In this document: one piece after another, positions 1 to 64,000 of the stretch
Position numbering within the stretch: the first letter of the stretch is position 1
Layout of the letters: every line of letters begins with the position of its first letter
From: Ruditapes philippinarum
Taxonomy: Eukaryota
DNA: 64,000 nucleotides
Direction: 5' to 3'
Assembly: GCF_026571515.1 (NCBI RefSeq)
Contig: NW_026852804.1
Span: forward strand, 1 to 64,000
Notes under the pieces: generated by a model
Database searches by the model: none
What the model was told of the DNA's origin: nothing
What the model saw: only the letters and a program-made list of their open reading frames with translations
Made by a program: the position numbers and the translations under genes

Positions 1-3000
1 GCAAAGCTTTTTATGTGATACAACAGGAAATGATTTACCATTATTTTCCCATAAAATGCTTCACAGACAAAGGAATTGCTCGTTAAAGTCCGTTTTCTAT
101 TCTAGGTCACATTGTTCTGGATAAAACATGATTGACATTTCGATTAAAGACATAGTCTGGCACATTGTTTTGATATTTGATATTCTTTGATAGTGAGAAT
201 AAGAGAAAACTTTCTATAGTTATGCAACAACCATACAAACCACAGTAAAATGCATAAAAACAAATATTGTGTTAGATGTCAAGAAATCAGAATTAACTTC
301 TATTAAAAAACAAAACTTCCAAGTGAAAACCGTGAATATGATCTATTTCAAAAACGTTTCTAGACTTTAAAATAAAGAACATGTAATACAAGTATGTATA
401 TACTGCAATATTACATTTTCCATGCTTTCATCATATTAATAAAAATGGAGCGTGATTATTTGACAATCCAAATAATCAAGATTATTTAGAAATATTCTTG
501 TAAGATTCTTATTATGAAATTAATGCAATGTAGACACATAATTGTATGCATTTTAACAAATAATCGAGTCTTTCAGAAACATTTATTTAATTTATTTGGA
601 AAAACGGCGGAAAGAGATGACTTTTAAATAAGATTTTTTTTTCAATTTCAAAATTTAAAATGATATCGGAAAACTAGAAGACTAGAAGATTATGTAATTT
701 TTAAGACACTTAAATCGACAGTCTCTGATCGATTTGCTCTTCAAGTTGAGAGAAACGTTCTGAGATACATGTAGTAGGTAATTGCGTTTCCGTTGTCGCT
801 TTACGTGTTATACTGTTAATTCGTCATAACATAGCAATTGCACAATATGGACTTTCTTTTGAGATAATACATTGTTATATTTCTATCCAGCAGTGACTAA
901 GGATTTTCGGATGAAATGGGAAACAAACCAAAGTAAACTATATATGCAACAACTGAGAAACACTCCTTATAATAAGTGCATAATCAACAAATTGAGCGAT
1001 CCAATATTACCAACCACGTTGGCAATGCGATGAGAAATGAGTATAGCAAATAACACAGTTGTAATGTTATTAAATATTCATAGAATATATTATTTCATTA
1101 AAGTTCTTAATGAGAAACTGCCTACATATCGGTATATTTGAGAGAAAACTATAATTATGTTAGACTTTCAATGAGAAAAAGCAGTTTATGAAGTATAACA
1201 AAATTTGACGATGATAATTATTTTAAAACAAAATAAATATCAGATTCTTCTCAGTGGGGTAGCATATAAACGCCACATCCCACAAAGGGTAGAAGAAAGA
1301 AAATGAGAGATAAAGGCTTAAATAAGCGCCTAAAGAGTATAAGAAAGGGTGTTTATCGACACGGAACAGTATAACTGAAACTCATCGGTTTGGTAATGCC
1401 AGCGGGTTTAAACGTGCTGCTATCATGTGACTTGTCTATCATCACATTCGGCTACGGCTATTATGCTAAATAAAAAACTTGAAGTATAATGATTCAATAT
1501 ATAAGTTACACATCAAAACAGAAAATGTTTCAGGCCCTGTTTGATTTACCTAGTTCATGAGGGAGAAAGTCTATACCAGCACACACTTTAATTTTTCACT
1601 TTCGGGACCATTTAATATCGAATTTTCAATACTTATTTAATGTTAACTGTATTCCAAAGATTATAAATATAATGAAGCATAATTTTGTAAATGAAAATTT
1701 TATTTAAATGTTAAGAAAGGCCAAATCATTTATGATTTTTTTAAATTAATTTAAGTTTTCTGTTTTAACTTTCGTTGATCTGTTAATTTAAAATTTGGCA
1801 CAAAGTTGATACTTAGAGAGATGTATTGTGTATTTATTATTGGATAATTAAATCTTTACAGTTCTATAATCGAATATTCAAAATGTAATTGTCGCCATCT
1901 TCCTGGTTAAGTTTGAATGATAACATGTTGGAAATGCAATGTGTGTGCATATTTTATTCAATAGTTGACTAATAAATTACTACACGTTGTTGTGGTATTC
2001 TTATTTTCATAAATTTATGATATGCAAAATTGGTGCTACATAACGTTAACATTTTTTATTGTTTAGGATATAACATGTTATCAGTATTTTCGGAAGTAAA
2101 GCAACAAAATCTGTGATACTAGGTTTAGTTTGATGGAGCTATCATGTAACGACTTCTGTCTTTAAACAAATCTATATTGATTTACTGGAAGATGTATGAT
2201 CAGTCTTGGAGATAAAAGGAAGTTTTGATTCTAAACTTAATGTCACGGTGTTACAAAACCTGTTGTGGTGTTTATGGATAGTCAATGTATCTAATATACT
2301 ATAAATGTTGAGATGCAGTAAGATGGTTGCAACAAAAACAGTGATATAACATAAAACCCTCATGATATTTTAATAAAACTGTAATGCAAGAAACCGGGTG
2401 TTAAGAAAAATACCACGATAGCCATTAGAACATGATTAATTAACTAACTGAAAAACCCCACACTATTAGTAATACACATAAAGGAAATAGTGTGGCATAG
2501 CTGCTTTTCTCGTTCACATCTAACAAATTAAGATCAAGACACACTCTGCATAAAGCAAACTACGAAAGCATGGGACTTGTTGGCTAAAAAGGAACTCGTC
2601 TTTCGCTTCCGTCCCTACCCCCTACATTTCCGTATTGGGTCAGCGACCAACACAATATTTAAGATTGTATATACATTTGAGTATATCCCTCGTTTGCGTT
2701 AGATTAGAACAATTACTGATTGGCAGAAAAAGAAGGTGTAATAAGAATAAAAATACCTACTTAATACTACTTCTGTTGAAAATGTCAACACAATTCAGAG
2801 TTACCTGATGGTGAGCCAAGATAACATCTAGCGTCGTGAGACTGTTGTTTTACCTAAAAATTCAAATACTTAAAAAAAAAACAGTAAAAAAAGTATTTTT
2901 TGGGGTAATTTTGGGTTTTTTTTTTTTTTTTTGATTTGAAGAACCCAAAAAATTTTTACATTTAAAATTTTACAAAAAAAGATAATGCTAAACATGGTGA

Positions 3001-6000
3001 ATATATATTATATTTTCACTGATTCACTGATAGAGATCATTTCATAAATATAGCCAATTCTTTTGGTTTTCTAAATGTGGGTTGTAGTGTGAAGAATCAG
3101 AATAAACATATGTCATACGATAAATAAAAACAGTTTCTGAAATGATATATATGTAAGTGATTATTCCATCATGAATCAAAATTAAAACAAAATGTTAAAA
3201 TACATGTTGATAAATAATTTGATACTTTTAAATACAATGAACATGTGATTCAAAGTTCAAATCATTTCATCAGAATTTATGTATCGTTTTATTCACCCAG
3301 GTTTTCTCGAACTAAAGTTTAAATTTGCATATCTGCTAACAGTAAACATTTTAACATATAGATTATATATTTATATAAAGGAATATATTCCTGTAATAAA
3401 ATAATCACATCATACATTATATATATTTTTTGTTCAGTTTTGTAATATGAAAACTTAAAACAAAACTCTTCTTCAGATTATTTCTGAAACAGATAAAACA
3501 TGCATAAAAATGTTGAAAAGAAACAGGCGATATTTTGTAAAAGGCCTTATCTGTTCTGACAGTCGACCATCGATCTGTTTATAATGTGGTAAGATGGCTT
3601 CCAAAAAATACAACTAATTAAGTTTTGTGTCTAAAAAGTGTTTCTTTCGCATTGCTGATATAAGACCCTCTAAAAGGAAATATTTTCTTGCAACTGGGAA
3701 ATGTAGCGAATTGCAGAGAAGGAAATCTTCAGTGACATGCAAGTGTCACCCTTCTTTCCTTGACTATTTGAAGAAAAAAATCTTATTACAAAAATTCTTT
3801 TATTTAGGAACACGCAAGCTATTCATGGGACTTGCATATTAATCAAGTATTTATAACAAATAATTGCCTACCGACTGCGTAGATGTTGAAGTTAGAAATT
3901 TAGTTCGCTTACCGAAACACGAAAGGTTCGTTTAGAAACACATTTATCATAAAGGTTTTCCATAGTTCAAGATAAATGATCTACACGAAATAATAATGAC
4001 ATGCAAGCAATGCTCACATTTCTCTATGACATTGCATGGAAAACTAAGAACTATCATATGTAAGTTAACCAGTTTAACTTCGGTCGAGTATCCTTTTTTT
4101 AAAAATATTCTTGTTTAGGATTTTCTTGGTTTGATTGCTGAGTATTGCAGCGTCTTGTCCTTGTTTCGTCCTTGTGCCTTACTTAGTTCCGTGTCGGTAG
4201 TCCGGTATGCTGGTTTTGTTATGTGCTACATTTGAAAATGCCGTCTTTCTTGGTGATAATCATATTTTAATCAATTAAAGAGAAAAACTGTTTATAAAGC
4301 AAGAAATATAAGATCAATGTCAGTGCATGTCGAGTAATAAAAGACCAATCCTATTTCAATGTTATTTTACTTGTAAATAGTATATGCACGGTGTCAAGGG
4401 TATACGCATCATTTTTCCGCGTACCGCCGATAATTTATCATCCTATGCGCAACACCGTATCATTCTTACGTAATCTTCTGAAAAGTGCAAGAGGTCAATT
4501 CAAAAATGCGAAAATTTCTTACTAAAATTGATTTTATTTAGAGAGTTTGCATACATCACGGAAGTTTTGAATCATTCATCTATGTGTACAAAACATTTTG
4601 TAACAATATTTGTCTGTTATAACCCGAAACTAATGAAAACACTTTTTTACATGTGAAACATTTGTGATCTTGATGCAAACATTTTTTTATCCTTTTCCGA
4701 AAGTAAAGCTGTCGGAAGAAGTATAATAATTCAAATGATAGCAAAAGAATTGACCCGAGCTGATAACATACCAATTTTATACAAATAATGCAAAATAATG
4801 TTGTGAAATCAAGAAAACTTTGATAAACATGGTACCGCATCATGCAGAACCATGGCACCGCTTCTTTTTGCGCGGTAATACTTTTTTTCTTGGGGGAGGG
4901 GTTGGGTATTGCTAATTTTTATTGTAGGATTGACAAGAAGAGGTAGATGTTGGCTATCGGTTAGGGTAAGCGGGGCAGTGGATTACCTGGGCCTGGAAGC
5001 AATCTGGACCTCTACAGTTGTTTTTAAAGATAATTTCTTGTTAAAAATGTATGTTTTCGTAGCAGTTGCATTTTATGTCTTTTGTGAGGTTGAACTTTTC
5101 TTTGGACTAGGGAATTGCATAATATTTGCAGATTTCAGTAATGGAAATTTTACTCTCAAATTTGTTAATACATCACACAAGCAAGTCAAAGCTCATATTT
5201 CTAAAATGGTATTTCTTTTTACATTTGAATTTTAGTTACTTAACTAATTGACTTGGCACATAACGTACGCATTGTTAAGGTGGCAACTATGTATGGTGCT
5301 GATTTGGTACATTTGCGCGTTTCGTTGTCGATAGTGACGACGCAAAATATATATTTTTTTCGCCTTTTCGTCTTGTCGCTAGCGACAATACCAAACGGAG
5401 CGTTGTCGCGCTGTTGTCTTGTTGTCCTGTCTCTAGCGCGGCACCCAAAACGGCGCGTTGTCGTGCGGCGTGTTGTCACGATGTCACATTGTCGCTCGGT
5501 TCAAATTATAGGAATTGGCTTATAAGCCAGCGACAGAGCGACATCGCGCCGCACGACAACGCAGTTTGGCGTGCCGCGCTAGAAACAGGACCACAAGACG
5601 ACAGCGCGTCGTTTGGCGCTTTGTCGTGTTGTCGCTAGCGCCAGGACGACAAGACGAAAGTAGGACAATGCGATGTCGCCCTGTTCCTTGGCTTATATTA
5701 AGCCAATTCTTCGATTGAACCGAGCGACAATATGACATCTACGGAATGCCGTTAGGGCCATTGCCTATGAATGTGTTGATCTGAAACGCGATAGTCGATA
5801 GGACGATGGTGAAAACGCGAAATCACGAAACTACGATGGTGAAAATGCGAAAGCACGATGATGAAAACGCGAAAGTACGATGATAAAAACGCGACAGTGC
5901 GATACTACGATGATGAAAGCGCGATAAACTATCGTGTTTTCACCATCGTACTGTCGCGTTTTCACCATCGTAGTTTCGTGATTTCGCGTTTTCATCATCG

Positions 6001-6595
6001 TACTGTCGTGTTTTCATCATCGTACTATCGCGTTTTCACCATCGTACTATCGCGTTTTCACCATCGTACTATCGCGTTTTTATCATCAGTAGTATAGGCG
6101 TCGGTTTGGCGCCACGACTGCGCATGCGCGGCGCCATATTGGATTCTATTTTTAGAATGACATCATCGTTCTATTTTAAGAATGTGATCATCCGTCTATT
6201 TTTAGAATGACATTATTGTTCTATTTTTAATCTCCCGGAAGTATACGGAGCTGACTCGTATACACGATTTAGGGCTTGAATCGCGGACATTGAGGGTCAG
6301 GTCCTCGGCCCTAGACGGAGAGATAATTACCATTATGAAGATAAAAGAAATGTTTGTAAATAGATACGTACTTAACATTTTAAATTTAAAAAACAAATAG
6401 TTTTTTTAATATGTTCAAAAAATAATATTGATACAAATATAACTCGTTTACTTACCTACATTTAGTAAGGAAATGACTGTCATAGCGTAATGTTCTTGTA
6501 GACTGCGCATGATCTATTTTTAGTCGCGGTATTTCACAACCACCAGGAGCTATTTCATCAGCCCCACGCGGGTGTCAATGAAAGAAAAAGGCATT

Positions 6596-6999
6596 AAGTA
6601 CAGTCGCCGCTCAGTCTAGATTCACAATACCTAGCGGAACTATTCTGAACAAAAACCCTTTATCCTTCGTTACTAAATATAACTTTTCATTAATCACAAA
6701 AGAATCTATTATCCTTTCAAACGCAGCGACCGTCAAGTACAGTCGCCGCTCAGTCTAGATTCACAATACCTAGCGGAACTATGTTGAACAAAAACCCTTT
6801 ATCCTTCGTTACTAAATATAACTTTTCATTAATCACAAAAGAATCTATTATCCTTTCAAACGCAGCGACCGTCAAGTACAGTCGCCGCTCAGTCTAGATT
6901 CACAATACCTAGCGGAACTATGTTGAACAAAAACCCTTTATCCTTCGTTACTAAATATAGCTTTTCATTAATCTTATCCTTTTAAATGCAGCGACCATT
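6596..6999 (+). repeat. 139-bp tandem repeat, 3 copies in the left arm (2 copies in the right arm, about 11485-11719)
   Basis: Unit starts AAGTACAGTCGCCGCTCAGTCTAG at 6596, 6735 and 6874. Confidence 0.95.
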
Positions 7000-9095
7000 A
7001 AGTAAAAACTCATTAACGAGAAATTGCTACGCATGCATTAACATATTTTAACACTTCATATATTGTACCGTTCCTTTTAAGTGCATGCTACGGTAAACTG
7101 ATTGCATATTTTAAACACGGTTGCCCTTAGCAACTGGTCAAATTTTGTGATTTTTATGAACACTTCAGATTCTTATTTTTTATACAAAAATAAATTTTAA
7201 ATGAATACACTTATGTATAAGAAAGTTGTAAACTGATTTTAAATGAAATTTATAATACACTTAAGCTATAAACCGGTTTTTCATCGTTTGGGCAACCGTT
7301 TACGCTCAAAATTTTTGAGATAAAGTCGTTATAAGATAGAATAAACCGAAAGCTTTCGTTTTGACCCGGGGTTCTCGATTCGATTTTCAGCCGTTTTTGA
7401 GTTATGACGCAAGAGCGATTTTAAACCCTAAATTGCGAAAGTCAATAAAAACGTTAGAACTTTTTACCAATCGATTCGTCTCGTCGCGCTGATTAAGAAA
7501 ATATATAGTTTTATGGGTTTATCTTTTACCGTTTTCGAGTAATTCGAGTTTAAAGTCACCGGAAGTGACGTCACAGAAATTTCAAAATCGATTTTTTCCG
7601 TTATTACTTGACCGAATATATACCTTGTTTGGTATCGTTGGAAAGCATTTTACCACACCTGTTACCTGACGCTATTCAAAAAGCCATTGGACCGGAACTG
7701 AAATCACTGAAGCGTAAAAACGTGTTTTCTGTACCACGTCCGGACCGAACTAAGGCGTGTTTGGTATCAAACGAAATGTCTTAAGCCGCTCTTTATGAAT
7801 ACGGACTAAAATCGAAATTAAAATCACTCATGCGTAAAAATCATTAAAATAACTAAAATAAGCTTACCCCCAGTCTTTACTCCTTGCCTATCAAACTATT
7901 TATGACAAGTTACTATAGCCTATCGTTAAACGGTCCAGTTACGACAGGTTTAAACCGGTATTGCTATTTTTGATTAGCCAATGAAATTGAAGAACGAGGT
8001 TTTTAAACCATTTTTTTTAAAGTTCATAAAACCCTTAGATTTATATGCCGTTTGAAAGATCTCTGCGAGTAGATACAGAAAATGTATTATTATATGGATC
8101 TATCTTTTACTGTTTCTGAGATAGGAGAGTTTCAATATGGCAGACAAAATCACTCATGCGGAAACACGCGCATAACTTTTTCGTTTATGAACGAAACATA
8201 GTTATGTTTGGTATCAAATTGAAGGTCTTGACGAGTACATTTTAGTCACGCGATCAAACCGGATGTGAAATCACTCATGCGTGAAAAATATATATTTTGG
8301 TTACTAGAGCAACCAAATACGATATGATTTTTTAATTGTTGACTACCAATTGAAAGAACAGTTCAATACCTTTAATTTACACCCCACATTATCGATTCGA
8401 TTTCAACTGTTACAGAGTTATTACGTAACAGCGATTTTTTAAACCCAAATTTTTCAAAGTTTACAAAACCCCTTAATTTATATACCGTTAAAAAGATCTC
8501 TACGAGTAGATTCAAAAAATGTATAAGTTTATGGGTCTATGATTATGAGTTACTGAGATATTACAGATATAGACTTAGTGTATTTTAACCACCAATGTAA
8601 GATAAAGCGTTATTGCACTACATTGTTCAAAAATATTCAAACGACTGTGGTGTTCTTATTTATGGGTCGATTTTATCCATCTTGGTATCAAATTAAAGGT
8701 ATTTAAGAGTACTTTCAGACGCTGTTGATAGTAAAGTTCATACTGGAAGTCAAAATCACTCATGCGTTAAATGACAATTCTCCGCTTATTTCTGGACATA
8801 ACATGGGTATGTTGCATATCAAACGAAAGGTCTTGACAAATGCGACAAGCTGAAACTAACAAACCGCAAGTGAAACCAATCACGCGTAAAAATCATTAAA
8901 ATAACTAAAATAAGCTTACCCCCAACCTTTACTCCTCGCTATCTAAATCGGCAATGAATGAATCGCTACGGTTAATCGTAATAAATGGAGTAAAAGAAGC
9001 GTTCGGATTGGTCACTGATAAGACAGTATTCTGATTGACTCGAAAGCAGGTTGGACAACCGTTCCTTGCAATGTGTAAAAATACATAAAACAAGT

Positions 9096-9320
9096 GAGGA
9101 GGAGGAGGAGGTGGAGGAGGAGGAGGTGGAGGAGGAGGAGGAGGAGGAGGTGGAGGAGGAGGAGGAGGAGAGGGGAGAAGGTGAAGAAGGTGGAGGAGGA
9201 AAAGAAGAAGCAGGAGGGGTAGGAGGTGTAGGAGGAAGAGGAGGAGGAGGAGGTGGAGAGGAGGAGGAGGAGGAGGAGAGAAGGAGGGGAGGAGGAGGAG
9301 GAGGTGGTGGCGGAGGAGAA
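9096..9320 (+). repeat. (GGA)n purine-rich low-complexity tract in the palindrome spacer
   Basis: Long imperfect GGA run. It explains the poly-E/G/P/S ORFs in the track. Confidence 0.95.
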
Positions 9321-12300
9321 GGAAAGGAATTTTTTTCCTGTATCTGCAAACGTAAGAATCGTTAAATAAACTTGTAAGAAGGCAGATTTCTTCGGCTTTT
9401 ATAAATCTTGCTACTAAAATGAATAAGTGTTCACCACCACCGCCACCGCCATCACCACCACCACCACCTCCTGCTTCTTCTTCGAACGCTTCTTTTACTC
9501 CATTTATTACGATTAACCGTAGCGATTCATTCATTGCCGATTTAGATAGCGAGGAGTAAAGGTTGGGGGTAAGCTTATTTTAGTTATTTTAATGATTTTT
9601 ACGCGTGATTGGTTTCACTTGCGGTTTGTTAGTTTCAGCTTGTCGCATTTGTCAAGACCTTTCGTTTGATATGCAACATACCCATGTTATGTCCAGAAAT
9701 AAGCGGAGAATTGTCATTTAACGCATGAGTGATTTTGACTTCCAGTATGAACTTTATTATCAACAGCGTCTGAAAGTACTCTTAAATACCTTTAATTTGA
9801 TACCAATATGGATAAAATCGACCCATAAATAAGAACACCACAGTCGTTTGAATATTTTTGAACAATGTAGTGCAATAACGCATTATCTAACATTGGTGGT
9901 TAAAATACACTAAGTCTATATCTGTAATATCTCAGTAACTCATAATGATAGACCCATAAACTTATACATTTTTTGAATCTACTCGTCGAGATCTTTTTAA
10001 CGGTATATAAATTAAGGGGTTTTGTAAACTTTGAAAATTTGGGTTTAAAAATCGCTGTTACGTAATAACTCTGTAACAGTTGAAAATCGAATCGATAATG
10101 TGGGGTGTAAATTAAAGGTATTGAACTGTTCTTTCAAATGGTAGTCAACAATTAAAAATCATATCGTATTTGGTTGCTCTAGTAACCAAAATATATATTT
10201 TTCACGCATGAGTGATTTCACATCCGGTTTGATCGCGTGACTAAAATGTACTCGTCAAGACCTTCAATTTGATACCAAACACGACTATGTTTCGTTCATA
10301 AACGAAAAAGTTATGCGCGTGTTTCCGCATGAGTGATTTTGTCTGCCATATTGAAACTCTCCTATCTCAGAAACAGTAAAAGATAGATCCATATAATAAT
10401 ACATTTTCTGTATCTACTCGCAGAGATCTTTCAAACGGCATATAAATCTAAGGGTTTTATGAACTTTAAAAAAATGGTTTAAAAACCTCGTTCTTCAATT
10501 TCATTGGCTAATCAAAAATAGCAATACCGGTTTAAACCTGTCGTAACTGGACCGTTTAACGATAGGCTATAGTAACTTGTCATAAATAGTTTGATAGGCA
10601 AGGAGTAAAGACTGGGGGTAAGCTTATTTTAGTTATTTTAATGACTTTTTACGCATGAGTGATTTTAATTTCGATTTTAGTCCGTATTCATAAAGAGCGG
10701 CTTGAGACATTTCATTTGATACCAAACACGCCTTAGTTCGGTCCGGACGTGGTACAGAAAACACGTTTTTACGCTTCAGTGATTTCAGTTCCGGTCCAAT
10801 GGCTTTTTGAATAGCGTCAGGTAACAGGTGTGGTAAAATGCTTTCCAACGATACCAAACAAGGTATATATTCGGTCAAGTAATAACGGAAAAAATCGATT
10901 TTGAAATTTCTGTGACGTCACTTCCGGTGACTTTAAACTCGAATTACTCGAAAACGGTAAAAGATAAACCCATAAAACTATATATTTTCTTAATCAGCGC
11001 GACGAGACGAATCGATTGGTAAAAAGTTCTAACGTTTTTATTGACTTTCGCAATTTAGGGTTTAAAATCGCTCTTGCGTCATAACTCAAAAACGGCTGAA
11101 AATCGAATCGAGAACCCCGGGTCAAAACGAAAGCTTTCGGTTTATTCTATCTTATAACGACTTTATCTCAAAAATTTTGAGCGTAAACGGTTGCCCAAAC
11201 GATAAAAAACCGGTTTATAGCTTAAATGTATTATAAATTTCATTTAAAATCAGTTTACAACTTTCTTATACATAAGTGTATTCATTTAAAATTTATTTTT
11301 GTATAAAAAATAAGAATCTGAAGTGTTCATAAAAATCACAAAATTTGACCAGTTGCTAAGGGCAACCGTGTTTAAAATATGCAATCAGTTTACCGTAGCA
11401 TGCACTTAAAAGGAACGGTACAATATATGAAGTGTTAAAATATGTTAATGCATGCGTAGCAATTTCTCGTTAATGAGTTTTTACTTAATGGTCGCTGCAT
11501 TTAAAAGGATAAGATTAATGAAAAGCTATATTTAGTTCCGCTAGGTATTGTAAATCTAGACTAAGTGGCGACTGTACTTGACGGTCGCTGCGTTTGAAAG
11601 GATAATAGATTCTTTTGTGATTAATGAAAAGTTATATTTAGTAACGAAGGATAAAGGGTTTTTGTTCAAAATAGTTCCGCTAGGTATTGTGAATCTAGAC
11701 TGAGCGGCGACTGTACTTAATGCCTTTTTCTTTCATTGACACCCGCGTGGGGCTGATGAAATAGCTCCTGGTGGTTGTGAAATACCGCGACTAAAAATAG
11801 ATCATGCGCAGTCTACAAGAACGTTACGCTATGACAGTCATTTCCTTACTAAATGTAGGTAAGTAAACGAGTTATATTTTATAAATATTATTTATTTTGA
11901 ACATATTAAAAAAAACTATTTTTTATAAATTAAAATGTTAAGTACGTATCTATTTACAAACATTTCTTTTATCTGTCATAATGGTAATTATCTCTCCGTC
12001 TAGGGCCGAGGACCTGACCCTCAATGTCCGCGATTCAAGCCCTAAATCGTGTATACGAGTCAGCTCCGTATACTTCCGGGAGATTAAAAATAGAACAATA
12101 ATGTCATTCTAAAAATAGACGGATGATCACATTCTTAAAATAGAACGATGATGTCATTCTAAAAATAGAATCCAATATGGCGCCGCGCATGCGCAGTCGT
12201 GGCGCCAAACCGACGCCTATACTACTATCATCGTACTGTCGTGTTTTCATCATCGTACTATCGCGTTTTCACCATCGTACTGTCGTTATTTCATCATCGT

Positions 12301-13629
12301 ACTATCGCGTTTTCATCATCGTACTATCGCGTTTTCACCATCGTAGTTTCGTGATTTCGTGTTTTCACCTTTGTACTTTCGACTATCGCGTTTCAGATTA
12401 ACACATTCATAGGCGATGGCCCTAAGGTCATTCCGGAATGACGTTAGGACCATCGCCTATGAATGGTTTGATCTGAAACGCGATACTCGACAGTACGATG
12501 ATGAAAACGCGAAATCACGAAACTACGATGGTGAAAACGCGACAGTACGATGGTGAAAACACGATAGTTTATCGCGTTTTCATCATCGTAGTATCGTACT
12601 GTCGCAATTTCATTATCGTACTATCGCGTTTTCATCATCGTGCTTTCGCGTTTTCACCATCGTAGTTTCGTGATTTCGCGTTTACACCATCGTACTATCG
12701 ACTATCGTGTTTTAGATCAACACGTTTATTGGCGATGGCCCTAACGGCATTCCGTAGACATCGCAACAACACGCCGCACTACAACGCACCGTTTCGCTAG
12801 CGCCAACACGATACACAAAGGTGTTCCAAATCAGCCACAATAGTAAGAAGACACTTTTAAATAACCGTACTTTCCACATGGATTAAGTGCAGTTGAAATA
12901 TACGGTGTCCTTCCTGGACAATTAAAGGACAGCTATTGACATGCTCGATTTTTTCTTGAAGTTTTGTCCGCCTTTCTGTATTTTTATAGATAAAGTAGCA
13001 AGATTTTACCATTCTCGCAAAATACTTTTTCGCGCCATTCAACATTGAATTTGTCGAATAGTTGAACTTTAAACAAGAGATTTAGTCAATCTTAACAGGC
13101 GATATTAAACTGCCTAAAACTGGACACTATAGAAACCGATGGACAGTAGTGCGCATCTCATGAAAGTATCCAGTTTATCGAGAAATTGGATGGCCATTTC
13201 CAGGACCAAAGTAACTGATGATTTTAGCATTGACAAAACTAACAGTTGTTCGTTGGAAGATGGTACAGCACTTAGTTTTTTTTTATATCGTCTGACATTC
13301 TATAAAAAAACAAACATTAACCGTGACATTTACTGTACCCACCGGCCCACACATCAAACAATCAACTGCCATAAACGGCTGAACATTGCGTTAAGGTAAG
13401 CATGTGAATAAGGAAACTACTAAAAAAAAGATATAATCCAAATAACATTGACGCAAAACAAGTTAGAGACGATTTCAATGTTGACTGACATACTCGATTT
13501 TAGTAAAATTTGACATTCTGCTAATTGATGACAATTTCAGATTTTTGCTCAAGGAAACATGGCGCCTCGACAAGCGATGCCAGAATTCCAAGTCCGCCGT
13601 TTCAGTCCTTTGCTAGAAGAAATTACATC

Positions 13630-13695
13630 TGCCACAAGTAATTACCTTTGCCAAAAGTACTTACCTTTGCTACAAGTTATTACCTTTGCCACATA
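13630..13695 (+). repeat. About 19-bp tandem repeat, about 3 copies
   Basis: GCCACAAGTAATTACCTTT-like unit repeated. Confidence 0.7.
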
Positions 13696-14823
13696 GAAGT
13701 CTCTGCTTCGATTCCTTACTCTTCCAATGTCTTTACTAAAATTCTTTAGTTATAACAATATTTATATTCATAAACATTTCATTTACATGATGAATTGACA
13801 AATATTAAATTGCACGGATGAATTTTTTTAGAAACTCTCTCCGTAAGCACTATCTCAAAGAGTATGTATTATAAAATGGTAACAATTGTACATGTATATG
13901 CGTATTTGTGTTAAATATGCATAACATTTTTCACTATAAACTTGCTTCTTTACATGCATAATAAAGTCAGCAATATGCACTCAGGCTGTGTCCTAATCGA
14001 ACCGATCTTAATAATAAAGTAAAGACTCAGATTCTTTCGAATGTGACCGTGGTCCCATGTGTTTACGCCGGACACACAAAGAACCAGGTTTGCCTCTTAG
14101 AACTGACAAGTCTTTATGCATTTTCCTCCGGTTTGGTAAATAATTAATATACATCTACATGCTTCGCCCAGATTGACAACAATAAATAAATACAAATAAG
14201 ATTATTCAGCATTAGGTTAATCATTTCATAATGCCATGCAAGTCTAGCGCTAATGTATACGGTGCCCAAATTTTAGGTGCGGACCATTGATACGGTACCA
14301 AGAACTCGGTCAGTTGTCACGCTTTTATGACTTTTTTAAGAAATTAAACAGCTTAAATTTGTGTGCAATATTTTTTGTATACATATCTTTGATGCTTAAA
14401 GTTATATCAAATAAATATTTTGATTGACAACATAATTTTCTCCTTTTTAAAAGTTTTCCAAATGATCATTTTACCCCAAGCCAGCTCTAGCTGTTTTCAT
14501 TAAAACAAAGAAACCGTACAAGTCTTTGATAAAAACTAGATGAAGACATAAGCTTAAATGATCATAATATTCCGTAGACACACTTTTATGAATACACTTG
14601 CTTCAAAAGTGTGATTTTCAGGTCGTTTTCCATCATGCATGTTGTGTTTCAGTGTTTGTTTTGTCTAAAATGATACGGTGCTGCACGCAGGATGAGAAAT
14701 TATCGACGGTACGCGGAAAAATGATGCGTATACCCTTGACACCGTGATATGTGTTGCATAAAACTCGGTTTAATTATTGAAGATGTATTGCCGTTTCCCT
14801 TATTAATGCAAGTATACATGTAT

Positions 14824-14846
<23 letters not shown>
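14824..14846 (+). repeat. (CA)n microsatellite
   Basis: Direct reading of the CA run. Confidence 0.95.
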
Positions 14847-14854
<8 letters not shown>

Positions 14855-16814
14855 CCTGTTCTGGTCTATAGCATTTTATAAAATATATATTTTACCCCCT
14901 GTAAAAATATTCAATTCATGAAATAGCCGGAACTTATTTTATGGAAAACATTGATTTATTTGCAAGCCATCTAGGTGTTGATTTGTGATTTTTATAACAG
15001 CATTATAGACAGAAAACCCAATTTCAAGACACTCTACTTGGTTCTTCTTCAAATGCTTACTTTCCTGGAGCCTGATTGCAGTTTCCTTTCATCTGTAGTA
15101 AGCAATGAACAGCAACGAATTTAATTCAATAAGTTTACATAATACTAGGAATTGCAATCAGACAAAGAATATAACTGAATTTTTCATGTCTTTACAGGAT
15201 AAATGAATATTTATTGAAGTGGTGGGTGTAGCAATCATCAAGTAAGCATTCAAATGTCCTACTTTAAACAACATTCATCAATGTGTTATGGTGAAAACGA
15301 AGGCGGCAACATTCACAAGAATTGTGCAGAATAGGATCAGGAACAATTTGTTTTCACCTTCACAAGCTTTTAAGTTTGCGACCCATAAAACTCTAGAAAA
15401 AAAAACAAAGCTATTTATTTGTGGATGTCATGACTTTACCAATTTGAGTTGAATAATTTATCCTCATGAACGTTTTGATTTTTATTCTACGGAATCCAAA
15501 CTGAATTAAAAAAAACACGTCAATCAAGGTACAATCTCTTTGAAATGTTTGTACGTATTAGAGATATGTTCAAAACTTCACATAGCTGTATATTTGATCA
15601 ATTAAAGCTAACTGTAAACAACAATTTGCAATAAGATTAAATAGGATTATTCAGTTACCTAAAAAGTTTTAAAAGTTCAATAAGAGCAATGTCTACACTG
15701 TCTGATTTCTTGCATAAAAGATGTTAAAACGTTATGTTAAGATAACATAACGATAATATCCTGAACATGTGTGTATGTTTTACTTTTTTCATATGTTTGC
15801 ATATCGGCATGTTTGCAAACAAAATACATGGCTACCCAACAGTACAAGTGTTGACAAAAAACAAAACAAACAACAATACCACATGTACATGAACTGTATT
15901 TCTAATAAACTGATGCACGGTTCAATTGATAACAAACACACAAACACTTCTCGAAAAGAATGTTTCATTTGATAAAAATGACAAAATGAATGATAGGCAA
16001 CAGGTAAAAGCAATGCAAGTTTAAAGCTATGAGGACATTAAAAGGAGGACAAATAATTATTTCATACCAATTTTGCTTAAGACATTTCTTTAGCACACGG
16101 ACGACATTTGTCTGAGATTTTCCAGGACAGTATAAAATTGAATTTGTTTTATCACTATGGTTACGGATTACTGTCATTTACAATTCAAATGTAATAGTGA
16201 AAGATTTCACAGAAAATATTCGTCTGTATTAGGCTTCATTTGCGTCAGTATTATTGAAAAGGTCTCCGTTCATTGAAAGTCGCATTCTCCTTTGTTGATT
16301 TTATCTTTCGTATTTTACCAGATTCTCTGATTCTCCTTATTGGATTCCTGGAACAGTCATTCCTAAAACTTGAATCAAGAACATTTGTAAAGTAATTTCT
16401 TTATAGATCTATATAACATCCGGTAATGAAAAATAATTTTGTATGTAAATAATACACTATAGCGGCAAATAAATCTTATTCCACTAGTTAAGCTGTGAAA
16501 TCGCCATATGACTGTAACAATGTCGGCATGACTTAATATACAAACAACGACATTAATTTTTTCGTCTGTGTGTCAGTTAGTGAAGATTTCTTTTAGTGTA
16601 GAATCAGAATAGCGTAGTTACACATTGTGAAAAATGGAGGAGAAAATGCTAATGGAGAATATTCTAATAAGGTTAGATTACAATACCCACCGTGTATGTC
16701 CATTAACGCAGCAATGTACAAACAACATAAAATAAACGCCGAATCTGAGCAACGCTATGGCCATAACGAGTAGTACATTAAGTAAGCGGACCTAATTGTT
16801 TTATCTGATATTAA

Positions 16815-17608
16815 GGTATTAGCACCCTAATGCATTTCCTCCGCGTTGAAGAGTATTCAAATAGGCTAGAATTACTGTTAACTACATTGAAAATGAGGGC
16901 CATGGGTTCAATCCCCAGAAGGGTCAACTTTTTTTTCTTTCTTTTTTTCTTTTAACATTATTTATGTATCTCTCATGTCCCATATGGAATGAAAAAAGTG
17001 TTTAATTTTGAATTTTTAATTTATATAGGTATTTATTGGCTAAATTATGCTAAATCTAGTAATAAATATGGTACCTGATATTTTCAAAGTGTAATATAAT
17101 CAAAACTAAACGGTAAAAGTATTTCATATTTTACAAGATCAACCAATATACTTTTTTAAAAAATTTAGGGAAACTTTGAAAACAGGCACTCATTTGGGTA
17201 AATTTTAAGAATTTTTTGAATTAGGCTCCCTTAGTAGAAAATGGTCAGACATGTGGTAAAATGGGTGGGGGGTAGGGTAACAGTTTTATACAGATTTCAT
17301 AAATTTTAAGTAGAAACCATAATTTTGCTTATGTGGATTGTTAGCTGAATGGTACTATTTGTTTCTTACCAAAAATTCATGGGAAAACATTTTTCATTAG
17401 AATGTTATTGCAGATTATTTAAAGGTTCCTTATTTCTAAAAAAGGGCCCTCATAACATCCTAGCTTGAGTTCAGAAAAGAAGCCATAACTTGATTTCCGT
17501 ACGGTAAACTTTGTTTAAATTTTGCATACAGGTGTACTTTAAGGTATACATCTGACCTATGATGACATTTCTTTAGTTCCTGATAGTGCCCATTAGGGTC
17601 CTAATACC
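16815..17608 (+). mobile_element. Kolobok-type non-autonomous DNA transposon (TTAA TSD)
   Basis: TTAA|GGTATTAGCACCCTAATG and CATTAGGGTCCTAATACC|TTAA. Purine-purine terminus with TTAA TSD fits Kolobok; piggyBac would start CC/CA. Confidence 0.8.
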
Positions 17609-18349
17609 TTAAATGAAACGAAATGAACAAGCACATACGGCTGCCAAACTACTTGTGTCGCATAACACTAGAACGAAACAGGTAAAAATACGATTCAGAT
17701 ACTTTTAATAAGGTTACCAGCGTTATGTGCATAATTCACAAATTCGGCATTATCTGTAAAAAAAAAAGGTCTCCGTAACTTTTTACATGCTACTTTGATT
17801 GTAATATGACAAGTAGTTTGCCAAATGTCTAGGGTACACCCACTTTAAAAAAACACTATAATGTAATATATATTGTAAAACATTGACGAAACACAAACGT
17901 CGCCATCAATACGCTAGTCAGGTCTTCATTCTCACGAATGATTTTGAAAAATGAACACTTTTATGGAAAATATTTTAAACTTTTATGAGGTTTAGACTAT
18001 GATGTCTCCACAACCATATACGCTAATTTATTCGTTTCATTATGATATACAATGAATACTTTTGCACGGTTCTTGCGTTATTTGCACATTTCTGTGTTTC
18101 TGGATGTACACTACGTTACATGAATTAATGTGTTTATGTTTTGATTTTTAAATAAAACACGGTTCATTTACACATTGCCTTGACACCCTCATTTTCCCTG
18201 GTAAATATATTTTTCTTGAAAAGATTAAAGTCAATATGATTGAACAATGTCATTTTTAATAAGTAGATACATATGTAACAGCCTCACGTAAACAAAAGTA
18301 CATCGTACTAAGATTATTTGACAAAGATAAAGGTTATGTACATACATGT

Positions 18350-18650
18350 AATTGTTAGAGCATTGGTACATAAGTTACGAGCATTGAAAATGAAATTTAA
18401 ATTTCAAACATAATCGTTACATTATGTAACATATGCTACAAATGTTACAGCACATGCCCTAAAATTGTCAGAAATCGGAATCAATAGGGATATATTGATA
18501 GTACAGGATTGGTACATAGCTGTAAAAGCATTGTTACAAAATGTACGAGTATTAAGATTGAATTTTCTTTTATAAATGACTGTTGTTACAATGTAACACT
18601 GTTACAACACGAACCCTAAAATGGTCAGAAATCGAAATAAGTAAAGTAAG
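18350..18650 (+). repeat. Diverged about 157-bp tandem duplication (satellite-like)
   Basis: TGTTACAGCACATGCCCTAAAATTGTCAGAAATCGGAAT at 18443 recurs as TGTTACAACACGAACCCTAAAATGGTCAGAAATCGAAAT at 18600. Confidence 0.65.
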
Positions 18651-20724
18651 TATATAATTGTTATATTGACTTAAAACTTTTACAAATGAATTTCTTTTAT
18701 ATAAAACAAATTATTTATATCAGACTGGCGCTCTTGAGTTGTACAAAGGGACTGGCCGGTCAATATATTTCCAATGTGTCCTGAATCGGGCAGTTGACTG
18801 CATGTTACCTTAAGTTTGTTAGTAAGAATTTAATGAATGTGAATCAAGTTTATTTTTTTTGTAATTGGTATAATACCTTCAATTATGATCACGGTGCTTT
18901 TTTAAACATCTGTAGTTAATCTTTGGAACAACTATAATGTATTTTTGTTCTAAAATCTAAGTCCACTGATACAATGAAACAACAACATTTTTTACATTTG
19001 TCACTGACAAAACTAAAGAGGTCATGGCAAAACTATTCATGTTATAAAAGATTATCCCGACAAATGGCATCTTAAAAGTTTTCACATTCAGTGATATTAA
19101 CCACTAAAATAATCTAAATGTATGGGAATAGAGACAATTATTAAAAGCCTGTAAATTAAGTTTTAGATGATACATTTTCTCTGTGTTTGTAAATTACAAT
19201 TACGATGTTACATTTGTCTGAGACATTTAAGTACGTCAATACTGTTGTTCGTGGCAATAAAATTCCTGACAATGTAACAAGAATTAAATCCTTTTGACCG
19301 ACATGTTGTTTTTAAAGACTGTGATAAGTTGTTTAGGATCTGAAACCATAAAAAAGTGCAAATGTATGTATAGCTTGCTGCCTGTCACATGATACTCAAA
19401 ACTGTTATACAGACATAATATACTTAGTTCTGCACCAATTACTCATAACATAAGTTATGAGAAGCATGTCTACAGAGTATGATCGAACTAGAAATCATCG
19501 AACCATCTATATACATGTGTAGTGAACAAGCACAGACAAGATATCTTTTTTGTTATCATAAATATATCTAAAATTGATGCGTTACCTGATAGTGAGATTC
19601 AAACAAATGCATATACAAAAATTATTGATAGGACAGGACACTCACAAGCTTCCAAAGCTTTCTGCCAAATCCCAAAATGTATTGTGTAAATATATCGAAT
19701 AAAATATGTTTAAATCAATTCAATTGATTAATTAATTTCTATCTTGTGTGTTATCAAATTAGAAAAACACAATTAATTATAATATGACTAATGATAATTT
19801 AATTTAATATACAAACATAAAGTTAAATTGTACATGTTGAAATTATCTGATTTTGTCCGTACATTAATCCGCGGAATTTGAAAGAGGCTAGTCTTCAATA
19901 ATATTCAATAATTCACAGATCCAATTTGTCTTAATAATGTTTATTGCTATTGTTTGCATATTCAAAAATGCTTCAAACTTTAGCATAATATTCTTTTTAA
20001 TAAAACACCTCATTGGACAAGTTGAATTTGCTTCCTAAGTACTAATACTGATTAAGCTAAGGAAAATATATGGGCTATTCAATTAACTAACTTGTCGGTA
20101 TGAAGATCGTATATTTAAGAAGAAAGGTAAGAATATCAGGTTTGTTAAAAATGTTTCTCGACGTAATGAATATAACCAGGAAACAGTTGAATTAGCTATA
20201 TGTAAATATATACCCGCACCAGAAAATATATTATACTGATATGGAAAACAAACATTCCAAAAACTACATGTTATTCCTAATAGAAAACTACAATCGTTCT
20301 TTAATCTAAATTTGGTTATGATGAAATGATGTCCCTGTTGACTGATTATAACACCGCAAAGCTTTTTATGCGATACAACAGGAAATGATTTACCATAATT
20401 TTCCCATAAAATGCTTCACAGACAAATGGATTACTCATTAAAAGTCCGTTTTCCTTACTAGGTCACATTTGTCTATGGTAAGAAATAATTGATTGATATT
20501 TCAATTAAAGGCATCTTCTGGCATATTCTTTAATATTAATTAATTAGGGAATGTGTTTATATATTTTGCAAGAGGATCATATTTTTTGGAACTTTTCATA
20601 AAGTTTCTTCGATTTCCTCCAAATTTAAAACAAAAGTCTCTCTTGGAAAAGAGATTAATTTTTTTTAACTCGCTCTGAGGTCAAGGTCATGATTTTGATG
20701 TCTTAAAGTCCTTTAGCCTGGCTT

Positions 20725-21778
20725 AAATTACGGAAATATTTTACTAAAATTTACAATCGGAACTTTGATTTAATTTCTAAATTCAATAGTGATTTAAAAA
20801 CTCTTCTGCGACAAGGGATTAGCCAGCCTGGTTTTTATGGCGCTGTGATTTACAAACTTCGTAAGATTTTGGGTCATGGTAATTTTTCTGCAGTTTTTAC
20901 TAAAATCATTAAACGTTTTATTAAAAGAGGTTATGACCCTACTATTTTAAGACATACTGCATGTTTAGTGTTCAACCCTTTTACAGTTGGACACTACGCT
21001 TTCCTCTTTTTATTGCATCTGACGGACCAAGTGGGAGACTATGATGGATAGTTCGTAAAGCCCTTTGGGACTGAATTATCTTAATGTTCGTCATTTGCCT
21101 TGCTTCGTCGGGCCCTTGTAGGTGATTTTCTTTTTGCTCTGTCTTCCTTGAGGACATTGAGTACTTTTGTTATGGTCATTGGGTTTACTTTTATATGTTT
21201 CTACATGATCATTTTAGTGTTTTACTTATTTAACCTTTTGAAATCATGACAACTGTTAGAATTTCACTTGGCGGGGATTCATTTTATTTACACTGTCTCG
21301 TTTATAGGAACATGGTGGGGCTAAGAGCGAGGTTTGGTGCACCATTAACCGGTTTTAACTCCCCAGCAGTCATTATTATGCTGCATGCTGCTGACCGTTC
21401 CAAGGCGGCGCCCACTGTGTTCCTCAGGTGTATGTCTATGTTGTTTCATACTGTTTTGGTGACACTTTTGCTTGTGTCCCTTGTTGTTTTCTCGTCTACG
21501 GTAAGTATCTTCCCCATTGCCTCTAGATTTTATTTCTTTGATTAACCCTCCCCCCCTTCCCCCGGTCTCCTGTCCCCTTTGTGGGCCTATTATTACTTTC
21601 TTTGAATTCCTAATCAGTAACAAATTATTTATCATTTAATGATTAACCTGTTTTTGCCTTTCCTGTTTTTGTTTGGGGTCCGCCTGGGCTCCTTGTCATT
21701 GGTTCTTGTTGCTGGGTCACATGGGGGTTGCGTTCATTGAACGCCGCCTTTCCTTGTTGATCTTGTTTATCATATTTT
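20725..21778 (+). mobile_element. 5'-truncated Penelope-like retroelement (ORF C-terminus plus 3' region)
   Basis: Open frame 20725-21051 KLRKYFTKIYNRNFDLISKFNSDLKTLLRQGISQPGFYGAVIYKLRKILG...LRHTACLVFNPFTV resembles, from recall, the post-RT C-terminus of mollusc Penelope-like ORFs. The 3' end TGATCTTGTTTATCATATTTT is linked to the ORF in a second, internally deleted copy (38650-38868). Confidence 0.7.
21314..21416 (+). ncRNA. Twister ribozyme-like motif, P5-type permutation, slightly degenerate
   Basis: P4/L4 ACC-GU-UCC-AA-GG-C-GG matches the twister GU-NNN-AA-NN-C loop. Upstream GAG(C)-GA-GG gives P2 3' strand, catalytic GA and T1 partner. UAA-CUC-CC gives cleavage loop, P2 and T2. P3 CAGCAG/CUGCUG; P5 GUGGG/CCCAC closes the fold. 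Confidence 0.65.
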
Positions 21779-23386
21779 GTCAACCAGCGTCCATTTTCGC
21801 GGGCCTGGTCTAGTTGTCTCAAGTCCTTTACCTGCAATTTTGTCAGGGTTTTGCCCTTAAAGAGCAGGGTTTGACCTGAAAATTTCAGGGCACGGACTTT
21901 CGATGCAGGCCTCGAAAATGCAGGGGTTCGAAACCCGCTAGGGCCTTTGGCAACAGAGTTACAGCGCGTCAACTACAGTCCTGTCGGATAAGGATTGTCG
22001 TGAGAGGCCCCTTTACCCTCGGGCCTTTAGTGGCTCCGTTTACCCTAACCCTAGACCCTAACCCGTGTGTATAAAGTCCGGGAGGGCCTCACGATTAGAC
22101 GATTTTCGAAATTTAACCTTTTTTCTCTTAACATTTTTTTGTCTCCATGGAAACATCAGATAGCCAATCACAAAGAAGACTTTTATCGATATCAACCTGG
22201 GTAGTGAACCCTGTATAATTGTTGTATAGTCCCGCGATAAAAGTCCTTCCGTGGACTTAGCTCAGGGGCCTCTATTTGATTAAAAAGTAATATACGCCAT
22301 TTTGAGAAAACCACATGGAGAGTTTAGGGGGAGATAATTGAAGGGAATCAATTTGCTGTTAGTTCAGTTGTTCTGTAGATATAGAGCTTCCTAGTGTTGT
22401 CTTTGTGCGTGATGTGGATTTTTTACGTTTGTTTTTCTATGTCAAGAGGAAGGGTTTCCACGTGAAGGAAACTGAACTGTGCGGGTACCGGGGTTACGGC
22501 GTGTACCATCAGGCGGACCTGGATTCTGTGGTCACTTTTTTAAAGGATCAGAGGATCGAGTTCCGTCTGATGGTTGAGGCTGGGTCACTGAACTCGAGTA
22601 CCGAGTACTCCCCCGACCCCGGCTGCTTCTAACTCTGAGGCAATGTCACGGGGGACTCTCGACGGGGCCTCTGCCTCCGAGTGAGTCTGTCTTTTGTACA
22701 TATGTTGTTGGTTTGCTTGTTCTGTTTCTTATGTTCTTGTTACTTTCATTGATTGGCTCTGTGATTCTTTGAGCTCCTTGATTTCAAGGCCGGTCGCAAA
22801 TCGACTGGCCTACCCCTTGCCTAGTCTACCGACCTCATCGCGGTGCAAGGGTGAACATCTACGAGAAGTAGGTGGCCAACGGGTAGACAATAAACAATGT
22901 GAGGTCCAGAAAAATAAGAGCCCCTGCTTGACAGAGTCAGGATTATATATGACAGTTTGTCATGACTGAAGCAGAGTCTTGTCACTTTTACGGTTTTTTT
23001 TGTCAACCAAAGGCCCCTCAGCAGAGTTCTAAACATCAGTCCCTTAACTTCCAAGGACTAACCCTACAGGCCTATAACGACATTGCTTAGGGGTTAGTGG
23101 CCTATGGACTAAGACGAGGGGACTTTGTAAACCCTGGTTCTTGAACCCCATTTGATTTAGTCCGGTACATAGTCGTTAAGTCCTTCTTTTGTCGTTATAG
23201 TCCCTGAAATTGTCGGTTAAGTCCCTCTTGGTATACCATCCTGCATAATTGCTATAGTCCCGCTATAAAAGTCCATTTAAAATATGATAAACAAGAACAA
23301 TCTCGTTAATGTCCACTACAGTCCTTCCAGTATATATTGAAAAACTACATTTTTTTACAGGGTTCGTCTCCATGGAAACGTCGGAT

Positions 23387-23554
23387 AGCCAATCAGAAAG
23401 TAGAGAATTTATCGATATCAACTTGGGTAGTGAACACGTATAATTGCTATAGTCCCGTGATAAAAGTCCTTCAGTCAGGGATTCTACCGATTATAAACTC
23501 GGGGTATCGATTTTTTGTTATATAGTAGCCCGCTTCTCTTCTCATCACTCATTC
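23387..23554 (+). promoter_or_regulatory. Candidate Pol II promoter of the recombinase gene (CCAAT, TATA-like and Inr-like motifs)
   Basis: AGCCAATCAG at about 23387, TATAAA at 23492-23497 and TCATTC at about 23549, upstream of ATG 23564. Motif evidence only. Confidence 0.3.
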
Positions 23555-23698
23555 TGCAGTTAGATGCCAAAGAGACAGGACGTCAGCATGCCTCCTAAAC
23601 AGCACAGAAATCGTTACAAGTGCACGATATACAAGGCTCAGGTTGTTAAAATATGAAAAACAAGATCAACAAGGAAAGGCGGCGTTGAATGAACGCAC

Positions 23699-25635
23699 AA
23701 CATAGATAAATACAGAATCCCTAAAGAAAGCCCAACACGGCAAAATTGAAAATGTTGCAGGCTCGGTTTGATTGAGCCTGTTCATGGACGGTATTGGAAA
23801 GTGCAAGTTACCGTCCACGCCCCCTAGCACCGGCTTAAGCAGAATTCAACATTTAAACATGAAATAGTAAAATTTTGAATTTAGAAATATCCGCAGATGT
23901 GTTCATACGGCGGTCCATCATGGAACTTCAATGTGACACTTCCGTGTCATTCCATGAAAAGCGGCGTATGGTCCCCAAGTAATAAAAAGCGTGTGCCCTA
24001 AACGAGAAAACAATGGGCGGAACGAAATAAAATGGAATTTTGAAAAGGGGATCTGAGATTATGAAGCCTGCATATCACAGACAAGACGTCAAAAGACAAA
24101 TTTTAAAAAGCAGGCAACATATCCTAAGGGTGATTCAACATTATTCAAGTAGGAATATTGGAACCACCCAACTAGAAAATGCCGAAAAGTTGAAATTAAA
24201 AATACCACAAGCACAACAATAATGTCGTGCTGAACGATCTTCAAGGATCGAAAATATAACATCATTGATTAAATGTACGGGGAGACTTTTTACAGCCGCC
24301 ACACGGCACAAATAACACGGATGTGATCATAACATAGATAAATACAGAATCCCTAAAGAAAGCCCAACACGGCAAAATTGAAAATGTTGCAGGCTCGGTT
24401 TGATTGAGCCTGTTCATGGACGGTATAGGTCACTCAACACATTAGAGGCCAACACATGCACCAGCTAGGGTCCGAGCAAAAGTGTCAGCTCCGGGGCATT
24501 TCTCCTTAATTGGCGAGAAGTTCGTGGTCCTAAACGTACGGTACTATAAACTGCGTCCTGTGTTGGAGTGCCAAAAAATGTTGACAGATATACCGCGGCA
24601 CTTAAGAGATGTCCATTCCATCTCGCGGATGGAATGTAAGCACGGAAGCGACCAGGATATGCAATCTCGATTGGACAATTCCACAAGAGGGTTCCATGAT
24701 AACCGCCGTATGAACACATCTGCGGATGTCTCTAAATTCAAAATTTTACCATTTTCGTGTGACATTTCGTGTTACCATTTTCGTGTACCGTCCATGAACA
24801 GGCTCAATCAAACCGAGCCTGCAACATTACAATTTTGTCGTGTTGGGCTTTCTTTAGGGATTCTGTATTTCTCTATTTTATTGTCACATCCGTGTTATTT
24901 GTGCCGTGTGGCGGCTGTAAAACGTCTCCCCGCACATTTAATCAATGATGTTATATTTTCGATCTTTGAAGATCGTTCAGCGCGACATTATTGTTGTGTA
25001 TACATTTTACATGGTATTTTTAGTTTCTTGTATTTGGCCTTTTTCAATTTGGGTGGTTCCAATATTCCTACTTGAATACTGTTTAATTACCCTTAGGATA
25101 TGTTGCCTGCTTTTTAAATTTGTCTTTTGACGTCTTATCATCCCCTTTCAAAATTCCATTTTATTTAGTTCCGCCCATTGTTTTCACGTTTAGGGCAAAC
25201 GCATTCTTTTACTTGGGGACCATACGCCGCTTTTCATGGAATGACACTACTGTGTCACATTGAAGGTTCCATGAAAACCGCCGTATGAACACATCTGCGG
25301 ATGTTTCAAAATTTCACCATTTTAGTGTTTAAATGTTGAATTCTGCTTAAGCCGGTGCTAGGGGGCGTGGACGGTAACTTGCATTTTTCAGTACCGTCCA
25401 TGAACAGGCTCAATAAAACCGAGCCTGCAACATTTTCAATTCTGTCGTGTTGGGCTTTCCTTAGGGATTCTGTATTTCTCTGTTATGTTGAATTCTGCTT
25501 AAGCCGGTGCTAGGGGGCGTGGACGGTAACTTGCACTTTCCAGTACCGTCCATGAACAGGCTCAATCAAACCGAGCCTGCAACATTTTCAATTTTGTTGT
25601 GTTAGAATTTCTTTAGGGATTCTGTTTTTCTCTAT
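23699..25635. repeat. Cluster of a structured dispersed repeat family: about 630-bp units with terminal direct repeats, arranged as an inverted pair
   Basis: 23699-24426 is a diverged reverse complement of about 24786-25482; extra tandem end at 25486-25635. Hairpins TGGACGGTA..TACCGTCCA and CAGGCTC..GAGCCTG. Further copies at about 42165-42250, 51270-51420, 52299-52362 and 52992-53205. Confidence 0.85.
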
Positions 25636-26998
25636 TTTAGAGAGACAAGAGTTTAGAGACCCGTATCCGTCGAGCGCGGAAAAAAGGAGAGTTGCGGATC
25701 AACAGAAACGACTTGATTCGTCAAGTTTAAGGTAGGTTTCAGTTCAAATTTACTCTTGAGCATTGAAAATAAAGAATACATTCATTACTATCTCAGAAAT
25801 TATCGTAATAAAAATTTCATTAAAAAAAAAAAATTAAATTAAATATCTAAAGTGTGTATAAGATTAGCCTTTTTTCAAAATAAAATTAATTAAATATTTC
25901 AAAGTAGAATAAGAACTTAAATAATAACAACATTTTACATCTTCCAGGTCATCTTCCCGTTCCAGGAGATCCGCCCGTTCCAGGAGATTCTCCCGTTCCA
26001 ACAGATCCAGGAGAGAAAGAAGAATGCGGCCAGACCGGTCCAGGTCAACCTTACGAGGGCAACATTCAAGATCCAGGTAGGTTCATATTTAATATAATGT
26101 ACAATCGTCGTAATTTCAACAGCAATAATAGACACTGGAGTGATGAAATTATAATAATAATGCACACTGGTTACAAGGATGGCATAATAATACATACATA
26201 TATACATACATACATACATAACGGCTCAAGTCCAGACTGGTGAAAATAATGGTAAAATACATAATAAATACATCAAAATGCATAAATTTCAGATCTTCGA
26301 GTTCTTCAACTGTCTGAAAAGGTAGCAGCCCTAACAGTGGACACTCACAACAAAGGTAGGTTATATTTTGCACATATTTATACTAATTACATAAGACTTT
26401 GTTCGGGTTTCTACTAAAATCCCTTATTGTCGTTACAGTCCTTTGTTTGTCGGGTAAGTCCCTCTTGTCGTTAGGGTTATGAGACGCTTCCAAACAGCAA
26501 ACACTTCCAAGGACTTACCCTAACAGGCCTTTTACAACATTGCTCATGGGCAGCGTTACATACATGCATACATACATGCATACATACATACAAACATACG
26601 TACATTCATTACTATCTCAGAAGTTAATATAATAAAAATTTCAGTAGAAAAATTAAAATAAAAATTAAAAATCTAGTCAGTATTAGGGTAGACTTTTTAA
26701 ATAATAAAATTACTAATTGCAGGAGAATAAGAAATTAATAACAACATTCTATATCTTCCAGGTCACCCTCCCGTTCCAGGAGATCCTCCCGTTCCAGGAG
26801 ATCTTCCCGTTCAAGTTCCTCCGTTCCAGGAGAGACAGATGGTCACTCACATCACCCACACGACAATCACATTCAAGATCATGGTAGGTTCAAATTTAAT
26901 TTAATGTATTGTGCGTGTAAATATACATTCGTCTATAATAGACACTGGAGATAATGACATTATTATAATACACACTGGTTAGAATGTTGGTTTAATAA

Positions 26999-27191
26999 NN
27001 NNNNNNNNNNNNNNNNNNNNNNNNNNNNNNNNNNNNNNNNNNNNNNNNNNNNNNNNNNNNNNNNNNNNNNNNNNNNNNNNNNNNNNNNNNNNNNNNNNNN
27101 NNNNNNNNNNNNNNNNNNNNNNNNNNNNNNNNNNNNNNNNNNNNNNNNNNNNNNNNNNNNNNNNNNNNNNNNNNNNNNNNNNNNNNNNNNN
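26999..27191. other. Assembly gap (N run)
   Basis: Run of n. Confidence 1.
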
Positions 27192-27881
27192 TTTCTGTCA
27201 GTATAGTCACTGAAATTGTTGCGTTAGTCCCCGATTGTCGTTAGCGTCCGTACCGAAGTCCCTGATAGTCGTTAGAGTCCTTAATTTATCGGTGAAGTCC
27301 CTGAAACTGTCGGTTAAGTCCCTCTTCTCGTGAGAGTCCCTGTCATGTCGGTTTAGTCCCTCTTGCAGTTAAGAGTTATGAGTGCTTCCTTACAGCCAAC
27401 ACTTTCAAGGTCTTGCCATAACAGGACTAGAGTTATAGTCCTTTTTTGCCGCTATAGTCCAGACTGGTGTGAATGATGGTATAATATACAAATTGAAGAG
27501 AAAGAGGATATAATAATACACACTGGAGACAGGGAGAGAGGATACCATTATACACACTGTAGAGAATAAAACATAAATACATCATATTGCATAAATTTCA
27601 GATCGTCAACTACCACTTCTTCGAGGACAAGTTCTTCAAGAGTTGTCAGATGTAGAACCAGCCCTAAACCTTGACCTTCGCAACAGAGGTAGGTTATATT
27701 TTGTACATATATATACTAATAGCACAAGACTTTGTTTGGGGTTCTTCTGTAGTCCCTTATTGTCGTTACAGTCCTTTGTTTGTCGGGTAAGTCCCTCTTG
27801 TCGTTAGGGTTACGAGACGATTCCAAACAGCAAACACTTCCAAGGACTTACCCTAACAGGCCTTTCACGACATTGCTCCTG

Positions 27882-28058
27882 NNNNNNNNNNNNNNNNNNN
27901 NNNNNNNNNNNNNNNNNNNNNNNNNNNNNNNNNNNNNNNNNNNNNNNNNNNNNNNNNNNNNNNNNNNNNNNNNNNNNNNNNNNNNNNNNNNNNNNNNNNN
28001 NNNNNNNNNNNNNNNNNNNNNNNNNNNNNNNNNNNNNNNNNNNNNNNNNNNNNNNNNN
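27882..28058. other. Assembly gap (N run)
   Basis: Run of n. Confidence 1.
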
Positions 28059-28656
28059 TTTTTTGTCGGTTAAGTCCCTATAGTTGTAGATTTAGTCCCT
28101 CTTGTCGTGAGAGTTCCTGTAATTTTCCGTTTAGTCCTGCGTGTCGTTAGTGTTAGGAGAGGCTTCCAAACAGCCAACACTTCAAGGGACTTACTCTAAC
28201 AGGCCTTTAACGGCACTGCTTCTGGTCATTGTTACATACAACCATACATACATACAACCATACATACATACAAGGGTTGGGGTTAGTTTCTAATACTATT
28301 TGATTTAAGCTCGATTGTGAATGAATCAAGCAAGCATCACTGCTTCACTTTACGTATTTTTCATGTTGTAGGACTCGCCTCCTCGACGATATTCGCGAAT
28401 CTATGCGTCTTGAAATTGTTCGCAAATATCATGGTGGTCAGATGGCTGATGACGCATCAAGCAACAGACATGGCTCTTCAACCAACTCCCCGGAATAATG
28501 AGCGTGTTGAACAGGGAGAAGAAGGTTCGGGCGAATTATTTGTATTCAAATGAGATGAAGCGGGTCAAAGCGCTACTTAACCTTGAAGACTTCCATGAAA
28601 AGCCTGAAGTCAAAGAGGCGATTTCCAATTTGTCTACACACCCTACGCCATACAAT

Positions 28657-28783
28657 TTGATAAACAAGATCAACAAGGAAAGGCGGCGTTCAATGAACGC
28701 AACCCCCATATGACCCAGCAACAAGAACCAATGGCAAGGAGCCCAGGCGGACCCCAAACAAAAACAGGACAGGGCAAAGACAG
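28657..28783 (-). mobile_element. 3'-end fragment of the Penelope-like element inserted in the recombinase exon
   Basis: Reverse complement of about 21647-21774; recombinase-like reading resumes after it. Confidence 0.85.
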
Positions 28784-29650
28784 AGCAACATTCAACTAAG
28801 AGCCCGGTTCCTTATCTCTACTCTTATTATCGACGGAGGGCCAAGGCCCTCCGTCATTCAAAATATAAGTTTGACCGAGGTGGACATGGCGGAAGAAGTA
28901 AAGTTGAAAGACAGAACTACATACTGGGTAATACCAGTTCATCATCACAAAACAGACTTCTTTACAAAAATAATGTCTTGATAACTTTCATTAAAATTGT
29001 ATTGTAGTTTTGCAATATCTCGTATGTGTACATGCAATTCAATCTAGTTTGCAAGTATTAATAGGATGTTACATATGTAAAGGGCCTTTGGCCTACATTA
29101 ATAAACTTTTTTTTTCTGTTCTATTACAGGAATATTCTACCTTGCATGCAAAGATGCAGCCTTTCGGGCAATCAAACAGTTGAGACATTCGATATATAAT
29201 TCCAAATACCTTTTTTGTCTACCAAATGGCAATCAGATGTCAAGTAGCCGTGTCAACTACGAGCTCAATATGACCTGGGCAATTTGCGAAATGCGTAAGA
29301 CGTATGGTCCGTTCAATGCCACTCTCAACAGGAAACGCCTAGCCACAAAAATGGCGACAATCTCGCCGTTGCTTTCGCGCCAAATGGCGAAACAACTCCG
29401 ACACGCTTTGAACACACACCAGAAATATTACAAAATGGTACATGGGCCGGACGAGGCTGCAAAAGTAATCAAATAAAATCAAATCCATATTTATTTCTTG
29501 TCGGATAACATATTTACATTTTTTTTTTATTTTGGTTTCTATTTATAAATTGCGGTGCCTTTGTTCGGTTGCTCCTTTGTTGACCTTAATCTCCTCGTTT
29601 TATAGAAGACATTATAAGTGAAACTACTTTAAATTACATTTTACTAGGTG

Positions 29651-29877
29651 ATACACGAGGCCAGAAAGACAATACAGGTACAGGCGGAGGTACACGCCAC
29701 CGAACAAGGACAAGAAGGAAACAACATACACGAGGCCAGAAATTCAATACAGGTAAAGGCGGAGGTACACGCCACCGAACAAGGACAAGAAGGAAACAAC
29801 ATACACGGGGCCAGAAATACAATACAGGTAAAGGCGGAGGTACACGCTCCCGAACAAGGACAAGAAGGAAACAAAAT
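29651..29877 (+). repeat. 75-bp tandem repeat x3, in frame (IHEARKTIQVQAEVHATEQGQEGNN)
   Basis: Units start at 29651, 29726 and 29801. Confidence 0.95.
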
Positions 29878-29980
29878 ACTAGAGGAAACTTCCCCTCCCC
29901 ATTCTCCCGGACAGCTATAGGATAACAGAACAGCACAGTGGGTGCTTAAAGTAGATCCCGATCTAACCTCACCCCTGTAT

Positions 29981-30134
29981 GCATCACCCTTACCTGGGAT
30001 AGGAAACAGCAGCTGAACATCATCTGCTGGAAGGCGGAGATGGACGCCAGATGAGAAGCATCACCCTTACCTGGGATAGGAAACAGCAGCTGAACATCAT
30101 CTGCTGGAAGGCGGAGATGGACGCCAGATGAGAA
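29981..30134 (+). repeat. Perfect 77-bp tandem duplication
   Basis: GCATCACCCTTACC..GCCAGATGAGAA at 29981-30057 and 30058-30134. Confidence 0.95.
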
Positions 30135-33100
30135 CCAGGAGTTCTTTAATGATTCAGGGCTTTAATTCTTCTAGCAAAAGAAAAGTCATCTAAACCTTTA
30201 ATTTATACTGTTCGAAATGCAAGAAGAGAGATAAATAAGGAAAAGTGGTATTCTCTAAACGAAAATGCAATCAGAGAAAAAATATGGAACATGTTCAAAT
30301 GCTTAAGTAAGCACGGTATGCTTTCTTTAACATCACAATAGACACCAACCATTCATTTTTATATTAAAACTTATAAAAATAAAGTCCTATAAAAAAATGA
30401 ATATTATAGAGTAAAAATACATATTTGATTCCGTTATAATTTTGTACATACACACGAACTATTTTTCTTTGTTTTGATTTAATTGTTTAATTATTGTACA
30501 TACATTTGATTTTGTTAATGATTTTTGTAAATAACCAATCAATTATTTTTGTATAATATTAATTGTTTAATTATTGTACATACATTCAATGATTTTTATT
30601 TATTTACAAGCACATCTGTGATAAATCATTTTGTATAATCTCTGATTCTGTTATAATCTTTTGTAATTGTTCAGGGTTTATTGTTGCCTGAGCAGAGTCC
30701 TGTCACACTTACCATTTTTTTTGTCAACCAAAGGCCCCTGAGCAGAGTCCTAAACATCGGTTTTGCGGGGTTTTAATCCTGAGCAGAGTCCTGTCGCACC
30801 TACGTCTTTGTCAACCAATATTTTTCCGGTTCGTCTCCATGGAAACGTCGTAAAGCCAATCAGAAAGAAAACTTTTTTTAAAATTTTATTTGACCCTCAG
30901 TCTAGGAGGGTTTAAAAATTTGCTTCCGCTTCTATTTCCACTTGTAGGAAAGTGGTCTGCCAACTATGTAGCAGCGGAAGCATGGAGCTAGCGGTAGGCA
31001 GGAGATGTTACTCAGGTTATAACACCTCACCACCTGCCGTGCACAGAACATGCAGAACCAGTGACGGCACATAGCTTTGAAAGGCTGATGCCTTACATAT
31101 TATACATACCATAGATAAACGCATACAATTTGCTAACTGTTAAATATAACCATAAATTTGGTACTAAATCAGCATTTACGTTTACTTTAATTTTTTTTAC
31201 AAATATTTCCAAGTGTAAAACATGCATATAATATATTTAAAAAAAGTGTTTAGCAACGGCCCCTTACCATAAAATAAACAACTAGAATACAAGTAAACAA
31301 TATTCCAAGATAATAAAAAATAAGTGCGATTATTTGACAATCCAATTGACCAGGATTATTTAAAGTTGTTAGTTACTTGATATACTATGTATTTTTTTTT
31401 ATTAAAACCAGATAATCGTAAACAATTTTTGTATCAAACAAGACAACATAAATATTACATAAAATACACGATAGTGAACTTGATATATCTCTTCCGGAAT
31501 CGAAAAAGACGAAATATTTCTTCTCAGCAAAAACAAATTAATTGAATAGTCTTACAGCCCGAGATATATTTCTATTTAAGAAAAATATATTAAAAGACAG
31601 CACAGGTATCATGTCCCTGGTCTTACCAATATGTATGGTAAAAAAGAGGCCATAGTTTTTTTCTAGACAAAAACCCATACTTTCTGTCCATAGATCGTGC
31701 TTAAAACAAAATTTAATTTTACATTAAGATTTAGAATATGATCTTATATTTGAAATTACCTTATATCCGTTTGTACTTACAATCATAAAACACAATTAAA
31801 AGAAAAGAAATGTCCTGGTTTTTTGCTGTCAAACTTTATGTAAACTAAATCTATATTATAATATAAACAATCTTATTTCAAAGGAAGCTATATTATCAAA
31901 ATATAATCCAATAACTAATTCTAAAATAAAAAGTTTGTTTCGCTTTTAATGTCAATAATTCTAAAAGTATGTAAACAAAACAACAGTAATGCGAATGTTC
32001 TTTGACTTTTGAATTAACATTATGGTGTAATTTATTAGGATCATAGACAATCTGATAAAAGTGAATTAATGTATTGAATATACATAGCAATTTCTGCAAG
32101 ACATCAACAATAAACACCACATTTTATACAATTAAAGCCTGGACGTTTTCTGGATGTGTTCTAGTATTTTACAAAAATTCAAATATTCATAATACTTCAT
32201 GCAACAAATAACTCTTCATCAACATCTTTGAATAGTTTTTTTTTAAAGTTTTAATAAGCCCAGTGATACAAGCAAGAGTTAACGTTAAAGCAATCCTTGT
32301 GCATAAAGTGACAATAAATTACAGCATACGGGGTCTCTAAGGACTCTTTGATATTAATGCAATGCAGACACATTCTTGTAAGGATTTAAACATTGATTTT
32401 GAAAAATACATTTTGTTTTAATGCAAAAAATAGTGCTTATTGAATGAGTTTCTCTATTGAGGTCAATTTTTCTGATTTAACAGTGGAAAACACCTACGTA
32501 CTTTGGAATGAAAATGAAACTGTTATTTTCCTTAAAAATAAGGCGAAAAGAAAACAATACAAATCTTCCATACAATTATTTTTTTCAATTTCAATATTTA
32601 ATACGAATCTGTCTTGACACTTTCCGGTCGATCATCTTGTCAAGTTGAGAGCAGCGTCCTTAGATATGTATGTAATTTAGTTTTCTGTCGTCGCTATTGT
32701 TATTGTATATTGTCACCGAGCAGTGACTTATTTAATGGATAAAATGAGTAATATACCAAAGTACCCTATACAACAACAAACAACAAATATTTCTTATAGT
32801 AAGTGCAAAATCAATGACATAAGCGACCTTATATATAAATGTACCAATTACGTTGGCAAATAAAAAAGATGTGCTTTCATTAAATAGTCACACAATCTCA
32901 ATTTAAACTATATTATTTTCATTTCGCTACTTTGTCTAATAATCGGTACGTTTAAGACAAATCAAAGTTACGCTTTTAGTTCGACAAAAGTAAGAACTTA
33001 CGAAATATATTTCCTTTCGCGGAGTATTCATGATTTGCGTAGTTCGGTCATTATAAAAAAACAGCACGAAAAAAGGTGAAAGTGTGTTTTCAATTCTAAA

Positions 33101-36100
33101 CATAGACAGCAAAGTTACAGCTAAAGATGGCATGAAAAAGTGTGTTATAGGTAAAAAATTGTGTACAAATGGATGTTACCATGTTAAGGTAAGACATAGT
33201 ACTTAAAGTATTTTCGAATAAGGCGGCATGGCTTTTTTTAAATTTGAAATTTAGTAGATATAGCTGTTATAAGATTCGATAATTTTACTTCATCTGTTGT
33301 CTGCATAAAGTTAATAAAAGAATGATCATTATACATGTATCTATAATTGTAATTTCCTAGATAGGTATTTCTTTAGTCGCTAAGATACTCGCAGTACAAA
33401 ATTGCTCAAATAAAAAAAACAATTATTTTTTATTTCATTATTTAAATACCATTGAGTGAATAATTCCGTGCAAAAATTAAAGTAAACACACAAGTTTCCG
33501 CAGAAAAGATCTCTATTTATTATTGCAGATGCCACTACGAATGTTTTGATTTTATAGATTTTCAGTACTATCAATTATTTTTTGAAATTTTTTAGAAAGA
33601 TATTAAAAAGAACATTGATAATTTCGAAACGCATCAAGTTTTTCAACCTAAAACGGTTAAATAATGATAGAAAAATAGAGATATCGTAGCAGTATACATA
33701 TAACTGTGTTACGTATATAATTAGGTGTACTTCCCCAGAGCTAAATTCGTAACGCACCTGAAAACGGTGTTTAGCTAAGTTTTCGAAAAGGTCAATTAAC
33801 CAATCATGAACGGTTTACAGATCACGTGCTCCTCCATATACCGAAACAGGTTGCTGCTCCTCTATGGCTCAAAAATTGATCGCGTACAATGGAGCCCGCA
33901 GGGAATGAATATATACTTCAGCCCGCACTACTATTAATTTTGCTTTTATCTCGTAGATATATATTATATATAATCACTCTCAGAGGGATAAGGTATTTAT
34001 ATTATTTAAATTTTAAAATTGATCGATTTGTATTTTTGTAGTTTTACATTCTTTTTTACTTTTATTGTGTGTGTTGTTTATATACTGTAAGATTGGCAAA
34101 AACAATTTTGCACGATCAAACGATTATTTTTAATAAAATGATTGGTAGTAAAATCGAATGATGATTCTCAAATGTAGAATAAATTTTGCTTTTTAAAAAA
34201 GTAATATGTTCTTCGAATGTATATGATAATAAAATATGTCGATAAATATATCAGAAACAAACTAATTCAGCAGGTTAACTTAAAGAATAATTCTAATATG
34301 TATGTCAATTCAATTGTATTATCCAATATAAAATATATTTTAGCATTCGTATTTTAGAATTGTTAAAATATCAAATCACGAATACTTTAACATTCGTTTT
34401 TAATTAGATGACTTGTTCGTGTCATCATTATAACGTTAACACGTCAATTTTAATTCCGAAAACGGGTTGACTGAGCTTATTTTGACAGAGCTGGTCGCCA
34501 TTGATATTAAACTAGAAAATGATAAAAAAAATCTTCTTTTTTAAAATTTTGTTCAACAATAATGCTTACGAAACCAAAGTGCACGTGTACATTGTTCTTT
34601 AACAGATAAAACAACGTGAGCATTTAGATATATTACTAGTATAAACTATGCGATAATTGTTGCGAATTTCATGTTTAAATCAAAATGATATCATTTAAGA
34701 AAAAAGGTTTGTATGTATATTGCATTTAATAATTCAACCATAAATCACAAAAAAAAGATTGTGTTTATTTATTTTTGTCATTTGTGTATTGTCTGCAAGG
34801 AGAATATTTTACAACGACAACGTGTTTTTTCAGTTTAGGACACATGTTTTCGGAAACAAGGCAACAAAACCTGTCACACCCTGTCAATTTATATAAATTT
34901 ATCGTGTAACAAATGCGTCTGTAAACAATTCTATATTGATTTGGCATGAAAATGTTTGAGCAATCTTGGAGATATAAGGAAGTTGTGTTTCTTAACAAGA
35001 TGAAATAATGTTGCAAAACCTATGGTGCATTTTTGGCTACATAAAATATGTTGCATAGAAAGAGGCTTTTGTTTTGTAGCTTTCTACAACAATTATATGC
35101 GATATAAATCCTTGTGCATTCCATATAGTTCATGACTTGTCCAAATATACATTTTATGCGTATCTATATCTTTTAACGTCAGAATATTTTACTAAAACCC
35201 TAATCAAAGATATATGGAATAACGTTATATAGAAATTCGACCTCAGTCAGTGATATAAACCAGATTAATTGATGAATTGGAAAATATTTTAAATAATTAA
35301 TTACATTTTGGATACAGTGTATAGTACAGTGCCTTGTAAATGAAATATTGACAGTACAATTTAAGAGCAGCGAAATAAGTAAAACATTTAGATGATAAAA
35401 GTCTAAAAGTCAATCCGCCAAAACGTATCGACATTTATAATAATTATCCAGAAAACAATCAGTTCAGTAATGGTTTAAGGTTCGTTAGATTTTCTATTTC
35501 TCTCTGTTTTAGGTACAAAATAGTCCTTTTCAGGTAGTGACATCTAATAAACGGTTGCAGTCAGTTATAATCGTGTTGACTAGCATCATGATGTGAGCAG
35601 TAAAACAACAGACGAAGATGTCATAACGCAATTATCAACAGTTAAATATCAATTACTGTTATTCTACTTCTAGACACTTCCATATTAACGACGGAAGAAA
35701 TGGAGATGGTCTATGGTTTGCAAACGACTTTATATGATTATGGAACGACCAGCTGCAGTAATTTAAAACAAGTGTATGGTCTCCGATATACAACTTATTT
35801 CACCCTATGTTATCTACTGATATATAAACATCCTACAATACGACTTATATTGGCATCCCCTGTGTACTCTTTGTAACAGTATAGAATGGAAAACAACAAG
35901 GAATAAATGGATTTACTTTTTCTTTATCAGGAAGTCAATATTTAGATATACGTGTCTAGACTTGATGAATCTATTCCGTCGTAGTATGTGATTGGAATTT
36001 CGATGTAATTTGTCTTCTTTATTCTGTATTTGTTTCATTTGATCACTAAATGTATATCATTTTCAAAAAATGTTATTTCATGACGAGATGGATTTTCATA

Positions 36101-36199
36101 ACTGATGTAATATATACAAACCTTGCATGACTGAAAACACGGCAACAAGAAAATGCATATGTTTGCAATAGGAAATATCAATTATTTAAATAAACTTAA

Positions 36200-36931
36200 G
36201 GTAGACCATGGGTAATGGGCAATATAAATAAAACTGTAAAATTGACAACATAGGACAGTTATATGTCTCACAGGTCACCTGTATGCAAAATTGAAATTAA
36301 ATTTCCTCTGTGGTTTATGAGTAATGGATATATTTTTGAACTAAAACTTTGCTATTAGAAAGTTTTTTTTTCAGAAATGAGGAAACTCTAAATAAATTAT
36401 AATATCATCATTATGAAAAATGTTTTTTCCTATTTCTCATTGTTGAGAAACAAATGATAACATTTAGACGACAAATTACACAAGCAAAAGGATCATTTCT
36501 AACAAAATGTTTTTCATATGTATAAAAATGTTACCCTAACCCACCACTTTAAACATCTATTTGACTATTTCCCTATATGAATAGCCTTATTCAAAATATC
36601 CCTTTAATTTAACACAATTGGTTGATTACACAACATATAAAATACTGTTACCGTATAGTTTTTATTTGATCAAACTTTGAAAATATCTGGTATCATATTA
36701 ATTACTAAATTTGGCACTATTGAGAAAATAAATATTTTCAATAATTATATAATTTAAATCAAACACTTTTTTCTTCAATTTGAGAGATACATAAATAATG
36801 TTTAAAGAAAAAGAGAAACAAAAAAGAGTTGCCCCTTCTGGGCTTTGAACCTACGCCCCTCAATTGCAATGTAGTTGACAAGTAATTCTAGCCTATTTTA
36901 ATACTCTTTAAAGTGGAGATAATGGTCTACC
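36200..36931 (-). mobile_element. Kolobok-type non-autonomous DNA transposon related to 16815-17608
   Basis: TTAA|GGTAGACCAT and ATGGTCTACC|TTAA. Internal about 36640-36910 is the diverged reverse complement of about 16848-17120. Confidence 0.8.
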
Positions 36932-38649
36932 TTAAAACTTGATATGTTAGAGTAAGATATTGAATATAAATATCACAAGTTTAGTTATAGTTATGTCATA
37001 ACAGTCCATAGTACGTGCTGGTCATGTGACATGAAATGTTTGGTTCAAGAAATTGATTAAACAAATTTGCTACACTGCTACTTCTAATGTGTAGCACGTT
37101 ACACTACTAAAAATAAACGTCACAAGTCTAGGAGTGATTCCGGGTTTATAATGTAACCAATTTAATAATAGAACGTTTTGATGACACAAATGATTTAATG
37201 TCAATAAATAAAATGTTTGGTTCAAGAAGTTGCTTAAAATTATGTGTCACTTGTCATTTATGAAGCGCAAATCTGGATATTTGAATTATTTCATAGTTTT
37301 CAATTAAGGTCTATTCAAGATAATATTTTAGTTCCAGAAAGTGCAATACTTTATCACATGAAGCCACTTGTTGTCAGAGTAACATGACCTTTACTTATGT
37401 CTTTATATTGCATGTATATGGCAACTCCTGTAAGATTTTGGTATGTTTTGAGACGATATGATCAGCGGAAAATGATTACATTTTTAGTAGTAACTTGAAA
37501 CAACTAAATATAATTTCAACTAGGCATTGTGTATGTATAGTCGATATAAACAAAATTCTATATCTTAAAGTAACAGAAAAACCAAAACCAGAGAGTGCAT
37601 AATTAACCAGCAGCCAATTGCATAATATACCACGGGAAGCTTATTACCGGATATGCTGTAAAACAAAAAACATAATTGTCCTGATTGCGTATATTATTCA
37701 TTGTCTTGCAAATTAGAGTAACCAATATTATGTCACTTGATATATCAATAGCCCTTGGACATGGGACATTTGTCTGAGACATTAATTTACCACAAATGTC
37801 GTGTTATTAAATATTAACATTGCATAAAACTCACTAAGCTAAGGAAGCAAAACATGGGTTGACTGTCACTATGTTACACTAAAGCCGGTTTGGTTAAAAC
37901 ACTATTTAAGATTGTAAATGTTAGTAATACGTTCACAACTTCACGTTTATGAATAAAAGAAGGAAACGGTTATATTAGCTATATGTAAATGAAAAGTTGT
38001 CCGCCACAATATATATTGGTATGTAAAACAAAAATTATTATTCCTGATTTGGAAATAAAGTAAGAAAAGGCCAATGATCCTTCAATCTAAAATTGGTTCT
38101 GATGAGATGATGTCGCTGTTGACATGTTAAAATATCGCAAAGCTTTTTATGCAATACAATAAACAAACAGGAAATAGATTTCCATTATTTTGCCATTAAA
38201 TGCTTCACAGAAGTAAAAGTCGTTTTCCACAGTAGGTCAAATTGTTCTGTATTATCCATAATTGACTGATATTTCAATTAAAGGCATCGTCTGGCACATT
38301 TGTTTTTTGATATCTGATATTCTTTGAAATTGTGAATAAGAAAGCTCGTTCTATATTTTGCAACAATCATATAACATACAGTAAAATATGAAAAACAAGA
38401 TCAACAAGGAAGGGCGGCGTTTAATGAACGAAACACCCACACGACGCATAAAATTAAATATTGTGTTAGATGTTAGGCTTATATAAGTAGAAAATCAGTA
38501 ATAAAGTTTACATTTTATACAAATAATTCTAAGTTAAAAACATGCTTCTATATTTCAAAAACCTTTCCAAACCCAAGTCCTCTAATTCAAAACAGACAAC
38601 AGTAAATATATACCACAATATTCTATATTACATGTTAACAGAAATTGAG

Positions 38650-38868
38650 CTTTACTGGGATGTTGTTTACAAACTTCGTAAGATCTTGGGTCATTGTAAT
38701 TTTTCTGTTGTCTTTACTAAATTATTAAACGTTTTATTAAAAGGGGTTATGACCCTCCTGTTTTTGTTTGGGGTCCTCCTCCTTGCCACTGGCTCTTGTT
38801 TCTGGGTCGGGTGGGGGCTGCGTTCATTGAACGCCGCCTTTCCTTGATGATCTTGTTTATCATATTTT
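38650..38868 (+). mobile_element. Internally deleted copy of the Penelope-like element
   Basis: Matches 20834-20940 joined directly to 21662-21778. Confidence 0.8.
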
Positions 38869-41800
38869 AATTATTTGACAATCTAAATAATCAGATAATT
38901 TAGACATGGTCTTGTAAAATGCAATGTAGACACTTATTTGTATGCACTAGAATTTGTTTTGGATTTTTACTTTGTTTTAATATATGACTGAGTTTTTGTC
39001 CATTGTCGTAATGACGGTAATAAGAAGTATTCTTATTAAACAAGAAAGCAACATTCATTCATATTTTTGTTGATAGGCAATAAGGCGGAAAGAGATAGTA
39101 CAAATTATATTTCATTCTCTTCAATATATTTTTCAATTTTAGAATGTAGTACGAATCTGTCTTGTTCAGCAGATATCGGAGAATATGAAGAGAAGGGGAT
39201 GATTTAATTTGCAAAACTCTTAAATCGTCCCTGCAGCCTCCGATCGATTGGCTCTTCAAGTGGAGAGAAGCGTTCTGAGATATGTAGGTTATTATCTTGC
39301 CTGTCGTCGCTTATACTAATAATTCATCATAACATTGTAATTGTACAACATGAAGTTTCTTCTAAATATAATTTTATTATTTTACTACCCAGTTTTGCTG
39401 CCAAGTTTTATGGATGCAAAGACGGACATACCAAAGTATACTATCTATTCACCAAGAGAATAACATTTTTTATAATTTACATAACAGTAAGTAATGTGAG
39501 ACTGTCTCATATATTGGTTCATTTGCAAGAAAACAAAACAATTAGTTAGCGAAAGTCACAATTTACATAACATCTAACCAATAGACTGAGTGGTAAAATG
39601 CCTTTAAGAAAGTACATGTATTTAAAGATAAATAAATATAAAATTCTTCTTTATGTGATTGTCTATAAATATCAGATCCCACAAAGGAGTGGAATAGTGA
39701 GAACCGAGGTACATGTATGAATCATAGTTGCTCTTCAATATCCTAAGAAAGAGAAGCTATCGATATGGAACACAATGACTTCAACCCGTCCGTTTGGTAA
39801 TGCTAGATGACCAAAATCTGATGTTACATGTATCATGTGACAACCAAGATTTCTATCATGTGGCATCACATTAGGCTATACAGTTAATAAACATCGTAAG
39901 TTATTATGATACGATATGTAAGTAATAGAGAAACAAAACAGAAAATGTATTAGACTCTGTTTAATCGAGCCAGTTCATAAGAGTAAGAGTCTACATCAGC
40001 CCACGCTGTAGTAAATACTAATTTTTTAGTTGTTTTGTACTTTCACACTCAGAGGAATCTGTATTTGTATATGACATATATAATTTGTAAGTGAAGTCGC
40101 AAATATAAATTATATAAAAAAGAAAAAAAACATGCATCTATTTATACACTTCGTAAATATGTACATATACAATTTTAATAATTTAAAAGTTTAAAGAAAA
40201 AATGATCGTTTTGCATTTTTATAATTTAACGTAACGGTTACTGGTTTACTTTTATTATGCCCAATGGTGCTGTTCAAATACTGTGAAAATGGCAAGAAAA
40301 AAATTGCCATGATAAAACACTTAAAATGATGGGTTTTAAAGTGATACAAAATCGAATGATGATTCCCACATGTAGAATAAATTTTCTCTTTTAAAGATTA
40401 ATGTATTCTACTAAATGTATTTGATAATACAACATGTCAATCAATATATCAGAGCAAATAAGTGCAGCATGTTAAGTGTAGTTTCAAATTGTATGTCAGA
40501 TGAAATGTGTTATAAAGTTCAACAAACAACAATATAAGAAAAACAAATCCAAATTTTAAAAAAGTATCGAAGCATGAAAAGGCAATTCTCCTTAAAAGGT
40601 ATATCTTTCATTACTAGATGAACTGTTCACGTCGTAACAATTACGTAAACATGTTTATTTTAATTCAAATTAAGATCTGGCTGAGTGTACATGTACATAT
40701 TATCTAGTTGCCATTGAAATAAATGCTTAAAATTGATAAATAATTCTTTCCATATTTGGTTTTACATTAATGCACACGTGTACAAAAGTTTTATATCATT
40801 CTAAAACAGACGAAACAATATGAAACTTTTTATATATAGTATTATTGTTTTGAACTAACATGTAATTGTCGCGAATTTGCCGGTTTAGTTTAATTCATAA
40901 CATGTAAGAATTCAAGTTGTGTTCATATTCATAATTATACCAGTGAAAAATAATATTGATGTTGTATTTTCATAAATAAGCAATCTGCAAATAGAATGTT
41001 TCATAACGTTAACAGTGTTTTAGTTTAAGATATGTTTTCAGAATATTCGGAAATATGGCAAAGCCGTGACACTCAGTTGCGTTTAATAAAGTTATCTGTA
41101 AACAAATCTATATTGATTAACCAGAAGATATATGAGCAATTATGGAGATACATGTATAAAGAAGTTTTGTGCAGGAACTTTGAAATCATGACAATTCCAC
41201 AATTGTTAGTAAGTAGGTTTTACCAGGTTAATTCCTCAACTGAAACATATACACGTAATATTATACATAAAGAAAAATACCGTGACATACGATTACATAT
41301 GGGTCTGTTGGCTAAAAAGGAGAACAATTACCTCACTCCCTGTCCATCCAACAGCATCCCATATATTCCAGTCATTAAGAAAAAGTGTACACTTTGAGTA
41401 AATTCCATATTTGAGTTAAATATCTTAAAACTACCACACAATCAAAAATAGTTGCTCTCCTGTTAATAACAAATCTGAAACCGTAAATTTATATTATTAG
41501 TTCATTTATTTGTTCATATTCTATACCAGGCAGACTTAATGATGATTTGACTCACATATCATTTATTATAAGATATTAAAATACTTTAGTTGACTATATT
41601 CTGTATAAGCTCACGGAAAGTATTTTGAAATTAATGTTTTCTTTATAAACTATAAAAATAAATCTAATATTTGTAGAAGTTTGTACAAATACTTGTTTTC
41701 AATTAACTTAAAACGTTATGAGAAGAGACATAAATATTGATTTTGACATAAGAATACGTTAACAGATTCTTTTAGTGACAAATAAATCTAAAGCTATTAT

Positions 41801-43963
41801 TCGGTTTTTAATGAATCTTAGATACATTTTCTTTTGTCACGAAATATTACATATCGTTCTCCAAATGATTTATTTGTTTCTGACTATAGAGCTAAGGTAG
41901 AATTTCAACAGAAAAGCCTTCGAAATATATTCTTAGAAAATAACAATTCAATTAATTCAATTTTACACAATATTCTTTTCAATAATATGAAAAAAGATCT
42001 ATGCAAGGAACAGATGAGCCGTTATTAAAATATAGATTTCTGAAATAAGAGATAGATAAAATAGTAGGGTTTGTTAAATAACTTAAAAAATCTTTAACTA
42101 AAATAATCTGAAAAAGAGCGATCCCTCTGAAGGATTAAAGTCAGAAGAATTACATGAAAATTACAGACTCGGTTTGATTGAGTCTGAACATAAGGGATAA
42201 AGTGCAACATCTCTCATGCCCCCCAGCACCGGCTTTAGCGGTACTCAATTTTCAACACTTGAAAATACCTCACAAGGGAGGGCGAAGGCGCAATGAAAAA
42301 CAACAAGTTGTGGTTTGCAAAAGTCATAATCCTACTTGACAGTCTCCAATCGATCGTCTCGCAAGTCAGAAGCGTTCTAAGATACATAATTTGTTATGCT
42401 CTCTATCTTCGTTGAAAGTGTAAATCTATTGATTCCCGGCTTTATTAACGATTGTGATATATGAGCATCCTCTAATAAGTCTTTCCTTGACACCAAGTGG
42501 CATTCTAAGTTTTATTGGAGATCGTGAAGGAATGTAAAACAATAGTAAAGGAATCAAATTGATGTTTCGTTTATGGGAAAGTCACAATCAGAGATACGGA
42601 CTAGAATAACTGTTGCTCCGAGACTGTGATAATATAGTATGCACAAGATAATTATGTGTTGCAGTTTTCAGAAGATGGCGTGTTAGAAAAATTTGGAATA
42701 ATTTATACATCTCATACACAGCAAAAAACTGTTGGTACGTGTTTATTAAAAGAAATATTTATGTGTCTTTTTGGAAGTTTTTTTCCTAATTGTATAACTT
42801 TTTTTTTAATTTTGTTATGTTGTATTTTTTATTTAGAGTTATTGTTTTATTTGATTATTTTCCTTTCACGTTAAGAATGTTCATAAAAGTACATGTACAT
42901 TGTACAATCAATTTTAAAGCATGTATACATGTATATATGATAACATGACATTTAAATTAACTCGGAAAATAAAGTTTTGCGATATGCATTTGATCAAAGT
43001 TAACAAAGTGAGAATTGCTCGTTAAGTGCTGCTTGATGTTTATTTGTTTTGACGAAATGGCAAAAACCAATTAGATACGGTTAAATTCGTCTGATAATTG
43101 ATTTTAAATATTAACAAAGTTCATGATGATTCCCAAATGTAAAATAAACGTATCTCTCTGTTCGTAAAGTTTTATGATGATGCAGTTGATAACACAATGT
43201 TAAAAATCAATACACCTAGTTCATATTATTACTACAAATAAATACATTGTACTTTAAAATCAAACCCACCGTACAATATAATTGCAACTCTTTTCTTCTA
43301 TAATGTGATAATATTAGATAAATGCTTTTACATACTTTCAAGGTCGTCGTATTGGCCATGACCCAATCAGAAACTATTATATATGATCTTGAGAAAAAAA
43401 TGGAAGTAGCTTCTAGATGTAAACCATATAAAGAATGTACTGTTACACAATTGTTGATGATTTTAGTTAATAGTATATGCATGATCTTAGGCCCTTAAGC
43501 TTATACAGGTACGCAAGGAGTCGGTAAGATGCTTGCGGAAAGTGATTCCTAAGTTGTGTATAACAAATATACACTGGAATATAAGATAAGATGTCCGCGA
43601 AATTGTTGCCAAGTGATATTATATCGTCATATATAACAATAAATATTTAACTTGTTTGAAAACTTAATTGTATTTTGGTGATTATGACTACGGGAAAATG
43701 TAACATTTTAGAAATTTCTGTCATTTGTTAGATGACGCAGGGTCTTTCGAATTGATTTAGTTTCAGTTTTATTTCTTTTCCCGGCTTTTTCCAACGTTTT
43801 CCAACTTACCGTAGCGATTGAGAGTTTGTCAATTTAAAGCAGTGTATTAGCCTTCCAAACTTTGTAGTTAACACATTTAGAATTTTCTAAACACCAAATT
43901 TATTTGAATAATTAAAACAGAAATACTATTAAAGGGGTGTGCTTTAAAAAAACGTTGAAACTA

Positions 43964-44577
43964 CTGTATGTGTAGAAATATTCGCGGGCTTCAAATTTTC
44001 GCAATCTTCGCGTTGACATTCGATCCGCGAATTCATGTTTAGCGCGAATATTTCTACACCAATAATTTCTTAATAGTCATATTTTCGCGCTTCTGTAGAA
44101 CAATGTATATCAGTGTGTGATATGCTTTCACATTTTTTATTTAAATCTTTACTGAGTAATTGTGTTTTGTTTTCCAAGTTATTCATCATTTTAAATCGTT
44201 TATGTTTGTGTTTTTTAATTGTTTGTTCAGAAAAACTAAAACATGATCTGATCAGATGTCAAGACGTTTATGACGCAAACTGTGAAAAATTATGCACGTA
44301 ACGGGCATTCTTTTGTTTGCTATAATCTGTCCGTTAGACAATGTCTTTTTTCTGTACATGTACAATAGAGTATTGTTTGACACCTGGTATTGAAAATAAC
44401 TGTGAACTCCCACGATGATTACAGTAATTTTCCTTTTTTTAACCTGAGTGGTCTACGCGAATTTATGATTTTCGGCAGTCAACTCCGCGAATTCAAAATA
44501 GCGCGAATATTTGTATAGACCCCCAAAGTGGACCTTTCCGCGAAAATTTGCTACCGCGAATTTAAATACACATACAG
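43964..44577. mobile_element. MITE with TA TSD (Tc1/mariner-like) and TTCGCG/CGCGAA subterminal motifs
   Basis: TA|CTGTATGTGTA and TACACATACAG|TA; repeated TTCGCG at left and CGCGAA at right. Confidence 0.8.
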
Positions 44578-45805
44578 TATATTATCTATATCTAAATTCC
44601 CAGGACAGACTGTAATTTATCAAAATTGTAAATATATATATTTCATGCTCATATCCAGCAAGAAGTATCCTAGAAAGAAACGGAAAACAGTTCGTACTAT
44701 TCCTAATTTGACTCGACATTGGTTCATCGATCTGTTTTCAAAGTTGAGAGATGAATGCAAAAGATACATAGCTTATTATATTTGTTGCCGCTGAGAGTGT
44801 CATGTATTGGTCGGCCGCTTCATCTACATAGCTAACATTGGAACATCTCCTATATAAAACATGTTCCTTGCGACAAATACTCTCATTCCGAGATGTATTG
44901 GAAATAGTCAAGGAATGTTAAGTTAGACAGATGCATTGACTTCTCTTGTGCGGCAACTTGTTGATATTGGAGAAATGGAATTACAAAAATTGTTGCGAAT
45001 TTATCTTGGATAGCATGGATCAAATGTACTAAATATCTAAAAGTATGCACTCTTTTATTGACAATATTTGTATTTTTTACGGTACGCGAATGAAGAGGTC
45101 TTAGAATTTCCATTTTTATTTGCAAATTTTCTTAATAATAATGCAGAATTTTGTAAATTAATGATTTTATTACAAAATGTTTGCTCTAAAAGTAATTGTA
45201 TGTTCACTATTATTATTGGCATTGGATTTATGAATAAAGTACACTGATTCCGGTAAGTTATATTTAACAAGATTTTATAAAACATAGTAAACCAGACGTG
45301 AAAACAGAAATTTGAAAGCAGATTTAAAAAAGAGTAAAAAGGAATGAGTTATTAATTTATTGTTCCTTATAAACAAACATCTCTCTGTTGAATTTTTTTA
45401 ACTATGATTTAAGAATTAACAAAATTCTGCGTTTATCCTTTGATGTTCTCTTAGCATGTTACGTACTTAAATTACAAACTCTTGTAAGTTTAAGGAATTA
45501 CTATCATACAGCTAATGAGAACTTCTGTATCTATAATTTTCATGTAATGTCTTGTTAGGTAGCACACTTTATCAATATTTCTAAATACCAATTATATTTA
45601 TTCGTCACAAGAAAAAAGTAAAATATGTATGCTTAAATTACAACATTGTTGAATATAATATTTTTGAATTTAAACAAAGGTGCAAAGAAGCCTGACGAAA
45701 ACCTAAATTATTCAAACTTGCAATGTTTTCAAATGCTTCTCTATATAAATTTGTTCAATACATAGAATATTTCTGAATGTCAGTGTTTTTCCTAAGGTAT
45801 TCACT

Positions 45806-45897
45806 AGCTCGGGTTTCAAATAGTGCATGGAAGGCACCCGATGTCTTCATCTTACAGTTAAGCTAGAAAGTCGCCATATCACCTTTACAGTGTTGTT
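45806..45897 (+). mobile_element. SINE 3' fragment (mollusc-type tail); related pieces at about 16488-16548 (+) and 54703-54740 (-)
   Basis: TGCATGGAAGGCACCCGATGTCTTC..GTTAAGCTAGAAAGTCGCCATATCACC is shared in part with GTTAAGCTGTGAAATCGCCATATGAC at 16488. Family assignment is from recall only. Confidence 0.5.
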
Positions 45898-46412
45898 TTT
45901 AAATGAAATAAATCAACAAACTGGAAATCATTATTCATGAAAATTAAATGTTATATGTCTAATCTGATCACTCTCAATTTGTTTAATTAAAATGAATTAT
46001 TCATTAAACGATATTTATTTATTTATCAGTTAAACCATACATGCAAAACGTCTAATAGCTGAAATGCCTGCTACATTTCTTTTTATATACCTGGCAAGTA
46101 TCAAGTGATATGTGGGTTTTTTCTACTGGAAGAAAGGATCGTTATATTGAATGTTATGAAAATTAAATCTCTATCAATACGTGTCACAAAAAAATTAATA
46201 TAACTCCACAAATATGAAGAATTGAGTAACGTTAATAAGAACAGAATATATCTTAAAATCATCAAAAATTAATAAAATTGTGAGTAAACGCTTAATATTA
46301 TTTGAATCACAAAACAGCTGAACGTTTATATCTAAAAAAAGATTTATCGATTATTTCAGAAATTGCCTACTGAAATCTTGCCAGAAATGAGATGAAAAAT
46401 TAATTGTTCAAA

Positions 46413-47427
46413 ATGGTACAACTTTACTACTACGAGACCAGAGGCAAATGTTGCCGAAAATTTTTCAATCACGAAGGAGTCCCTACCAAAATACACTTAT
46501 TTCCCTATGAAGGTAATTCGTAAAGCTCGTAAAATTACTATATAAAATCAAAAGAATTGATATTCCAAACTACAGCATGTTAAGACATTTGTTTATTCCT
46601 TTTCAAAAAAACTTATATTTCTGTACATTTTACAAGTTACATATTTATATCAATTTATATTAACTGATATCTATTTTTGTATAGTAGCAAAAATCATACA
46701 GCACAATAAACGGGATTTATTATAATTTTGCGAAGAAAAGCTCATAATGAAATACACTTAAATATAATTATATCTATAAATGTACGTGTGTAACTACATA
46801 AGACATAATAGCCTTTTCTAATTAGCCATTGTCAATAAGTCCACTAAATATCCTTGTAAATAAGATAAGGAATTGTTTAACTAGCAAAATTAAAAATCAG
46901 CGCGTTTCATAAAACGTACGTGCAAAGAATGAAATACCATATCATTCAATATTAAGAATGAATAAACCCATTTTCAAAAAGTGTTGATTGAGTAATTCAG
47001 TATTTTCTTAACCTTGTTGTACAGCGCTAAAACCAAGTTGGAACCCTTACACAAACTATAGTGATGAATATGAATCTGTTTTCTTCTTCTACATTCAGGT
47101 TGGGCTCAACCAGCTTTATCATCTTATTGGATGTTGAAAACCTATTGGTGGAGCAGAACACGTGTTAAAATTACAGAAGTCACCGGTTCCCAAAGACATG
47201 AAGTCAAAGGGAAAGTCCATTACATCAGAAATGGATCTGTTGTCATTTCTGGCAAAATCAAAGATAGTAAAAACGAGGATTTTAGGATGAATTTAACATC
47301 GAATGTCAGTAATGCAGATTTTCAACTGGGATATTGCATCACAGGAACTCTAGAAAGGGGAGACAAAAAGTGTGAGAAGGGATTGACTTTAACACATTAC
47401 GCTATGATTAAAAGGAGAGGCTACTAA
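46413..47427 (+). CDS. Two-exon gene, 142-aa uncharacterised protein (exons 46413-46512 and 47099-47427)
   Basis: ATG 46413; donor GAAG|GTAATT; polypyrimidine acceptor TTCTTCTACATTCAG|; phase-1 intron joins in frame to give MVQLYYYETRGKCCRKFFNHEGVPTKIHLFPYEGWAQPALSSYWMLKTYWWSRTRV..LTHYAMIKRRGY*. Upstream acceptor at about 46359 implies a 5' UTR intron. AATAAA at 47846. Confidence 0.85.
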
Positions 47428-49680
47428 ACTGTTAATTATAGTAATGTCAGTTAATTGTGCCATAGACAAATTATTTTGTTAAACAAGTTAGATATTTAAA
47501 TTTTTAAAAATTGTACTGCATTTTTATTGGTAGTTTCAATATTTTGTTAATTTGTTAAATGCTAGCTTACAGTCCGTTTTGTTTTGTTTGAATTTGTTTA
47601 TTATTTTGTTATAAATGTTTTGAGAAGTTTGTTAAAGAAAAACTGTCAAAGGTTTTGATTATTGTTAATCGTTAATCAAAATTTTAATTTACTATATAAT
47701 TGACAAGTGTTACAAGTATTTAAAATGTTAAAGTCTTATTGAAATGTTTTATACACCGAAATGTGCTGTTTGTGAGAGAAAGCGTATAAGTCATAACATG
47801 CTAACTATTACTGCTTTGAGTATTATTAAAAATTATTCTTTCAAAAATAAATATAGTTAAAGTAGATATCGTTATTATTTTCTTTTAGACATGAAGCTTC
47901 TAAAGTATTGAATATTAGTAAAAGACAGGCGTAGACCATCGACAAAATCAGCTTTGGAAACGCTTGATAATATGTGAAAAAGTAATGAAAATATAAAAAC
48001 TCTGATATAAATAATCGTGACTAACTATTCATAATCATTGTGTGACATTAAGAGATATCTGGTCATTTTTCGAATCCATCCAATAGAAAGTGGTTTTATT
48101 CTTCGGTATTCTCATCTTTGTAAAGTTGAATATTATGATATGGTAATGATTCAAACGACAACAACAACAGCAACAACATCAGAAGCCAAATCTTTCTTAT
48201 TAGTATTTGATTTAAAGTAAAAGTTTGATTTAACTGAAGGTTAATGTTGAAATAATTCAATTCGTGTCAGTTCCAAAGTTAGATTACTTTCTTTAAGGAG
48301 TTTTCACGTAAATAGTATTAAGTTACCAATAACAAAATCGATCTTACTGGTAAACAACTCGAATTGTTACAAATTTTCTAATTGTTAAATACGGTTTATT
48401 CATGATTCAGTAAGAATGAAAATATTACTAACTAAATGTTATGTTACTAGCTGTGCACTATTCAATTATTTTGTAATATCACATGCTACATGGGAACCAA
48501 TACGTTTTTGGAACTTTCATTTACATAGCCAAAACTTCAATATGAATATGTGTTCTTACTTAATAGAACTAACGTTTAGGCGGTTACAAAATAATTAAGA
48601 AAATATATCTAATAAAAATATAATGAGAATTCAAATGTTGTTTAAAAATATAATCTACCACTATGTATCACAATATTTCGTAATCATACTACCTTTGTGA
48701 TAAATCATTTGGCGTAAGTAAAGTTTTATAATAAATAATTATGCTGTGCACAAGATCTTAATAATATATAGCATGTTTCCTCGCTAGATTGAATACAAAT
48801 TCCGCGACTTTTAACCGAAAGTATTTCCGTTGTTCGTTTGACTTGAGCAATATCACATTGTTTCTGACGACTTAAACACGTAAACAGAATTCAAAAGTAT
48901 TTTTTTTTAACACACTTCAAATGGTTTAGCTCAGCTCTGAAAACTTATCTGAATAAATTTAAATGAGCTAAATAATAATTTTGGACTTATGCCGAAATAG
49001 CTTTTTATAACGATTGAGATTATACATGTAGAAACAAAATTATTTAACCTTAAAAATATATTATAGCATATTTCTTTAAATATAGATTTATAAAAGTACT
49101 TTTTAGGGCTGATATACATTTTCATAATTTCTGTATATGTGCCACTTGCAGTCTGCCTGCTATATAAATGTCATTCGACCTGACAGTTTCCTATTAGTTC
49201 GTAAACAATAAAGAAGAAACATCAATAGCTAATGGTGATAAAATCATTCACTTATTGTTTTAGTCCACGATCAATGTGTTTAGTGTGGCGTGATCCGTAA
49301 TTACAGTATTATTGATCGCTGACTGTATTTTAAAGGATTGTTTTCAGTGTTCCCCGATGTATTAAATTAAAACCACACAGTAATGCGCGTCACTCCGTAT
49401 CATTTCGCAGAAGTGTATAAAATTTTGCCTCAGAAGCGCATTCACTACACTGTTATCGTTAAATGTGACTTTGCAGCAATTAGAAAATAAGACTTTATTA
49501 CAATGATTTTGTCGTCCGATATCAAATATACGCAAACGGTCTTAAATCAAAAGAATAAACATTATATAGAATCCCGAAAATGGAACAGCCATCGGAAGCA
49601 ATAAAAAAGTCATCATTTTCATTTCTTAAGATACAACCATATCATTTATTGATTCAAAGGAAAACAATCCGTAATGTCAG

Positions 49681-52600
49681 ATGGCAACAATACCTTTCTG
49701 CCCGCTGACATTGCCTAACGGGCCTCTCGCGCGCATCGGATACCGGAGGTTTGGTAATAAGTTATAATGTTTAAAAACTATATTTTAGTAATTGATTTGT
49801 CTGGCATAAAAAGTAAAAATGACATCCAACTGCGGGTGATATAACAAAATGATCACAATTGGTCAAGATAATATCCAATCCAGATAACGTCTTGGTTGAC
49901 ATCACTTGTCTTGGGTAATCATCTCGTTCCATCAACCTCAATGGGATGTGATATTTATATAATATTGAATAATTGTTGTTTGTCATGGGTCATCTTTGCA
50001 GACGCATAAATTGCTTAAGATAATTTTCTGTTGATAACTTCTAGGATTGATGGTTTCCTTCAGTTACATGTACATAGCTATGTGAGCTTTTGTCTTGAAG
50101 AAATGCGAGAATAGAAAATAAAGAAATAATTGCACGTTATATTTTGAAAACCGAAATATATAAACACTATATTACAGTTCCAAAGTGTTCATATTTGATG
50201 ATAGTAAATACTGTTACATGAAATCAATGCAATGTTTTTTTCAATGTATTAAAGCAAAAATAAATTATTTAAGGAGGATAAGCGAGATACAAGAATGTCG
50301 ATTTCAACCGTGATATTAAAAGCAAGTATTGTGGGGATTGCATTCATTGAACGCCGCCTTTTCTTGTGGATCTTGTTTATCATATTTTAAGCAAAACACA
50401 CACTATTTTGCTAAAACGTTCGTATAACAAATTAAGAATATGCAATGATGATACTAAATATACAAATCATATTTTTTGGGGGAAAATAAAAACAATAAAA
50501 ATCCTAAACATAGTTTCAAAGGAACAGCAAATTAATTGATCAATCATACTTTAGCTTTATATACTAATGTAATAGATGCCGCTCCTTGACGCACATCTTA
50601 TTTAAATGGTTCTTGTTTCAGTCCGATAAAAAAGAAAGATCAAAAGGTAATGTTTATTTAAACATTTATTGAAAGTTTTAGTGCCTGATCAATGTACCAA
50701 ATGTTGCATGAAAATATATCGACTATGACTGCGTGCTTTAAGCCTTTATAACATTTTATTACATATTTTGACTTGCATGATATTCCAGAATTATTTTATG
50801 TTATATCGTTCGTATGTATTTAAATATTCTGTTGGTTATACTTTATTTTACTTATTGCCTCATGTCCAGTGCTATAAATAATGTACTGAGAGAATATTGC
50901 TGCTGTACACGAAATGTCTACAGACATCTTAATTAAAGGTCATCCGTAAAGATACATTTATCACTTGAAATAGTTATTTACTTTCACTGACCATGGCTCT
51001 TTAGTAAAAGTAAATGCTAAAAGCACAATTCAATTTGATTAAATGCTAAATATGTACAATTTCAAGATGTGTTTTCTCTAATATCTGAATAGTCTAGAAA
51101 CATATTAGTCAATGATAAATATGTCAACTAATACAAAACCTTGAGGAGCAGTAGAGATGAATGTTTTCTTAAAACACATTAAAAATTTAAAATTGTTTAT
51201 AACTCTGTGCAAAATTGTATTGTTGTACTGAAAATAAAGACATTCTAAATTTTACAAGTTCATGTTAAATGCTGAATTCTGCTTAAGCAGGCGCTCAGGA
51301 CGTAAACGGTAGCTCGCAATTATCACTACCGTCCATAAACATGACTCGATCAACCTGAGCTTGCAACATTTTCATTTTTTTATGCCGTTTTGGACTTTTA
51401 TAGGGATCCTTGTTTATTCTATCTTCATGTATAACGTGTATGCAATAGTTTCAATACAGTTTTATACGGTTATATCTCATTTAATCATTTATGCCTTTAA
51501 ATATGTAGTTCATTATATGAAAAAAATAGGTCAACAAGGTAAAGGCGGCGTTCAATGATTGCAACTTTAGATTACAAAAGATTTTTTTCAAAAAAATGTT
51601 TAATGAATTTAATATTTAGAACAACTTTCATATAACATTCTACCTAATTTTGACAAGAAACAAACTAAATGAGACAAACAATGCAAAATCATTCACAAAA
51701 TGACATTATTACCTGTCCTGACACCATCTTAAAGTCTTTAATTTATACTTTTTTCCTTATTTTGTTCAATGTTTTTGATGGAGAAATATGAAAAAAGAGT
51801 GTGATATACTAACAATCAGCTAATAGGTACGTTTCTGTATCACTGACAACATGGACTGCACCTATGTCTTTTTCAATTATTAAACATTCCAATTCGCATA
51901 AGCATGTTATAACAGTATTGCAACAACTGATATCCCTACAATGGAAATATGCTGGTAATTACTGTGTACAATTTGGGCATAATACTCGACATACCATTTG
52001 CCACAATATGTGAATAAACAGACAGGTAACGGATTGCAAGAAACATATTTTTACCATTGAATCATTAACAAATTTCACTAGTACAAATACCATGCATAAT
52101 GTTGCAGCTTCAAGCGAAATTTTCGCCGCAAATTGAAACAGATAAGCACATTTTCATTAATTTTTTACTTAAATGTGACGTTGGAAAAATCAGACTAATG
52201 ATATCTTTAAATTGAACTTGTTCAGATATGTTCGGCGGCCTTTTTAGCCAGAGGAATTAACTGGTACATTTGTTGTGTAACCTTGGTGATAAATGTAATC
52301 CCTAAAGAACGCCAAAAAAAACAACAACGACAAACTGAAAATGTTACAGGCTCGGTTGATTGAAACAAAAATATTAATCGGGTGATGTTAAACGAAAGTT
52401 GCCATTTTCAAAGAAAGTTAAAGTAGATCAACGGATCATGTTGCAATTTTCATTGCAAAGGATTGTCTAGCATTCCTAATATACAAACATAAGAAATGGA
52501 GACGCAGATGTGTCAAAACATAATAGAATTCATAGAAACATATAAATATATTTATATTTCTAGATTTAAAGAGACACTTACCACTCAGGCAGACGCTATT

Positions 52601-55600
52601 TCTATGTTAGATAGTATGGAAAGAATCTCATTTTCAATTGCGTCACCAATCAATCCGTTTCCAAATATATTTAGTTACTTGTTTTCTTAAAAAGACATGC
52701 TATCTTCATACAGTTCGTATGACAATGAAAATGTACACTAAGGGATTTCGTTTTTCTCTATTTTTGTGTTATAGCTAATGTTATTTTTTACATTTATTGA
52801 TGTCTGGTGAAAATACCTGCTTTTCTATGTTTGCATACTTTAACTATATTAAATTAAAACTATATAACAAAATTTATTGTGTAACAGTAAATGAAAGCTA
52901 CCGTCAAAGCTCCTTGGCACCAACTCACACTGAATATAAACTAGTGTTGAACAAGACAGTTTCAATCAGGTACATGCAAGAACAGTAAAATAGAGAGAAA
53001 TAAAGAATCCCTAAAGAAAGCCCAACAAGACAAAATTGAAAATGTTGCAGGCTCGGTTTGATTGAGCCTGTTCATGAACGGTAATGGAAAGTGCAAGTAA
53101 CCGTCCACGCCCCCTAGCACCGGCTTAAGCAGAATTCAACATTTAATCAAGGTAATGGTGAAATTGTGAATTTAGAAACATCCGCAGATGTGTTCATACG
53201 GCAGTTATCACTGCTTAATCGGTTCAATTGTCATAGGATTAATTAAAATGACCCTTATTAAGTTAAAAGAAATCTACGAACACTTTGCATGAAATTCTGT
53301 AAATGGTACATGTATGGCCAATTCTCAGTGCAGCAATTATTTTGCAAACATATACTGGTATACACAAAACTAATAAAGGTAGATAACGTTATTGTGTCCT
53401 AATAATATACTGTATTATATATATGTATATATTTAAAAAAAGTCTTTTCCATATTTCACCTGTAATATAAGGCATGCAGAAAACTGTTTTTAGCATACTT
53501 ATGAATATATCTGCATTTGCTGTTTGTGCTATGGCACAAAAAATTAATTAAACGTCGCAAAAAAGGAATTAAGCAAAAACGGATGCTTCAGTAAGTATGT
53601 GTATAATGAATCATCGAACTAGAAGCCCTACTAACGATATGCATTAATATGAAATATATCAATGTAATATTCAAGTCCACCATTGTAGGGGTTGCCAGCT
53701 AAACCTTAAACATATTTTATTCTTCTTCGACAGAGGAAAAGAGCTTGAAACATACTCAAAACCCTCTGACGAACCGCAATATTTATGTTAAAGGCAAACC
53801 AAACGGCTTTTAGAACATCAACCTTATTTCATCTATATGTACCACTTAAATAACAGTAATTGCGTAAGCCAATATAACCATACAAACGATGTAGTAAATT
53901 TGTTTGTTTTCATTATAAAGAAAAAGGCCAAAATTCGTAAACACATGTGACTCAAATGTAATTAATCAATTGATACTACTAATCATCAAAAGCAGGAAAC
54001 CTATTTTACGATATTTCATTAACGAGGACAAGATCAATGCACTACAGTATGTCAGAGCATGCCTTATATCAATTAAATTCCACAGTCAAGTAATTCTTTA
54101 CATGCAATATACGTGATAAATTAATGCTACTGTAATTGAAGATTAAATAGGAACATTATCGGTATTTACTTAAAGACAGCAAATACGCAGAACTAAGTCA
54201 GCATATTGTGGTAGTCTGATTTTTGTATACAATAATTCAGACAGGAGGTATGCTCAACAATACTTTACAATCTATAGTTTGAAAATAAAATAAAAAAAAA
54301 GTTTCGGTAAAATGTATTCATGTTTCATAGTTGTACCATATATACAGGAGCCAGTGGAGGATGCAACAACCAAAATCAAGAAAAGGCTTAAAGGCGGTGC
54401 ATGGGAGCAAACAAAGACGCCCCAACTGCATAAATATTATGAACCCTGTTAAGTCATAATTCTCATATAGTTATTTCCCACAATTCGTTACCTGAAAAAG
54501 CATACAGTTTTTGTTCGTTTTATGTTTCTGAGTGGATAAACTTATTTATATATAGAAATGATATTCGATAATTTTACAGTGAAAATTATCGAAATAAATT
54601 TAAATCTATTATTTTCTATAATATCAATCGCAATGAAATATATCAAACTTATTTTAATTCGCTGATCACATCGTTAAATTTTCATTCATGATAACAGTCT
54701 AATGATTGGGTTTTACCCCACACCAACACAGTATAAGTTTCGAATGTATTTTCCCCGATTACATGCTAAGTAAGTTTAAGTGTCCTACGAGCAACAATTA
54801 TGCAACAAATGTAATGCTTATAGTGGGCACAAAGACATTAGTAAATAACCGAATTTTTGCCCTAGTCTTTTCTTAAATGCAATAACAGTCATAATTTATT
54901 GTGATTAATAATCCTTGAATTAGTTTTCCCGTTCTTTTCAATAGGTGTAAGATTAACAAATTCAAAGAATATCAGTTAAATTAAACACATGCAATCATGT
55001 TCACCGAGATTTCACGGGTAAAGACTTATTTTGTAAATAATATCATTGCCATCTAATGTTCATTATTGAATTGTTTAAGCTCAAGTCAACTATATTTTAA
55101 AAGGTCCTCACAAATTGAAGCTCCAAGAGAGGAAAACAAATCTTATAAGTACATGCCATATTGAAGAAATGTGATTCAAACACGTTATTGAGCATACGAA
55201 CAAAAATATTTGTGTTGTTGTGTAAGATGTAATTTTAGTTTCATCTTGTAAGCTACGCACCTCGTACGAATACCTTTTTGAAGCTTACTCAATGTAATTA
55301 AATTTCATATTACAAAAACGCCAAATACTCTCGGGTTCGTCATATAAAATTAATCTCATCATTGAATTTAAAAATAAAATGAAAGAATAAAACAAATAAA
55401 AAATAAATTAATAAGTTATTACGATTCAAATCTAAATGGTTTAGTATCCCCATGATGCCGAGATAAATGTTATCGTCTTTGTTATTATAACATTAGGAAG
55501 TTATTTTACTTATTTCACGTTTGAGAGTAATAATACAACATTATGAATAATTAAAATCATACAACAATAAACGCCATGCTTTAATTGTGATTACTGATAC

Positions 55601-57721
55601 CGCATTTCATACGATAATATCTAAGGGGAAATCAGTAAGATCTGTTGTTTATTTAGAAATGATCAATGTTTTACTTTAGGTTTGGAATGTATATGTAATA
55701 TTGTCATGAATAAGTTTCTATTAATTTTCTGACAAAGCTTTCCTTTTTTTTTCAGTTCTTTTAAGTTTGTTTAGATGATGTTTCAAGTATACAATTTTAT
55801 TACAATAGGTATTTGATAGTTACACGAGGGTTGTCCCAATATTCTGTGACAAGATTGTTTAAAGGCTAAGTAAAATAGGTACACATCTGATATTTTAACT
55901 ATATATCATATTTATGCATGTCATTTCAAGATTGGAAAGAAAATACTGTATCTTCATTGAATATTTATAGAAAAGAACATAACTTCAAGTTTGTCGATTT
56001 GATTTAAGTATGGAGTCTGATTTCTTATATTGTGATTCTAAACTTGTAGACATGGTATTGATTTTAATAGTTCTTTTCAAGGCACATTATGCCTCAGAAA
56101 TCGATAAACTTTCACTTCTTTAGAAAGCGTAAAAAATAATTCTCTAATGTTTATATAATGGTTTTAGAGCATATCAGATGCTTGTTACCTCAAGGAATTA
56201 ACGTTAAATGTGAACTATTTTTTCATAAAAGTAGCAATTTTCGGTTATACTTATCGTTGTCTTCTTATATAGTGCTCTATATAAAATTTTACAAAAAAGG
56301 CGATTTTCATTTTGAAGAATGCATTGAAGGTATTTCCTTATAAATGGTCTAATAAAAATTATGTCTTTCTAAGGTAAATTGCAAAAAAAGTAATAATATG
56401 TACATAATATCTTATCTTAAAATTAATTAACATATTTGACATTTTAAGAAACACTCCATTAATACATTTTATTGAAATTATGAAAAGCAGAGACCCCTGG
56501 AGACCATTTGAAATAAAATAGAAGTCATATTTAGTTAAGGTTGCAGGATTCCAGAATCGCAATATCTCCCACACTTTAAGCCAACAGATATCATAACATA
56601 CCGGTTCCATTTTAATAAAGACTGACAAACCACATTTCTAAATTTCTTCTTCATAGACATGCACATAATGGAAATAAAGTCAAAGCTCCATGTCGAACTG
56701 CATATCAATTCTGACCTTTCATTTGAATATTAATAGATTTAATCACAAACATTGACGCGTACCCTTTTGTTAACAAATATGTTGTGGTGAAATTCTTATT
56801 GTATCCACAAATCTGATAATTAAAATTTGAAAGGCCAGGGATCTTCACATTTTATGCCAATGATGTTTCTTAAACTTCTCTTATTACAACAGCATTGTAT
56901 GGAGTACAGATCTTCAATTGAAATTATATCAATCTTGTTTCACTGATGAGATGTAAAGGTGCATGAATTCATAAATAAAGAACCCCAGAGTACTAAGCAA
57001 TGTGAAAGTCAAGAGCTCATAGATATCCAAGTACCTAAAATATCGTTAACATATCTCAAATTCATATTCTATCTCGATAGATGTTTACTAAATCAGCTCG
57101 TTTGTCGACTGTAATTCAAGATATTTTTCAGCAAATAAAGGCTGTATGAACAAAATCTATTTGAGCACCAGTGACATTGTCCCAAGTGAATGGCCGTTAT
57201 AAGCTCAGGATTTGTCTAGACCTACATAATTTGTAACATTTATCTCGAAAAATAATGTCCAGTCCCGTCATGTCAAAAACCATAAGTGGAATCCCTTTAA
57301 AATACATTAAATACTTAATTCTTAACAAGAAAAATATCTAATATTCATTGTTTCTTTTCATGTTCTAAGAAGAATGTTTCGAAATAGAACTGTTTTTCAA
57401 AATGATGGACACAAATAAATGTCCTGGTCTTTATAACTATCAGTAACGATAACATAAAATATATCATTTATGGGTAACAAAAGACAGACGAGACTTATAT
57501 TTAGGAGTTTTAGCAGTTAAGACTTATCAAGTTTTGGTATTATAGTAAAGTAAAAAAAATGGAAATAGTTACATGTATTGCTCTTAAATTAGAGTAGCAT
57601 AAGACTTAGTATGTTTTATCTATGTTTATGTACAGCCAGATGGAACTTTCTTTGGAAATATTCAAGCAGATACGTCTTCAGGGCATACAAAAATAAATGG
57701 TTAACAACAGTTCTAATATAA
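49681..57721 (+). CDS. Candidate small multi-exon gene, unknown product (exons 49681-49748, 50622-50646, 54348-54447/54452, possibly 57636-57721)
   Basis: GT-AG sites with compatible phases (2, 0, 1) give MATIPFCPLTLPNGPLARIGYRSPIKKKDQKEPVEDATTKIKKRLKGGAWEQTKTPQLHKYYEP followed by C* or SRWNFLWKYSSRYVFRAYKNKWLTTVLI*. No homology recognised. Confidence 0.35.
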
Positions 57722-58431
57722 ATTGACATCTGTGTATTGATCGACTATCAACAAGATGGTAAGAAGGTTTTAAGTACAAAATAATCATGTTTTCTGTCGC
57801 TGTAAGCGTGAATCGATTGATATATTACTTCGCTTAGTATTTAAACATCCTAATTGAAGACATTCCGTGACATTCCGACATATTCTCATTGAATTGCTAA
57901 CAACATTGGAACTTGAAACAGGCTCAGCGAAATGAAATTGACTAATAGTTGACTTATTAAAAGTAATTGTTGCGTTTTCATTTTAAAATTAATGAAATAA
58001 TGATACTTGTACAAATTGTCTCATATAAAATCATATCGATGTTTTGGAAATATGTTGTTTCATTTTTTTTTCTACATTAATTATTGAAAATTAAAAATAA
58101 GTTATTTGTGCTTTATACATACATGTTTGTCACCGTGTGTAATAATATTAGTATCATAAAACTATATAAATAGTTTTTGCAATTAAGTTCGTCATATTTA
58201 ACTGAACAATAATAACATGTTTTTGCTGTTATGCAATTTGAAATATATCATAATAAACAAATTGTCATAACCATGCACTTGCACATTAAGAAACTTTTAT
58301 AAATGTTTAAAGACTTAACGCGTTTAAAACTTGACTGTCAGTCATGTACAAAACATCTTTTTACACGTTATCACGTGACACTTATTCACATTATATTTTT
58401 ACACTGAACAAGCTTCCTGACTTGAAATAAA

Positions 58432-58482
58432 CCACGGACAAGTGGTTTCAACCCGACGACCTTAACCACTCGGCCGCGAAAG
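58432..58482 (-). mobile_element. tRNA-derived SINE head fragment
   Basis: Minus strand GCGGCCGAGTGGTTAAGGTCGTCG carries an A-box; no B-box or cloverleaf follows. Confidence 0.45.
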
Positions 58483-60035
58483 TCTTCTGGCGACCGGTGC
58501 TATAAAAATCCTTCAATTAGGTTAATTAACCAAATTACGATAAAAAGATGGGAAACATTATGCTTCCCGATTAATTATAGATTAGATAATTAGAACATTA
58601 ATTAGAACATTACTGTGCTGTAAAATGATTTGAAAACTGTCAATGATAATCAGTACATGGGAGATGTACAAGTACATTAATTTGTAAAACATTAATTTGT
58701 TTTAAATCACCAAGCGTGCAATGGTACAGACTGAAATTATTTTTATAATTGTTTCCTTATCAAAAATTTTATTTTCTTCTTCCCGAAATGAAAAATATAG
58801 TTTTTATTTATGTATCTATTTACAATTTAATTCAAATCATTTAGTTAACGAAGTTATTTAATTTTAATTAATGATTCAAATATAAAACATAATTCAAAAG
58901 TTGTGAAACAAACATCAGGTTAATGGAAATTATAGAAAAAACATAATTTATAAAAGATAATTGCATTATAAGGATGTTTCATATAAATTTGACGGTCTAT
59001 TCAGGTATTTTTTATAAGAATGAAGTTTTAGTAGGCCCATGGACACAGTATTCACAAAAGCATTGTGTGATATTATACTATTTATAATGTCAATGGTGAT
59101 CATCCTTTCTATGTGAGATATGAGTACATGTCATTCCTACTTGATTTATATCGGAAACATTTAGGTAGTGTCCGTAGTTTGTTCCTTCATTTCAGGTTGA
59201 TGATATCAGAGGAAGTGGTAAATGATAATTCTAAGTCATTAAAAATCTTTCTGAACATATTCAAAAATTTAATGTTAGTCAAATTTTTAGTCAATATAGT
59301 CTTATCTTCTAAACAATATCAATCCCAATTTTAGTCTAGTAAAAATAAAATATGACCTAGAACTAATTGCAAAAGTTTTGAATCTTTGTTCATTGAATAG
59401 GTCTGGTATATGTATATGTCAGAAAAAAAGTTGCACATATAACTCTGTGCACAACTTTTTTTACAAGCGTTCAAAGTTCACGAATTTTAACTTTATATTT
59501 TAAGACCCAAACTGTACACCATACACGCGGTTTTTTCCTATGACGTAACAATTTTACGTAGGCACGTGTGTCATTGAAAACTTGTCATATGATTTCGTGA
59601 AACTTCCGTCGAAACATAAATATCATTTTTAATCAAAAATAGCGTTTAGATGGCAAAGGTAAGTTTGTTTTGTGTATTTTACATTTACTTTTATAATTTA
59701 TGCCTTTTTACTTTCACAATAAGTGCCATAGTTAAATATAACTATGATTTTATGATAAAAAATTTTTGGAAATAAACACCAAACCAATATCACCAGTAAA
59801 TGTAAGTAGATTTGATTTTATTCTATTCCTAAAATAAACGATATATATATATATATATTTATAAGAAAACGATGTTAATAAGACATATTTAATATGAAAA
59901 CTTTGTATTTTCGACATTATATTGTGACTTTGAAATGAACAAATTTCACGATTTTTTAATCTACGGAAGACAAAACGGGACATAATTTACGTCGTGAATA
60001 TGCATTATTTTATTATCACAAGGTATTTTATTGTA

Positions 60036-60504
60036 CTGTCGGGGACCATCAAACGAACACTTTTTGAACAATTTGTTCGTGCAAATTTCATAATTTGTAA
60101 CCTAGAGACCTTAAAATTTGACACAGTTCAGCTAGGTTCTTCACCTAACTATCAAACTAGTTTGTTTATTTCTGATTGTATGGACACTTATATCTGAGGC
60201 TGCACAAGGAGGGTATCAAAATTACCTAACTTGTTACCTACACTACAGTACCATGTGTCCGTACATATATGTACATCACGTTGGGTGTTTTGATTTTAGA
60301 TTTTTAACATGATATACAATATTTCAGCAACAAATGCTGAAGTTTTGGATATTCTATTGTTAAAAATATTACCATTTATGTAGGTTGAAATAAATTTATT
60401 TACTTAATTTGACTGACAACCACTGAACAAAGAAAATACTAAATAAAGCATTTTCGGGGCCGTCCGGGTTTGGTGGTTGTCTGGTTTTGGTGGTCCCAAA
60501 CCAG
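60036..60504. mobile_element. Old TA-flanked MITE
   Basis: TA|CTGTCGGGGACCATCAAAC and GTTTTGGTGGTCCCAAACCAG|TA, diverged TIRs. Confidence 0.4.
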
Positions 60505-61543
60505 TATATAAAACAATATTCAGATTTACATGTACGTATATATAAATTTATATTTAGATATATATTTTGCATTATTAAACATGTAAATGTACATAAATAA
60601 AATCAATACTTAATTTCAGATAGGACATCCATGATTTACACACCAATGGTCATATGATGATTATCTAATGTTCAGCTGTCTCTTGTATCAAGGTGAGTCA
60701 TACTTTAAGTATTATCTTTGCACAATTTCTATCTATAATATATGAACAATGTTTGTTTTAACTTGTCCTTTTTTTAAATATGCTATTATGTGAAATGGAC
60801 CACACCAGTAGCTCTTCATAGGAAATTTGCAAAAATCGCTTCCGAGCTTTCATACTACATGATTGCCCGAAACATACGATACATTCCTTATATGTTCACC
60901 TTCCTCGGTCTGTTGTGATTGTATAACTTACTGATTTAATATTTTAAAAATGCAAAGTATAACATAGTACGGATATTTTATGTTATTGCCTACATTTAAC
61001 ACCTATGGAAAGTAATGCCGAATATTCAAATTGGCATTGGCCAAATGACGTCACGCTTTAGTTTATTAATCAAAGTGGAAAAATGAAATGAACGATTATG
61101 TCATTTGATTATCGATTCATGCAAAATATACTTGTTTCTTTTAAATACAAAGTTAATATGCTAATATAAATATATGCTAAATTCATACATGATTTCTCAC
61201 AAAATATGTCTTTTATTTCTATAGATGATACAAGCCACATTACCCAACCATGCTGATGGAACAAACAACGATATGAAGGGCGTTGCATTTCGGTATGTTT
61301 ATACTGACTACTGTATATTAAATTAATAAAAACTCATGACAATTTCTCTGTAAATATACACATGCTTGCCATTAAGTTTTCGGACAAAGGTTTAATGTAT
61401 GTTAAATGCAGGGAAATAACATAGGCTATTTAAGGTAGGCTGAAATAAATGCACATTTTATACTGAATATTTCTATACTGAATTTTTTTTTTCAGAAACC
61501 CGTTGTGCATTTCTGATTTCGGGATCTACAAGTAAATATCAAC

Positions 61544-63043
61544 ATGGCAACAGGTATATTTTGTTTTTACCAATGTCAGATGGTTTATACATTCATCATG
61601 TTCCCATGTGTCGATATTGGTCTGAATAGTAAGAAAATCAATACACAAACATATATAAAATAACATATTTCATAAGTTATATACATGTATGATGTATATT
61701 CATATTTTACACTACATAATTATTACTATTGTTACTGTGAAATAAAGCATATACAAAATAATAATATATACAGATCTGTAGATTTAAAATATGCTTTCAG
61801 ATTCTACAACGTGCGTATTTTGTGCGCAGGATATCCAGAATAGGTCCCAATTGTCACTCTCAGAGAGAAGGGAAGCAACAGTGTTAACCATGCTAGCGAT
61901 CTGAGGAATTCAAGTATACAAGTATACGAACAATTACAGGCCAAATTGTGCACCAAGACTGTAGAAGGGACTTTATTCACAATAGAAACATTTCAAATAG
62001 TTCCAATGTTAAGTGTAACCAAGTTAAAAGACCTTTAAGATCAAATGCTTATTTTGCTTTTAAGTGTAATTGCTTGTTCTGTGGTAAGCCTGTAAAGTTG
62101 CATCTGGTAAACGTAGATGTTCATCCTGGTAGAAGTTTTGATTTTCAGGAAACACATCGTCGGAACCCACGGTACACATTCCGTATATACTACATTTAAT
62201 ATTATTACCAATACATATATACGGTAAATAGCCTGGGTTACCGAGGATGCAGGAAACAATACAACTCAAATGTTCTGAGAGAAACAATCAAACTCAAATG
62301 TTCTGAGAGAAACAATCTGTGGGGAAATGTTGTTTTAAACAGACTGTTGTCAGTTTTGGATTTTCGTCAGATTCGAAGAATTATATTTCAGATCAGACAA
62401 TGAAAACCCAAATAGTTTGGCATATATATTCAAAAGACACCAAAATGTGATTGGAATAGAGATTTGTTATCTCCTACCATTCCTGCACGCTTTCTCTGGT
62501 TGCGACAGTTCTTAAAATAATGTGTAAAAATATAGTGTTCCGGCAAAATGCTGCAATATTTCATTCTTCAATAAACAAAGAAGAAATTATTACAGGTGGT
62601 GAAAATGCCATGAGGATATTATATGATGGAGCTAGGGAGATAAATTTGAACAGACTGAGATTTCACAAATTTGTAAGTAAAACCATGTCAAGTTCATCTG
62701 TTATTCAAGTTCAAAGCATTCCGCCTACGTCTGATGCTGCGGCGCAACACTCTATACAGTCATATTTTCAAACATAAACATGGATTGGAAATGATAAATT
62801 AGATCCAACTGAATGGGGATAGGAACTTCTCTAAGGACTCTTGTACCCACGAAATCTACACAACCAGCTGCTCCAGATTTTCTTTTAAATATCAGATGCA
62901 ATTGCAAATAATGCCACTCTTAGAAATGTACCTGTCGCAAACATGACCTCGAATGTTCGGTTGGTTGCGGAGAATGTCTTTGTATTAGCTGTTCAAACTG
63001 TCGGTCCATTTCAGATATTGATTTTGCAGACATGGAGGACTAG
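61544..63043 (+). pseudogene. Decayed, internally deleted Academ (AcademX-type) transposase gene
   Basis: ATG GCA ACA G, intron, then AT TCT ACA ACG TGC GTA TTT TGT (MATDSTTCVFC). VTLREKG..VHQDCRRDF..CLFCG N-terminal motifs. LHAFSGCD (XPG/H3TH-like) at about 62483. IPPTSDAAAQH..LDPTEWG..PAAPDFLL..RCNCK..CTCRKHDLECSVGCGEC..CSN Cys-rich C-terminus. Many stops and frameshifts; central region missing. Confidence 0.75.
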
Positions 63044-64000
63044 ATCTTGTATCGACACAATGCTCTTAGAACTAAGTTGTCAATTTTTACCTGTTTTGTA
63101 TTGAAATGTATTCATATTTTGTGTTATTATTGGCAATGTACATGCATCTGGCATCTTGTTTTTACATAAGCAATAGAGGTTTCACTTTAAGTTATTAATA
63201 TAAAACTTTGCAGACAAATATGTTCTATATATTGAACAGTCTCATATTCCTCGCGATGTAAATACAATGTAGCTTGTAACAAAAACAAAAGATTTATAAT
63301 AATACTCTGTTTGCTTGCCATATGAAGTAGTTCTTTAGTATTGTAGTTATACTCTTTTATCCAGTGTCAAATTATACAAAAATTTATGGACAATATTTTA
63401 CATTGGTGTCTATCACAAAACAATTAACTTGTACTAGCACCAAACTATGCCCTATAACATAAATGTAGTAAAATGTTTGAAACAATTTAACTCCAAAGGT
63501 ACAATAGTATTGTACATTTAAAGTTAGATTGTATATTGAATACATACTTATCAATGCTTTCTTATATTTGCTTGTGTTGCGACACACTGTTTGTTTTCTC
63601 TAATTGTCAATGTCAAAGTTCACCTATTGTAAATAAAAATGTATTACTATACTGTCTGAAATACAGAACGATAATTTCAAATTTATAGAAGTGGTCTTAT
63701 ATGTTGTAGACTGTTATGTGTTAGTACAAGCATGACAATAACTCTACCATACACTTAAAGTGATTAAAGTGTACATATCGATGTGACAAAAATGTAGTTC
63801 TTGTGAATGAAACAGCCTGTATATTCGTGTTCTTTATATTTATTATCACTACATTGTTGCTTGCCAAATTAGGTAGCTCTTCGGTACATTTGTACATTTG
63901 TAATATAGTTTTATTCCGTGTGTAGTGACACTTAAATATATATACTACAATTTCTCCATAGACCGGGCATAGTATTTTGCATCTGTAGTTTTGGTAATTG

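Follow-up and report, generated by a model that had tools for sequence, protein, structure and literature searches.

A 6.1-kb near-perfect palindrome with Polinton-type tips, probably a member of a gene-less foldback family

Architecture and insertion site of the palindromic element

The window analyzed here, a 64-kb stretch of DNA, contains a palindromic element of 6139 bp (6088..12226) that is made almost wholly of two mirror-image arms. The left arm (6088..9005, plus strand) spans 2918 bp and opens with the tip AGTAGT, and the right arm (9483..12226, minus strand) spans 2744 bp and ends at 12226 with the tip ACTACT; together they account for 92.2% of the length and enclose a 477-bp spacer (9006..9482). 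Global alignment of 6088-9005 with the reverse complement of 9483-12226 gave 2718 matches and 20 substitutions (99.27%), along with 12 small gaps, several of which fall in single-letter runs, and one large gap of 172 bp. The initial annotation had described a giant, near-perfect palindrome covering about 92% of the element, and the alignment confirmed its arm and spacer lengths. Single-strand folding of the element's center merely restates this palindrome, and a self-BLAST (E 1e-3) recovered no match to the element in the window outside 6088-12226.

The left arm is modular and non-coding. Its terminal block (6088..6338, plus strand; 251 bp) carries the (AGT)2 tip, a GC-rich box, and a 25-bp tandem repeat in 3.4 copies (6144-6229), and shows zero substitutions between the arms. 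The terminal 253 nt fold with a z-score of -2.8, and few bins of the element were covered as deeply as this block in our contig mapping (mirror 12003-12224); we infer that it likely serves as the replication origin and integrase site. Further inward lies a 139-bp tandem array of 2.7 units (6596..6973, plus strand), which contains the large alignment gap, the right arm being 172 bp shorter here, and for which a 139-bp back-joint was seen in sequencing run X8. The stretch at 7330..8950 (plus strand) comprises degenerate internal modules of two types, with pairwise hits 68-86% alike: three of type A (about 7330-7570, 7960-8140, and 8345-8600) and five of type B (about 7600-7730, 7740-7900, 8185-8300, 8660-8790, and 8795-8950). 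The spacer consists of an 81-bp unique start, a purine-rich 3-mer tract (9096-9323), a unique core of about 100 bp, and a second 3-mer tract (9432-9468).

Immediately outside both tips stands the sequence ATCATC, forming a 6-bp target-site duplication (TSD; 6082..6087 and 12227..12232). Among the 11 end registers tried, only the AGTAGT/ACTACT register combined a terminal inverted match with a flanking duplication, and it gave duplications of 3 and 6 bp only. The shifted registers, including an IS3EU-type TA register, were rejected; the inner TA register gives no duplication. When the element and one duplication copy are taken out, the 22-bp units of the host repeat run on in register without a break. 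The copy is thus a genuine insertion with (AGT)2/(ACT)2 tips and a 6-bp duplication, the scar evidence being that of one copy, and the earlier claim of AGTAGT termini with an exact TSD that restores the host repeat was borne out by both the register test and the host repeat.

The insertion interrupts a host element (5740..12756) that is itself palindromic, an 872-bp MITE built from 22-bp units; it has TA..TA tips and is flanked by a separate 6-bp duplication, GACATC (5734-5739 and 12757-12762), a combination that resembles the ends of IS3EU/GingerRoot elements. More broadly, the 6.1-kb element lies in a nest of palindromic MITEs.

Absence of recognizable genes

The longest stop-free frame of the left arm comprises 71 codons, a length reached or exceeded by 192 of 200 shuffled sequences (mean 93). 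We scanned 138 of the 258 stop-free frames of at least 52 codons in the window against Pfam, including 18 of the 30 frames overlapping the element, with those starting in the right arm omitted as mirrors. None of these 18 reached the cut-off. Five weak matches fell below it, one of them within the element (the proline-rich PRIMA1, 19.7 bits versus 38.6), and an Rfam search of 5000-13500 returned no match. By stop-free frames and Pfam, we therefore found no gene for a protein-primed polymerase (pPolB) or a retroviral-like integrase in the element, no capsid, ATPase, or protease frame in its 6139 bp, and no trace of a copied Polinton gene in the arm. The description of the element as gene-less was accordingly upheld.

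Open frames cross both arm-spacer borders, and those of the spacer are of low complexity only. One of 216 codons (8929..9579, minus strand) enters from the right arm and crosses the spacer; protein searches gave no homologue, and it is probably no gene. A 71-aa frame starting in the right arm matched no longer or similar-length protein, none of 1.84 billion representatives, and nothing in the Atlas, and a 55-aa outward spacer frame matched no longer protein. With no homologue in protein searches, the spacer frames were rejected as a Polinton gene remnant. RNA runs contain 0.06-0.23 of the element's sequence words, and one run guessed to be RNA contains 0.48.

A diversified multi-copy family

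Across public sequencing data, 0.60-0.64 of the element's words were present in 14 of the 24 listed runs, which come from 8 studies. In four public runs from four studies, 12391, 3593, 4982, and 1769 matching contigs were placed on the element, revealing the arm and both unique spacer ends as multi-copy. Exact-match arm contigs reached a depth of up to 4309 in run X3 and 169-376 in run X8, against 32-37 and 5-7, respectively, for the lowest listed contigs, from which single-copy depth was guessed; summed contig depth is not equivalent to copy number. The mapping left out 9087-9327 and 9427-9486, and a zero-depth bin at 9117-9227 falls in this omitted repeat and was discarded as a finding. No placed contig crosses the 3-mer tracts or the spacer, so part of the multi-copy depth could stem from elements that share these ends but are longer or even autonomous.

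The spacer-to-arm depth ratio ranged from 0.22 to 1.08 over 12 values, with spacer site 9394 covered from about half as deeply as inner-arm sites to just as deeply, and the left spacer end deeper than the right in three of the four runs. In runs X3 and X8 the spacer depth fits two arms per spacer. The four runs also contain diverged relatives with other module orders. Since the arm and spacer ends are multi-copy and the relatives differ in module order, we interpret the element as part of a family rather than a one-off, likely as one of tens of copies in an animal host. Exact-pattern searches for the tip or arm motifs in viral_contigs and metagenome_contigs yielded no matches; these are not animal genome collections, and the blanks say little.

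The initial annotation had cast the element as a copy-back product of a Polinton virus. The tips, the insertion scar, the lack of genes, the copying between arms, and a 16-nt inverted match described below all fit that origin, but the element belongs to a diversified family with non-coding, modular arms of varying module order and is not a fresh one-off copy-back product.

Copying between the arms and a 16-nt inverted match

Comparison with the relatives sheds light on the history of the arms. At 32 of the 38 variable arm sites considered (those listed among 152 rows), both arms share one letter against another letter in the relatives, some of these sites falling in internal repeats where contigs may be cross-placed. 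At 14 sites the relatives' letter holds the majority in every one of the four runs, and at 10 more it does so in three. Because the arms agree with each other against the relatives, they have been copied from each other since this lineage split off. The arms disagree at 6 listed sites, at each of which other runs carry the letter of the left arm, and the inter-arm difference at 9889 is polymorphic among relatives. We infer that panhandle replication or repair effected this copying; gene conversion, invoked for a cut-and-paste foldback, can also homogenize arms (PMC4079207).

Inside the spacer, a 16-nt segment (9202..9217, plus strand) forms an inverted match with 9467-9482, which adjoins the inner end of the right arm. 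Of 20000 Markov resamples at each order, 2 (order 1), 0 (order 2), and 360 (order 3) contained such a match, the sequence being of low complexity and the order-3 model having been trained on the tract itself. It is possibly a fold-back priming scar or the relic of a longer arm. As 196 nt separate it from the left arm, the scar reading calls for a second event.

Relationship to known elements

Polinton/Maverick tips are (AGT)2//(ACT)2 or (AG)3//(CT)3, and in vertebrate Mavericks, which are mostly low-copy, the former is the commonest end motif and accompanies a 6-bp TSD (excerpts of PMC8097293). The present element shares these tips, the 6-bp duplication, and long terminal inverted repeats (TIRs) with autonomous elements of vertebrates and nematodes, as far as the excerpted surveys describe them (PMC8097293; PMC10748475). 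In contrast to these, it has no pPolB, integrase, ATPase, protease, or capsid gene that we could find, measures 6.1 kb rather than 12.7-24.6 kb, carries arms of 2.7-2.9 kb rather than TIRs of 46-1447 bp, and apparently belongs to a large diversified family. The premise that Polinton TIRs usually stay under 1.5 kb holds for the vertebrate and nematode surveys but not for butterflies, where the available text reports TIRs of about 2 kb, some with genes inside them, and polB-less polintons that stay mobile (bioRxiv 10.1101/2025.02.07.637071). The butterfly elements resemble ours in having TIRs longer than 1.5 kb and in mobility without their own polymerase, yet they keep virion genes, none of which was found here.

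Zebrafish harbors the families Polinton-1N1_DR (15,469 bp), -2N1_DR (11,092 bp), and -4N1_DR (10,436 bp), with 1874-5744 copies or fragments listed in the part of PMC9341512 available. By Repbase convention, we take the 'N' in these names to mean non-autonomous. Compared by name, length, and copies alone, as that portion of the source allows, these families are named as non-autonomous and Maverick-class, as our element probably is too, at about half their length or less.

Foldback elements (Tetris, Galileo, FB, and those of sea urchin and midge; PMC4079207) share with our element non-autonomy, long modular TIRs, internal tandem repeats, rearranged forms, and a short middle; structurally, with no transposase found, it is a foldback. 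However, most of these are Mutator-class, with 8-10-bp duplications in Tetris, whereas ours has a 6-bp duplication and Polinton tips, as well as arms longer than the Tetris TIRs of up to 1,735 bp. IS3EU/GingerRoot elements combine a 6-bp TSD with TA..TA, occasionally TG..CA, ends (PMC10045372, excerpt), which the AG..CT tips of our element do not match. By analogy, it would work like phi29 subgenomic molecules (PMC4974454, in part) and RNA-virus copy-back genomes, as a putatively helper-dependent genome derived from an end that retains its origins and sheds its genes, but those are transient and extrachromosomal, as the excerpted accounts describe them, while this element is integrated, inherited, and diversified. 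Named non-autonomous Polinton families were already known from zebrafish; the multi-copy family described here, its arm copying, the 16-nt match, and the modular non-coding arms are new, and we found no near-fully palindromic form in the literature searched.

Origin and proposed mode of propagation

We propose, with a probability of roughly 0.6, that the element belongs to a gene-less foldback family with Polinton-type tips that relies on an autonomous Polinton/Maverick of the same genome for the enzymes that replicate and insert it. The competing account that calls for no copy-back at all is that an autonomous Polinton natively endowed with 2.7-2.9-kb TIRs lost everything between two low-complexity tracts. 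The butterfly TIRs lend it precedent (excerpt of bioRxiv 10.1101/2025.02.07.637071), the deletion could plausibly have been joined at the purine tract, the two spacer ends are each multi-copy, with unequal depth, and open frames cross both borders. Yet surveyed TIRs span 46-1447 bp in vertebrates and 100-1500 bp in general, the long butterfly TIRs carry genes where these arms have none that we found, the spacer frames lack homologues, and the varied module order of the relatives is unlike the mostly low-copy vertebrate Mavericks; we regard such a deletion as unlikely. Quite improbable, in our estimation, is an origin in a different DDE superfamily, as a cut-and-paste foldback that lost its transposase, then lengthened its TIRs, and resembles Polintons at the tips by coincidence. 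The long modular arms, internal tandem repeats, and rearranged forms suit the description of ordinary foldbacks, mostly Mutator-class (PMC4079207), and the surrounding palindromic MITEs, one with its own 6-bp duplication, are in keeping with this, but the duplications of Mutator-type foldbacks, for instance Tetris, measure 8-10 bp, IS3EU/GingerRoot requires the TA..TA ends absent here, and Mavericks are marked by exactly this pairing of (AGT)2//(ACT)2 tips and a 6-bp duplication.

Two further accounts would make the locus singular. In the first, a Polinton virus recently gave rise to a copy-back genome that was inserted a single time, without family amplification, which would explain arms 99.3% alike and the inverted match at the border, and has a precedent in phi29; it is very improbable given arms and spacer ends that are multi-copy in four runs of four studies, many diverged relatives, and an arm that is non-coding right to its inner end. 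An assembly or library fold-back artefact is scarcely credible: no read or contig seen spans both arms and several small inter-arm gaps lie in single-letter runs, but the arms differ by 20 substitutions and the 172-bp array difference, the mirror ends exactly at the tips, the duplication restores the host register, and the left arm's letter recurs in other runs at the 6 differing sites.

Under the helper-dependent model that we favor, the helper's retroviral-like integrase very probably recognizes the tips and inserts the element. With odds only slightly better than even, the excised single strand would fold into a 2.7-kb panhandle, on which the helper's protein-primed polymerase would start at the doubled AGT tip and copy it; excerpts of PMC4046053 restate a panhandle model for Polintons, and in phi29 a terminal reiteration serves jumping-back, with template-switch subgenomic molecules of 1-8 kb (PMC4974454, in part, citing Murthy 1998). 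Tentatively, at somewhat below even odds, the ancestor of the family would have acquired its palindrome through a template switch of the fold-back type, which left the 16-nt inverted match behind as a scar; alternatively, the TIRs may have lengthened gradually, as they do in other foldbacks. The arms would later have gained and lost modules through recombination between internal repeats, the variants themselves being directly observed. Competition of the element with its putative helper is doubtful.

A bolder extension, which we hold to be rather unlikely, is that Polinton viruses of animals are accompanied by true satellites, hairpin genomes devoid of genes and created by polymerase fold-back, keeping both protein-primed origins, replicating as giant panhandles at the helper's expense, integrated in the germ line, and outnumbering the helper. 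The present element, probably from a mollusc, would then be one small member, evolved independently, of a class recurring across animal phyla, and would preserve a natural record of how Polintons replicate in animals.

Implications

Replication and virion production by animal Polintons have been inferred from their genes, and particles have not been observed, according to the available part of PMC8097293. If the helper-dependent model is right, the continued spread of a gene-less family that retains only its tips and keeps its two arms matched would delimit the minimal cis-acting ends, lend support to protein-primed germ-line copying through a panhandle, and offer a multi-copy marker for tracing an active helper. 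It would also mean that foldback architecture arises from a self-synthesizing, virus-like superfamily besides the cut-and-paste ones. The finding would be modest if the element had merely arisen from a long-TIR Polinton by internal deletion. Near-perfect palindromes of several kilobases at many loci are likely sites of rearrangement and of hairpin RNA.

Architecture of the palindrome and its insertion site

Self-alignment resolved the element (6088-12226) into a left arm at 6088-9005 (2918 bp), a right arm at 9483-12226 (2744 bp, compared as its reverse complement) and a spacer at 9006-9482, with the arms making up 92.2% of the length. The arm-to-arm alignment has 2718 matched and 20 substituted positions, with 12 small gaps in addition to a single 172-bp gap, which falls within a 139-bp tandem array represented by 2.7 units in the left arm. 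The tips are AGTAGT (left) and ACTACT (right), and ATCATC flanks both on the outer side; among 11 end registers tried, only this one combined a terminal inverted match with a flanking duplication. Removal in silico of the element and one duplication copy regained an unbroken run of the 22-bp units that form the interrupted host MITE. The initial annotation had described a giant palindrome with AGTAGT termini and a 6-bp target-site duplication that restores the host repeat, and the alignment bears out this description in full.

That annotation had also named an assembly fold-back as the finding that would overturn it. A library or assembly artefact of this kind predicts identical arms and no insertion scar, whereas the arms differ by 20 substitutions and the 172-bp gap, and a duplication is present; we therefore regard it as extremely unlikely, even though no contig among those examined runs across both arms. 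The observed/expected CpG ratio, 0.8-1.0 elsewhere, rises to 1.53 in the left arm and ~2.4 in the host MITE, and 5 of the 12 transitions between the arms lie at CpG.

Coding content and modular arms

The proposal that the element is gene-less holds as far as it was scanned. The longest stop-free frame of the left arm has 71 codons, a length equalled or exceeded in 192 of 200 shuffles, and none of the 18 scanned frames overlapping the element reached the Pfam cut-off, one having a weak proline-rich match below it. Frames longer than 100 codons occur only where they cross the spacer's 3-mer tracts; protein searches with 71-aa and 55-aa pieces of these frames found no homologue, and an Rfam search gave no match. 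On each strand, proline-coding tracts at 8929-9579 point away from the centre, and both frames read into the same 24-codon end within each arm. Since no homologue was found, these frames may have arisen by chance in low-complexity DNA.

The arm is modular up to its inner end, comprising a terminal block that carries a 25-bp repeat, as well as the 139-bp array and degenerate modules of two types, present in three and five copies and 68-86% alike in pairwise matches. Part of module A (7330-8600) may resemble the conserved core of DINE-1/Helentron-associated elements. The terminal region (6120-6525) contains five MEF2-type box matches, three of them within the 25-bp repeat (10 when both strands are counted, where shuffles average 0.5 and 0 of 500 reached 10), together with one NRF1-type box and one YY1-type box, the latter not significant (37 of 500). 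By analogy with adenovirus ends, we would guess that these are candidate host-factor sites near an origin.

A multi-copy family in public sequencing runs

Sequence words of the left arm and spacer, or part of them, were present in 20 of the 24 runs listed, reaching 0.60-0.64 of words in 14 listed runs from 8 studies (one possibly the source sample) and 0.23 in an RNA run labelled mollusc metagenome. For four of the 24 (X4, X3, X2 and X8), contigs were aligned to 9006-12330 at an 85% setting, giving 12391, 3593, 4982 and 1769 aligned contigs in identity classes of 99+, 95-99, 90-95 and <90%. The alignment left out 9087-9327 and 9427-9486, and the multi-copy evidence accordingly concerns the arms and both spacer ends rather than the centres; on these parts, the element is a member of a multi-copy family.

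The depth of arm-identical contigs rose to 4309 in X3, against 32-37 for the lowest listed contigs of that run, and to 169-376 in X8, against 5-7. At the unique spacer site 9394, depth was 64-117 (X4), 31-36 (X3), 50-58 (X2) and 9-13 (X8) times that of the lowest listed contigs. Because contig depth is not copy number and single-copy depth is a guess from those lowest contigs, we read these values only as a family of likely tens of copies. Spacer/inner-arm depth ratios were 0.62-0.88 (X4), 0.22-0.61 (X3), 0.36-1.08 (X2) and 0.45-0.57 (X8); those of X3 and X8 are roughly what two arms per spacer would give. Contig joints jumping 592-1057 bp between internal repeats, plus loose ends, reveal relatives with a different module order, part of the joints at this setting possibly being module-module cross-matches.

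Relative to the tip, X2 is far deeper than the other three runs at 9006-9116, 9450-9671 and 10560-11225 (10560 bin/tip bin 4.6, against 0.17-0.78), and only X2 shows the joint that skips 1057 bp and a loose end at 9028. This excess could come from a short-arm subfamily that was amplified, from free DNA or from an effect of the library.

Copying between the arms

Of 152 variable sites, 40 were listed, and dropping one spacer and one flank site left 38 in the arms. Both arms of this element share one letter against the other letter of the runs at 32 of these, while the left arm bears the other letter at six. At 14 of the 32, the majority in every one of the four runs is the other letter, and at a further 10 this holds for three runs; the pattern is cleanest at seven sites in 9843-9973, with a share of 71-100% for the other letter in each run. 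Because the change sits in both arms yet not in most relatives, the arms were copied from one another at some point in the element's lineage. Such copying is expected from panhandle replication or repair, and in the Polinton model, as restated in PMC4046053, the displaced strand folds to a panhandle. Gene conversion, invoked for the foldback element Tetris (PMC4079207), would equally keep the arms alike.

Affiliation and proposed mechanism

The gene and size tests exclude the element from the autonomous Polintons. By structure it is a foldback transposon, and in its working it resembles a non-autonomous Polinton derivative, a membership that hinges on a helper. Named non-autonomous Polinton families of 10-15 kb are known from zebrafish (supplement rows of PMC9341512), a comparison drawn by name and length. 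No non-autonomous copies were reported in an anole survey. Our search of full-text literature, with most subscription papers and Repbase reports outside its scope, found no gene-less, near-fully palindromic element with Polinton ends, a weak negative.

Our overall reading is a Polinton-dependent foldback family (probability roughly 0.62). Among vertebrate Mavericks, (AGT)2//(ACT)2 tips and a 6-bp duplication form the commonest signature (PMC8097293), and neither IS3EU nor Mutator fits; on these grounds, the integrase of a helper Polinton probably inserts the element, and an origin in another superfamily is improbable. Helper pPolB, starting at the reiterated tip, would somewhat more plausibly than not copy it as a panhandle. 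An origin by mere internal deletion from a Polinton with long TIRs is unlikely. According to bioRxiv 2025.02.07.637071, Polintons lacking polB remain mobile and ~2-kb TIRs carry genes. The initial annotation's defective-interfering copy-back account is partly supported: the insertion, tips, scar and lack of any gene found agree with it, while the multi-copy family speaks against a one-off product, which we consider highly improbable. A satellite reading is doubtful, and putative interference with the helper more doubtful still.

For the palindrome itself, fold-back in the ancestor of the Polinton-dependent family is a tentative proposal, at somewhat less than even odds. An exact inverted match links 9202-9217 to the 16 nt abutting the right arm on its inner side (9467-9482). 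Markov models of the purine tract produced this word in 2 (order 1), 0 (order 2) and 360 (order 3) of 20000 resamples, the order-3 model being trained on the tract containing the word. Fold-back of a nascent strand here could begin a palindrome, and in phi29 template switching by the protein-primed polymerase yields end-derived 1-8-kb molecules (PMC4974454). Because 9006-9201 (196 nt) is missing from the right arm, this route needs a second slip or later deletion; the match may equally be a relic of a formerly longer arm.

Genomic setting

The window is repeat-rich with ~30% GC and yielded no recognisable host gene, as all of the 120 longest frames lying outside the element stay below the Pfam cut-off. 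The host MITE (5740-12756 around the insertion; 872 bp, palindromic) ends in TA..TA and is flanked by a 6-bp duplication of its own; with both duplication copies it spans 5734-12762. Judged by sequence, its ends are IS3EU/GingerRoot-like, this combination being the signature given for that group (PMC10045372). The MITE in turn appears to lie within a third palindromic repeat, which is GC-rich (~5300-5733 and 12763-12810), apparently making three nesting levels. Runs of N at 26999-27191 and 27882-28058, between duplicated segments 26256-26596, 27565-27881 and 28062-28272, mark a locally unresolved assembly ~15 kb from the element. A second foldback-like element (region 23698-25639) has arms at 23698-24425 and 24786-25490 that are 86% alike, with 152-bp tandem units, and related pieces lie at ~51240-51425 and ~52986-53210.

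Follow-up and report, generated by a model that had tools for sequence, protein, structure and literature searches.

Layout of the locus and of the recombinase gene

The window (the whole stretch of Ruditapes philippinarum DNA analysed, 64,000 nucleotides) contains, at 23588-30341, a plus-strand gene that encodes two zinc fingers, a Ser/Arg-rich linker, a tyrosine-recombinase domain and a C-terminal domain. A small gene, ORF0, and a predicted HDV-like ribozyme lie upstream of it. The recombinase gene is damaged by three repeat insertions (23650-24429, 24687-25639 and 28654-28787) as well as by frameshifts and stops. The features are listed below.

21790..22140, +, upstream element-associated sequence; 21790-21986 matches C944 and C3335 at 88-89%
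22141..22168, +, X-box-like and CCAAT module, putative promoter before ORF0 (motif pattern)
22381..22632, +, ORF0, ~80 aa (33% match to C3724 ORF0, E 1.7e-4; three-way alignment)
22787..22811, +, GC-rich hairpin, separated by 2 nt from the predicted cut; precedes 9/9 ORF0-type ribozymes examined
22814..22888, +, HDV-like ribozyme fold (descriptor, genome-wide core pattern, covariation)
23366..23393, +, second X-box-like and CCAAT module, putative promoter ~200 nt before the recombinase start (motif pattern)
23588..23649, +, exon 1, piece 1: from the start codon to midway through zinc finger 1 (intact exon in C7248)
23650..24429, no strand, repeat insertion made up of a family A end and family B (high read depth in 4/4 runs)
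24430..24686, +, exon 1, piece 2, frameshifted twice: remainder of finger 1, then finger 2 (81% to C2228)
24687..25639, no strand, inserted repeats, family B inverted (paralogue comparison)
25640..25731, +, exon 1, piece 3 (RDPYPSSAEKRR), phase-2 donor
25948..26076, +, linker exon A, Ser/Arg-rich (depth in run X1)
26293..26355, +, Ser-rich linker exon B with a TGA in frame
26762..26883, +, linker exon A2 (a duplicated A) of 122 nt, changing the phase from 2 to 1
27602..27688, +, linker exon B2, duplicate of B (X1 depth 2.22 observed, 2.22 predicted)
28372..28653, +, recombinase exon 1, piece 1: remaining core-binding domain, one frameshift (profile positions from ~40)
28654..28787, no strand, insertion, a family A repeat end that C9521 and C3504 lack
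28788..28959, +, recombinase exon 1, piece 2: catalytic R and K, donor deleted (profile iE 4.9e-15)
29130..29464, +, recombinase exon 2: TxxRK, H and Y (profile iE 9.1e-30; downstream intron spliced)
29648..30341, +, last exon: 75-bp repeats, two stops, 77-bp duplication, C-terminal RRxWT...KIW domain (C-termini of C7129, C9521 and C9387)
30342..30688, +, 3' UTR with AATAAA (relatives)
30689..31098, +, downstream element-associated sequence with third X-box/CCAAT module (85-88% to C14980, C5151 and C9387)

On the left the element-associated sequence abuts an inserted repeat (21000-21778); on the right, C14980, C5151 and C9387 continue past the equivalent of 31098 with sequence absent from the window. 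A ribozyme-like match lies near the C3335 copy of the upstream sequence. The module at 22141, 23366 and 30833 combines what we take to be X-box and CCAAT motifs, and its pattern was found five times in related loci, all of this subfamily. The segments 22138-22252 and 23363-23475 are 86% alike. Judged by their motifs, these modules are putative promoters.

The sequence-only reading had assembled one plus-strand gene, at 23564..29920, by removing introns and inserted repeats. Paralogues bore this out, being contiguous across all three insertions: both fingers lie within one open exon in C7248, finger 2 continues into the next segment without the window's insertion in C2228, and C9521 and C3504 are uninterrupted at 28656/28786. 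Both ends of the proposed span had to be moved, as the conserved ATG is that at 23588 (the one at 23564 is ACG in C9521 and C7248) and the gene ends at 30341.

Splicing was examined in contigs and reads from four public runs. The intron 29464|29648, proposed earlier as the junction GCA AAA|GTG ATA, was spliced in contigs of 3/4 runs, from three studies, with the joint at 29462>29646 (the same cut shifted by 2). At the other proposed junction, ACA G|GA ATA, the phase held and the donor did not, since this copy lacks 11 nt, the GT among them, that C9521 and C3504 retain; their reading at this place is CAA G|GT. The SR-rich exons were upheld by three observations: the window, C2228 and C9521 agree in a phase-2 exit from the exon upstream of the linker; linker exon A, compared with two C9521 copies, showed 4/11 and 4/10 synonymous changes in the SR frame versus 1/10 and 2/10 in the alternative frame; and at the equivalent place the linker of C11466, an intronless relative, is also S/R-rich. 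Linker exon B contains a TGA, and the final one and a half linker exons reach the recombinase only via a non-SR frame. The counterpart of recombinase exon 1, piece 1, is open in phase 1 in C9521:79593, and an X1 contig joins at 28370, preceded by 425 letters from elsewhere. Run X1 also contains a near-identical spliced allele without at least the 77-bp duplication. Run X23 showed no exon depth except 0.12 in one bin.

The two C2H2-like fingers of the earlier reading are present, each with one Cys lost in this copy (CTIYK vs CAICK in finger 1, LRPVLEC vs LCPIMEC in finger 2), and Pfam matched them weakly (zf-C2H2_4, E 0.089, for relative L063). In intronless relatives the fingers, linker and recombinase share one reading frame, so the three parts do belong to one gene. 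The start of the core-binding domain, ~55 residues, was unmatched in every window-type locus within the readable sequence outside two N runs.

Recombinase family, introns and ORF0

The catalytic residues R 28844-46 (GPRP), K 28949-51 (HKT), R 29330-32 (TLNRK), H 29402-04 (LRH) and Y 29429-31 follow the superfamily order R, K, (H)xxR, H/W, Y and align with the family members, as the sequence-only reading had them. The Thr in place of the HxxR His is a family-wide trait and no lesion of this copy. The expected integrase-fold homology was found: family profile A2 matched XerA 5hxy at E 2.9e-11, spanning the core-binding and catalytic parts, and 4a8e at 5e-5. PF00589 was matched by 22/65 aligned family members (E<=0.05), and a single-sequence structure model of the recombinase was unusable (pLDDT 34). 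On this homology, the predicted product is a member of the tyrosine recombinase superfamily. Compared with C9521:68086, the catalytic exon carries 39 synonymous and 18 non-synonymous codon changes; other copy pairs gave 36:21 and, against C3504, 17:19. The C-terminal RRxWT...KIW domain had no Pfam match, and the Atlas cluster neighbouring it is 40% PF00249, suggesting that this conserved domain is probably Myb/SANT-like.

The element is repeated, with 19 matches to the catalytic exon and 60 to an intronless relative, and tandem units occur in C15046 and C9521. Neither an RT-sized frame nor another long frame was present in the near-complete relative C14609:193300-198800, and RT and RNase H frames were absent from both this relative and C5028:1-6500. 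The earlier description of a repeated recombinase element without RT, here in a dead copy, therefore stands, and it agrees with Cryptons in the broad sense in being a YR-encoding repeated element without reverse transcriptase. Two parts of that description did not survive. The domain layout, which had been called unusual, is not rare, for 83 homologues were found and look-alike clusters of animal proteins exist in the Atlas. Introns are not a trait of the element as a whole: many copies in the genome have none, the intronless unit being ~5 kb with one small extra gene, and the intron-bearing lineage is nested among them in the tree. Because many relatives are intronless, the introns were probably gained in the window's lineage, an apparent example of introns acquired within a transposon family. 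Every window-type copy seen in the genome is broken or partial and sits in a repeat-rich tandem cluster, and element loci are crowded with two other repeat families. The earlier reading lacked ORF0, the C-terminal domain and the ribozymes, which form the unusual part of the locus.

ORF0 starts with ATA where relatives carry ATG. Named homologues of the C3724 type come from Dreissena polymorpha, at four loci (multicopy). Its model (pLDDT 93) has a predicted ferredoxin-like beta-alpha-beta-beta-alpha-beta fold, and a structure search gave no specific match (best Z 7.7, rmsd 2.6, 65 aligned). ORF0 and its ribozyme occur without the recombinase in the fetched DNA of four loci (C6012, C1796, C10163 and C3724), and AATAAA is missing before the ORF0 ribozyme.

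Predicted HDV-like ribozymes behind both genes in relatives

The sequence 22814-22888 satisfies the HDV-like layout, a nested double pseudoknot with P1 (7 bp, CCCUUGC/GCAAGGG), P2 (GUCUACC/GGUAGAC), P3 (3 bp, ACC/GGU), P1.1 (CA/UG), a P4 hairpin and a J4/2 with C; the predicted cut is 5' of C22814. A descriptor search of the 64-kb window returned this single match, and perfect-P1 matches in 15 shuffles numbered 0. Genome-wide (1.4 Gb), the core pattern gave 18 matches and a looser pattern 26, while the reversed-pattern control gave 0 in both. All 26 core matches lie within 1.5 kb of an element marker, with none elsewhere in the genome by these patterns. The full fold was completed by 19/26, although P1, P2 and P4 lie outside the search pattern, and 7/26 failed. 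An Rfam scan of 21700-31200 found no HDV-type family up to E 1. Seven metagenome and two viral loci with the core pattern had neither recombinase nor ORF0, and the ribozyme-recombinase association is known from one genome only.

Covariation was measured in a MAFFT alignment of 16 copies, whose rows were chosen by descriptor or pattern and from which P1 was excluded because it was misaligned by one column. Both sides had changed in 8/17 pairs; both-side-change cells numbered 35 versus 12.7 in shuffles (0/500 shuffles reached 35), and pairing was 95.6% versus 23-42% in slid controls. This signal stems from a few subfamily splits, and within the 11 ORF0-type ribozymes alone covariation was not significant (226/500 shuffles). 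The fold with compensatory changes recurs at the same two positions in subfamilies only ~30% identical in protein, and ribozyme sequence types track the recombinase subfamilies. We take the J4/2 C to be catalytic and the L3 U and G to have roles of their own; all three were present in 11/11 distinct descriptor-selected copies (the descriptor demands the C), and the C in 24/26 pattern-selected copies. These results suggest that the predicted fold likely cuts its own transcript.

Better-preserved relatives have the order ORF0, ribozyme, recombinase gene, ribozyme, and two same-strand ribozymes bracket the recombinase gene in C15046 and C14609. The second ribozyme starts ~55 nt past the equivalent of 30688 (C5151, C9387, C15639, C518 and C7129) and is deleted from the window copy; AATAAA stands upstream of it in 2/3 relatives checked. 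Around the first ribozyme, the upstream sequence is conserved and divergence begins directly downstream.

Interpretation and comparison with known systems

We consider that the window probably holds a damaged copy of a YR element with two genes that is likely mobilised as DNA (Crypton-like). In its better-preserved relatives each gene is followed by a predicted HDV-like ribozyme, likely cutting the transcript to end it. Each gene would be driven by its own promoter, and the ribozyme would cleave co-transcriptionally at its 5' edge. For ORF0, the mRNA 3' end would come from this cleavage, with the leftover hairpin protecting it; for the recombinase gene, the ribozyme would act as a terminator that blocks read-through into the next tandem unit or around an excised circle. 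The 3'-end role is suggested by the conserved upstream and divergent downstream sequence of the first ribozyme, the reverse of the retrotransposon pattern as far as the available account gives it (PMC6765202), by the four loci that keep ORF0 and ribozyme without recombinase, and by the position of the second ribozyme after the last gene. The recombinase would cut the element out as a DNA circle and insert it anew, with the fingers and the C-terminal domain binding the element ends. Mobility as DNA is only inferred, because the analysis found no element ends (fixed in neither subfamily), no target duplication and neither empty sites nor circles. In the part of the literature available to us, the Crypton circle model is proposed, not demonstrated, and transposition is not shown experimentally (PMC13565253). 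With introns gained and part of the core-binding domain missing, the window lineage may have been non-autonomous before this copy decayed.

A ribozyme could instead form the 5' end of the recombinase RNA, as in retrotransposons. An X1 contig (22844-23539) starts in the ribozyme, covers the putative second promoter and stops shortly ahead of the start codon, and depth is 0.3-1.1 upstream versus 5.7-8.6 downstream of the ribozyme, observations that fit this role equally; a 5'-end role was proposed for the R2 and L1Tc ribozymes in the accounts available (PMC6765202, PMC3185411). Contigs are, however, uninformative on starts, and the raw reads of X23 have no depth at the site. A promoter-like module also sits between ribozyme and start codon, and the sequence downstream of the ribozyme is unconserved, with a leader of 700-900 nt. 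Spliced introns suggest ordinary capped Pol II transcription, which likewise speaks against a ribozyme-made 5' end, and we regard it as unlikely. We hold as improbable that the element moves via RNA, a unit-length ribozyme-to-ribozyme molecule (5'-OH, 2',3'-cyclic phosphate) being circularised or reverse-transcribed in trans and its DNA copy integrated by the recombinase, DIRS/Ngaro-like without an RT of its own. The paired ribozymes of C15046 and C14609, the many intronless copies and the tandem arrays would suit it, but copies reach past both ribozymes, with ORF0 and putative promoters that such an RNA would miss; the tree indicates intron gain in the window lineage, not loss through retrocopying; and intron-bearing copies are also multicopy.

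The window-type lineage might also be a domesticated or regulatory host gene, with nucleic-acid-binding fingers, SR linker and truncated recombinase, of which the assembly has a damaged allele. The X1 allele, the intron gain, the core-binding start missing in all window-type copies examined, and purifying selection on the catalytic exon between copies (39:18 and 36:21, but 17:19 vs C3504) agree with this. The broken state and tandem clustering of the window-type copies, the retained ORF0, ribozyme and end-region repeats, and the low expression (the X23 depths) make it doubtful to a high degree. That the motifs are inactive remnants, or parts of an unrelated retro-element gathering in the same repeat-rich regions, would accord with the two other repeat families and the seven incomplete folds; it is very improbable given that all 26 genome-wide matches are at this element, at two fixed positions and with types following the recombinase subfamilies, and none elsewhere in the 1.4 Gb. 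An extension of the favoured two-gene reading seems rather unlikely to us: HDV-like ribozymes would substitute for the usual 3'-end formation, or back it up, at every gene of this lineage, with conservation across bivalves and wider, and the ribozyme-to-ribozyme RNA with the recombinase gene would be released as a discrete, ligatable molecule in expression or mobility. On that reading the element would be a DNA transposon with one step of its life cycle catalysed by RNA.

Several classes of tyrosine-recombinase element were compared. DIRS/Ngaro elements share the presence of a tyrosine recombinase in an animal mobile element; membership was rejected because the near-complete relative has no frame for RT or RNase H and the window lineage has spliced introns. 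CryptonF was rejected because GCR1_C is absent among the 15 Pfam families matched by 65 members. DUF3435 recombinases, which we take to be the captains of fungal Starships, resemble the family in Atlas look-alike clusters (score 0.91) and as tyrosine recombinases with finger and C-terminal extension, but PF11917 matched 0/65 members and the unit here is ~5 kb in intronless copies. CryptonV DNA transposons were reportedly described by Kapitonov and Jurka in 2012 (Repbase Reports). Like them, this is an animal tyrosine-recombinase element without RT, and it is possibly Repbase's CryptonV. Some CryptonV families insert in microsatellites, according to the account at hand (PMC8869645). Here many copies contain or adjoin (TATG)n or (TACA)n tracts. 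Among those that share the 5' motif, only 3/7 come after (TATG)n, the tract there following the element's own 3' motif, and 4/7 do not; the accessible accounts of CryptonV mention neither ribozyme nor second gene. CryptonA and CryptonI are described, in the text available, as animal YR transposons without terminal repeats or C-terminal domain, DUF3504 deriving from an animal Crypton YR (Kojima and Jurka 2011, PMC3212892). The family here has N-terminal fingers and a conserved C-terminal domain, and membership was rejected on that domain and on DUF3504 matches in 0/65 members (E<=0.05). The near-intact intronless relatives in the genome offer a two-gene unit open to the study of Crypton transposition.

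In the portions of the reviews available, self-cleaving ribozymes of mobile DNA are associated with retrotransposons and circular RNAs and make the 5' end of the element RNA; none was found described there for DNA transposons. In the present element, which has no RT, a ribozyme follows each gene, suggesting a natural use as 3'-end makers or terminators. The ribozymes of L1Tc/ingi and R2, which by the accessible accounts form the 5' end of RT-encoding or RT-dependent elements (PMC3185411, PMC4035085, PMC6765202), share the P1, P2, P3 (3 bp), P1.1 and P4 layout, and C at +1 is found here as in active trypanosomatid HDV-like ribozymes, in the parts available (PMC4035085). They differ in that the ribozyme here is internal, behind each gene of a recombinase element without RT, with the conserved sequence upstream.

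Anatomy and transcripts of the recombinase gene

The window, the first 64 kb of contig C1291, has a GC-richer island of 36-45% in which the element lies, compared with about 30% across most of the remaining sequence. Self-comparison and paralogues identified three repeat insertions, at 23650-24429, 24687-25639 and 28654-28787, and the gene was resolved into the following exons.

Exons of the tyrosine-recombinase gene in the window
23588-25731 (insertions set aside), plus strand: exon 1, with two C2H2-like fingers
25948-26076, 26293-26355, 26762-26883 and 27602-27688, plus strand: four small exons, a tandem duplication of the A-B pair
28372-28959 and 29130-29464, plus strand: recombinase exons
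29648-30341, plus strand: last exon

AG acceptors and GT donors were found at all exons except for the donor near 28960, which was lost through an 11-nt deletion relative to the related contigs C9521 and C3504. From 25640 to the recombinase exon start, the chain was in frame with one stop. In addition, the reading frame is shifted within exon 1 and around 28465, each finger lacks one Cys, and the last exon contains two stops and a 77-bp duplication. With its frameshifts, stops, lost donor, lost finger cysteines and duplication the window copy is dead, as the sequence-only reading had held, and the two C2H2-like fingers which it described were both encoded by exon 1, an exon that is unbroken and open in the related contig C7248. 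Overall, its observation was confirmed with corrections and its interpretation was partly supported. Searches of Pfam with the window's own gene pieces, and with an intact relative, returned nothing relevant.

Between the fingers and the recombinase lie the linker exons A, B, A2 and B2, read as Ser/Arg-rich (SR). A misreading of exon A, whose true frame would be a stop-free Pro/Gly/Asp frame, was ruled out by the phase of the donor upstream of the linker (phase 2 in three lineages), by the synonymous changes (4/11 and 4/10 in the SR frame versus 1/10 and 2/10 in the other), and by the S/R-rich linker at the same place in the intronless relative C11466. For exon A, the same three results supported the SR-rich reading proposed earlier. 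Exons B and B2 may belong to either frame: they showed two synonymous changes whichever was used, and both stops fell in the SR frame. Entry into the recombinase exon is required in phase 1. The 11 window-type contigs searched had no match to the first 55 or so residues of the core-binding domain. The simplest reading is that this start was a lost exon, and that the 122-nt exon A2 restores the frame in the window copy. The core-binding exon could also be hidden in N runs, although the contig of sequencing run X1 leaves little space for one.

Evidence from public sequencing runs was drawn from four (X1, X2, X8 and X23) of the 24 listed. The intron 29465-29647 was spliced out in contigs of X1, X2 and X8, representing three studies, among which X8 alone is recorded as RNA. 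A 644-nt contig of X1 matched 28370-28588 with one difference, preceded by 425 letters from elsewhere, and the four small exons amount to 401 nt. If this contig holds the small exons, the depths expected in eight bins are 1.89, 1.99, 1.02, 3.12, 0, 0, 2.22 and 0, and those observed in X1 were 2.6, 1.99, 0.95, 3.73, 0, 0, 2.22 and 0. Depth thus indirectly supported the presence of the small exons, whose joints were not among the matches shown. X1 also carried an allele without the 77-bp duplication. The raw reads of X23 (6% read) gave coverage almost confined to the inserted repeats.

Recombinase family, probable intron gain and associated repeats

The catalytic exon had 19 matches in the 1.41-Gb genome. 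One of them, the intronless gene L009, carries the same two fingers together with a Ser-rich linker and the recombinase, supporting the claim that all three belong to one gene; used as a query, it gave 60 genome matches and, at E<=0.001, 83 proteins from databases. XerA was matched (E 2.9e-11) by a profile built from 65 sequences, in agreement with the proposed tyrosine-recombinase identity. PF00589 was matched by 22 of the 65 profile members at E<=0.05, and DUF3504, DUF3435 and GCR1_C by none of them. Searching the PDB with the single recombinase sequence produced one chance match, single-sequence structure modelling of the recombinase gave no usable fold, and word-based protein searches returned near-identical sequences only. 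In the Atlas, look-alikes of a homologue fell into animal clusters without a name (Chordata, Arthropoda), one cnidarian cluster in which 40% had a Myb domain, and DUF3435 clusters from fungi. As a protein it is ordinary for its family of animal recombinases, which is widespread and little described; the unusual architecture in the earlier description was not borne out for its domains.

In a midpoint-rooted FastTree of 31 catalytic domains, the window and C9521 copies were sister to the intronless C11466 (support 0.994), and this group was nested in a clade with further intronless copies (support 0.958). Because the intron-bearing copies nest among intronless ones, the lineage to which the window copy belongs probably acquired both recombinase introns.

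The inserted repeat families A (window 21000-21778) and B (23696-24425) were present in most loci of this group of elements, where they often sit within coding exons and in one case within a ribozyme P4. Beside family A, a frame at 20707-21051 is reminiscent of the final part of a Penelope-type RT; its Pfam search found nothing. Pieces of the element also formed tandem arrays of their own (C1982:5434-9744, C7248:202400-206720, C5151:12800-15400 and C15639:154800-157000), with units of ORF0, the small gene upstream of the recombinase gene (eight copies of about 580 bp), the finger exon (five copies of about 1006 bp), the 3' UTR with ribozyme (about five copies of about 535 bp) and a repeat unit of 67 bp. 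Elsewhere in the window, two blocks of tandem repeats with units of 22 and 25 bp, mirror images of each other (5784-6229 and 12085-12694), lie on either side of a 139-bp array and a GAG triplet run (9096-9323), an arrangement that resembles a further element whose ends are long and inverted.

Predicted HDV-like ribozymes and ORF0

The sole non-coding DNA common to the window and the intronless subfamily was 22705-22890, located between ORF0 and the recombinase gene.

Features upstream of the recombinase gene
22381-22632: ORF0, a homologue of the small frames that precede relatives lacking introns
22814-22888: nested double pseudoknot (predicted HDV-like fold); a hairpin also lies within 22705-22890

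A descriptor scan found no second match within the window; on 15 shuffled windows it gave no perfect-P1 matches, and 0.67 per window when one P1 mismatch was allowed. With the same descriptor, relatives showed additional copies at 0.4-0.7 kb past the stop codon of the recombinase, and at 2.2 kb in one case (C12074). In contig C15046, the succession ORF0, ribozyme, recombinase gene, ribozyme recurred as a tandem unit. In window-type relatives the second ribozyme begins about 55 nt past the point matching 30688, where the window switches to other sequence, and the second ribozyme is absent from it. Genome-wide, a 22-nt core pattern occurred 18 times, a looser pattern 26 times and the reversed control never; an element marker lay within 1.5 kb of the core in 26/26, and 19 of the 26 had the complete fold. 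When both ribozyme types were aligned, compensatory change was strong (8/17 pairs, P1 left out of the count), and in the ORF0-type ribozymes alone (n = 11) it was not significant. P1 occurred as CCCUUGC/GCAAGGG, CCCUCGC/GCGAGGG and CCCCUUG/CAAGGGG; active HDV-like ribozymes with an initial C have been reported in trypanosomatid elements (PMC4035085). Rfam detected no ribozyme. The metagenome and viral contigs searched held no relatives of the recombinase or ORF0, and nine loci outside the genome with the core pattern had neither. The predicted ribozyme behind each gene is the new feature; its support at the level of sequence is strong, and it is known from one genome.

Similar folds were also observed elsewhere. 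In a 170-kb IMG/VR viral contig (L122:5985-6046), an intergenic stretch carried the whole HDV-like fold with the same core, upstream of a frame named serpin-like by eye, with recombinase and ORF0 absent nearby. HDV-like cores whose P2, P3 and P4 pair were seen in three contigs that had no recombinase or ORF0: two AT-rich ones from metagenomes (L126:1499-1520 and L127:1174-1195, minus strand) and a viral one (L210:6001-6026). In one subfamily the downstream ribozyme is followed, after about 250-300 nt, by a second, degenerate core (C5028:4478-4800, C6898:131456-131800, C5911:14100-14500).

The ORF0 type of contig C3724 had homologues at four loci of the bivalve Dreissena polymorpha. The ORF0 model was confident (pLDDT 93) and ferredoxin-like, and the structure search gave generic ferredoxin-like matches, none specific (best Z 7.7), with no Pfam family and no Atlas match. 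Our guess is a regulatory or accessory role. Telomere-like words (CCCTAA/GGGTTAG) recurred in the window (22034-22068) and in relatives, close to ORF0 and in flanking sequence of the two subfamilies; the C-terminal domain may bind them.

Proposed ribozyme role and comparison with known systems

In HDV-like ribozymes the cut falls at the 5' edge (PMC4035085, PMC3185411). The sequence conserved here is upstream of the predicted cut and comprises a U-rich stretch as well as a hairpin; in 3/3 copies checked, the interval from the ORF0 stop to the ribozyme had no AATAAA. Each gene in the window subfamily was preceded by a promoter-like module, which we take to be X-box/CCAAT. Because of the conserved upstream sequence, the lack of AATAAA and the module before each gene, we favour a role in which the ribozymes would form 3' ends and terminate transcripts. 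A 5'-end, IRES-like role, as proposed for R2 and L1Tc (PMC6765202), would fit an X1 contig that spans 22844-23539 and a depth greater downstream than upstream of the ribozyme; it is less favoured, with the upstream conservation and the promoter-like module before each gene standing against it.

The element probably works like a Crypton and has no RT. It may move via a DNA circle as in the Crypton model, itself not demonstrated (PMC13565253); its ends and target were not fixed from the copies compared. In the literature searched, no paper was found that connects Cryptons or DNA transposons with HDV-like ribozymes; an earlier description may exist in Repbase or in subscription journals. The element differs from CryptonA/I and CryptonF in the features given for them in PMC3212892. 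Insertion into microsatellites is described for some CryptonV families; here, among seven copies sharing a 5' motif, three were preceded by (TATG)n and four were not. The likeliest named home of the element is CryptonV, known here from the brief descriptions in PMC8869645 and PMC5753468.
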